Virus record (IMG/VR): IMGVR_UViG_2700989168_000004
Strand: one strand, 5' to 3'
Source of the DNA: a virus
Lineage: Duplodnaviria > Heunggongvirae > Uroviricota > Caudoviricetes
DNA length: 37,712 bases
The notes under the pieces are model-generated. The model was not told where the DNA came from. It saw only the letters and a list, made by a program, of their open reading frames with translations, and made no database searches. A program made the translations under genes and the position numbers. Each line of letters opens with the position of its first letter. Within the stretch, counting starts at the first letter, position 1. Shown here in pieces: positions 1 through 37,712 of the stretch.

Positions 1-164
1 GGCAGTTCAGTTGACACTGGTATTACTTTGTTTTCCTGTGCTGCACATTTAGCTTCAAGCGCATCGAATTTACGCACTACGTATTCAGCATCTGTTTCAT
101 TTACTTTCAGATCTCGCGGTACACATCTCCCACGAAGAAACCCTTCCATTTCGAAAACATTCAT
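1..164 (-). CDS. hypothetical prophage early-left protein, partial (3' end beyond window edge); YfdS-position gene
   Basis: Open frame on minus strand running off the left edge (MNVFEMEGFLRGRCVPRDLKVNETDAEYVVRKFDALEAKCAAQ...); its ATG at 162-164 overlaps the TGA stop of the upstream gene (ATGA coupling). Not in the ORF track because it is truncated. Confidence 0.4.
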   Translation of the reverse strand, partial: MNVFEMEGFLRGRCVPRDLKVNETDAEYVVRKFDALEAKCAAQENKVIPVSTEL

Positions 165-697
165 GCGCATTTGCGTAACTCCGATAACTCGTTAAAGCGT
201 TCCATAAACATCCCGTAGGCATGGCCCGGAGCCAGTGGAATCACGTTGAACATCTCTGTTGCCGGGATACCTTCCAGTACAGGCCAGAAAGAGCCATCAT
301 CAAGCCCGAGATCGCGGCGTTCGGTTGCCAGCATGATGAGATCGGCATATTTCACGGGCGTACTCATAACTGGGGGTAACCCGTATTTCTCACGGATTAC
401 GGCGTCTATTTTTTCTTCCATTTGTTTATAGTCAGGAAGAAGGCGTTTCAGTGGTGCGGGAATGTCCTGGCAATACGCTTCTGTTGCATCATGCATTAAC
501 GCTTCAAAAGCAAATTCCTGCGGCACCAGCTGGCTGCAAAGAACCGCATGTTGGGCGACGCTGTAGAAGTGCGAAAGATGGCCGGCAAAGCGACAGATAT
601 TTGAAAGGGAAACCGCGATATCGTTAATATCGATGTCGTCTTTATTTATCCTGTCATAATAAAAATGCTTCCCGGAAAAAGTTTTAATAAATGACAT
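161..697 (-). CDS. yfdR: HD-domain phosphohydrolase (YfdR-like, 178 aa)
   Basis: Translation contains H...HD...D metal-binding pattern (HAVLCSQ...LMHDATEAY) typical of HD hydrolases; length and context match the CPS-53 yfdR gene. ATG at 697 is preceded by GGAG; the track start at 724 is a GTG. Confidence 0.6.
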   Translation of the reverse strand: MSFIKTFSGKHFYYDRINKDDIDINDIAVSLSNICRFAGHLSHFYSVAQHAVLCSQLVPQEFAFEALMHDATEAYCQDIPAPLKRLLPDYKQMEEKIDAVIREKYGLPPVMSTPVKYADLIMLATERRDLGLDDGSFWPVLEGIPATEMFNVIPLAPGHAYGMFMERFNELSELRKCA

Positions 698-824
698 TTT
701 GTTCTCCACGTATATGCGCTGCACCGCGCTGAATTCTGGTAAAAAGAATCCCTCACCATCCGGCGATTATTGAGTAAATTACGTTTCCATAAATGCCCCC
801 GCAGGGGCATTTGCAGTAATGAAA

Positions 825-1649
825 TCAGGCGGTGAAAGTACCAATAAAGGTTTCTACTTTGCTGTCCTTGAATTTCTCAACAAGCAGATCACGAAATTCG
901 TTAGCCATTTCTTCCTGCACCGCCTCCAGCTGAATAATGCGCAGAACCAGTACAGGACGATCGCCAGTGATAATACTGAGGCGTAATTTAAACGGACGTT
1001 CTTTCAGACCTTCAAACGGAACGCATTTAAATTCAAATGCCACTGGCATAATGTCTTTGGTCTTCGCTTCGACAGACTCCATCAGGGAGCGTTTGCCGCT
1101 GAAGTCATTATCTTCAAAATCAGCGGTCTGGTTTGCTTCAATCGTGATTTTACGGACAGCCGCAGCCGCTTTTGTTGCCTGAATAGCGTCACCATTAGCA
1201 TCAAAGCCCACAAGATAGTCGGCCCAGTCTTCAATCCATTCTGCCAGTGACTTCTGGGAGTTACGCTCGCCGTTAACAGACAACAGAGCAGAGAACGGTG
1301 CTGTCTTTTTCAGTTTGAGTGTGGCGGTGTTATCTGCGTGACCTGGTTCATCAATAGTACCCAGGTTAAGCACACTGACGGCACGCATATTATCAGCATC
1401 GATAAAGCAGCGGGTGCCTTCATCTGCAAGATCTTTAGAATAACGGGTAAAGTCATCGATGCTGGCAGTGGAAAACGCACCACGGAAACGGAAGCGATTT
1501 AAATTAAATTTTTCCAGATCATGAATGCGGAAATTCTCAGGCAATGCCACAGCATCGGCACCAATCTTACTGATAATTTCATTAACACCCTGAGCAGAAA
1601 TAAGGGCATGGATTTGATTAATTGCGGTTGCGTCTAAGTTCTGAGACAT
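825..1649 (-). CDS. yfdQ: DUF2303-family prophage protein (YfdQ-like, 274 aa)
   Basis: 274-aa ORF with GAGGA RBS upstream of ATG; size and position between yfdP-like and yfdR-like genes match CPS-53 yfdQ. Family assignment from memory, not searched. Confidence 0.55.
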
Positions 1650-1714
1650 AATAAGTCCTCACTATATAAAGATATTCAGTGATGAGATAAATAATCAGTT
1701 AATTAAAAACGATA

Positions 1715-2077
1715 TTAACGACCTGCTGCGCGGAGTTTTCCGTCAGGTTCACCGGCAAGAGTCAGTAACTGTCCCTGGTCTTCCTGCAGAATAGTCAGGC
1801 GACCACCGCGATTGACATACATCGGCGTTTCGGTGGTGTCTTCTTCGGAAATTTTCCCGCGGTTAGTCGGGCGAACATATGAGAGTTTGTGTTTGATTTT
1901 CACTCGGTTCTCATCAAACGGTTCGATTTCCAGGTTGAGCGAGACCTTACCTTTGGTTTTCGTGTTCATCACACCGGAAGCGACTTCACTGAGAACTGCG
2001 CCGATTTTGGTTTCAAATACGCCGCCGTCCAGCTCCCCGATAAATGCCTGCACATCAGTACTGCGTTCGCTAGCCAT
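1715..2077 (-). CDS. yfdP: hypothetical early protein (YfdP-like, 120 aa)
   Basis: ATG at 2075-2077 preceded by GAGGAG RBS; the longer track ORF (to 2395) extends into a GC-rich stop-poor region and is rejected. The 120-aa product MASERSTDVQAFIGELDGG... matches the size expected for yfdP. Confidence 0.5.
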   Translation of the reverse strand: MASERSTDVQAFIGELDGGVFETKIGAVLSEVASGVMNTKTKGKVSLNLEIEPFDENRVKIKHKLSYVRPTNRGKISEEDTTETPMYVNRGGRLTILQEDQGQLLTLAGEPDGKLRAAGR

Positions 2078-2125
2078 TTTGCTGCTCCTCATCATATCGA
2101 CCCTGCAAGGTCGGTTAGTTTCTCC

Positions 2126-2214
2126 ACAAAACAGAGAAGAACACCTGCGGTGACTGCCGCCCGGATGGATTGGGTTATGAGCCCGTCGTCCGGTGATGCT
2201 CTTCTCTGTTTTGT
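2126..2214 (-). terminator. long stem-loop (perfect 15-bp inverted repeat ACAAAACAGAGAAGA / TCTTCTCTGTTTTGT around a 59-nt GC-rich loop); candidate tL-type terminator or processing site upstream of yfdP-like gene
   Basis: Arms at 2126-2140 and 2200-2214 are exact reverse complements; the 3' arm ends in UUUUGU on either strand. Sits between the upstream cargo and the yfdP RBS. Confidence 0.3.
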
Positions 2215-2481
2215 AAAAAGGACGGTACCAGCCGGAAGCAAGGGTACAAGCTGGTACCGCCAAGACTACACACAGCATAAAGTTGTGGTGCCGGGTGCCT
2301 CCCGGTGCCTGGCGAAGGTTGCACACCAGGCGGGTGGGTATCCACAGAAGGTCGACTGTCAGCCTCAACCTTAACCCGCGTGCGCTGAGCCGCATTCACC
2401 ACAACGCTAAGGATTCTCTCTGGTTGAAAATACTTAGCTGTTATGTGCCTGCTTTTAGCCACATCAGGCGAGGTGGACCTA

Positions 2482-2530
2482 GTTATTCCCCAACAACAAG
2501 GATTCGGTTAATCTGGTTATCCCCAACAAC
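2482..2530 (+). promoter_or_regulatory. pair of direct repeats GTTAT(T)CCCCAACAAC upstream of the 144-aa cargo gene; candidate regulator binding sites
   Basis: Repeat copies at 2482-2497 and 2516-2530, the second ending 15 bp before the ATG at 2546; no convincing sigma70 -35/-10 hexamers found nearby. Confidence 0.3.
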
Positions 2531-2545
2531 GCAAAAGGAAAAGAA

Positions 2546-2980
2546 ATGTCCGGTAATATCTATACGCTGTACAAATCCCACTGTGAAAATGTTGGAAAGT
2601 ATCGGGGCATTGAAATCAGTGGGGTAGTGTCATCAGTCGAAATAAGCAAAGTTGAATCAAGGGCAACATTACTTACTCTTTTGGACCTTGTCTTACATGA
2701 GCACCGGAAGAAATTCGGCACTCCCTATAATCAGTTGAATGGGAAAAAGGCTCTGGTTCACCTTATTCTGATGAAGCATCACTGGATGCCAAAACAGATT
2801 AATGAGATGAAATTTGATGAACTTCTTCTTTCAATTCAGGATGAACTCACACTTGATAAAATAAGCGTAACCGCCCAGAAATTTTTAGATTATCGAGACT
2901 GGAGATCACAAATTCATCACTTTGATGATTTTGACGAAAATGAATGGGATCCTAATTTGTCTGCACAATATCTAAAGTAA
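2546..2980 (+). CDS. hypothetical 144-aa protein, AT-rich cargo gene (function unknown)
   Basis: ATG with AAGGA RBS; coding region visibly AT-richer than flanking phage backbone; followed by a plus-strand intrinsic terminator; no recognisable motif or TM segment. Confidence 0.6.
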   Translation: MSGNIYTLYKSHCENVGKYRGIEISGVVSSVEISKVESRATLLTLLDLVLHEHRKKFGTPYNQLNGKKALVHLILMKHHWMPKQINEMKFDELLLSIQDELTLDKISVTAQKFLDYRDWRSQIHHFDDFDENEWDPNLSAQYLK

Positions 2981-3158
2981 CATCCTGTGATAAAACCGTG
3001 ATTTCCTGATCCAGTTTTTTTAAGGAGTCTATTGTTTCCTGTCGATAAGACAGCACTTCACGAAGCTGGTTTATAGCTGCCAGCTTCTTTGTCATCCACT
3101 CATAAATTTCCTCATCTGTGTAGCCAGGCGCGACGATTTTGGGTTCTGTTTTGTGCAT
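2952..3158 (-). CDS. hypothetical 68-aa protein, first ORF of the leftward PL transcript; convergent with and overlapping the 3' end of the 144-aa gene
   Basis: Strong RBS (GAGGAG, 7-nt spacer) before ATG at 3156-3158; the track start at 3173 is less likely. No arginine-rich motif, so not an obvious N homolog. Confidence 0.5.
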   Translation of the reverse strand: MHKTEPKIVAPGYTDEEIYEWMTKKLAAINQLREVLSYRQETIDSLKKLDQEITVLSQDVTLDIVQTN

Positions 3159-3202
3159 TTCACATCTCCTCAAGTTATCAGTTACTTGTTGATGGGGACC
3201 AG

Positions 3203-3215
3203 ATTGTTAAAGAGC
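3203..3215 (-). promoter_or_regulatory. boxA-like element (GCTCTTTAACAAT) in the PL leader RNA
   Basis: Minus-strand sequence GCUCUUUAACAAU matches the rrn/lambdoid boxA core (Nus factor binding) and lies just 3' of a hairpin in the leader. Confidence 0.45.
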
Positions 3216-3217
3216 TA

Positions 3218-3243
3218 AGCGTCCTGTAGGGCGCTTTTTTGTT
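3218..3243 (+). terminator. rho-independent terminator after the 144-aa cargo gene
   Basis: Stem AGCGTCC / GGGCGCT (one G-U wobble) with 4-nt loop, followed by TTTTTTGTT on the plus strand; on the minus strand the same hairpin has a C-A mismatch and no U tract. Confidence 0.55.
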
Positions 3244-3320
3244 GCTAACGAATCATCCTGGACTTCATATGCCCCAGGCGGCTACTTCGTGGGCGTCCTG
3301 CCTGTTCGTTGTTTCGCTTG

Positions 3321-3353
3321 GGTACATTATGTATCTCAAAGGTACATTGTCAA
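3321..3353 (-). promoter_or_regulatory. PL-type early-left promoter with embedded operator (OL)
   Basis: Minus strand reads TTGACA - 16 nt - CATAAT; the spacer contains a near-palindrome ATGTACC-5nt-GATACAT sharing the GTAC half-site with the OR palindromes. Confidence 0.55.
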
Positions 3354-3355
3354 GT

Positions 3356-3380
3356 ATAAAAAAACCTGCCGAAGCAGGTT
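3356..3380 (-). terminator. rho-independent terminator downstream of the repressor gene
   Basis: Minus strand: AACCTGC-UUCG-GCAGGUU followed by UUUUUUAU, directly after the cI stop. Confidence 0.6.
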
Positions 3381-3392
3381 CATAAACATTGA

Positions 3393-4067
3393 TTAGGCTT
3401 TGATTTTGTATCTTCTTGGTTTTCCTGAGAAAATCACTGTACCAATTATAGAGCAATTACCGTTGATCTTAATGTAAGGCTCAGGCCAGTTTGGGTTTAA
3501 CGCTTTGAGATAACGCTGTGTCCCATCTTCTATCAACCTTTTGAAGGTGGTTTCGCCTGTATCGTGCATCAATGCAATAACGTCGTCACCGTGGCAGGCA
3601 GGTACTTCAGGATCGACAAAAATCATGTCTCCCGGGCGGTACTCATCAATCATTGAATCACCTATCACCCGCAAGATATAAGTCATTTCCCCACAGGGTA
3701 CAGGGCAGGGATACGTTTCTGCTGTGCTCAAATCAACCTCAGAATATCCAACTTCTTTCCATGCTCCGGCCTGTACCCATGATATGACAGGGACTAATGT
3801 GATTTGTTTATTAGTGATTGAAACATCAGGTTTTTTTGTGATGTTCGTTGTCTGGTGTTCTTGATCGAGCCATCCGACAGGCAGGTCGAAACATTTTTCG
3901 ATGTGTCGTGCCATGCTGTCACCGATATTTTTAGTAGCACCATCTCCCATAAACCTGCTGGTCTGGGTTGGCTCGCGATCAATCATAGTGGCAAAGGAAG
4001 AATTCCCGCCAACACCATCTCTCAGTTTTCTGGCGTTAGACCGCCGGATGTCATGGATTGTTTTCAT
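3393..4067 (-). CDS. cI: CI-type prophage repressor (N-terminal HTH, C-terminal S24 LexA-like peptidase domain)
   Basis: 224 aa; C-terminal segment with ISWVQAGAW...GDSM-like autocleavage domain pattern; divergent from a Cro-like gene across a region with palindromic operators. Confidence 0.85.
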   Translation of the reverse strand: MKTIHDIRRSNARKLRDGVGGNSSFATMIDREPTQTSRFMGDGATKNIGDSMARHIEKCFDLPVGWLDQEHQTTNITKKPDVSITNKQITLVPVISWVQAGAWKEVGYSEVDLSTAETYPCPVPCGEMTYILRVIGDSMIDEYRPGDMIFVDPEVPACHGDDVIALMHDTGETTFKRLIEDGTQRYLKALNPNWPEPYIKINGNCSIIGTVIFSGKPRRYKIKA

Positions 4068-4082
4068 AACGAAATTAAAACC

Positions 4083-4154
4083 CTTGTACCGTTAAGGTAC
4101 AAGTATCTTGAAGGTTCATTTCAATCATGTAATATGTACACCGGAGGTACATAT
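4083..4154. promoter_or_regulatory. OR-type operator region between cI and cro (two palindromes)
   Basis: Perfect 21-bp palindrome CTTGTACCGTTAAGGTACAAG (4083-4103) and inverted repeat ATATGTAC-7nt-GTACATAT (4132-4154) overlapping the cro RBS. Confidence 0.6.
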
Positions 4155-4157
4155 TGT

Positions 4158-4358
4158 ATGAAAGCGTATTGGGACTCTTTAACCAAAGAACAGCAGGGCG
4201 AGTTGGCCGGAAAAGTTGGCTCAACACCTGGCTACTTACGGCTGGTTTTCAATGGCTATAAAAAAGCCAGTTTTGTGCTGGCTAAAAAACTTGAGCAATG
4301 CACGTCAGGTGCAATTACGAAATCTGACTTAAGACCGGATATCTATCCGAAAGATTAG
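4158..4358 (+). CDS. cro: Cro-like HTH regulator (66 aa)
   Basis: Short ORF starting at ATG 4158 after GGAGG, divergent from cI; the longer track ORF from 3855 is antisense to cI and rejected. Confidence 0.7.
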   Translation: MKAYWDSLTKEQQGELAGKVGSTPGYLRLVFNGYKKASFVLAKKLEQCTSGAITKSDLRPDIYPKD

Positions 4359-4389
4359 CAGAACACTTTCAATTTTTAACCACAGAACG

Positions 4390-4953
4390 ATGAGGCTAAC
4401 CGTGGGTAAGCATCACTGGAAAATAGAAAAACAGCCTGAGTGGTACGTGAAAGCTGTCAGAAAAACTATCGCGGCGTTGCCGGGTGGTTACGCTGAAGCG
4501 GCTGACTGGCTCGATGTAACAGAAAACGCTTTATTCAACCGCCTTCGTGCAGATGGCGATCAGATTTTCCCGCTGGGATGGGCAATGGTTTTACAGCGTG
4601 CTGGTGGCACTCACTTCATTGCTGATGCTGTGGCGCAGTCTGCAAATGGCGTCTTTGTGTCTCTTCCTGACGTCGAGGATGTGGACAACGCCGATATCAA
4701 CCAACGCCTGCTGGAAGTCATTGAACAGATCGGCAGTTATTCAAAACAGATTCGTTCAGCAATTGAAGACGGTGTAGTGGAACCGCATGAGAAGACAGCA
4801 ATTAACGATGAGCTGTACCTCTCAATTTCGAAGCTGCAGGAGCATGCAGCACTGGTCTACAAAATCTTTTGCGTTTCAGAAAGTAGTGACGCCCGCGAGT
4901 GTGCAGCTCCGGGCGCCGTGGCGTGTCGTGACTGTGGAGAAACTAACGCATGA
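4390..4953 (+). CDS. early regulatory protein, possibly CII-like (Phage_CP76 / YdaT-like), tentative
   Basis: 187-aa ORF immediately after cro, the position occupied by cII-type regulators; family guess from memory only. Confidence 0.4.
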
Positions 4954-5288
4954 ACAGTTTAACAACACACTACCGTCGCTCGCAACTGATTGCGCTTCCT
5001 GTACCGGGTGGAAAAGCGAAGGTGGAGTATTGCTATGCAGTAAATGTACTAGGTGACAGGGAAATTGTAACCCACAGCTTTGCAGAGTGGGCTGTGGGTG
5101 ATTTCAACCGGCAGAAGGAGACAGTCCTTTGCGACAAGTTAACCGCTGGTTCAAAGATCACTACGGAGTGCCCGTCAGAGTCATTCGTTGGGAGCCGGAA
5201 ACACAACGGGTTATCTACCTCCGTGAAGGCTATGAGCATGAGTGCTTCAGCCCGCTCGAACAGTTTCGTTGTAAATTCAGGGAAATAG
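4950..5288 (+). CDS. hypothetical protein; frame uncertain (possible frameshift into an overlapping frame ending at 5308)
   Basis: ATG at 4952 overlaps previous stop; the C-terminal half is Ser-rich and low-complexity, whereas the alternative frame (AAGGAG RBS, TTG at 5129) gives a more protein-like sequence. Confidence 0.3.
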
Positions 5289-5297
5289 AGGTCGGTC

Positions 5298-6239
5298 ATG
5301 AGCACTAAATTAACCGGCTATGTATGGGATGGTTGCGCTGCGTCAGGCATGAAATTATCCAGCGTGGCAATTATGGCCCGCCTGGCTGATTTCAGTAATG
5401 ACGAAGGTGTGTGCTGGCCATCAATTGAAACCATTGCCCGTCAGATTGGCGCGGGGATGAGTACCGTCAGAACGGCTATCGCACGGCTGGAAGCAGAAGG
5501 CTGGTTAACGCGTAAGGCGCGTCGCCAGGGTAACCGCAATGCGTCGAATGTTTATCAGCTTAACGTTGCGAAGCTTCAGGCAGCGGCATTTTCTCAACTG
5601 TCAGATTCTGACCCGTCAAAATCTGACGCATCAAAATCTGACCCGTCAAAATTTGATGCGTCGAAATCTGGCAAAAAAGCGGGTTTTCACCCGTCAGAAT
5701 CTGGCGGGGATCCGTCAGTAAAATCAAAACATGATCCGTCAGATAAAAAAACTTCTCGTCCGGACGCTTCGCAACCGGACACGCAGACGGCTGAACAGGA
5801 GTTTTTAACTCGCCATCCTGATGCGGTTGTATTCAGCCCTAAAAAGCGCCAGTGGGGAACGCAGGATGATTTGACCTGCGCACAGTGGCTCTGGAAAAAA
5901 ATCATCGCCCTGTACGAGCAGGCCGCCGAATGTGACGGCGAGGTGGTTCGTCCCAAAGAACCGAACTGGACAGCCTGGGCAAACGAAATTCGCCTGATGT
6001 GTGTGCAGGATGGTCGTACTCACAAACAAATCTGCGAGATGTACAGCCGCGTCAGCCGCGATCCGTTCTGGTGCCGTAACGTGCTCAGCCCGTCGAAGCT
6101 GCGGGAAAAATGGGATGAGCTTTCCCTGCGCTTATCGCCGTCCGTCAGCACGTACACAGAAAAACGCGAAGACCCGTACTTCAAAGCCAGTTACGACAAC
6201 GTGGACTACAGCCAGATCCCGGCAGGATTCAGGGGGTGA
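5298..6239 (+). CDS. replication initiation protein (lambda O-like, N-terminal HTH) with internal origin iterons
   Basis: 313 aa; N-terminal HTH-like segment; central repetitive linker (SDPSKSDASKSDPSKFDASKS) encoded by tandem DNA iterons, as for lambda ori within O. Confidence 0.7.
   Translation: MSTKLTGYVWDGCAASGMKLSSVAIMARLADFSNDEGVCWPSIETIARQIGAGMSTVRTAIARLEAEGWLTRKARRQGNRNASNVYQLNVAKLQAAAFSQLSDSDPSKSDASKSDPSKFDASKSGKKAGFHPSESGGDPSVKSKHDPSDKKTSRPDASQPDTQTAEQEFLTRHPDAVVFSPKKRQWGTQDDLTCAQWLWKKIIALYEQAAECDGEVVRPKEPNWTAWANEIRLMCVQDGRTHKQICEMYSRVSRDPFWCRNVLSPSKLREKWDELSLRLSPSVSTYTEKREDPYFKASYDNVDYSQIPAGFRG
5601..5750. repeat. replication-origin-like iterons (about 13-bp units, GTCA(A/G)AAT(C/T)TGAC, 14-15 bp periodicity) followed by an A-rich tract
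   Basis: At least five tandem copies plus degenerate copies (CCGTCAGAATCTGG, CCGTCAGTAAAATC, CCGTCAGATAAAAAAAC) inside the O-like gene. Confidence 0.6.
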
Positions 6240-6241
6240 TC

Positions 6242-6730
6242 ATGAGTCTTTTGAATGAAGTTCAGAAATACATTGAAGCCCATCCGGGCTGTACTTCCGG
6301 AGATATTGCGGATGCTTTTGCCGGTTACTCACGGCAGCGCGTTCTGCAGTCAGCAAGCAAGTTACGTCAGAGTGGGCGTGTGGCTCACCGTTGTGAAGGA
6401 GATACACGCAGACATTTCCCGCGCCTGACTGAGAGAGCGCAGGAACCGGAACCACAACCAGTTCGTGAAACCAGACCTGTGCGCAATTTCTATGTCGGCA
6501 CTAACGATCCCCGTGTGATTTTGTGCCTGACCCGCCAGGCGGAAGAACTGGAGTCCAGGGGCTTATACCGTCGTGCTGCAACGGTGTGGATGGCGGCATT
6601 CCGTGAAAGCCACTCCCAGCCAGAACGAAACAATTTTCTGGCGCGTCGTGAGCGGTGCTTACGGAAAAGCAGCAAGCGCGCTGCATCGGGTGAAGAGTGG
6701 TATCTGTCAGGGAATTACGTGGGGGCTTAA
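6242..6730 (+). CDS. PerC-like transcriptional regulator (tentative)
   Basis: C-terminal region LESRGLYRRAATVWMAAF resembles the PerC/Pch family motif as I recall it; ATG at 6242 follows AGGGGG RBS and overlaps the O stop. Confidence 0.4.
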   Translation: MSLLNEVQKYIEAHPGCTSGDIADAFAGYSRQRVLQSASKLRQSGRVAHRCEGDTRRHFPRLTERAQEPEPQPVRETRPVRNFYVGTNDPRVILCLTRQAEELESRGLYRRAATVWMAAFRESHSQPERNNFLARRERCLRKSSKRAASGEEWYLSGNYVGA

Positions 6731-7383
6731 TGAGTAATAAATATTGCCAGGCGCTGGTGGAACTGCGGAACAAACCAGCCCATGAACTGAAGGAAGTGGG
6801 CGATCAGTGGCGCACGCCGGACAACATTTTCTGGGGAATTAACACCCTGTTTGGCCCGTTTGTTCTGGATCTGTTCACTGACGGTGATAACGCCAAATGT
6901 GCCGCGTATTACACGGCGGAAGACAACGCGCTGGCGCATGACTGGTCAGAACGTCTTGCGGAGCTTAAAGGTGCTGCCTTTGGTAATCCCCCATACAGCC
7001 GCGCCAGTCAGCATGAGGGGCAATACATCACCGGCATGCGTTACATCATGAAACATGCCAGTGCCATGCGTGATAAGGGCGGGCGCTATGTTTTCCTGAT
7101 CAAAGCTGCCACCAGCGAAGTGTGGTGGCCGGAAGATGCAGATCATATTGCTTTTATTCGCGGGCGTATTGGTTTTGAACTGCCTGTCTGGTTTATCCCG
7201 AAAGACGAGAAGCAGGTACCGACAGGAGCTTTTTTCGCTGGTGCTATTGCTGTTTTTGACAAGACCTGGAAGGGACCGGCAATCAGCTACATCGGGCGCG
7301 ATGAACTTGAGGCATGTGGTGAGGCGTTTCTGGCGCAGGTTCGCCAGCAGGCGGAAAAACTGGTCAGGGAGATGGCGGCATGA
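6730..7383 (+). CDS. phage N6-adenine DNA methyltransferase (Dam-type)
   Basis: Contains the catalytic NPPY motif (FGNPPYS) and phage Dam-family layout; start ATG overlaps previous stop (TAATG). Confidence 0.85.
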   Translation: MSNKYCQALVELRNKPAHELKEVGDQWRTPDNIFWGINTLFGPFVLDLFTDGDNAKCAAYYTAEDNALAHDWSERLAELKGAAFGNPPYSRASQHEGQYITGMRYIMKHASAMRDKGGRYVFLIKAATSEVWWPEDADHIAFIRGRIGFELPVWFIPKDEKQVPTGAFFAGAIAVFDKTWKGPAISYIGRDELEACGEAFLAQVRQQAEKLVREMAA

Positions 7384-7706
7384 CGACGTTAACTCAATGC
7401 CAGCAGCAGGTGCTGGATATGCTGATTTCTTATCAGAAAGAACGTGGCTTCCCGCCAACCAATCAGGAGGTGGCAACCATGCTGGGATACCGTTCGGTGA
7501 ATGCAGCGGTGGAGCATCTTCGCGCACTGGAGAAAAAAGGCGTCATCACGATAAAGCGTGGCGTGGCCCGGGGGATAACGCTTCATACCGCGGTGAAGGA
7601 CGACGACAGCGAGGCGGTCGGGATTATCCGCGCACTGCTTGCCGGTGAGGAAAACGCAAGGCTGCGTGCAACCCACTGGTTACATGAGAGGGACCTGAAA
7701 GTATGA
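7380..7706 (+). CDS. LexA-like DNA-binding domain protein lacking the S24 peptidase domain
   Basis: N-terminal 70 aa align by eye with the LexA winged-helix DBD (LexA ...[35 protein letters not shown] vs here FPPTNQEVATMLGYRSVNAAVEHLRALEKKGVITI); only 108 aa total. Confidence 0.6.
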   Translation: MTTLTQCQQQVLDMLISYQKERGFPPTNQEVATMLGYRSVNAAVEHLRALEKKGVITIKRGVARGITLHTAVKDDDSEAVGIIRALLAGEENARLRATHWLHERDLKV

Positions 7707-8092
7707 AGCTGATCCTGCCTTTTCCGCCCAGCGTGAACACGTACTGGCGACACCCCAACAAAGGGGCGTTTGCTGGTAAGAGCCTGATAAGCGCGGCGGG
7801 GCGAAAATTCCAGAGCGCGGCGTGCGCAGCAATAGTTGAGCAGTTACGTCGTCTGCCGAAACCAACGTCGGCACCTGCTTCAGTGGAGATCGTGTTGTTT
7901 CCTCCGGATAACCGGATCCGCGATCTGGACAACTATAACAAGGCGCTGTTTGACGCCCTGACTCACGCTGGTGTGTGGGAAGACGACAGTCAGGTGAAAA
8001 GAATGCTGGTGGAGTGGGGACCGGTTATCCCGGAAGGGAAGGTCGAGATCACTATCAGTAAGTACGAGAAAACGGCGGGTGCAGCCGCCTGA
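7703..8092 (+). CDS. rusA: RusA-family Holliday junction resolvase
   Basis: About 120-aa core with the conserved acidic DLDN motif and typical position in the nin-like region. Confidence 0.85.
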   Translation: MKLILPFPPSVNTYWRHPNKGAFAGKSLISAAGRKFQSAACAAIVEQLRRLPKPTSAPASVEIVLFPPDNRIRDLDNYNKALFDALTHAGVWEDDSQVKRMLVEWGPVIPEGKVEITISKYEKTAGAAA

Positions 8093-8111
8093 TTAAGAGG
8101 AGAAACGAAGT

Positions 8112-8921
8112 ATGAATAATCTGATGGTCATTGATGGTATTGAAGTTCGTCGTGATGCTTATGGGCGTTACAGCCTGAACGATCTGCATCGCGCAGCAGT
8201 AGCATCTGGTGCAAATGCCAGAACCAAGGAGCCGGGAAAGTTTCTTTCCAGCCAACAAACTGTTGAGCTTGTTCATGAATTGACCAACACCCAGAATTTG
8301 GGTGTTGACCCGGTGAGTGTGATTCATGGGGGAAATGAACGGGGAACGTATGTCTGCAAGGAACTGGTGTATGCCTATGCAATGTGGATCAGCCCGTCAT
8401 TCCATCTGAAGGTGATCCGTACTTTCGATATGGTAACCAGCGCACCGGAAAAATTATCCGGACAGGCTGCTGACAAGATGCAGGCTGGCGTGATCCTGCT
8501 GGACTTTATGCGCCGGGAGTTAAACCTGTCTAACTCTTCAGTGCTTGGTGCCTGTCAGAAACTCCAGGAGGCTGTTGGCTTACCGAATCTGGCACCGCGC
8601 TATGCCATTGATGCTCCTGCTGACGCGCCTGATGGCTCAAGCCGCCCCACGCTGTCACTGAGTGCACTGCTGAAGCAGTATGGTATCCGCCTAACAGCTA
8701 ATCAGGCATATCACCAGATGGTGAAACTGGGGATCGTCGAGCAGCGCGAACGATACAGCCGTACCGCGATTAACAACATCAAAAAATTCTGGTCGCTGAC
8801 AGCGAAAGGCTGCATGTTCGGCAAGAACATCACCAGTCCCGCAAATCCGCGCGAGACGCAGCCGCACTTCTTCGAATCCCGATTCCCTGAGCTGTTAAAG
8901 CTGCTCGATACCGTTCATTGA
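8112..8921 (+). CDS. KilA-N domain protein (putative antirepressor-like)
   Basis: N-terminal segment MNNLMVIDGIEVRRDAYGRYSLNDLHRAA resembles KilA-N domains; 269 aa. Confidence 0.55.
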   Translation: MNNLMVIDGIEVRRDAYGRYSLNDLHRAAVASGANARTKEPGKFLSSQQTVELVHELTNTQNLGVDPVSVIHGGNERGTYVCKELVYAYAMWISPSFHLKVIRTFDMVTSAPEKLSGQAADKMQAGVILLDFMRRELNLSNSSVLGACQKLQEAVGLPNLAPRYAIDAPADAPDGSSRPTLSLSALLKQYGIRLTANQAYHQMVKLGIVEQRERYSRTAINNIKKFWSLTAKGCMFGKNITSPANPRETQPHFFESRFPELLKLLDTVH

Positions 8922-8922
8922 G

Positions 8923-9918
8923 GTGACCGTGAGAGCACTACTGACCCCTGAAATTGCCCCGCGTATGGGGATCGTATTGTTCAGACCAGGTTCAGAGCTG
9001 ATGCCCCTGTTTATGCAGGGGCGTGTCCTGCTGGAGCCTGAGCCGGAACGTTATTCATCTTTCGCCAGTGGTGCTGTTCCGGCGGCATCACAACCGCTGG
9101 CGGATGATCCTGCCGTTCGGGCCGTGTTCCGCAATGAGGCAGTGATCCGTCGTGCTGGTGGCGTGGAATGTCTTGAAAGCTGGTTACTTCGTGAAAAAGG
9201 CTGCCAGTGGCCTCATTCCGACTGGCACAGCGAGAACATGACCACAATGCGACACGCGCCGGGTGCAATCCGTCTGTGCTGGCACTGCGATAACCAGCTG
9301 CGCGATCAGTTCACGGAACGGCTGGAATCAATGGCAACGGATAACTGTGCCCGCTGGGTGTTGTCTGTTGTGCGTCGGGATCTCGGTTTTGATGACAGTC
9401 ACGTTGTGACAATGCCGGAACTGTGCTGGTGGCTGGTTCGTAATGACCTGGCGGGAGCCTTGCCGGAAAGTGCAGCCCGTAAGGCACTGAGATTACCGAA
9501 GCCTGTTGTGCCGTCTGTCACCCGGGAAAGTGACCTTGTTCCTTCGGTTCCTGCCACCAGCATCATCCAGGATAAAGTGAAAAAGGTGCTGGCGCTGAAA
9601 GTGGATCCGGAGTCGCCGGAGTCTTTTATGTTACGCCCAAAACGTCGCCGCTGGGTTAACGAAAAGTACACGCGCTGGGTTAAGACACAGCCGTGTGCAT
9701 GTTGTGGAAAGCCTGCTGATGATCCCCACCACCTGATAGGCCACGGTCAGGGCGGAATGGGTACAAAAGCGCATGACCTCTTTGTATTGCCTTTGTGCAG
9801 AAAGCATCACGACGAGCTGCATGCGGATACCGCGGCATTTGAAGAGAAGTATGGCTCCCAGCTGGAGTTGATATTTCGTTTTATCGATCGTGCGCTGGCA
9901 ACTGGCGTGCTGGCCTGA
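8923..9918 (+). CDS. DUF968-family protein with C-terminal Cys/His (HNH-like) motif
   Basis: C-terminal [21 protein letters not shown]...CRKHHDELH pattern; start codon uncertain (GTG at 8923 or 8929, ATG at 8965). Confidence 0.5.
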
Positions 9919-9935
9919 TTTTGTGGAGAAAGTTG

Positions 9936-10313
9936 ATGCGTGATATTCAGATGGTTCTTGAGCGTTGGGGAGCGTGGGCGGCTAATAATCATGAAGATGT
10001 GACCTGGTCGTCCATTGCCGCCGGTTTTAAGGGATTAATTCCTTCAAAAGTAAAATCTCGCCCACAATGTTGTGACGATGACGCGATGATCATTTGCGGG
10101 TGCATGGCCCGTCTGAAAAAGAACAACAGCGATTTGCATGATTTATTGGTGGACTATTATGTCGGCGGCATGACTTTTATGGCGCTTGCACGTAAGCATG
10201 GGCGATCTGATTGTTGGGTTGGCAGGATGCTCCAGAAAGCTGAGGGCGTAGTGGAGGGTATGCTGATGGTGTTGGATCTCCGATTGGAGATGGATGCTGA
10301 TTGTTCGAAATAA
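9936..10313 (+). CDS. late-gene antitermination protein Q
   Basis: About 125 aa with conserved Cys cluster ([16 protein letters not shown]), located immediately upstream of a short leader plus terminator and the late region; GGAGA RBS before ATG 9936. Confidence 0.75.
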
Positions 10314-10412
10314 TTAAAGGAAAAGTTGCTGTCTGATTGTCATTAGTCTAACATTTTAAATGTTGGAATCGCAACGTAGTTATTACCATATAACAGCTTG
10401 TTTCCTGATTTA

Positions 10413-10441
10413 GCCAGCCTCCCCAAAGGCTGGTTTTTTTC
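10413..10441 (+). terminator. tR'-type rho-independent terminator downstream of the Q gene (late promoter/qut region at about 10320-10410)
   Basis: Stem CCAGCC / GGCTGG with 8-nt loop followed by TTTTTTTCT. Confidence 0.6.
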
Positions 10442-10468
10442 TAATAAGTATTATTTCGGGTAGGGATT

Positions 10469-10993
10469 TTATTGTTTAACCCATAATAATTCATTGACAT
10501 TGAATCCCAACTTTTGAGCGGTTCGCACATAGTCTGCTTTTACTTTATCTGGAATAGTTGGGGTCCTTGCCAGAATCCATAGGTATTCTCTGTTCGGACC
10601 ACTGACAAGAGCATACTTATACTCATCATCCAGTTTGATTACATTATAGCCACCATAGAAGGGGCCAAAAAACGAAACCTTCAATGCTGCAGTTTTAGTA
10701 TCTCCAGTAAAGTATGCTTTACCTTCGCTCTCGCTCCATTTATTTTTCGTTGGATCGTATCCACGGTTAAGTACACGAATCCCTCCGTCGTTCCGTTTTC
10801 CATAAGTAGCGCTGACCTGTTCCAGATCACGTTCGAACCGGTTCTCGAGGCGAGCTATTTCATACCATTTTCCGAGGTAGCGGTTGGCGTCAAAATTTGT
10901 AATCGGCTGCACACCTTTAGGTGGTGTCGGGGCCTTACATGCTATAAGAGTGAAAGAGAGTGCAATGCCAGTCAACACAGGCCATAACTTCAT
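10469..10993 (-). CDS. blc: outer-membrane lipocalin (Blc homolog) lipoprotein
   Basis: Signal peptide with lipobox (LIAC), and long colinear matches to E. coli Blc as recalled (NFDAxRYLGxWYEIAR, KVSFFGPFYGGYNVI, YLWILxRTP). Confidence 0.9.
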   Translation of the reverse strand: MKLWPVLTGIALSFTLIACKAPTPPKGVQPITNFDANRYLGKWYEIARLENRFERDLEQVSATYGKRNDGGIRVLNRGYDPTKNKWSESEGKAYFTGDTKTAALKVSFFGPFYGGYNVIKLDDEYKYALVSGPNREYLWILARTPTIPDKVKADYVRTAQKLGFNVNELLWVKQ

Positions 10994-11185
10994 AATAAAT
11001 CCTGTACTTTTGATAGTTGAGAGTAAGTATGAAAGATAGATGATTACGACCGATCACTTAAAGAACTTTCATACTATATTAGGAATAGTCCATAACAGAA
11101 AAATTGTCAGTGATGACGCCAGAAAGGCAATTTATTCCGTGCACTACACAGTTTATGTGTTAATGAATTAGTCAAGGGGGAGAAT

Positions 11186-12145
11186 ATGATAAAAAAACCT
11201 GTGATTGGAATCAGCGGTTGTTTGGCCGGTTCTGCTGTTCGTTTTGATGGTGGTCACAAAAGAGCTGACTTTTTAATGGACAAATTAGTGGAATGGGTAA
11301 CATTCAGACCAGTATGTCCGGAAATGGCTATAGGGCTGCCAGTTCCGCGTCCTGCTCTACGTCTTGTGCGCTCGACGCAAGGAAATATACGGATGTGTTT
11401 CAGCCACGACCAGAATGAGGATGTGACAGAGAGAATGACAGAGTTTAGTCGTTCTTATATGGACAAATTAAAGGATGTATCGGGGTTTGTGGTTTGTGCT
11501 AAATCTCCCAGCTGTGGCATGGAGCGCGTGCGTGTCTATGATGAAAATGGTAATCGAGGTCGTAAAGATGGAGTGGGACTATTTACGAGTACTTTGATGG
11601 AAAAGTTTTCCTGGCTACCGGTTGAAGAGGATGGGCGATTACATGATCCAGTGCTTCGTGAGAATTTTGTTGAAAGAGTTTTTGCTTTGCATGAGCTCAA
11701 TCACCTTTACAAGGAGAAATTATCAAGAAGAGAGTTATTAGCTTTTCATAGTCGTTATAAGCTTCAGTTGTTGTCGCATAGTCAGGCAGGCTATAAAGAT
11801 ATGGGACCATTTGTGGCTGCAATACACGAGTGGGCGGACCTTGAATCATACTTTGAGGTGTATCGTGATAAGCTGATGGCGATTCTCAGAAAACCTGCAT
11901 CACGTAAAAATCACACGAATGTGCTGATGCATATACAGGGGTATTTTAGTAACTACTTAAGTACACGCCAGCGTAAAGAGTTGAGCGAGGTTATACTTAA
12001 CTATCGTTCTGGCACATTACCTCTTCTTGCGCCGTTGACTCTGCTGAAGCATTATCTGGGTGAGTATCCTAATGATTACTTGCTTACACAGAATTACTTC
12101 GATCCCTATCCGGACGAACTGGCTCTAAGACTGATGGTAAATTAA
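11186..12145 (+). CDS. DUF523 (TudS-like thiouracil desulfurase family) - DUF1722 fusion protein (tentative)
   Basis: N-terminal GISGCLAG..VRFDGG and further conserved Cys residues resemble DUF523; C-terminal half resembles YbgA/DUF1722; RBS GGGGGAG before ATG. Confidence 0.5.
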   Translation: MIKKPVIGISGCLAGSAVRFDGGHKRADFLMDKLVEWVTFRPVCPEMAIGLPVPRPALRLVRSTQGNIRMCFSHDQNEDVTERMTEFSRSYMDKLKDVSGFVVCAKSPSCGMERVRVYDENGNRGRKDGVGLFTSTLMEKFSWLPVEEDGRLHDPVLRENFVERVFALHELNHLYKEKLSRRELLAFHSRYKLQLLSHSQAGYKDMGPFVAAIHEWADLESYFEVYRDKLMAILRKPASRKNHTNVLMHIQGYFSNYLSTRQRKELSEVILNYRSGTLPLLAPLTLLKHYLGEYPNDYLLTQNYFDPYPDELALRLMVN

Positions 12146-12496
12146 TTGTATGCGATATCATCCAAAAGGATGAGTTCCTGCATGCAGGATATTTACAATC
12201 GTAAAAACTACACTATGATACCCAGAGTGTCAGTTTGTATAAAAACTCTGTTTACGCTGAAGAAACAATTGAGATGCAACTTAAAGTTGGTAAACATGCC
12301 AGTCAAAATATATAATATTATGATTCCACGCAGCTATATATAATATAACAGATTGGTTTAATAATTTGTCTTTGTGAGTTAAATACATAATTTTATACTT
12401 GTGATGCAATGAAATTTTCCTTATTGTTGAACTTGCGAATATTGATTTTCCACCTATACTTACCTGGTGTAACCCCAATGATATCAGGTGGATAAT

Positions 12497-13228
12497 ATGC
12501 CATACATATGTTCTATCATTTTGGTGTTGAACTCGTTTGATGTCCGAATTGGTAAAGAAGATATTTTGTTTAAAAAAGGAAGTGCTGTTCTCATTGATTA
12601 CAATTTAAAAGATTTTTTTTCATCAAATATAGATCATGTAATGATCGTAGATGTTGAAGAGAAAACAGTTAATGATTTCTTTAAAAGCAACACACTCTCA
12701 CCTTTTTCTGTAAGAAGGTTTTATCCGGCATACTTGATGGTGGAATGTGAAGATTTTTCATTGTTAAAGAACTTGATTGCATGCTTGAATTGTGATGGCA
12801 GAACTGTGGATTTTGTTAGAAATCAAATATCACTTGCATGTCTTGCTATCTTATCTTCAGAGAAAATAGTGCAAAGTTTTTTATTTGGATGTCTTAATAG
12901 TTTAGGAAGTAAAGTTAAGGCTATTATTCACACGGATATATCTGCAGCATGGAGACTTTGTGATATATCTTCAAGACTGTATCTGAGTGAAAGTCTGTTA
13001 AAAAGAAAATTAAAGCACGAAGGCTTATCATTTAGTAAGTTAATTCTTGAAGAGCGAATGGTGATGGCGGAAAGGTTATTAAGCTACAATTTATATTCTG
13101 TTGGAAAAGTTGCTGAGATATGCGGTTATGAAAACACGTCATATTTTGTGAGTGTTTTCAGAAGATATTTTGGTGTTCCTCCCCATCAATATTCATCAAG
13201 ATTTTTTTTAGAAAAAGACATGATGTAA
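12497..13228 (+). CDS. AraC-family transcriptional regulator
   Basis: C-terminal dual-HTH AraC signature (...KVAEICGYENTSYFVSVFRRYFGVPPHQY); gene is strongly AT-rich; ATG 12497 after AGGTGG. Confidence 0.85.
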   Translation: MPYICSIILVLNSFDVRIGKEDILFKKGSAVLIDYNLKDFFSSNIDHVMIVDVEEKTVNDFFKSNTLSPFSVRRFYPAYLMVECEDFSLLKNLIACLNCDGRTVDFVRNQISLACLAILSSEKIVQSFLFGCLNSLGSKVKAIIHTDISAAWRLCDISSRLYLSESLLKRKLKHEGLSFSKLILEERMVMAERLLSYNLYSVGKVAEICGYENTSYFVSVFRRYFGVPPHQYSSRFFLEKDMM

Positions 13229-13289
13229 CGTGATGCGTTTTAATGATTTTGTAATTTTCGTATTTGATAATTGTATGATGCTTTCAGCT

Positions 13290-13321
13290 ACGCCAGAATA
13301 ATCGCTGGCGTTTTTCTTTTT
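13290..13321 (+). terminator. rho-independent terminator after the AraC-family gene
   Basis: Stem ACGCCAG / CTGGCGT followed by TTTTTCTTTTT. Confidence 0.6.
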
Positions 13322-13416
13322 GAATAGATGTTCAAGCCTTACGCTAATGTAACTTCTATACCTTTCCTCTTCGTTCCGAACCGTGTACACCATCCGTTAT
13401 TTGCGGAGGTGAGGCT

Positions 13417-13632
13417 ATGAAATCTATGGATAAGTTAACAACGGGCATTGCCTACGGCACCTCCGCAGGCAGTGCTGGCTACTGGTTTTTACAGCTGCTC
13501 GATAAAGTCACGCCCTCACAGTGGGCAGCAATAGGTGTGCTGGGTAGCCTGGTATTTGGCCTGCTGACGTACCTGACAAACCTTTATTTCAAGATTAAAG
13601 AAGATAAGCGCAAGGCTGCGAGAGGTGAATAA
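13417..13632 (+). CDS. pinholin (phage 21 S21-type class II holin) with dual-start motif
   Basis: Near-identical by recall to S21 ([24 protein letters not shown]...KAARGE); two Met codons (M1, M4) as in antiholin/holin S2171/S2168. Confidence 0.9.
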
Positions 13633-14129
13633 TGCCTCCATCATTACGAAAAGCCGTTGCTGCGGCTATTGGTGGCGGGGCTATTGCTATAGCATCTGTG
13701 TTAATCACTGGCCCAAGTGGTAACGATGGTCTGGAAGGCGTCAGCTACATACCATATAAAGATATCGTTGGTGTATGGACTGTATGTTACGGGCATACCG
13801 GAAAAGACATTATGCTCGGTAAAACGTATACCGAAGCAGAATGCAAAGCCCTCCTGAATAAAGACCTTGCCACTGTCGCCAGACAAATTAACCCGTACAT
13901 CAAAGTCGATATACCGGAAACAACGCGCGGCGCTCTTTACTCGTTCGTTTACAACGTTGGTGCTGGAAATTTCAGAACATCGACACTTCTTCGCAAAATA
14001 AACCAGGGCGATATCAAAGGCGCATGTGATCAGCTACGGCGCTGGACATACGCTGGCGGTAAGCAATGGAAAGGGCTGATGACTCGCCGTGAGATTGAGC
14101 GTGAAGTCTGTTTGTGGGGGCAACAATGA
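13632..14129 (+). CDS. SAR (signal-anchor-release) endolysin, lysozyme family
   Basis: N-terminal hydrophobic Gly/Ala-rich SAR segment followed by lysozyme catalytic region; start overlaps holin stop (TAATG). Confidence 0.9.
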
Positions 14130-14569
14130 GTAGAGTAACCGCGATTATCTCCGCTCTGGTTATCAGCATCATCGTCTGCCTGTCATGGGCTGTTAATCAT
14201 TACCGTGATAACGCCATGACCTACAAAGAACAGCGCGACAAAGCCACATCCATCATCGCTGACATGCAGAAGCGTCAACATGATGTAGCTGAACTCGACG
14301 CCAGATACACAAAGGAGCTTGCTGATGCTAACGCGACTATCGAAAGTCTTCGTGCTGATGTTTCTGCTGGTCGTAAGTGGCTGCACGTCAAAGCAGTCTG
14401 TCCGGACAAGCATAAAACCACCGCCGCCTCCGGCGTGGATGATGCTTCCAGCCCCAGACTTACTGACACCGCTCAACGGGATTATTTCGTTCTCAGAGAG
14501 CGCATCGAAACCATAACTAACCAATTGAATGGCCTGCAAGAATATGTGAGATCACAGTGTTCATATTAG
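14126..14569 (+). CDS. i-spanin Rz
   Basis: N-terminal TM segment, coiled-coil-rich body, directly after the endolysin (ATGA overlap); contains embedded Rz1 frame. Confidence 0.8.
14358..14516 (+). CDS. o-spanin Rz1 (lipoprotein) embedded in the +1 frame of Rz
   Basis: Signal peptide with lipobox (VVSGC) followed by proline-rich segment ([10 protein letters not shown]); entirely inside Rz. Confidence 0.7.
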
Positions 14570-14607
14570 AAAAGTCTTATCATAAGATTTTTGTATATGG
14601 ATGCATT

Positions 14608-14982
14608 ATGTCTCAATACGCTCACGTTGCTTTAATCGCTTATCATTTGGTGGCTGATAGCTCAATGACTCCTCGTGATGCATGGGATGCAGCTATCGCA
14701 GAGGTTACAGAAAGCGAATCGTCAAGAAAGAAGATATGCCCAAGGGCAACATTTCTCGCCCTGGCGGATAGCGGTTACCTGAAGAATGTAAAACCACTGC
14801 ATGGGGAGAAAAAAGGCGGTAAGTTGTACCAAAGGGCAATTGAAGTTGCGAATCTGATTCTTGATTTACCCGGAATCAGTAAAGCTGAATTGGTTGATAA
14901 AACTGGTTACAAAGACAGGCAAGGGTCTTATGACCTGATTCTCGCTCTGTATCATCATGAGCAACTCCAGCGATCGGAATAA
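14608..14982 (+). CDS. hypothetical 124-aa protein (unknown function)
   Basis: ORF between spanins and packaging genes; the track start at 14557 is a GTG overlapping Rz, so ATG 14608 is preferred; no motif recognised. Confidence 0.45.
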   Translation: MSQYAHVALIAYHLVADSSMTPRDAWDAAIAEVTESESSRKKICPRATFLALADSGYLKNVKPLHGEKKGGKLYQRAIEVANLILDLPGISKAELVDKTGYKDRQGSYDLILALYHHEQLQRSE

Positions 14983-15099
14983 TTATCCCAGCATCAGTGT
15001 CAAAAATAGGCAGTGATACGCTATTTTCCTGAAAATACTTTACTAACATTTTATGAGAATTATCCTAGTAATGTGTTTATTTAAAAGGAGTTTGGGTTT

Positions 15100-15303
15100 A
15101 TGAAAATTCTCTGGGTCATCAGTCTTTTGTGTAGTGCTATTGGATTTATTGAAGGAATCCTCGGGGTTTTCGGTGCTCAGAGTGCTCCACAACAGGCTGC
15201 AGGTGCAGCAATGGGAGTAGCATGGGCAGTTATTCCATATTGTATTTGTCGTGCTATCCAACAATTGCGCCCTCGAGAAGTCATTATTAAAAAGGAAGAA
15301 TGA
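15100..15303 (+). CDS. hypothetical small membrane protein (67 aa, two predicted TM helices)
   Basis: GGAG RBS before ATG; two hydrophobic stretches and a basic C-terminus; preceded by an AT-rich promoter-like spacer. Confidence 0.45.
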   Translation: MKILWVISLLCSAIGFIEGILGVFGAQSAPQQAAGAAMGVAWAVIPYCICRAIQQLRPREVIIKKEE

Positions 15304-15368
15304 CCAGATCTTATCCGGTGTTTTTTCTGTCTAAGCCTCGCGTCGCGGGGCTTTTTATTGGAGCCAGC

Positions 15369-15776
15369 ATGCCACCACGAACCCCAAAAGCCTGCCGTGT
15401 TCGCGGCTGCCGCCATACCACAACTGNNNNNNNNNNNNNNNNNNNNNNNNNNNNNNNNNNNNNNNNNNNNNNNNNNNNNNNNNNNNNNNNNNNNNNNNNN
15501 NNNNNNNNNNNNNNNNNNNNNNNNNAGCAATACAAGCCGGGCCAGTCCAGACACCAGCGCGGTTATGGTTCGAAATGGGATGTTATCCGTGAACGTGTGC
15601 TCAAGCGTGACAAAGGACTGTGTCAGTTATGTCTGCGTGGTGGTGTGGTACGTGAGGCGAAAACCGTTGACCACATCATCCCTAAAGCGCATGGCGGCAC
15701 TGATGCCGACAGCAATCTGCAGAGCCTGTGCTGGCCGTGTCATAAGGCGAAGACGGCCCGTGAACGGTTGAAGTAA
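15369..15776 (+). CDS. phage HNH endonuclease (packaging-associated); interrupted by N run 15427-15525
   Basis: C-terminal HNH motif (VDHIIPKAHGG...N...CWPCH); N-terminal CRVRGC zinc-finger-like start; immediately upstream of terminase genes. Confidence 0.8.
   Translation: MPPRTPKACRVRGCRHTTTXXXXXXXXXXXXXXXXXXXXXXXXXXXXXXXXXXQYKPGQSRHQRGYGSKWDVIRERVLKRDKGLCQLCLRGGVVREAKTVDHIIPKAHGGTDADSNLQSLCWPCHKAKTARERLK
15427..15525. other. run of 99 N (assembly gap or masked bases)
   Basis: Literal n characters in the sequence. Confidence 1.
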
Positions 15777-15800
15777 GAACCAGTTCCCACTGCCAGAGGG

Positions 15801-15862
15801 GAGGGGCGGGTCAAATCCCTGTGACCTGACGTCTTCCGGACTGCCCGCCCCGTCGTTTTTTT
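15801..15862 (+). terminator. GC-rich stem (GGGCGGG / CCCGCCC) with long loop and T tract; possible terminator or cos-region element upstream of terminase
   Basis: Inverted repeat 15804-15810 / 15844-15850 followed by GTCGTTTTTTTA. Confidence 0.3.
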
Positions 15863-15901
15863 ATACCCGCGAAAAATGAAATTTAACCAGGAGTGCCGCA
15901 T

Positions 15902-16487
15902 ATGGCTGGAACGGCGGGGCGTTCCGGGCGTCGCCCCAAGCCAACGGCGCGCAAGGCGCTGNNNNNNNNNNNNNNNNNNNNNNNNNNNNNNNNNNNNNNN
16001 NNNNNNNNNNNNNNNNNNNNNNNNNAACCCCGGCAAGCGAGCCCTGAACAAAGATGAACCTGTTTTTACGCCCATCAAAGGTGTTGAGCCACCGGAGTGG
16101 TTCGCAGAAGAAGATCTCCCTCTCGCCACGATCATGTGGCAACTGACAACCAAAGAACTCTGCGGTCAGGGCCTGCTGTGCGTGACTGACCTTGCGGTAC
16201 TTGAGCGGTGGTGCGTGGCCTATGAGTTCTGGCGACGTGCCGTGAAAAATATTGCCAGACAGGGCAACACCATCACCGGTGCAATGGGTGGCATGGTTAA
16301 AAATCCGGAGCTGACCGCCAAGAAAGAACAGGAGTCCGAGATGAGCAGCACGGGGGCAATGCTCGGACTCGACCCCAGCAGCCGCCAGCGTCTGATTGGC
16401 CTGGCGGGGCAGAAGAAAGCNNNNNNNNNNNNNNNNNNNNNNNNNNNNNNNNNNNNNNNNNNNNNNNNNNNNNNNNNNNNNNNNTAA
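15902..16487 (+). CDS. terminase small subunit (P27-family-like); interrupted by two N runs, frame inferred
   Basis: Starts MAGTAGRSGRRPKPTARKAL (typical of this family) at ATG 15902; resumes after the gap in the track frame; stop TAA directly after the second N run. Confidence 0.7.
15962..16025. other. run of 64 N
   Basis: Literal n characters. Confidence 1.
16421..16484. other. run of 64 N
   Basis: Literal n characters. Confidence 1.
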
Positions 16488-16511
16488 CCCGTTTCTGAAA
16501 ATCATCGAATC

Positions 16512-18245
16512 ATGAGCCGGAAATCTTACCCCAACGTAAATGCTGCCAATCAGTATGCCCGTGATGTCGTGCGCGGAAAGATTGTGGCCTGCCAGTTTGT
16601 GATTCAGGCCTGCCAGCGCCATCTTGATGACCTGATGGCGGAAAAAAGTAAGTCGTTTCGTTACCGCTTCGACAAGGACCTGGCTGAACGGGCCGCGAAA
16701 TTTATTCAGCTGTTGCCACACACCAAGGGGGAGTGGGCATTCAAGAGGATGCCCATCACACTGGAACCGTGGCAGCTCTTTGTGATCTGCTGTGCGTTTG
16801 GCTGGGTCAATAAAGGCTCCCGGCTGCGCCGCTTCAGGGAGGTGTATACCGAAATCCCCCGTAAGAACGGCAAATCGGCAATCTCTGCCGGTGTTGCCCT
16901 GTATTGTTTTGCCTGTGATAACGAGTTTGGCGCGGAAGTGTATTCCGGTGCCACGACAGAGAAACAGGCGTGGGAAGTCTTTCGCCCGGCGCGACTGATG
17001 TGTAAACGCACACCCATGCTGACGGAAGCGTTCGGGATTGAGGTTAACGCCTCAAACATGAACCGTCCGGAGGATGGCGCGCGGTTTGAACCGCTGATCG
17101 GTAACCCCGGTGATGGTTCATCACCCCACTGTGCCGTGGTGGATGAATATCACGAGCACGCCACCGATGCGCTTTATACCACGATGCTTACCGGGATGGG
17201 CGCGCGACGTCAGCCACTGATGTGGGCCATCACCACCGCCGGGTACAACATTGAGGGGCCGTGCTACGACAAGCGGCGGGAAGTTATCGAGATGCTCAAC
17301 GGTTCGGTACCCAACGATGAACTGTTCGGGATCATCTATACCGTTGACGAAGGCGATGACTGGACCGACCCGCAGGTGCTGGAAAAAGCCAATCCAAATA
17401 TTGGCGTGTCGGTTTATCGCGAATTTTTGTTAAGTCAGCAGCAGCGTGCGAAAAATAACGCCCGTCTGGCAAACGTCTTTAAAACAAAACACCTCAATAT
17501 CTGGGTGTCGGCGCGTTCGGCGTATTTCAACCTGGTGAGCTGGCAGAGCTGCGAGGATAAATCACTGACCCTTGAGCAGTTCGAGGGGCAGCCGTGCATT
17601 CTGGCCTTTGACCTGGCGCGTAAGCTGGATATGAACAGCATGGCGCGACTTTATACCCGTGAGATTGACGGTAAAACGCATTACTACAGTGTGGCCCCGC
17701 GTTTCTGGGTACCGTATGACACGGTGTACAGCGTCGAGAAAACTGAAGATCGCCGGACCGCCGAACGCTTTCAGAAATGGGTGGAAATGGGCGTCCTGAC
17801 CGTTACCGATGGTGCAGAGGTGGATTATCGCTACATCCTCGAAGAGGCCAAAGCGGCGAACAAAATCAGCCCGGTCAGCGAGTCACCCATCGACCCCTTC
17901 GGGGCGACCGGGCTCTCACATGACCTTGCTGATGAAGACCTGAATCCCGTCACTATCGTCCAGAACTTCACCAATATGTCCGATCCGATGAAAGAGCTGG
18001 AAGCAGCGATTGAATCGGGACGTTTTCATCATGACGGCAATCCCATCATGACCTGGTGTATCGGCAACGTGGTCGGCAAAAACATGCCGGGTAACGATGA
18101 TGTGGTGAAGCCTGTCAAGGAGCAGGCGGAAAACAAAATTGACGGTGCAGTTGCGCTGATTATGGCGGTTGGCAGAGCCATGCTGTACGAGAAAGAAGAC
18201 ACGCTGTCTGACCACATTGAGTCCTACGGGATCCGCTCGCTTTAA
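16512..18245 (+). CDS. terminase large subunit (HK97-type, Terminase_1 family)
   Basis: 577 aa with ATPase and nuclease regions typical of large terminases; follows the small subunit. Confidence 0.9.
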
Positions 18246-18256
18246 CTGAGGTAATT

Positions 18257-18439
18257 ATGATCATGCTGATTCTCGCGCCTCTGGTGGGCGTGCTGGGTGC
18301 GCTTTTGCTGGCATATGGTGCCTGGCTGATTTATCCCCCGGCGGGTTTTGTTGTTGCCGGGGCGTTGTGCCTGTTCTGGTCGTGGCTGGTAGCGCGATAT
18401 CTCGATCGTACACAGCTGTCTGTTGGTGGAGGTAAATAG
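18257..18439 (+). CDS. hypothetical small membrane protein (60 aa)
   Basis: GAGGT RBS before ATG; two hydrophobic stretches; fills the terminase-portal gap. Confidence 0.4.
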
Positions 18440-19680
18440 TGTTCTTTTCGGGATTATTTCAACGAAAAAGTGACGCACCGGTGACCACGCCAGCAGAGCT
18501 GGCGGATGCCATCGGGTTGTCCTACGACACCTATACCGGAAAGCAGATCAGCAGTCAGCGGGCCATGCGACTGACGGCGGTTTTTTCCTGCGTCAGAGTG
18601 CTGGCAGAGTCGGTCGGGATGTTGCCCTGCAATCTGTATCACCTGAACGGCAGCCTGAAGCAGAGAGCCACCGGCGAACGTCTGCATAAACTGATCTCCA
18701 CGCATCCCAATAGCTATATGACGCCGCAGGAGTTCTGGGAGCTGGTGGTCACCTGTCTGTGCCTGCGGGGAAATTTTTACGCCTACAAAGTGAAAGCATT
18801 TGGCGAAGTGGCTGAACTGCTGCCCGTCGATCCCGGTTGTGTGGTACCGAAGCTTAACAGTAGCTGGGAACCGGTTTACCAGGTCACATTTCCGGACGGC
18901 TCCACGGATGTACTGAGCCAGGAAGATATCTGGCATGTGCGCACGCTGACGCTGGACGGTCTGGTGGGACTGAATCCCATCGCCTATGCCCGCGAGGCAA
19001 TATCGCTGGCGGCAGCGACCGAAGAGCACGGGGCCAGACTGTTCAGCAATGGCGCGGTGACGTCGGGTGTGTTGCGTACAGAGCAGACGCTGTCGGATCA
19101 GGCTTATGAGCGCCTGAAGAAAGATTTTGAGGAGCGTCACACCGGGCTTGGCAATGCTCACCGCCCGATGATCCTTGAGATGGGGCTGGACTGGAAGTCG
19201 ATGGCGTTGAACGCAGAGGACAGCCAGTTCCTGGAAACCCGCAAGTTTCAGCTTGAAGAAATCTGTCGTCTGTTCCGGGTGCCATTGCACATGGTGCAGA
19301 ACACCGATCGCGCCACCTTCAACAATATCGAAGAACTGGGGCTCGGATTTATCAACTATTCACTGGTGCCGTATCTGACCCGCATCGAACAGCGGATCAA
19401 CACCGGACTGGTACGAAAAAGTAAGCAGGGCGTTTATTACGCCAAATTTAACGCCGGGGCGTTACTGCGCGGGGATATGAAGTCCCGTTTTGAAGCCTAC
19501 GCCACCGGGATTAACTGGGGAATTTACTCTCCCAATGACTGCCGCGACCTGGAAGATATGAATCCGCGTCCCGGTGGGAATGTCTATCTCACACCGATGA
19601 ACATGACCACGAAACCCTCCGATGGCAGTAAAGCCGGTAAGCAGAAGGATAACGCCAATGCAGACGAAACAACGTCTTGA
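18439..19680 (+). CDS. portal protein (HK97 family)
   Basis: 413 aa, size and position after terminase; GTG start after GGTGGAGG. Confidence 0.85.
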   Translation: MFFSGLFQRKSDAPVTTPAELADAIGLSYDTYTGKQISSQRAMRLTAVFSCVRVLAESVGMLPCNLYHLNGSLKQRATGERLHKLISTHPNSYMTPQEFWELVVTCLCLRGNFYAYKVKAFGEVAELLPVDPGCVVPKLNSSWEPVYQVTFPDGSTDVLSQEDIWHVRTLTLDGLVGLNPIAYAREAISLAAATEEHGARLFSNGAVTSGVLRTEQTLSDQAYERLKKDFEERHTGLGNAHRPMILEMGLDWKSMALNAEDSQFLETRKFQLEEICRLFRVPLHMVQNTDRATFNNIEELGLGFINYSLVPYLTRIEQRINTGLVRKSKQGVYYAKFNAGALLRGDMKSRFEAYATGINWGIYSPNDCRDLEDMNPRPGGNVYLTPMNMTTKPSDGSKAGKQKDNANADETTS

Positions 19681-20308
19681 TGTACCGCTGAGTCTGAAAT
19701 CTGTCAGTGACTCCGGTGAGTTTGAAGGGTATGGCTCCGTCTTTGGTGTAAAGGACAGCCACGATGATGTGGTGATGTCCGGGGCATTTGCTGCTTCCCT
19801 GCGGGCGTGGAGTGACAGAAAAGCGTTACCTGCGCTGCTCTGGCAGCACCGCATGGATGAACCCATCGGTGTTTACACCGAAATGAAGGAAGACGATGTC
19901 GGGCTTTACGTCAGGGGACGGTTGCTTATTGATGATGATCCCCTCGCAAAACGCGCACATGCACACATGAAGGCCGGTTCGTTAACCGGCCTTTCTATTG
20001 GGTACGTCCTGAAAGACTGGGAATACGACCGGAGCAAAGAAGCCTTTCTGCTGAAAGAAATCGACCTCTGGGAAGTCAGCCTGGTGACGTTCCCGTCTAA
20101 CGACGAGGCGCGGATCAGCGACGTCAAGAACGCACTGGCCCGCGGGGAAATCCCCGAACAGAAAAAAATCGAAAGAGTCCTGCGTGATGTCGGACTCTCC
20201 CGTACCCAGGCCAAAGCATTCATGGCCGGGGGCTATGGCGCACTGTCCCTGCGCGACGCTGAGGATGTGGGCTCTGCACTGAATGCACTGAAAAATCTGA
20301 ACTTCTAA
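19658..20308 (+). CDS. prohead maturation protease (HK97 family, S78)
   Basis: Position between portal and capsid; conserved-looking protease core; ATG 19658 with AAGGA RBS preferred over the upstream in-frame ATG at 19622. Confidence 0.8.
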   Translation: MQTKQRLDVPLSLKSVSDSGEFEGYGSVFGVKDSHDDVVMSGAFAASLRAWSDRKALPALLWQHRMDEPIGVYTEMKEDDVGLYVRGRLLIDDDPLAKRAHAHMKAGSLTGLSIGYVLKDWEYDRSKEAFLLKEIDLWEVSLVTFPSNDEARISDVKNALARGEIPEQKKIERVLRDVGLSRTQAKAFMAGGYGALSLRDAEDVGSALNALKNLNF

Positions 20309-20322
20309 TCAGGAGAAATACG

Positions 20323-21528
20323 ATGGCGGTTGATATTAAAGATGTCGAACAGGTCGCGCAGGAGCTGCAGCAGAAGTTTGACGACTTCAAAGCAAAGAAC
20401 GACAAGCGCGTGGATGCGATTGAGCAGGAAAAAGGCAAGCTTGCCGGGCAGGTGGAAACCCTGAACGGGAAACTCAGCGAGCTGGAAAATCTCAAAAGCG
20501 ACCTTGAAAAAGAGCTGCTTGAGCTGAAACGTCCGGCAGGTGGTGCGCAAAATAAACTGGCCACCGAGCATAAAGAGGCGTTTGTGGGCTTCCTGCGTAA
20601 AGGCCGTGAAGACGGTCTGCGCGATCTGGAGCGTAAGGCATTGCAGGTGGGTACCGATGAAGACGGTGGCTACGCCGTGCCGGAAGAACTGGATCGCAAC
20701 ATTCTTAACCTGCTGAAAGATGAAGTGGTGATGCGTCAGGAAGCCACGGTGATCACCGTTGGCGGTTCCGACTACAAAAAACTGGTGAATCTGGGCGGTA
20801 CGGCTTCCGGATGGGTGGGGGAAACGGATACGCGATCCCAGACTGCCACCTCCAGACTGGAGCTGATTGAACCTCTCATGGGGGAAATTTACGGCAACCC
20901 GCAGGCTACCCAGAAAATGCTGGACGATGCCTTCTTCAACGTGGAGGCCTGGATCAACAGCGAGCTGGCAACCGAATTTGCCGAACAGGAAGAAATTGCC
21001 TTTACCTCAGGCGATGGCACCAAGAAGCCGAAAGGGTTCCTGGCGTATGAATCCACTGATGAAACCGACAAGGTCCGGGCGTTCGGCAAACTTCAGCATA
21101 TTGTATCCGGCGAAGCGACCGCGGTGACCGCAGACGCCATTATCAAACTGATTTACACGCTGCGTAAGGCACACCGCACTGGCGCGAAGTTCATGATGAA
21201 CAACAACAGCCTGTTTGCCATCCGTCTGCTGAAAGACACCGAGGGTAACTATCTGTGGCGTCCTGGGCTGGAACTGGGGCAGCCATCCTCTCTGGCGGGT
21301 TACGGTATCGCTGAAAACGAGCAGATGCCGGATATTGCCGCGGATGCGAAAGCCATTGCATTTGGTAACTTCAAACGGGGTTACACCATCGTTGACCGTA
21401 TCGGTACCCGCATTCTTCGCGATCCGTACACCAATAAACCGTTTGTCGGTTTTTATACCACCAAGCGCACCGGCGGCATGCTGGTCGATTCGCAGGCCAT
21501 CAAACTGCTGAAGATTGCAGCGGCGTAA
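20323..21528 (+). CDS. major capsid protein (HK97 fold) with N-terminal coiled-coil delta domain
   Basis: 401 aa; N-terminal 90 aa highly charged coiled-coil-like, then typical capsid core; strong AGGAGA RBS. Confidence 0.9.
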   Translation: MAVDIKDVEQVAQELQQKFDDFKAKNDKRVDAIEQEKGKLAGQVETLNGKLSELENLKSDLEKELLELKRPAGGAQNKLATEHKEAFVGFLRKGREDGLRDLERKALQVGTDEDGGYAVPEELDRNILNLLKDEVVMRQEATVITVGGSDYKKLVNLGGTASGWVGETDTRSQTATSRLELIEPLMGEIYGNPQATQKMLDDAFFNVEAWINSELATEFAEQEEIAFTSGDGTKKPKGFLAYESTDETDKVRAFGKLQHIVSGEATAVTADAIIKLIYTLRKAHRTGAKFMMNNNSLFAIRLLKDTEGNYLWRPGLELGQPSSLAGYGIAENEQMPDIAADAKAIAFGNFKRGYTIVDRIGTRILRDPYTNKPFVGFYTTKRTGGMLVDSQAIKLLKIAAA

Positions 21529-21535
21529 TCACTCA

Positions 21536-21556
21536 GGGGCGCGGAACCGCGCCCCC
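21536..21556 (+). terminator. stable GC hairpin immediately after the major capsid gene (attenuator or terminator candidate)
   Basis: GGGGCGCG-GAAC-CGCGCCCC perfect 8-bp stem followed by CTGTTCTGA. Confidence 0.35.
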
Positions 21557-21577
21557 TGTTCTGACGGGTGAAGAATC

Positions 21578-21778
21578 ATGATCCTGAAACAAGATCTGAA
21601 ATGGTCACCGGACGGTATGCGTGTTGATGTCATTCGGGCCGGTGAGTATGACGACGGGACGCTTCCTGCCCGGGTGCAGGAGATTGCACTTCAGGCCGGG
21701 TTAGCAGAGCGCGGAACCAGTGCAAAAAGCAGTAAAGCGACAAAAGAGAAAAAAGCCACGACCAGTAAAGAGGGCTGA
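21578..21778 (+). CDS. hypothetical small head-associated protein (66 aa)
   Basis: ORF filling the capsid-connector gap; Lys/Thr-rich C-terminus. Confidence 0.4.
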   Translation: MILKQDLKWSPDGMRVDVIRAGEYDDGTLPARVQEIALQAGLAERGTSAKSSKATKEKKATTSKEG

Positions 21779-21780
21779 GT

Positions 21781-22104
21781 ATGCTTCTGACAATGGAAGA
21801 GATTAAAGCCCAACTCCGGCTGGATGAGGATTTCGATGCTGATGACCGCCATCTGCAACTGCTGGCCTGTGCGGCGCAAAAGCGGACGGAAACGTATCTG
21901 AACCGGAAGCTCTATGCTCCGGATGAAACCATTCCGGACAGCGATCCGGACGGGCTGCACCTGCCGGATGATATTCGTCTGGGGATGCTGATGCTTATCA
22001 GCCATTTTTACGAAAATCGCTCGTCGGTTACAGACGTTGAGAAAATGGAGTTGCCAATGAGCTTTAACTGGCTTGTCGGCCCGTACAGGTATTTCCCGCA
22101 ATGA
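21781..22104 (+). CDS. head-tail connector (gp6-like)
   Basis: About 107 aa in the canonical position after the capsid gene; acidic N-terminus. Confidence 0.75.
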   Translation: MLLTMEEIKAQLRLDEDFDADDRHLQLLACAAQKRTETYLNRKLYAPDETIPDSDPDGLHLPDDIRLGMLMLISHFYENRSSVTDVEKMELPMSFNWLVGPYRYFPQ

Positions 22105-22511
22105 AAATTCGTCAGGCGCAGACCAGCGCAACCTACATTCTGCCGGACCCCGGTGAACTGAATAAACGCGTCCTGATCCGCCAGCGGGTGGATATGCCCG
22201 CGGATAACTTTGGCGTGGAGCCTCAATACCCGGTTGCGTTCCGGACATGGGCGAAGGTTGTCCAGACCAGTGCCACCACCTGGCAGGAAACCGCGCAGAC
22301 CGGGGACGCCATCACCCATTACATCACCATTCGTTACCGCCGGGGGATCACCGCTGATTATGAGGTGGTCTGCGGTGACAGTGTGTACCGGGTGAAACGT
22401 CAGCGCGATCTGAACGGGGCGCGGCGCTTTCTGCTGCTGGAGTGTACGGAGCTGGGCGAATGTAGGCAGAGTCACGGAGGCAACAATGACGACTTCCTTT
22501 TTGCACGTTGA
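22101..22511 (+). CDS. head closure / head-tail joining protein (SPP1 gp16-like)
   Basis: ATGA-coupled to the connector gene; size and order consistent. Confidence 0.7.
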   Translation: MKIRQAQTSATYILPDPGELNKRVLIRQRVDMPADNFGVEPQYPVAFRTWAKVVQTSATTWQETAQTGDAITHYITIRYRRGITADYEVVCGDSVYRVKRQRDLNGARRFLLLECTELGECRQSHGGNNDDFLFAR

Positions 22512-22992
22512 TTTTCAGCAGCCCGCGGAGATGCGCTTTAACCGCGCCCGTGTCCGGCGGGCGTTTGTCACGATTGGTCAGCGTCATATGCGTGATGCCC
22601 GTCGGCTGGTGATGCGCCGTGCGCGGTCGGCAACGGGTGAAAACCCCGGTTATCAGACCGGACGCCTGGCTCGTTCGATTGGTTACATGGTACCCAGAGC
22701 CAGTAAACATCGCCCCGGTTTTATGGCACGTATAGCCCCTAACCAGCGTAATGGAGAGGGAAACCGCCGTATCACCGGTGATTTTTATCCGGCTTTTTTG
22801 TTCTATGGCGTGAGGCGAGGGGCAAAGCGTCGTCGCAGCCATCATCGTGGTGCATCCGGTGGCAGCGGCTGGCGACTGGCTCCACGTAATAACTTCATGG
22901 TGGAAACGCTTGAAAAGAACCGCAGCTGGACACGCTATTTTCTGGCGCGGGAATTGCGTAAATCACTGAAGCCGGAGCGACGACACAGATGA
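22486..22992 (+). CDS. HK97 gp10-like tail/neck component
   Basis: Strong GGAGG RBS; basic protein in the neck-module position. Confidence 0.65.
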   Translation: MTTSFLHVDFQQPAEMRFNRARVRRAFVTIGQRHMRDARRLVMRRARSATGENPGYQTGRLARSIGYMVPRASKHRPGFMARIAPNQRNGEGNRRITGDFYPAFLFYGVRRGAKRRRSHHRGASGGSGWRLAPRNNFMVETLEKNRSWTRYFLARELRKSLKPERRHR

Positions 22993-23549
22993 AACTGACG
23001 CCTGTTATTGCTGCACTGCGTGCCCGCTGTCCGTATTTTGAAAACCGGGTGGCAGGCGCGGCCCAGTTCAAAAATCTGCCGGAGGTCGGAAAGCTGAGAC
23101 TCCCGGCGGCGTATGTGGTACCGGGTGATGACTCTCCGGGAGAAAACAAAAGCCAGACCGACTACTGGCAGGAGCTGAAAGAGGGCTTCTCCGTGGTTGT
23201 CATACTGAGTAACGGGCGTGATGAGCGCGGTCAGTTTGCCTCGTATGATGTGGTGGACGATGTCCGGCAGATGCTCTTTAAGGCTCTGCTGGGCTGGAAC
23301 CCGGAGGCGTGCGGTAACCCGATTACCTATGACGGCGGCACGCTGCTGGATCTGAATCGTCATGAGCTGATTTATCAGTTCGATTTTTCGGTCATCAGCG
23401 AGCTGACTGAAGACGATACCCGCCAGCAGGATGATCTGAACAGTCTGGATGAACTGCAAACGCTGGCGATTGATGTTGATTATCTCGAGCCCGGTAACGG
23501 GCCTGACGGCGATATCGAACATCACACCGAAATAACCCTTCCTTCCTGA
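22989..23549 (+). CDS. Mu gp37-like (DUF1834) tail-associated protein, tentative
   Basis: Position immediately before sheath module in a Mu-type tail cluster; family from recall. Confidence 0.45.
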   Translation: MKLTPVIAALRARCPYFENRVAGAAQFKNLPEVGKLRLPAAYVVPGDDSPGENKSQTDYWQELKEGFSVVVILSNGRDERGQFASYDVVDDVRQMLFKALLGWNPEACGNPITYDGGTLLDLNRHELIYQFDFSVISELTEDDTRQQDDLNSLDELQTLAIDVDYLEPGNGPDGDIEHHTEITLPS

Positions 23550-23557
23550 GGATCCTC

Positions 23558-23728
23558 ATGTTTGTCAAACCTGTTAAAGGGCGGTCAGTTCCTGACCCTG
23601 CCCGCGGCGACCTTTTGCCCGCCGAGGGGCGAAATGTTGATGAGAACAACTACTGGCTGCGCCGTGAAGCAGCGGGTGATATCCGGCGCGTGAATAAAAA
23701 GGTGAATACCGATGACGATAAGCTTTAA
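23558..23728 (+). CDS. small ORF preceding the tail sheath (56 aa), tentative
   Basis: ATG at 23558, stop TAA 23726-23728 overlapping the sheath start; not in the ORF track (below 60 aa). Confidence 0.35.
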   Translation: MFVKPVKGRSVPDPARGDLLPAEGRNVDENNYWLRREAAGDIRRVNKKVNTDDDKL

Positions 23729-25272
23729 CACCATTCCGTCGAATACGCTGGTTCCGTTGTTTTATGCGGAAATGGATAACCAGGCGGCGAATACTGCACA
23801 GGACAGCGGAGCATCGCTGCTGATTGGTCATGCCAATAACGGTGCAGAGATTGTTGCCAACAGTCTGGTGCTGATGCCATCGGCAGACTATGCACGCCAG
23901 ATTTGTGGTGCGGGAAGTCAGCTGGCGCGTATGGTCGAGGCTTATCGCCAGACCGACCCGTTTGGTGAACTGTATGTGATTGCCGTTCCTGAATCCACGG
24001 GCGCGGCGGCAACAGTTACGCTGACGGTGACCGGCGCGGCAACCGAAACCGGCACGGTGAATGTTTATGTGGGACGTACCCGCGTGCAGGCACCGGTGAC
24101 CAACGGCGATAACGTCGCGACGATTGCCAGCAGTATCCAGGATGCCATCAATGCCGTTCCGACCCTGCCGTTTACGGCTTCATCTTCGGCAGGCGTGGTC
24201 ACACTGACCGCGCGTCATAAGGGGCTTTGCGGGAATGAAATTCCTGTCAGCCTCAATTACTACGGCTTTGGTGGGGGCGAAGTGCTGCCAGCGGGCGTAC
24301 AGATTGCCGTGGCGACGGGTACCGCCGGAACGGGCGCTCCTGTTCTCACCGGCGCGGNNNNNNNNNNNNNNNNNNNNNNNNNNNNNNNNNNNNNNNNNNN
24401 NNNNNNNNNNNNNNNNNNNNNNNNNNNNNNNNNNNNNNNNNNNNNNNNNNNNNNNNNNNNNNNNNNNNNNNNNNNNNNNNNNNNNNNNNNNNNTGGTGAC
24501 CGAGATGAACGATACCAGCGGTCGCTGGAGCTATGCGCGTCAGCTGTATGGTCATGTGTACACGGCAAAGATCGGCACGCTGTCAGAACTGGTGACCGCA
24601 GGTGACCAGTTTAACCAGCAGCACATTACCCTGGCGGGATACGAAAAAGAGACCCAGACGCCTGCCGACGAGCTGGCGGCAAGCCGTACCGCCCGCGCAG
24701 CGGTGTTTATTCGCAACGATCCGGCACGTCCCACGCAGACCGGTGAGCTGGTGGGTATGCTGCCTGCGCCGAAGGGGAAACGGTTCACGATGACCGAACA
24801 ACAGACCCTGCTGTCTCATGGCGTGGCAACGGCGTATGTCGAAAGCGGGGTGCTGCGCATTCAGCGTGATGTCACCACGTACAGGAAAAACGCTTACGGT
24901 GTTGCGGATAACAGCTACCTCGACAGCGAGACGCTGCATACCAGCGCGTATGTACTGCGCAAACTGAAATCCGTCATTACCAGTAAGTACGGGCGTCACA
25001 AGCTTGCCAGCGACGGTACCCGCTTTGGTCCCGGTCAGGCGATTGTCACCCCGGCGGTGATCAAAGGGGAACTGCTGGCAACCTACCGTCAGCTTGAGCG
25101 TGCGGGGATCGTGGAAAACTACGAACTTTTTAAGCAGTACCTGGTTGTGGAGCGTGATGCCAGCGATCCGAACCGCCTGAACACGCTGTTCCCGCCTGAC
25201 TATGTTAACCAGTTGCGTGTCTTTGCCGTGGTTAACCAGTTCCGTCTTCAGTATTCAGAGGAGTCCGCATAA
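23712..25272 (+). CDS. contractile tail sheath protein (Mu gpL-like); interrupted by N run 24358-24493
   Basis: N- and C-terminal parts lie either side of the gap in different nominal frames; combined size about 520 aa. Confidence 0.85.
24358..24493. other. run of 136 N
   Basis: Literal n characters. Confidence 1.
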
Positions 25273-25628
25273 TGGCCCGTATCGGGGGAACCTGTTATTT
25301 CAAAATTGACGGTCAGCAGCTATCGCTGACCGGCGGCATTGAGGTGCCCATGAACAGGACGGTCAATGATGACATCATCGGCCTGGACGGTTCAGTGGAC
25401 CGCAAGGAAACTCACCGTGCGCCTTATGTCAAAGGGACCTTCAAGGTGCCGAAGAATTTTCCGGTGAGCAAAATCACCTCGTCTGATGAGATGACCATCA
25501 CTGCCGAGCTGGCGAACGGTCAGGTCTATGTATTGTCGTCCGCCTGGCTGCACGGAGAAGCGAACCATAATGCCGAAGAAGGCACGGTTGATCTTGAGTT
25601 CCACGGTGAAGAAGGGGATTACCAGTAA
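25272..25628 (+). CDS. tail tube protein (Mu gpM-like)
   Basis: 118 aa directly after sheath, ATGA-coupled. Confidence 0.8.
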   Translation: MARIGGTCYFKIDGQQLSLTGGIEVPMNRTVNDDIIGLDGSVDRKETHRAPYVKGTFKVPKNFPVSKITSSDEMTITAELANGQVYVLSSAWLHGEANHNAEEGTVDLEFHGEEGDYQ

Positions 25629-25897
25629 TGAAAGAGCTTGAGTTAAAGAAACCGATTACCGCTCATGGCGAGACACTCTCCGTACTGGAGTTTGATGAGC
25701 CCACCGGGAAAGATGTCCGCGAGCTGGGGTATCCCTACCAGATGAATCAGGATGAGTCCGTCAGACTTCTGGCGCATGTGGTATCGAAATACATTGTGCG
25801 GCTGGCGAAAGTGCCGCAAAGCTCTGTCGACCAGATGTCTCCGGCAGACCTGAATGCAGCGGCGTGGCTTGTGGCTGGTTTTTTCCTCCAGGCCTGA
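25628..25897 (+). CDS. tail assembly chaperone (short form)
   Basis: 89-aa ORF between tube and tape measure; ends just after a T TTT TTC slippery heptamer. Confidence 0.75.
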   Translation: MKELELKKPITAHGETLSVLEFDEPTGKDVRELGYPYQMNQDESVRLLAHVVSKYIVRLAKVPQSSVDQMSPADLNAAAWLVAGFFLQA

Positions 25898-26046
25898 CGG
25901 CTGAATACCTCACTGATCGCTTCTTTGACTGCGCCAGTTACTGGCGCATTAATCCTTTCGAATTGCTGAATATGCCGATCAGTGAAATTCCCTTACTGGT
26001 CAGTCAGGCAAACAGGATAGAGCAGGAGAAACGCACACATGGCTGA
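25628..26046 (+). CDS. tail assembly chaperone, -1 frameshift-extended form (predicted)
   Basis: Slippery site TTTTTTC at 25879-25885; the -1 frame continues open (FFPPGLTAEYL...EKRTHG) to 26046, overlapping the tape-measure start. Confidence 0.5.
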
Positions 26047-27874
26047 ATTTGAGCTTAAGGCGTTGATCACCGGTGTCGACAGGCTTTCTCCCGCGCTGTC
26101 GAAAATGCAAAAGAAAATCCGGGGATTTAAACGCCAGGCGGAAGAAGCGTCACAGGGTGGGCTGGCGCTTGGTGGCGGACTGGCAGCGGGTCTGACGCTT
26201 TCCCTGAAATCTTATGCCGATCAGGAAAACGCCGCCACCGGGCTGAAAGTCGCTATGATGGATGCGAACGGCGAGATTGGAAAGCGCTTTCAGGACATCA
26301 ATAAACTGGCTATTGGCCTGGGTAACCAGCTACCCGGTACAACGGCTGATTTCCAGAACATGATGCAGATGCTGGTGCGTCAGGGGATCCCGGCAGAAAA
26401 CATTCTGAGTGGTGTGGGTAAAGCGACAGCTTATCTTGCGGTACAACTGAAAAAAACACCGGAAGCGGCTGCTGAGTTTGCTGCAAAGATGCAGGATGCT
26501 ACCGGAACGGCGTCAGAAGACATGATGGGGCTGTTCGACACTATCCAGAAGGCGTTTTATCTGGGCGTGGACGATACCAACATGTTGTCCTTCTTCACTA
26601 AAACCAGCTCTGTTCTGAAGATGGTGAACAAGGACGGTCTTCAGGCTGCACAGAGCCTTGCCCCCATCAGCGTCATGATGGATCAGATGGGGATGAACGG
26701 GGAGTCGGCAGGTAACGCCCTGCGAAAAGTTATCCAGTCCGGATTAAGCGTTAAGAAAATCAGGGACGTCAATAAAGTCATGGCCCGCCAGAAACTCGGA
26801 GTGCAGCTCGATTTTACTGACGGCAAAGGGAGTTTTGGCGGTCTTGATAACATGTTCAGGCAACTGGCAAAGCTGCGAAAACTGACCGACGTTAAGCGAA
26901 CAGGTGTACTTAAGGCAATATTTGGTGATGATGCCGAAACCCTTCAGGTGGTCAATGCTCTGATCGATAAAGGAAAGGATGGTTACGATCAGATCCAGCA
27001 GAAGATGAATAAACAGGCCAGCCTGAATAAACGTGTTCAGGCACAGCTTGGTACGCTGTCCAACCTGTGGGAGGCAATGACGGGGACCGCAACTAACGGT
27101 CTTGCAGCTATTGGCGGCGCATTTTCTGGTGACGCTAAAAATATCACGCAATGGCTGGGGGAGTTGGGGGAGAAATTCACGAAGTTTGCGGATGAAAATC
27201 CCCGGGTTATTCGCGGCGTCGTCGGGCTTGCTGCTGGTCTTGCGATTCTGAAACTGGGATTGATGGGCGTTGGCGGTGCCATCAGTATTGTCAGCAGGAT
27301 CATGTCGATGACGCCGATTGGCATGATTGCGACGGCGATAGCCCTGGCTGCGGGATTAATTATCACTAACTGGGATGTTGTCGGACCTTATTTTAAGAAA
27401 CTCTGGGAAACCATTGGTCCTTATTTTGAGGCTGGCTGGGAACTCCTTAAGAAAGTTTTTGCCTGGTCGCCGCTGGGGATGGTGATCAATAACTGGGGGC
27501 CGGTTGTTAAGTGGTTTCAGGATATGTGGGACAAGCTGAAGCCAATTATTGAGTGGTTTACCGACAGTTCCGGTGACACGGTCGATGCCATTAACTCTGC
27601 TCAGTGGGGCGCGGGTGCTTATGATGCTTATGGGACGGGAATACCGGCGCGGGGATACACACCTTATCCGGCGGTAGATCCGGCTCAGTCAAACAACGCC
27701 TCCGGTGCCACAGGCCCGAATCCCTTCATGATTAACAAAGCTTCTGCGCCAAAAGTTGATGGTGAGATCAAGGTCTCTTTTATGAATTCGCCCCCGGGTA
27801 TGCGGGTTATGGAAACGCGATCCAGCGGTTTTGATGTCAGCCATGATGTTGGCTATACGCGCTTTGGCAGGTAA
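26039..27874 (+). CDS. tail tape measure protein
   Basis: 611 aa, Ala/Gly-rich with hydrophobic central segment, in the canonical position. Confidence 0.85.
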   Translation: MAEFELKALITGVDRLSPALSKMQKKIRGFKRQAEEASQGGLALGGGLAAGLTLSLKSYADQENAATGLKVAMMDANGEIGKRFQDINKLAIGLGNQLPGTTADFQNMMQMLVRQGIPAENILSGVGKATAYLAVQLKKTPEAAAEFAAKMQDATGTASEDMMGLFDTIQKAFYLGVDDTNMLSFFTKTSSVLKMVNKDGLQAAQSLAPISVMMDQMGMNGESAGNALRKVIQSGLSVKKIRDVNKVMARQKLGVQLDFTDGKGSFGGLDNMFRQLAKLRKLTDVKRTGVLKAIFGDDAETLQVVNALIDKGKDGYDQIQQKMNKQASLNKRVQAQLGTLSNLWEAMTGTATNGLAAIGGAFSGDAKNITQWLGELGEKFTKFADENPRVIRGVVGLAAGLAILKLGLMGVGGAISIVSRIMSMTPIGMIATAIALAAGLIITNWDVVGPYFKKLWETIGPYFEAGWELLKKVFAWSPLGMVINNWGPVVKWFQDMWDKLKPIIEWFTDSSGDTVDAINSAQWGAGAYDAYGTGIPARGYTPYPAVDPAQSNNASGATGPNPFMINKASAPKVDGEIKVSFMNSPPGMRVMETRSSGFDVSHDVGYTRFGR

Positions 27875-27934
27875 TGAAAAATTAATCTGTTAATGAGTCC
27901 CACTCCGGTGGGATTTTTTATGTACGGAGTTTAT

Positions 27935-29263
27935 ATGACGTGGAAAGACAGACTTCAGGACGCGTCATTTCGCGGTGTGCCGTTTAAGGTTGAAGAAGAA
28001 AGTGCGGGAACCGGTCGTCGTGTGGAAACGCACGAATACCCGAACCGCGACAAACCCTATACCGAAGACCTGGGGAAAATCACTTTCCGCCCGTCCATCA
28101 CAGCTTATGTGGTGGGAGATGACTGCTTTGACCAGCGCGATCGCCTGATTGACGCGCTGAATAAACCCGGTCCCGGCACGCTTGTCCATCCGACTTACGG
28201 TGAGCTGAAAGTCTGTGTTGACGGGGAAGTTCGGGTCAGCACATCGAAGAGTGAAGGGCGTATTGTCCGCTTTGACCTGAAGTTTGTCGAAGCGGGAGAA
28301 CTCTCTTACCCCACTTCAGGTGCGGCGACGGCGCAGACGCTGATGTCATCCTGTTCTGCACTGGATGACTGCATCAGTGACAGCTTCAGTGGTTTCAGTA
28401 TCGATGGCGTGGCAGATTTTGTGCAGAACGACGTCGTCGGTAATGCCAGCACAATGCTTGGGTATGTTTCTGATGCGATGAAAGTGGTGGATTCTGCCGT
28501 ATCGGATGCCGCCAGGCTGTTGCAGGGGGATATCTCGGTACTTCTGCCACCGCCATCGTCAGGCAAAAATTTCGTTGAGCAGGTGCAGAAAATGTGGCGT
28601 ACCGGGAAACGCCTTTATGGTAACGCCAGCGACCTGGTCACCATGATCAAAACGCTTTCCGGTGTCAGCCTCGGCAGCGATCTGCAACCGCGCGGCGTCT
28701 GGAAAACGGACAGTAAAACCAACGCCACGGCGACGCAGCAGCGTAACGTGGTTGCCAGCACCCTTCGTACGACCGCAATCAGCGAAGCGGCGTATGCCGT
28801 CACACGATTGCCTGCGCCCACAACTTCCGCGGTGATGCAGAATGCCACAATGGGGCAGTCAACAACACCCGCGCAGAGCACCGGCTGGCCTTCTGTCACG
28901 CATCCGGCACTGAACAATGCACCGGCGGTGAAAAACACGGTTGACCTGCCAACGTGGGAAGAACTGACCGACATTCGCGACACACTGAATACGGCAATTG
29001 ATAAGGAGTTGTCCCGTACAACCAGTGATGCGTTGTTTCTGGCGCTGCGCCGGGTGAAAGCAGATCTGAATGCGGATATCAACACGCGCCTTGAACAGTC
29101 TGCACGGATCATTCAGCGCACGCCGGATGAGGTTTTACCCGCGCTGGTGCTGGCGGCGACCTTGTTTGATAACGCGGCGCGTGACGCGGACATTATCCGG
29201 CGTAATGCCATTACGCATCCCGGCTTTGTGCCGGTGATCCCTCTGAAGGTGCCAGTGCAATGA
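27935..29263 (+). CDS. Mu gpN-like DNA circulation protein
   Basis: Position after tape measure in Mu-type tail module; start uncertain (ATG 27893, 27920 or 27935; GGAG precedes 27935). Confidence 0.7.
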   Translation: MTWKDRLQDASFRGVPFKVEEESAGTGRRVETHEYPNRDKPYTEDLGKITFRPSITAYVVGDDCFDQRDRLIDALNKPGPGTLVHPTYGELKVCVDGEVRVSTSKSEGRIVRFDLKFVEAGELSYPTSGAATAQTLMSSCSALDDCISDSFSGFSIDGVADFVQNDVVGNASTMLGYVSDAMKVVDSAVSDAARLLQGDISVLLPPPSSGKNFVEQVQKMWRTGKRLYGNASDLVTMIKTLSGVSLGSDLQPRGVWKTDSKTNATATQQRNVVASTLRTTAISEAAYAVTRLPAPTTSAVMQNATMGQSTTPAQSTGWPSVTHPALNNAPAVKNTVDLPTWEELTDIRDTLNTAIDKELSRTTSDALFLALRRVKADLNADINTRLEQSARIIQRTPDEVLPALVLAATLFDNAARDADIIRRNAITHPGFVPVIPLKVPVQ

Positions 29264-30339
29264 ACGACAATGTCACGCTACGGGTAAATGGCCGGGAGTG
29301 GAATGGCTGGACATCGGTGCGCATCGGTGCCGGTGTTGAACGACTGGCGCGGGATTTCAGTGTGGAGATCACCCGCCAGTGGCCGGGAGATGAGGGTATT
29401 ACCACGCTTCAGTCGCGCATTAAAAACGGTTCAAAAGTGGAGGTGCTGATTGGTGATGAGCTGGTGATCACCGGCTGGGTGGAGGCGACGCCCGTTCGTT
29501 ACGATGCCCGTTCGGTCAGCACCGGTATTGCCGGACGTAGTCTGACGGCTGACCTGATTGACTGTGCAGCCGAACCGACACAGTTTAACGGACGCTCGCT
29601 GGTGCAGATTGCGCAGGCGCTTGCTGCGCCTTTCGGCATTGAGGTGGTGAACAGCGGTGCGCCGTCGGGTGTTATTCCTGATGTTCAGCCTGATCACGGT
29701 GAAACGGTGATTGAGGTAATCAACAAAATACTCGGTCAGCAGCAGGCACTGGCTTACGACGACCCGCACGGCAGGCTGGTGATTGGCGGTATTGGCTCAA
29801 CGCGGGCACATACTGCGCTGGTACTCGGGGAAAACATCCTTTCCTGTGATACGGAGAAGAGTATCCGGGAGCGGTTTTCTGTTTACCAGGTGGCGGGGCA
29901 GCGTGCCGGAAACGACGATGATTTCGGTGAGGCCACCACCACCGCGCTGCGGGCCCGCACAGAGGACGCATTTATTGCCCGTTACCGTCCGATGTATATC
30001 AGGCAGACAGGGCAGGCTACGGGGGCAGGCTGTATTGCCCGTGCGGACTTTGAAGCCAGACAACGGGCGGCGCGGACGGATGAAACCACCTACGTGGTGC
30101 AGGGCTGGCGACAGGGTAACGGTACGCTGTGGCAGCCCAACCAGCGGGTGATTGTCTTTGATCCGGTCTGTGGTTTCGACAATACCGAACTGCTTGTTTC
30201 GGAAGTCACGTTTACTCAGGACCAGAACGGCACCCTGACGGAAATCCGTGTCGGCCCACCTGATGCTTATCTGCCTGAACCCGAAGCCCCCGGCGCGCGA
30301 AAAAAGAAAAAAGCCAGAGTACAGGAGGACCCGTTCTGA
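29260..30339 (+). CDS. Mu gpP-like baseplate hub / tail protein
   Basis: 359 aa, ATGA-coupled, canonical order. Confidence 0.75.
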   Translation: MNDNVTLRVNGREWNGWTSVRIGAGVERLARDFSVEITRQWPGDEGITTLQSRIKNGSKVEVLIGDELVITGWVEATPVRYDARSVSTGIAGRSLTADLIDCAAEPTQFNGRSLVQIAQALAAPFGIEVVNSGAPSGVIPDVQPDHGETVIEVINKILGQQQALAYDDPHGRLVIGGIGSTRAHTALVLGENILSCDTEKSIRERFSVYQVAGQRAGNDDDFGEATTTALRARTEDAFIARYRPMYIRQTGQATGAGCIARADFEARQRAARTDETTYVVQGWRQGNGTLWQPNQRVIVFDPVCGFDNTELLVSEVTFTQDQNGTLTEIRVGPPDAYLPEPEAPGARKKKKARVQEDPF

Positions 30340-30887
30340 TGAGGACGATTGAAGCCATGCAGCGACAACTCCTCGGCCTGATTGGGCGGGCCGTGGTGAA
30401 AAGCATCAGTGCCGCCACGAAATGTCAGACCGTGGATGTGTCTCTGATTGCCGGTGAACCCAAAGCTGGGGTTGAACATCTTGAACCCTACGGTTTTACC
30501 GCAAGGGCAAACAGCGGTGCGGAAGCGGTGGTGTTGTTTCCGGATGGCGACCGTTCTCATGCGGTGGTTGTTACGGTGTCGGACCGGCGCTACCGCCTGA
30601 AAGGGCTGCAGACGGGTGAGGTGGCTGTCTATGACGATCAGGGGCAGTCCGTGACGCTGACCCGGGAGGGGATCGTGGTGGACGGTGCAGGTAAAACGAT
30701 CACGTTTCGCAATGCACCTGAAGCACGTTTTGAAATGGACCTGGAAGTGACAGGACAGGTGAAAGACCTGTGCGACTCCGGCGGCACCACCATGTCAGCG
30801 ATGCGGCTTGCCTATAACGGGCATCGTCACAGAGAGAACGGTCAGGGCAGTAACACCGACAAACCTGATAAAGCGATGGAGGCATGA
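30339..30887 (+). CDS. baseplate spike / assembly protein V (Mu gp45-like)
   Basis: 182 aa; order and size. Confidence 0.75.
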   Translation: MRTIEAMQRQLLGLIGRAVVKSISAATKCQTVDVSLIAGEPKAGVEHLEPYGFTARANSGAEAVVLFPDGDRSHAVVVTVSDRRYRLKGLQTGEVAVYDDQGQSVTLTREGIVVDGAGKTITFRNAPEARFEMDLEVTGQVKDLCDSGGTTMSAMRLAYNGHRHRENGQGSNTDKPDKAMEA

Positions 30888-31312
30888 TGGAACTGTGGCT
30901 GACGGTGAACGGTAAACGCACCTGCGCCAGCGCACCGCTGGATCCGCTGACCCGCGCCGTGGTGATTTCCCTGTTTACCTGGCGGCGGGCGGAGCCTGAT
31001 GACAACGCCGACGTCCCGATGGGATGGTGGGGGGATACCTGGCCTGCGGTACAGAATGACCGTTACGGCTCCCGACTGTGGCTGCTTCAGCGCAGCAAAC
31101 TGACCAATCAGCTGGTGCAGACGGTAAGGGGGTATATCCGCGAATGCCTGCAATGGATGATTGATGACGGCGTGGTGTCCCGTATTGATCTGGATATCCG
31201 CCGCACCGGGATTAATGAACTGGGTAACAGTATCACTCTCTGGCGTCGTGACGGACCGGTAATGATTTCTTTTGATGATCTGTGGAGTGCGATAACGCAT
31301 GGCGGACAGTGA
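30884..31312 (+). CDS. Mu gp46-like baseplate protein
   Basis: 142 aa; ATGA-coupled. Confidence 0.7.
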   Translation: MMELWLTVNGKRTCASAPLDPLTRAVVISLFTWRRAEPDDNADVPMGWWGDTWPAVQNDRYGSRLWLLQRSKLTNQLVQTVRGYIRECLQWMIDDGVVSRIDLDIRRTGINELGNSITLWRRDGPVMISFDDLWSAITHGGQ

Positions 31313-32357
31313 ATTTCAGCGCCCGACGCTGGCAGAAAATATCAGTATGCTCCGTAACGATTTATTCGCCAGGCTGGACGTCAGCGACACGCTCCGGCGC
31401 ATGGATGAAGACGTGCGGGCAAAGGTGTATGCGGCGGCGCTGCATACGGTTTACGGGTACATCGATTATCTGGCAATGAATATGCTGCCTGACCTGTGCG
31501 ATGAGTCCTGGCTGGCGCGACATGCTGCGATGAAACGGTGTCCGCGCAAGGGGGCCACGGCTGCCAGCGGGTATATGCGCTGGGAAGGTGTCAGCGATGG
31601 CCTGAAGGTGACTGCCGGGAGCGTGATTCAGCGCGATGACCTGGTTCAGTACACGGCAACTGCCGATGCAACCAGCTCCGGTGGTGTCCTGCGTGTGCCG
31701 ATCACTTGCTCAACTACAGGCGCGGTCGGTAACGCTGACGACGGTACGGCATTAATCCTGGTCACGCCGGTGAATGGTCTGCCGTCTTCCGGTGTGGCTG
31801 ACACCCTGACAGGCGGATTTGATACTGAAGAGCTGGAAACGTGGCGCGCCCGCGTCATTGAGCGGTATTACTGGACGCCTCAGGGCGGGGCTGACGGGGA
31901 CTATGTCGTCTGGGCTAAAGAAGTGCCAGGCATTACCCGTGCATGGACATACCGCCACTGGATGGGAACGGGAACTGTCGGTGTGATGATTGCCAGCAGT
32001 GACCTGATTAATCCCATTCCGGAAGAATCAACGGAAACGGCAGCAAGACAACATATCGGGCCACTGGCCCCGGTGGCAGGCTCTGATTTGTATGTATTCA
32101 GGCCGGTGGCACATACGGTGGATTTTCATATCCGCGTGACGCCGGACACACCAGAAATACGGGCTGCCATTACCGCGGAGTTGCGTTCGTTCCTGCTGCG
32201 TGATGGTTATCCGCAGGGAGAACTGAAGGTGTCACGTATCAGTGAAGCGATTTCCGGTGCGAACGGGGAATACAGCCATCAGTTGCTTGCACCGGCGGAC
32301 AATATCTCCATTGCAAAAAATGAACTGGCGGTACTGGGGACGATTTCATGGACGTGA
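31299..32357 (+). CDS. baseplate J-like protein (Mu gp47-like)
   Basis: 352 aa; order and size. Confidence 0.8.
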
Positions 32358-32932
32358 CAAACGATGATTACATCCGTCTGTTGTCGGCACTGTTGCCACC
32401 CGGTCCGGCGTGGTCAGCCAGAGATCCGGCGATTGCCGGTGCGGCACCGTCATTAACCCGCGTTCATCAGCGTGCGGATGCCCTGATGCGGGAGCTGGAT
32501 CCGCGCACCACCACTGAACTGATAAACCGCTGGGAGCGTCTGTGCGGTCTGCCGGATGAATGTATTCCCGCAGGGACACAGACCCTTCGCCAGCGTCAGC
32601 AACGACTGGATGCGAAGGTTAACCTGGCGGGCGGCATCAATGAGGATTTTTACCTTGCACAGCTTGCTGCCCTGGGCAGACCAGACGCTACCATCACGCG
32701 ATACGACAAAAGCACGTTCACCTGCTCATCTGCCTGTACTGACGCGGTGAATGCACCGGAATGGCGGTATTACTGGCAGGTCAACATGCCAGTCGCCACC
32801 AACACCACCTGGATGACATGTGGCGATCCCTGTGATTCCGCGCTGCGCTTCTGGGGGGACACCGTTGTCGAGTGTGTGCTTAACAAACTCTGCCCGTCGC
32901 ATACCTATGTGATTTTTAAATATCCGGAGTAA
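32348..32932 (+). CDS. Mu gp48-like / YmfQ-like tail protein (DUF2313)
   Basis: 194 aa preceding the tail fibre gene, as in e14 and Mu. Confidence 0.7.
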
Positions 32933-32935
32933 TCC

Positions 32936-33586
32936 ATGCATCGTATAGACACGAAAACCGCGCAGAAGGATAAGTTCGGCGCGGGTAAGAACGGTTTTAC
33001 CCGTGGTAACCCCCAGACTGGCACGCCTGCCACCGATCTGGATGATGACTACTTTGACATGTTGCAGGAGGAGCTTTGCAGCGTGGTGGAGGCATCCGGT
33101 GCCAGCCTGGAGAAGGGGCGGCACGATCAGTTGCTTACCGCACTTCGCGCGCTGCTGTTAAGCCGCAAGAATCCGTTTGGCGATATCAAATCGGATGGCA
33201 CGGTGAAAACGGCTCTCGAAAACCTTGGTTTGGGAGAAGCAGCTAAAAGGAATGTAGGTACAGGGGCGAATCAGATACCTGATATGAGCCTGTTCGCGTC
33301 AAGTAATACCGCAACGGCTGCTGCGCAAAAATTTCCGTCTGGATTAATTTTACAGTGCGGTCAGTTGAATGGCTCCCCTAATGTATCTTCAACATACGGG
33401 ATGAGGTTCCCGATGACATTCTCAAGAGTCCTTGCTGTCACAGTTACATTGAACGTTACTGGCGCGTCAGGGCAGCCGACTGTATCGGCGACAAATGTCC
33501 ATAACACTGGATTTGATATTACAGTGTCGCCCGGTTCAGGATATGGTTCATCTGCTGATGCGTATTACATTGCAATGGGATATTAA
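32936..33586 (+). CDS. tail fibre protein (conserved N-terminal anchor, variable C-terminus)
   Basis: N-terminus [22 protein letters not shown]... resembles the conserved baseplate-attachment region of enterobacterial tail fibres. Confidence 0.7.
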
Positions 33587-33590
33587 CGAA

Positions 33591-33941
33591 ATGTCATATT
33601 TTTATTCTGCATCGACAAACGGATTTTATTCGACTGAATTTCACGGCACCAATATTCCTGATGATGCAGTGGAAATCTCGGAATCAGAGTGGAAAACACT
33701 GATTAATTCGCAGAGTGTAACAAAAATGATTACCTGTGGTGAGAATGGTCACCCTGTCATTGTTGACCGTCCTTCTCCAACACCAGAACAATTAGCCTTA
33801 ATAAATAATGAAAAGAAATCTGCACTGATAGCAGAGGCAACGAATGTAATAGCGCCGCTTCAGGATGCGGTTGATTTAGATATGGCAACAGATGATGAAA
33901 CGAAACTGTTACTGGCATGGAAAAATATCGCGCACTATTGA
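33591..33941 (+). CDS. tail fibre assembly protein (Tfa-like)
   Basis: Starts MSYFYSASTNGFY, typical of Tfa chaperones; ATG 33591 preferred over the track start at 33495, which overlaps the fibre gene. Confidence 0.7.
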   Translation: MSYFYSASTNGFYSTEFHGTNIPDDAVEISESEWKTLINSQSVTKMITCGENGHPVIVDRPSPTPEQLALINNEKKSALIAEATNVIAPLQDAVDLDMATDDETKLLLAWKNIAHY

Positions 33942-34167
33942 TGCGTGTTGATATAAAAAATACAGAGTGGCCGAAAAAACCAGAGAGCAATCTATAAGAG
34001 AAAATTCGTTATTGGATGAAAAGCGAGACATCTAATTATAACAGCATATGGTTTTTCTAATGATAGCTCCTTCAACTTTATAGTATCTCATATACTCTAG
34101 AATATAGCTCTAAATGAGGGTTTGTTGTATACGGCAACCACTCCATTTTTATTCCTGATAGGGATAT

Positions 34168-34189
34168 AACCCGTCGAAAAAGACGGGTT
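34168..34189. terminator. hairpin between convergent tail-fibre module and gtr cassette (possible bidirectional terminator)
   Basis: AACCCGTC-GAAAAA-GACGGGTT perfect 8-bp stem; weak U tracts. Confidence 0.3.
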
Positions 34190-34230
34190 ATTCATTCGTT
34201 AGTGTGGTTTATATGGTAGGGGGCAATTTA

Positions 34231-35751
34231 CTATAGGTTAAGTTTTTTGTTAAATACTAATATTACTCTTCCTTCAAAGTTCAAAACTTCGTCAGGCTTA
34301 CCTAATTGTTCTTGAATACCTGCAAGGCAGGATGTCATTTCTTTACATCGTTCAGGTTCGTTAGCTATGGAAACTGCTATAAACTGTCGCTCAGGAGCAG
34401 AATTGAACGCCTCCTTGCTATGCCAAGAAGCCAGTGTCTGTTGTCTCACGCCAGTAAAGTTAATTTTCCCCGAATCAGCATTAAAGAAAACAGGAGTTAT
34501 CTGTATGTCCCCACCAGATAACCAATTTACAGTCATTGACAAATCCCAAAAAGAGCCGTACCCATAATGGAGATTATTTTTTTTTAAAAAATCAATGTAT
34601 GATTTAACAATCTTCTCCTGATCGTGTAATGGTGAAGCATTATTTGTGTAAGATTTAATTGAACTGATCGAAAATAAAAATGCGATTAGATAAAATAATA
34701 TCTTTGCTTTTGTTGATGTACCGATACAGCACAATATCAGTGCGAAACAGGTAACATTCATAAAGAAACGCATGCTAATATAATCAGGGGATTTATAGCT
34801 CAGTATGAATGATGAGACAATACCTGCGATAGATAATAATGAAAATAACACAATATAAATACGGTATGTGTTTTTTTTATTGTCCGATAAAACAAACCAC
34901 GCAGATGTAATAATGGCAATGAACCAAATGACAAATGAGGCGTAAGATGTTGCGTTATTGTCGACAACTAATAAATTAAGACTTTTTCCTATTAACAGAA
35001 TGCACCATTTTGCATTTAAAATCATATCATTGAGTGATACAATTTCAAATTGGTGGGGAGGTATGTTAAGTAGATTTTGCAATACATTGGAAAGAGAGAT
35101 TAAACATGCAAATAGTATTAATGCAGTATGCTTAAATAATTTTTTATCCCATACAGAGAATAAAAAGTAAGATATTAATAGTGGAATAAAAAATGCAGCT
35201 GTAAACCACGGATCGGATACGCTGGAAAATAATGCTGTCAAACTTAAGAGGAGAGTGATAAATATATTTTTATACTGTATGTTGAAAACAGATATAAGCA
35301 AGCATAAAAAGCCGAAAGCGTTTGTTGAATTATGAGAAAAAGGATGTGATACAAAACCATAAGTGTATGAAAAATATGGTATTAGAGATAGAAGTATAAT
35401 AGAAAATAAAGCAGGGGTAAACCCGAATGCCTTACGTAGCGTTAACATCGCTGCTATTACTATAGCAATAGAGAAAACTGCAGTTGATAATCTTAATGCT
35501 ACTAAGCCATCATCACCTAACAGCATATAAAATAAAAAGTTAATTGGGTAAACGGTGAAATACCAATTATCCACGGTTGGTTTCCAGTCGTGGATTGATG
35601 ATATACCATTCTCTAAAATATGCCTCCATACAATTGGGCTGTTAGCAACATCCGGTTCAACTGGAAAGTATCTGGTAGTCAACCAAGTTATTAGGAGTGC
35701 TGATAAAGCCAATAATATTTTTAATGCTGATTGTTTAATACATATGCTCAT
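34231..35751 (-). CDS. serotype-specific O-antigen glucosyltransferase (Gtr type-specific, polytopic membrane protein)
   Basis: 506 aa, many hydrophobic helices, AT-rich, directly downstream of gtrA-gtrB on the same strand; type cannot be assigned by eye. Confidence 0.75.
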   Translation of the reverse strand: MSICIKQSALKILLALSALLITWLTTRYFPVEPDVANSPIVWRHILENGISSIHDWKPTVDNWYFTVYPINFLFYMLLGDDGLVALRLSTAVFSIAIVIAAMLTLRKAFGFTPALFSIILLSLIPYFSYTYGFVSHPFSHNSTNAFGFLCLLISVFNIQYKNIFITLLLSLTALFSSVSDPWFTAAFFIPLLISYFLFSVWDKKLFKHTALILFACLISLSNVLQNLLNIPPHQFEIVSLNDMILNAKWCILLIGKSLNLLVVDNNATSYASFVIWFIAIITSAWFVLSDNKKNTYRIYIVLFSLLSIAGIVSSFILSYKSPDYISMRFFMNVTCFALILCCIGTSTKAKILFYLIAFLFSISSIKSYTNNASPLHDQEKIVKSYIDFLKKNNLHYGYGSFWDLSMTVNWLSGGDIQITPVFFNADSGKINFTGVRQQTLASWHSKEAFNSAPERQFIAVSIANEPERCKEMTSCLAGIQEQLGKPDEVLNFEGRVILVFNKKLNL

Positions 35752-35753
35752 GG

Positions 35754-36674
35754 TTATTTTCTACCTTTCTTCAAAATATACTTAGGTCTTGATTTTGTTT
35801 CTAAGTAAATTCTACCTATATATTCACCGAGAACACCAATCCCGATCAGTTGCACTCCACCCAAGAAAAGTATTGATACAAGCAGGGAGGGATACCCGCG
35901 TACTGGGTTACCAAAGACAAGGGTGTCTATAATCATCCATGCACCATATAAAAATGAAATGCTTGCAACAAACAAGCCTATATAAGTCCATACGCGAAGA
36001 GGAAAGGTTGAAAAACTTGTGATACCTTCCAGTGCCAGATTCCATAATTTCCAGCCATTAAATTTTGAGATGCCAGCAACACGCTCTGCGCGTACATATT
36101 CAACGACATCCGTCTGACCACCCACCCAGCTCAGTATGCCTTTCATGAAAAGATTGCGCTCAGGCAACAGTTTAATGTTCTCCACAACCTCACGAGACAT
36201 GAGTCGAAAATCTCCGACATTTTCCTCGATCTTTGGGGTGCTTATTTTGTTGTGTAATTTATAGAACCACTCAGCTGTCTTACGTTTCAGTCGTCCATCA
36301 GTTGAGCGGTCTGAACGTTTAGCAAGCACCATGTCAGCACCTGCCTGCCACTTTTCAATAAGATGAGGGATAACCTCAATTGGGTCTTGCAGGTCGACAT
36401 CAATAGGAATTACAGCATCGCCGCTTGCATGGTCTAACCCTGCAAATAAGGCTGGTTCTTTACCAAAGTTGCGTGTAAATGACAGCGGAACAACTAGCGG
36501 GTCTGAAACAGCCAGCGCGTTAATAATTGACTCTGTGGCATCTTTACTTCCGTCATTTATGAATACAATTTCTACTTCATATGGCTTCAACTCTTGGAAT
36601 TCACGTACCGTTTTATAGAAAACAGGTATCGCTTCTTCTTCATTGAAGACAGGAACGACAAGAGATATTTTCAT
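35754..36674 (-). CDS. gtrB: bactoprenol glucosyltransferase GtrB (GT2 family)
   Basis: 306 aa with GT2 signatures ([21 protein letters not shown]) and C-terminal TM segments. Confidence 0.9.
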
Positions 36675-37033
36675 TTCGCATCCCTAAAGACAATGAACTT
36701 TGAATAGACGAAACCGCACACCAGACTGATGGCGGAGAAGGTGATAAGAGTGACTATTGGAGGAAGTGAGCATTTATCAGCTGCCCAACCAACAATCACA
36801 CTCAATATTCCCATAAATCCCACGTATAACATGTAGCGCATCGCTGTAGTCGATGCTTTGAATGTGAATCTTGCATTCGCGAAGAAGCTAAAGCTCACAG
36901 CCACTACGAAACCTGTGAAGTTTGCCAGAGCCTGACTGGTATGTGCGGCATAGATACATACACCAAAAACCACCCAGTGTATAAGTGTGTTCAGCACACC
37001 TATAGATGTGTACTTTACAAATAACTTTAACAT
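36671..37033 (-). CDS. gtrA: GtrA flippase-like small membrane protein
   Basis: 120 aa, near-identical by recall to serotype-converting phage GtrA ([27 protein letters not shown]...). Confidence 0.9.
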
Positions 37034-37234
37034 TTATTTAATCAATGAGCTCTGAAAGGCATGAAGTCTATCATCCAAGTCTCAATTGATCGATACTTGC
37101 TATGTCTGATGAGACAAAACTGAGACACATAAGGCCTCACAATGGCTTGCAAGGCTTTACATGTTTTGATGTGGTGGGACGTGTGAGCGCAGTGTTGATG
37201 GGATAATCCTTTGAATTACAAGCGGATTCTTATA

Positions 37235-37280
37235 ATTCGTAATGCGAAGGTCGTAGGTTCGACTCCTATTATCGGCACCA
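37235..37280 (+). other. 46-bp att core identical to the 3' end of tRNA-Thr (thrW-type), not a complete tRNA
   Basis: ATTCGTAATGCGAAGGTCGTAGGTTCGACTCCTATTATCGGCACCA matches the anticodon-loop-to-CCA portion of E. coli thrW as recalled; the 5' half of the tRNA is absent upstream. Confidence 0.7.
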
Positions 37281-37294
37281 TTTAAATCAATAAG

Positions 37295-37669
37295 TTACCT
37301 CGCATTTAAGTAAACTACGTTCTCCTCTTGTGCCGTATTTGTGCCATTGCGACTTATAATCGCATCGATTTTGCTCGCGTGCTCGGTAAGATGCCCGGCT
37401 GAAAGGTGGGCGTATCTTTGAACCATTTCGAGAGTTTCCCATCCTCCCATCTCTTTAAGCGCAAGAAGAGAGACACCGGACTGAACCAGCCAGCTTGCCC
37501 AGGTATGCCTCAGGTCATGGAAGCGGAAGTTGCTAATGCCTGCCCGCTTTAACGCTCCCTTCCATGCCTTGTTGCTGTCGGTTCTCATCTTCCTTACCGC
37601 TGCTGTTTTTGTTCCGTCGCTTCGGTAGGCAGGTTTGGTGTGGACAAACACCCTGAGGTGTACTGGCAA
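37295..37669 (-). CDS. tyrosine integrase, C-terminal catalytic fragment (N-terminal part missing or frameshifted)
   Basis: Contains HxLRH ([10 protein letters not shown]) and catalytic Tyr context (RYAHL); track start is a TTG, and in-frame stops lie just upstream (37679-37681, 37697-37699). Confidence 0.55.
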
Positions 37670-37712
37670 TAGCGGACACTACCATTTGTTCTTTTTTTAA
37701 GCAGCCATCTGA

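Follow-up and report, generated by a model that had tools for sequence, protein, structure and literature searches.

Genes and features at the locus

The window considered here is the whole stretch of DNA that was analysed, 37,712 nucleotides of a virus record in IMG/VR (IMGVR_UViG_2700989168_000004). Close to its right end lie three intact minus-strand open reading frames (34231-35751, 35754-36674, and 36671-37033 in the ORF list), all co-oriented, with gtrA read first, then gtrB, then gtr(type). The packing is tight: the gtrB start runs into the gtrA stop (a 4-bp overlap, ATGA), and 2 nt separate gtrB from the third gene, which we assign below as gtrI. The features of the region are as follows.

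34166-34191, minus strand: candidate operon terminator, a hairpin with a 10-bp stem and no clear U tract, 40 nt 3' of the gtrI stop codon
34231-35751, minus strand: gtrI, 506 aa, serotype 1 (type I antigen) O-antigen glucosyltransferase with a predicted GT-C fold (identity to SfI gtrI)
35754-36674, minus strand: gtrB, 306 aa, bactoprenol (undecaprenyl-phosphate) glucosyltransferase of family GT2 (Pfam, PHROG, identity to SfI)
36671-37033, minus strand: gtrA, 120 aa, proposed flippase for undecaprenyl-phosphate-glucose (Pfam, PHROG, identity to SfI)
37058-37096, minus strand: putative gtr promoter core (alignment to the P22 Pgtr core)
37096-37097, minus strand: point at which 87 bp present in P22 are absent (alignment), among them OxyR half-sites A and B and GATC1-3
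37121-37155, minus strand: hairpins in the interval that separates att core from gtr promoter; they may terminate transcription running in the int direction
37235-37280, plus strand: 46-bp att core, the 3' end of tRNA-thrW, at the attR-side prophage junction (exact match)
37295-37653, minus strand: integrase remnant, C-terminal catalytic part, not SfI int (Pfam Phage_integrase, E=3.7e-19)
37654-37712, strand not assigned: terminal 59 bp of an IS3-family insertion sequence, which truncates the integrase

Each of the three genes shows 100% identity to its counterpart in Shigella flexneri phage SfI (JX509734 / NC_027339), at the DNA and at the protein level. From about 33921 to 37282 every base agrees with SfI, a stretch that spans the 3' spacer of gtrI, the cassette, the gtrA leader, and the att core; the first mismatch falls at 37283 and the match ends at 37298. 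The cassette is almost certainly the gtrA-gtrB-gtrI serotype-conversion operon of SfI, and it is already known, as the gene, its product, the linkage, and the phage have all been previously described; strain Y53 was the source of the first gtrI clone (Adhikari et al. 1999, cited through PMC3636060). The sequence offers nothing that speaks against this assignment. In base composition, gtrI (33.4% GC) is poorer than gtrB (42.0%), gtrA (43.0%), the late region (54.3%), and the window as a whole (49.6%).

On its right the cassette directly adjoins a thrW-type att core, which is followed by the integrase fragment from 37295. The att core of SfI and its integration at thrW have been described (PMC3636060), and the published core, ATTCGTAATGCGAAGGTCGTAGGTTCGACTCCTATTATCGGCACCA, matches the window exactly and once. 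ARAGORN predicts no tRNA at the att site, where only the 3' 46 bp of thrW are present, as is expected for an attR-side junction. The integrase remnant shares 98-99% identity with the int of mEpX2, HK75, and SfX, all of which integrate at thrW. The terminal IS sequence is found, at 100% identity, in elements that Stx phages carry in multiple copies, where the adjoining ORFs encode OrfA (100 aa) and an OrfB transposase (272 aa); we take the element to be IS600. Together, att core, integrase remnant, and IS end are the standard S. flexneri serotype 1 junction, and the same cassette with the same junction is found in several complete chromosomes. Chromosomes with this junction include some in which an IS stands in place of the phage genes left of window position 33074.

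The window is a mosaic prophage, composed of an SfI late/gtr module and a non-SfI early/immunity module. The tail/late module beside the cassette is 97-100% identical to SfI and the whole SfI late module is present, whereas positions 1-13385, the early region, are of non-SfI type. We considered whether the interval between the tail genes and gtrI hides an O-acetyltransferase or another moron, such as those of SfII or Y394, and rejected this; the 289-bp spacer is without a notable ORF. It does contain the hairpin at 34166-34191, which is present in both the minimum-free-energy and the centroid folds and was not flagged by the terminator scan, leaving its role as a terminator uncertain.

The three Gtr proteins

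GtrA matches Pfam PF04138 (GtrA_DPMS_TM, E=1.9e-14) over residues 7-116 and PHROG 2224 ("GtrA-like O-antigen conversion," E=1.2e-69), and has both the length of ~120 aa and the full-length PF04138 match that characterise its family. It is 100% identical to the proteins of SfV and SfIV and 77.5% identical to that of P22. Its role as a flippase is proposed, and is a long-standing assumption for proteins of this kind.

In GtrB, residues 4-167 form the N-terminal GT2 catalytic domain (Pfam PF00535, Glycos_transf_2, E=7.4e-31), and the match to the PHROG for GtrB is full-length (residues 1-303, E=5.6e-182). Identity is 97.4% to SfV, 97.1% to SfII, 93.1% to SfIV, and 87.7% to P22. The translation also shows two C-terminal hydrophobic segments.

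Searches of GtrI against GtrII, GtrIV, GtrV, and P22 GtrC gave nothing significant (best blastp E=0.043, global identity 17-23%), and for this reason a phylogeny against characterised Gtr(type) enzymes is not meaningful; the assignment rests instead on identity to SfI gtrI, which is 100% over 1521 bp and 506 aa (by tblastn also 100% over 506 aa). Among 50,697 phage records searched by tblastn, GtrI matches only SfI and, over its C-terminal half, phage N7. NCBIfam has no model that matches GtrA or GtrI, and the Pfam PMT_2 match of GtrI (16.7 bits, E=0.0087) lies below the gathering cut-off of 26.1. RefSeq names the Escherichia coli protein "glycosyltransferase family 39 protein," although the PMT_2 threshold is missed.

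A preliminary description of this DNA, made from the sequence by eye, had recognised an O-antigen glucosylation cassette of the gtrA-gtrB-gtr(type) kind, with near-canonical GtrA and GtrB and an AT-rich third gene. All of this is borne out by the ORFs, the family matches, the GC content, and the identities to SfI and its relatives. The same description had left the transferase unassigned to a serotype, and here it fails: the gene is that of the type I antigen glucosyltransferase, as a single similarity search is enough to show. Identity to a characterised type, which the description had itself named as the finding that would tell against it, is what gtrI presents, and the claim of novelty falls with it.

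The AlphaFold2 model of GtrI (pLDDT 94.8, pTM 0.92) shows a membrane domain of many helices at the N-terminus and a periplasmic domain at the C-terminus. When it was compared with the PDB by Foldseek, ranks 1-28 were all GT-C enzymes (probability 1.0, E 2e-6 to 4e-3, TM 0.47-0.55), which use lipid-linked sugar donors and include STT3, PglB, ArnT, ALG9, ALG12, DPY19, AftB, and AftD. A profile of 61 GtrI members searched against the sequences of solved structures returned nothing relevant, with one spurious match at E=0.11. As PMT_2 is sub-threshold and sequence searching reaches no solved structure, membership in GT-C rests on the predicted fold. Two residues, D34 and D61, are invariant in the 61 GtrI-family sequences and are placed by the model in the first periplasmic loop, between helix 2-27 (TM1) and helix 67-78 (TM2); they are candidate catalytic residues.

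Leader, promoter, and expression

P22-type gtr operons can be phase-variable, the signature being four GATC sites with overlapping OxyR sites (PMC2909390, PMC3688519). The sole GATC between gtrA and the window end is at 37088-37091, 58 nt 5' of the gtrA ATG and thus at the same distance as P22 GATC4; the four sites of P22 lie at 135, 122, 71, and 58 nt. Similarly, P22 has three spaced OxyR half-sites (A, B, and C), whereas the window has one, which agrees with 8 of the 10 specified consensus positions. The window has a single GATC because an 87-bp stretch containing GATC1-3 is missing relative to P22, and its leader therefore has neither four GATC sites in two pairs nor overlapping AB/BC sites. 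The leader takes up 37034-37294 in the window; SfII and SfIV carry the same 261-bp leader with one GATC each, and SfV has no GATC.

Within the putative promoter core, the -35 element lies over the GATC, a -10-like TAGACT is found at ~37065-37070, and the predicted start is near 37058. In P22, transcription starts 33 nt 3' of GATC4 (PMC2909390). A generic sigma-70 scan found no promoter in the gtrA leader and a site count not above that of shuffled sequences, so the position given here depends on homology to P22. Upstream, the terminator scan marked terminator-like sites on the minus strand at 37155-37134 and 37139-37121, and the SfII record has a putative rho-independent terminator annotated at the equivalent place, 87-133 nt 5' of gtrA.

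Judging from the aligned leader, a simple promoter that is homologous to the P22 Pgtr core most likely drives the operon. As the P22-type Dam/OxyR switch is missing, expression is probably not phase-variable, and would be constitutive. Here, the preliminary description had read the region correctly, both in counting one upstream GATC and in considering Dam/OxyR phase variation unlikely. We searched the literature for any statement on the loss of the 87-bp phase-variation stretch in the Shigella-type leader, and found none in what was searchable. Two further suggestions, which we hold together as an even call, are that the Shigella-type leader of SfI, SfII, SfIV, and SfV resembles the P22-type leader minus exactly those 87 bp, which would lock the operon ON, and that the prophage is a recombinant, perhaps a variant of SfI whose immunity differs.

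Serotype conversion, alternatives, and known systems

The proposed function follows the accepted three-step mechanism, which the modelled GT-C fold of GtrI fits. At the cytoplasmic face GtrB, the GT2 enzyme, would move glucose from UDP-glucose onto undecaprenyl phosphate; GtrA, a small four-helix membrane protein, would carry the resulting Und-P-glucose to the periplasmic face; and GtrI, a multi-pass GT-C protein with a C-terminal periplasmic domain, would link the glucose alpha-1,4 to the GlcNAc of the O-antigen repeat. The product would be type I antigen, shared by serotypes 1a, 1b, 1c, and 1d. In S. flexneri, SfI turns serotype Y into 1a and serotype X into 1d, the glucose being alpha-1,4-linked to GlcNAc (PMC3636060), and both this glucosylation and type I agglutination have been established experimentally for a sequence identical to that in the window (PMC3636060, PMC3306764), which may be expected to act in the same way.

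The operon occupies the end nearest to att in a prophage that derives from SfI and is integrated at tRNA-thrW. The changed O-antigen would give the lysogen a new serotype and make it resistant to phages that depend on the O-antigen, SfX among them. The preliminary description had also proposed a block to superinfection, and the literature agrees: SfX does not infect SfI lysogens (PMC3306764), a resistance that its authors interpret as caused by O-antigen modification, and modified serotypes are not lysogenised by SfI (PMC3306764, PMC3636060). Because these genes determine serotype, S. flexneri serotype 1 is the typing result to expect of the source strain, or of any lysogen of this prophage, with other modifications deciding between 1a, 1b, 1c, and 1d. 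This is of relevance to sequence-based serotype prediction, vaccine coverage, and phage susceptibility.

Three other readings should be weighed against serotype 1 conversion by an expressed SfI operon. That the third gene encodes a new serotype-specific transferase, making an undescribed O-antigen modification, might be supposed from its lack of resemblance to any other characterised Gtr(type) and from the fact that no Pfam or NCBIfam model matches at threshold; the probability is close to nil, however, given that the product and serological effect of the identical SfI gtrI are established (PMC3636060, PMC3306764). It is highly improbable that the cassette is a silent relic of a decaying prophage, unexpressed or non-functional in its host. 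Decay is suggested by the flanking integrase, truncated by an IS, by the chromosomes with the same junction in which an IS has displaced the phage genes left of 33074, and by the serotype 1c strain Y394, which has its gtrI in a cryptic prophage (PMC5596473), but none of the three ORFs is disrupted and each is identical to its counterpart in a functional phage, the promoter-bearing leader matches SfI fully up to the att core, and the SfI late module is complete in the window. Moreover, even the cryptic gtrI clusters of Y53 and Y394 still give type I modification (PMC3636060, PMC5596473).

The remaining reading concerns regulation, namely that the operon does undergo phase variation, whether by way of the one OxyR half-site and GATC that are left or by another mechanism. 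The half-site does overlap the remaining GATC at the -35 element, and methylation of P22 GATC4 in itself affects promoter activity (PMC2909390). Nevertheless, OxyR acts as a dimer of dimers and requires two adjacent half-sites, and with A, B, and GATC1-3 missing the window does not offer them; P22 constructs with the promoter only, or with the promoter and the BC sites, gave uniform, non-varying expression (PMC2909390), and in SfV even the single GATC is absent. We consider phase variation very unlikely, and retain the reading of a simple, steadily active promoter.

With phage SfI the window shares the three genes, the gtrI 3' spacer, and the gtrA leader as far as the end of the 46-bp att core; to the right of this core, the SfI record carries SfI int and the window an mEpX2/SfX-type remnant cut by an IS, as the gene order in the window is that of a prophage and not that of the phage. 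The gtr cassettes of SfII, SfIV, SfV, and SfX have the same architecture and the same position beside attP/int. Compared with SfII, SfIV, and SfV, GtrA is 99-100% and GtrB 93-97% identical, whereas the third gene is unrelated in sequence and in those phages specifies a different acceptor sugar and linkage. In P22, the gtrABC operon order and the thrW att core region are shared, int lies on the far side in both, and the leaders are homologous on either side of the 87-bp gap; P22 GtrC, in contrast, has no sequence relationship to GtrI. Finally, the GT-C enzymes (ArnT, PglB/STT3, ALG9/ALG12, DPY19, and AftB/AftD) resemble GtrI in predicted fold and in the acidic residues of the first loop, but with only 10-14% sequence identity, and the acceptor, which for GtrI would be the O-antigen repeat, is lipid A, protein, or an N-glycan precursor in these relatives.

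The gtr cassette and its type-specific transferase

Three co-oriented open reading frames (ORFs) sit exactly where the preliminary description had placed a three-gene gtr cassette, which is borne out by the ORF list of the window together with the family matches. With the hairpin beyond the last gene, the features are:

36671-37033, minus strand: gtrA, 120 aa; Pfam GtrA_DPMS_TM, E=1.9e-14; PHROG "GtrA-like O-antigen conversion," E=1.2e-69
35754-36674, minus strand: gtrB, 306 aa; Glycos_transf_2, E=7.4e-31; PHROG GtrB, E=5.6e-182
34231-35751, minus strand: gtrI, 506 aa; PMT_2 only, sub-threshold at 16.7 bits against a cut-off of 26.1
34166-34191: hairpin with a 10-bp stem, 3' of the gtrI stop, without a U tract

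The gtrA and gtrB genes overlap by 4 bp, and 2 nt separate gtrB from gtrI. The third gene is AT-rich, as had been remarked, with a GC content of 33.4% (gtrB 42.0%, gtrA 43.0%) against 54.3% in the late region of the phage. GtrA and GtrB had been called near-canonical, and rightly so: GtrA is 100% identical to that of the Shigella flexneri phages SfV and SfIV, and GtrB is 93-97% identical to that of SfV, SfII, and SfIV.

The type of the transferase had been left unassigned, and this does not hold. By megablast against 50,697 phage records, the query 34000-37300 is 100.0% identical over its full length to the serotype-converting Enterobacteria phage SfI (JX509734 / NC_027339), whose record annotates gtrI, gtrB, and gtrA in that order and next to them the attP core and int. 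On a direct comparison the DNA and protein of all three genes are identical to their SfI counterparts, and tblastn gives 100% identity over all 506 residues of the transferase. Because the third gene matches SfI gtrI in both DNA and protein, the “unassigned” transferase is the characterised enzyme GtrI of phage SfI. The general reading as an O-antigen glucosylation cassette was right; as a feature, gtrA-gtrB-gtrI is already known. SfI turns serotype Y strains into 1a and X strains into 1d, the type I modification being a glucosyl group alpha-1,4-linked to the GlcNAc of the O-unit (PMC3636060).

It had also been proposed that the cassette can block superinfection, and experiment supports this: SfX could not infect SfI-converted 1a strains, SfI could infect X strains, and SfI failed to lysogenise any of ten already-modified serotypes (PMC3306764, PMC3636060). 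Altered O-antigen receptors are the explanation given in those papers for both the SfX block and the failed lysogeny, and a causal role for the O-antigen change is those authors' interpretation.

A phylogeny of GtrI against characterised Gtr enzymes is uninformative, since blastp finds no significant similarity between GtrI and any of GtrII, GtrIV, GtrV, and GtrC of the Salmonella phage P22 (best E=0.043). This fits the literature, in which Gtr(type) proteins are regarded as sharing no sequence relationship with one another (PMC3688519). Besides SfI, the sole GtrI-related entry among the 50,697 phage records (tblastn) is Escherichia phage N7. There, a “hypothetical protein” (MH717096, 18715-19344) shares 39% identity with GtrI residues 291-504, which comprise the last membrane helices and the periplasmic domain.

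For the assembly collection, the index lists 1671 blocks with exactly this GtrI protein. In E. coli the cassette is rare (3/5426 complete genomes, 99.5-99.7% identity). In the one such genome inspected, YZ22MPE54 (NZ_CP139337.1, locus L005, 6001-9349), it lies at the right-hand end of a prophage resembling SfI, adjacent to the pao operon (paoABCD). The RefSeq name for GtrI in E. coli is “glycosyltransferase family 39 protein,” though the Pfam PMT_2 score is sub-threshold.

Predicted fold and glucosylation mechanism

A database search turns up 64 clusters of the GtrI family across Enterobacterales (33-70% identity), with Rahnella, Erwinia, Pantoea, Yersinia, Hafnia, and Sodalis among the genera represented. 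Searching solved structures by sequence alone gave no match to GtrI. An AlphaFold2 model was built from a 61-sequence alignment (pLDDT 94.8, pTM 0.92), and in a Foldseek search of the PDB its ranks 1-28 are all GT-C enzymes (probability 1.0, TM about 0.5), namely STT3, PglB, ArnT, ALG9, ALG12, DPY19, AftB, and AftD. They take sugar from lipid-linked donors (polyprenyl-phosphate or -diphosphate) and act on the extracytoplasmic side, and GT-C catalytic acidic residues lie in the first loop after TM1. D34 and D61 of GtrI are invariant across the 61 aligned sequences, and alignment and model place both in the first loop past TM1; we regard them as candidate catalytic acidic residues.

The cassette fits the accepted three-step model (summarised in PMC2909390 and PMC3259042), in which GtrB loads undecaprenyl phosphate with glucose, GtrA, the putative flippase, moves the loaded lipid to the periplasmic face, and the type-specific enzyme passes the glucose to the O-antigen in the periplasm. 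The donor use and sidedness of GT-C enzymes, suggested for GtrI by the predicted fold, are what this model demands of it.

The mosaic prophage and its att junction

The gene order of the window is that of a prophage. From 13386 to 37298 it matches SfI at 97-100% identity through the lysis, packaging, head, tail, and gtr modules, whereas 1-13385 has no megablast match to SfI; this early, immunity, and replication region resembles that of SfIV (98%) and also the E. coli phages vB_EcoM-689R6 and 720R4. This makes the prophage a mosaic of SfI lysis, late, and gtr modules with a non-SfI early region. SfI carries tRNA-Asn and tRNA-Thr genes after Q, whereas the window has no tRNA genes.

Four N runs (15427-15525, 15962-16025, 16421-16484, and 24358-24493; 363 bases in total) represent either masked stretches or gaps in the scaffold and explain where the alignment to SfI breaks. 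At 33915-33920, in the 3' end of ORF 33495-33941, the window differs from the SfI record by an indel that alters the end of the tail-fibre-assembly gene: 148 aa in the window versus 167 aa as annotated in SfI. Calls at related loci are 146-151 aa, and 132 aa at one (L016).

The SfI gtr genes adjoin attP, and the integration site is tRNA-thrW beside proA (PMC3636060). The 46-bp att core given there has a single match in the window, an exact one, at 37235-37280; the first mismatch to SfI follows at 37283. Beyond it lies:

37295-37653: integrase fragment, 98-99% identical to int of the thrW phages mEpX2, HK75, and SfX; not SfI int

At 37653/37654 the terminus of an IS3-family element truncates the fragment. 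Three complete chromosomes (L010, L012, and L013) share this gtrA-att-int fragment-IS junction at 99.87% identity; in them an IS stands in place of everything left of window position 33074, phage structural genes included, which is the cryptic form. In S. flexneri, a putative int and IS600 have been described on the downstream side of attB, as has tandem SfI-SfX integration (PMC3306764), and gtrI has been described in cryptic prophages (PMC5596473); the junction is in line with all three.

The gtrA leader compared with that of P22

Dam/OxyR phase variation requires four GATC sites and overlapping OxyR sites (PMC2909390, PMC3688519), and P22 constructs with the promoter only or BC only showed none (PMC2909390). 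In the P22 leader, three OxyR half-sites stand at 32-bp spacing and the ATG is preceded by four GATC, at distances of 135, 122, 71, and 58 nt. Aligned with it, our leader is homologous on either side of an 87-bp gap at 37096/37097, and the stretch that P22 has there carries GATC1-3 along with OxyR half-sites A and B. What is left is one half-site, matching 8/10 specified consensus positions, and a lone GATC 58 nt before the ATG, the equivalent of P22 GATC4 in the -35 region. The preliminary description had counted one GATC upstream of gtrA and thought phase variation unlikely; the count is correct (37088-37091 is the sole GATC from gtrA to the window end), and the missing stretch and single half-site further back that judgement.

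By homology to P22, the gtr transcription start is predicted near 37058, although a generic promoter scan did not pick up this promoter. The leader contains:

about 37065-37070: -10-like TAGACT
37121-37155: hairpins, matching in position the terminator that the SfII annotation puts upstream of gtrA

In the searchable literature we found no mention of this 87-bp gap in comparison with the phase-variation module of P22; this clean gap and the mosaic prophage are two mildly informative points. The 261-bp leader of the window (37034-37294) recurs with its one GATC in SfII and SfIV, whereas the SfV leader (L007, 3746-4006) has lost even this last GATC. A 261-bp gtrA leader without the P22 OxyR/GATC module is thus common to all four Shigella gtr phages compared, and the GATC-poor leader is therefore a general property of such phages.

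Follow-up and report, generated by a model that had tools for sequence, protein, structure and literature searches.

The right end of the 37,712-nucleotide stretch of viral DNA analyzed here (IMG/VR record IMGVR_UViG_2700989168_000004; hereinafter, the window) is very probably the attR site of a gtrI-carrying, SfI-family lambdoid prophage that resides in the thrW gene of a Shigella flexneri-type chromosome, next to an IS600-cut relic of an SfX/mEpX2-type integrase. This verdict comes from comparison of DNA sequences: the hybrid arms of the att site, the identity and truncation of the integrase relic, the partner junction in identical loci and the recurrence of the relic in other loci were all directly observed. 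The site is correctly annotated as the attR of an SfI-family prophage, with a resident integrase pseudogene and then IS600 coming after it, and the junction should not be taken as evidence of an attP site or of an episome. The significance of this assignment is mostly confined to correct annotation. At the tRNA hot spots where phages stack, the gtr-core-int order alone does not separate attP from attR, and the arms on the two sides of the core have to be compared.

The observed arrangement (Table 1) would result from Int-mediated site-specific recombination of the phage's attP with the core in the chromosomal thrW. Prior to integration, the order of the phage attP would be gtrA - P arm - core - P' arm - int - xis. 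By splitting attP, recombination would place the int and xis genes of the phage itself at attL, the distant end, a short way beyond the window, and would leave gtrA and the P arm at the right end, where they would be joined via the core to the sequence downstream of thrW. The latter would be what remains of an earlier thrW-integrated phage with an SfX/mEpX2-type integrase, of which the last 118 int codons survive, cut by IS600, with the rest lost beyond this element. Successive phages would insert at thrW and displace the older occupants downstream, so that the gtr-core-int order would imitate attP by historical accident. The relic presumably came first and the SfI-type phage later, and the attR site is likely to be still a competent substrate for excision. 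Given that IS600 rearranges this region heavily, the relic could have arrived by rearrangement rather than as the original flank of thrW.

Table 1. Prophage, gtr cassette, att site and downstream elements in the window
Feature	Coordinates	Strand	Basis or remark
SfI-family mosaic prophage, window part	1..37280	+	integrated gene order
gtrI, type-I-specific O-antigen glucosyltransferase, 506 aa	34231..35751	-	length and position as gtrI of SfI (JX509734)
gtrB, bactoprenol glucosyltransferase, 306 aa	35754..36674	-	PF00535, E=7e-31; annotated gtrB in SfI
gtrA, flippase, 120 aa	36671..37033	-	PF04138, E=2e-14; annotated gtrA in SfI
P arm (phage-derived att arm)	37034..37234	.	same as SfI attP left of the core (alignment A1)
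att core, putative attR copy, thrW 3' end	37235..37280	+	exact single match; annotated attP core in SfI
int', relic 3' end of an SfX/mEpX2/HK75-type tyrosine integrase; B' flank of the putative attR	37295..37653	-	118 codons and stop
IS600 (IS3 family), terminal 59 bp, end distal to the transposase start	37654..37712	-	truncates int'

Structure of the att site

The 46-bp core, ATTCGTAATGCGAAGGTCGTAGGTTCGACTCCTATTATCGGCACCA, is present in the window in a single copy without mismatches, and 100 shuffles gave no matches to it. All 46 positions of the core are identical to the 3' part of the tRNA-Thr(CGT) gene thrW, and the complete tRNA-Thr(CGT) genes of four fetched loci (L005, L017, L018 and L030; the L numbers denote such loci throughout) terminate in this string; ARAGORN detected no complete tRNA gene in the window. 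The finding that a 46-bp thrW 3' core separates gtrA from an integrase 3' end, which was proposed in an initial sequence-only reading of this DNA, is thus confirmed by an exact match.

Alignment A1 combines the window junction with SfI attP, the attL site of L018, the thrW gene of L030, which is not followed by a phage, mEpX2 attP and one attR from E. coli. To the left of the core, a 201-bp spacer, which doubles as the upstream region of gtrA, separates this gene from the core. Within this spacer, positions 37150-37234 of the window coincide with SfI attP in the alignment, and over the wider interval 36600-37298, the identity to SfI is 99.9%; the entire P arm is unrelated to the 5' half of thrW that occupies this place in attL and in the unoccupied site. 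The spacer contains a single GATC, at position 37088.

The right arm of the window junction is the same as the thrW flank of L030 and as mEpX2, and is unlike SfI attP and attL. The differences include a T/A mismatch between the window and SfI attP/attL 4 nt past the core, and from 37299 on, the window diverges from SfI attP. The segment 37235-37712 is 99.8% identical to positions 10354-9877 of L030, which directly follow the complete thrW beside proA. In the attL site of L018, the 5' half of thrW is located to the left of the core and the SfI arm to the right. For comparison, the SfI-type gtrA-core-int reading expected of an excised circle is …GTTACACATCATTAG…, as opposed to the int'-type reading beside the core, …GTTACCTCGCATTTAAG….

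Recombination between attP and attB classically yields attL with the structure B-O-P' and attR with the structure P-O-B'. By the origin of its arms, the window junction reads as P-O-B', that is, attR, the host side being the old integrase relic; its resemblance to attP is due solely to the chance identity of B' with the end of an older integrase gene. The sequence-only reading, which denied that the site is a host-phage junction, is wrong in substance on this point.

The integrase relic and the IS600 boundary

The integrase open reading frame next to the core begins with a TTG codon at 37669, in IS600 sequence, and ends with a stop codon at 37295-37297 on the minus strand. Because the TTG start and the stops upstream of it lie within IS600, the true integrase coding sequence is limited to the 118 codons at 37298-37653. 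The stops just upstream of the integrase start that had been noted in the sequence-only reading are real, and their presence is explained by their location inside the IS600 terminus that begins at 37654. The encoded sequence is identical to residues 269-386 of mEpX2 Int (118/118 amino acids), compared with 69 of 111 identical residues (62%) for the prophage's own SfI-type Int, and at the nucleotide level, int' is 99% identical to the int genes of mEpX2, HK75, HK542 and SfX; the mEpX2 int record describes the integrase as similar to the SfX integrase. The relic covers only positions 101-170 of the 172 in the PF00589 profile and is missing residues 1-268 of the 386-aa protein, and so falls short of a functional tyrosine recombinase.

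The homology to the intact int genes of mEpX2, HK75, HK542 and SfX ends exactly at 37653. When the 5' part of the mEpX2 int gene was compared by BLAST with all fetched loci, the missing N-terminal 268 codons were never found beyond this IS600; matches were obtained only in L027, L030, L031 and the SfX record, where the integrase is either complete or has other breakpoints.

The sequence at 37654-37712, which opens with TGAGGTGTACTGGCAATAGCGG…, is 98-100% identical to the annotated 'IS3-like element IS600 family transposase' in 2666 E. coli genomes. A complete 1264-bp IS600, with the transposase on the minus strand, is present in L040, which is 99.97-100% identical to the window over positions 22870-37712. 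Past this IS600, L040 continues with 44 bp of unrelated sequence and then a further element of the IS3 family. The remainder of the integrase was not detected beyond IS600 in L040, and no target duplication was detected around this element (the flanking triplets are CCC and GAC); the older phage is therefore deleted rather than simply interrupted. The continuation of the integrase beyond the window, which the sequence-only reading had proposed to look for, is thus missing from L040. By this comparison, IS600, with the breakpoint at 37653/37654, marks the edge of a deletion or rearrangement and is not a simple insertion.

The relic is presumably inert. The idea that int', with its SfX-type arm and the 97-aa open reading frame at 37295-37588 that retains the HxxR and Tyr motifs, alters excision or integration at thrW is highly improbable; conceivable routes for such an effect might include the hybrid attR arm, a patch of homology for SfX/mEpX2-type phages, or a truncated, interfering recombinase. 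If the relic did act in any of these ways, the homology patch would permit swapping of integrase modules, and a non-inert int' could help explain the infection-order limits on serotype conversion.

The prophage body and the partner end

The genes of the prophage are arranged in the order early-left, immunity, replication, Q, lysis, head, contractile tail and gtr, and the prophage is a mosaic. The part that encompasses lysis, head, tail and gtrI (13386-37298) is 97-99.98% identical to SfI. In contrast to SfI, the first 13.4 kb (1-13385; early-left, immunity, replication and Q) have no SfI match and are ∼98% identical to the early region of SfIV, and the tRNA-Asn and tRNA-Thr genes of the published SfI genome are absent from the window. 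The start of the SfI record, which is linearized at cos, maps to position 15852, in the interior of the window. GtrA, GtrB and GtrI are encoded in this order beside the att site, as in a type I gtrABC O-antigen glucosylation cassette; the gtrI region is 99.9% identical to that of SfI, and the gtrI product itself has no Pfam match.

Two genes that follow the Q antiterminator-like gene look like cargo, namely, a lipocalin gene (PF08212; 10469-10993, minus strand) and a gene for a 319-aa protein with 2-thiouracil-desulfurase-like and DUF1722 domains (11186-12145, plus strand); the Pfam labels of both were taken from the identical loci L016-L019. What looks like a frameshift in the tail-sheath gene (open reading frames 23712-24605 and 24235-25272) is a masking or gap artefact caused by a run of 136 Ns at 24358-24493, and in L040, this gene is intact and encodes 498 amino acids.

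The window does not include attL, so the partner junction was deduced from records that are 100% identical to it over 11.6 kb. Positions 1-11649 of the window are 100% identical to L016-L019 and L021, and L016-L019 extend to the left into xis, a full-length, 387-aa SfI-type int and a second copy of the core, adjoining this int. The leftmost part of the prophage, with three small open reading frames, xis, int and attL, is located ∼1.9 kb outside the window; a tblastn search of the window itself detected no xis and no other integrase. The Int protein encoded in L016-L019, that is, the prophage's own, is identical to SfI Int in 384 of the 387 positions. In L017, L018 and L019, a complete thrW comes after int, and beyond it are proA, proB, phoE, crl, frsA and gpt. 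In L016, int is followed by a core-only copy that abuts an integrase of another element; as this left core is not part of a complete tRNA gene, what exactly lies to the left in the source genome is uncertain. The left flank was taken from L018 (CP020086.1) and the right flank from L040 (CP020342.1), no single record being shown with both.

These findings bear on what the sequence-only reading had proposed to look for. A full thrW and a second core are both missing from the window itself, and the former lies beside the prophage's own int in three of the four loci that extend to the left, with only the core in the fourth. That reading had also named, as evidence against itself, a full-length integrase in the flanking sequence and host DNA on the far side of the core, and this is essentially what is found: the integrase lies at the other end of the prophage, and resident relic and IS DNA lies past the core.

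Both ends of the window fall in repeated sequence. The right end is located 59 bp into the multi-copy IS600, and on the left, the window begins within an early-left open reading frame; positions 1-111 are 96% identical to an inverted early-left copy in the relic stack of L040 (17331-17441), and L021, a 37.5-kb draft contig, ends 24 bp beyond position 1 of the window. In addition to the run in the tail-sheath gene, there are runs of Ns at 15427-15525, 15962-16025 and 16421-16484, four in all. The window is probably a repeat-bounded contig or scaffold assembled from short reads, which would explain its resemblance to an arbitrarily linearized phage; the IS600-scrambled stack of relics between thrW and yaiC breaks short-read assemblies exactly at this place.

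Recurrence of the relic in other loci

The exact 97-aa open reading frame of int' was looked up and the matches were compared by BLAST. The same int'/IS600 breakpoint follows gtrA and the core in association with several gtr types: gtrI in L022-L024, a 486-aa, gtrII-size gene in L025 and L029 (AE014073.1), a 437-aa, gtrIV-size gene in L028, and a P22-like phage with a 421-aa gtrC in L026. In L030, this breakpoint is found directly after the complete thrW beside proA. The sharing of one breakpoint across different gtr types and an unoccupied thrW is most simply explained by a single old IS600 event that predates the integrations. Beyond the relic, L026 and L028 contain IS elements and, after these, a MASE2-GGDEF gene, which occupies the position where Sun et al. 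place yaiC. L027 and L031 carry the same type of integrase, but their IS breakpoints differ and lie 140 and 189 bp further inward, and a full-length integrase of the int' type is present beside the core in 273 E. coli genomes.

Alternative explanations

The gtrCBA-core-int order at the right end of the window is the attP order of SfI, SfII, SfV and SfIV, and the 37.7-kb length of the window is close to the genome sizes of these phages, as would be expected of a complete circular or episomal phage that was cut at an arbitrary point and retained a true attP next to its own, IS-disrupted integrase. The sequence-only reading had offered this as one of two options, and it is extremely unlikely: the arm to the right of the core is foreign rather than SfI-type, int' belongs to a lineage different from that of the prophage's own Int (62% vs 100%), xis and the integrase N-terminus are missing from the window (the latter is not found at position 1 either), and the ends of the window do not join, with IS600 at one end and the interior of an early gene at the other. 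Furthermore, identical sequence extends leftward into chromosomal genes and rightward into IS elements, and the gene order is that of a prophage, unlike that of the cos-linearized phage. The other option in that reading, a second, degraded element in tandem at thrW, is right, being supported by the identity of the relic, its recurrence, the truncation by IS600 and the literature.

With such an element present, the order of arrival has to be considered as well. A recent tandem lysogen of an SfI-type and an SfX-type phage, comparable to serotype 1d, in which the second prophage was hit by IS600 and deleted, would make the relic younger than the gtrI prophage. The gtrA(SfI)-core-intX junction is the very outcome that Sun et al. 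obtained upon infection of an SfX lysogen with SfI (panel F), and arrays with full-length second integrases do exist (L027 and L038); the int' sequence is identical in 118 of 118 positions to mEpX2 Int, so that the age of the relic is unreadable from divergence. The recurrence of the 37653/37654 breakpoint behind four other gtr types and beside an unoccupied thrW nevertheless makes a recent tandem very unlikely. An assembly artefact, that is, a misjoin of two core loci by short reads through the 46-64 bp repeat, would be in line with the four runs of Ns and with the coincidence of the window ends with repeats, which suggest a draft contig or scaffold, but has almost no probability given that at least five closed chromosomes (4.4-4.6 Mb) contain the same junction with 99.87% identity over 3.8 kb, and L040 contains it with 99.97% identity.

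Relation to known systems

The junction has already been described in the literature and the arrangement is published. Sun et al. 2011 (PMC3306764) reported that, after integration, the int and gtr genes sit at the prophage's two opposite ends. The legend of Fig. 2 in that paper lists proA, yaiC, IS600, IS629 and a 'putative integrase gene' as conserved host genes, with the putative integrase, IS600 and IS629 located between attB and yaiC. Panel A of the supplement shows a 'putative phage int' right after thrW in the phage-free strain 036, and panel F shows gtrA(SfI)-core-intX between tandem SfI and SfX prophages. The relic int that follows attB in strain 036 reads as the SfI/SfV type, not SfX, so that the resident relic is not the same in all lineages. 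Sun et al. 2013 (PMC3636060) described the same 46-bp core, a 261-bp attP region that is split between the prophage ends, and an integrated prophage with int and gtr at opposite ends.

Among the known systems, the closest parallels to the window are found in Shigella prophages. The attR site of the SfI lysogen (PMC3636060, JX509734) has the same core, the gtrI-gtrB-gtrA genes and P arm at 99.9% identity, and int and gtr at opposite ends. The serotype 1d strain 036_1d (PMC3306764) shares with the window the junction of SfI gtrA, core and SfX-type int, …GTTACCTCGCATTTAA, but the SfX prophage of that strain is complete and inducible, whereas in the window, there are only 118 int codons that end in IS600. 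The degraded gtrI loci of serotype 1 chromosomes (for example, LR213452.1 and CP097828.1) share with the window the right 3.8 kb, at 99.87% identity, including the tail-fibre assembly gene, gtrI, gtrB, gtrA, core, int' and IS600. In these loci, all of the sequence from the attL-side integrase up to the tail-fibre assembly gene has been removed by IS600, whereas the prophage in the window keeps its full, ∼37-kb body. Adhikari and coworkers are reported to have described, in 1999, this organization of the degraded gtrI locus for strain Y53. The same tRNA target and core are also shared with the thrW/ptwF pair that flanks the cryptic prophage CP4-6 in E. coli K-12 and with mEpX2, HK75 and HK542, which, unlike the prophage in the window, are siphoviruses without gtr genes.

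Relics and rearrangements between thrW and yaiC

Between thrW and yaiC, the S. flexneri chromosome consists of stacked prophage relics that IS600 has scrambled, and rearrangement of this region by IS600 is seen in the sequenced genomes L025, L030 and L040. To the right of the relic, L040 (16021-20651) contains a third, inverted remnant, which is also present in L022, L023 and L025 and consists of 119-aa and 101-aa open reading frames, xis, an SfI-type int split by another IS600, and a copy of the core at the end. An acyltransferase gene (PF01757) lies across the core of this remnant in L022, L023 and L029, and in L025, this core is a complete thrW beside proA. The oac1b paper (PMC3630932) was considered as a possible source for the acyltransferase-core-int remnant and rejected, as it deals with a different locus, near torT.

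L030 (CP026799.1) contains, at 6879-10384, a chromosomal gtrA-core-int junction with a full-length, 386-aa SfX-type integrase, which is followed by IS600 and then by inverted int'-thrW-proA; the attP-like order in this locus probably arose by IS600-mediated inversion or by integration via IS homology. Tandem occupancy of thrW is also seen in other loci. In KN150717.1, which includes L026 and L027, ∼40 kb apart, a prophage with a gtrII-size gene is followed by a P22-like gtr phage, the SfX-type int of which carries an IS, and then by the relic.

Many E. coli genomes carry, right after the thrW core or attR, a ∼65-70 bp vestige, ∼90% identical, of the 3' end of the integrase gene; those with the vestige (L011-L013, around 8404-8471; hits H79-H82) then run into genes of the yagP/pao region. 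This vestige is a still more eroded form of the same relic. In the E. coli contig L038, gtrA and the core are followed by a full-length, 386-aa int and xis, and in L006 and L034, P4-like, 404-aa integrases are located directly after attR.
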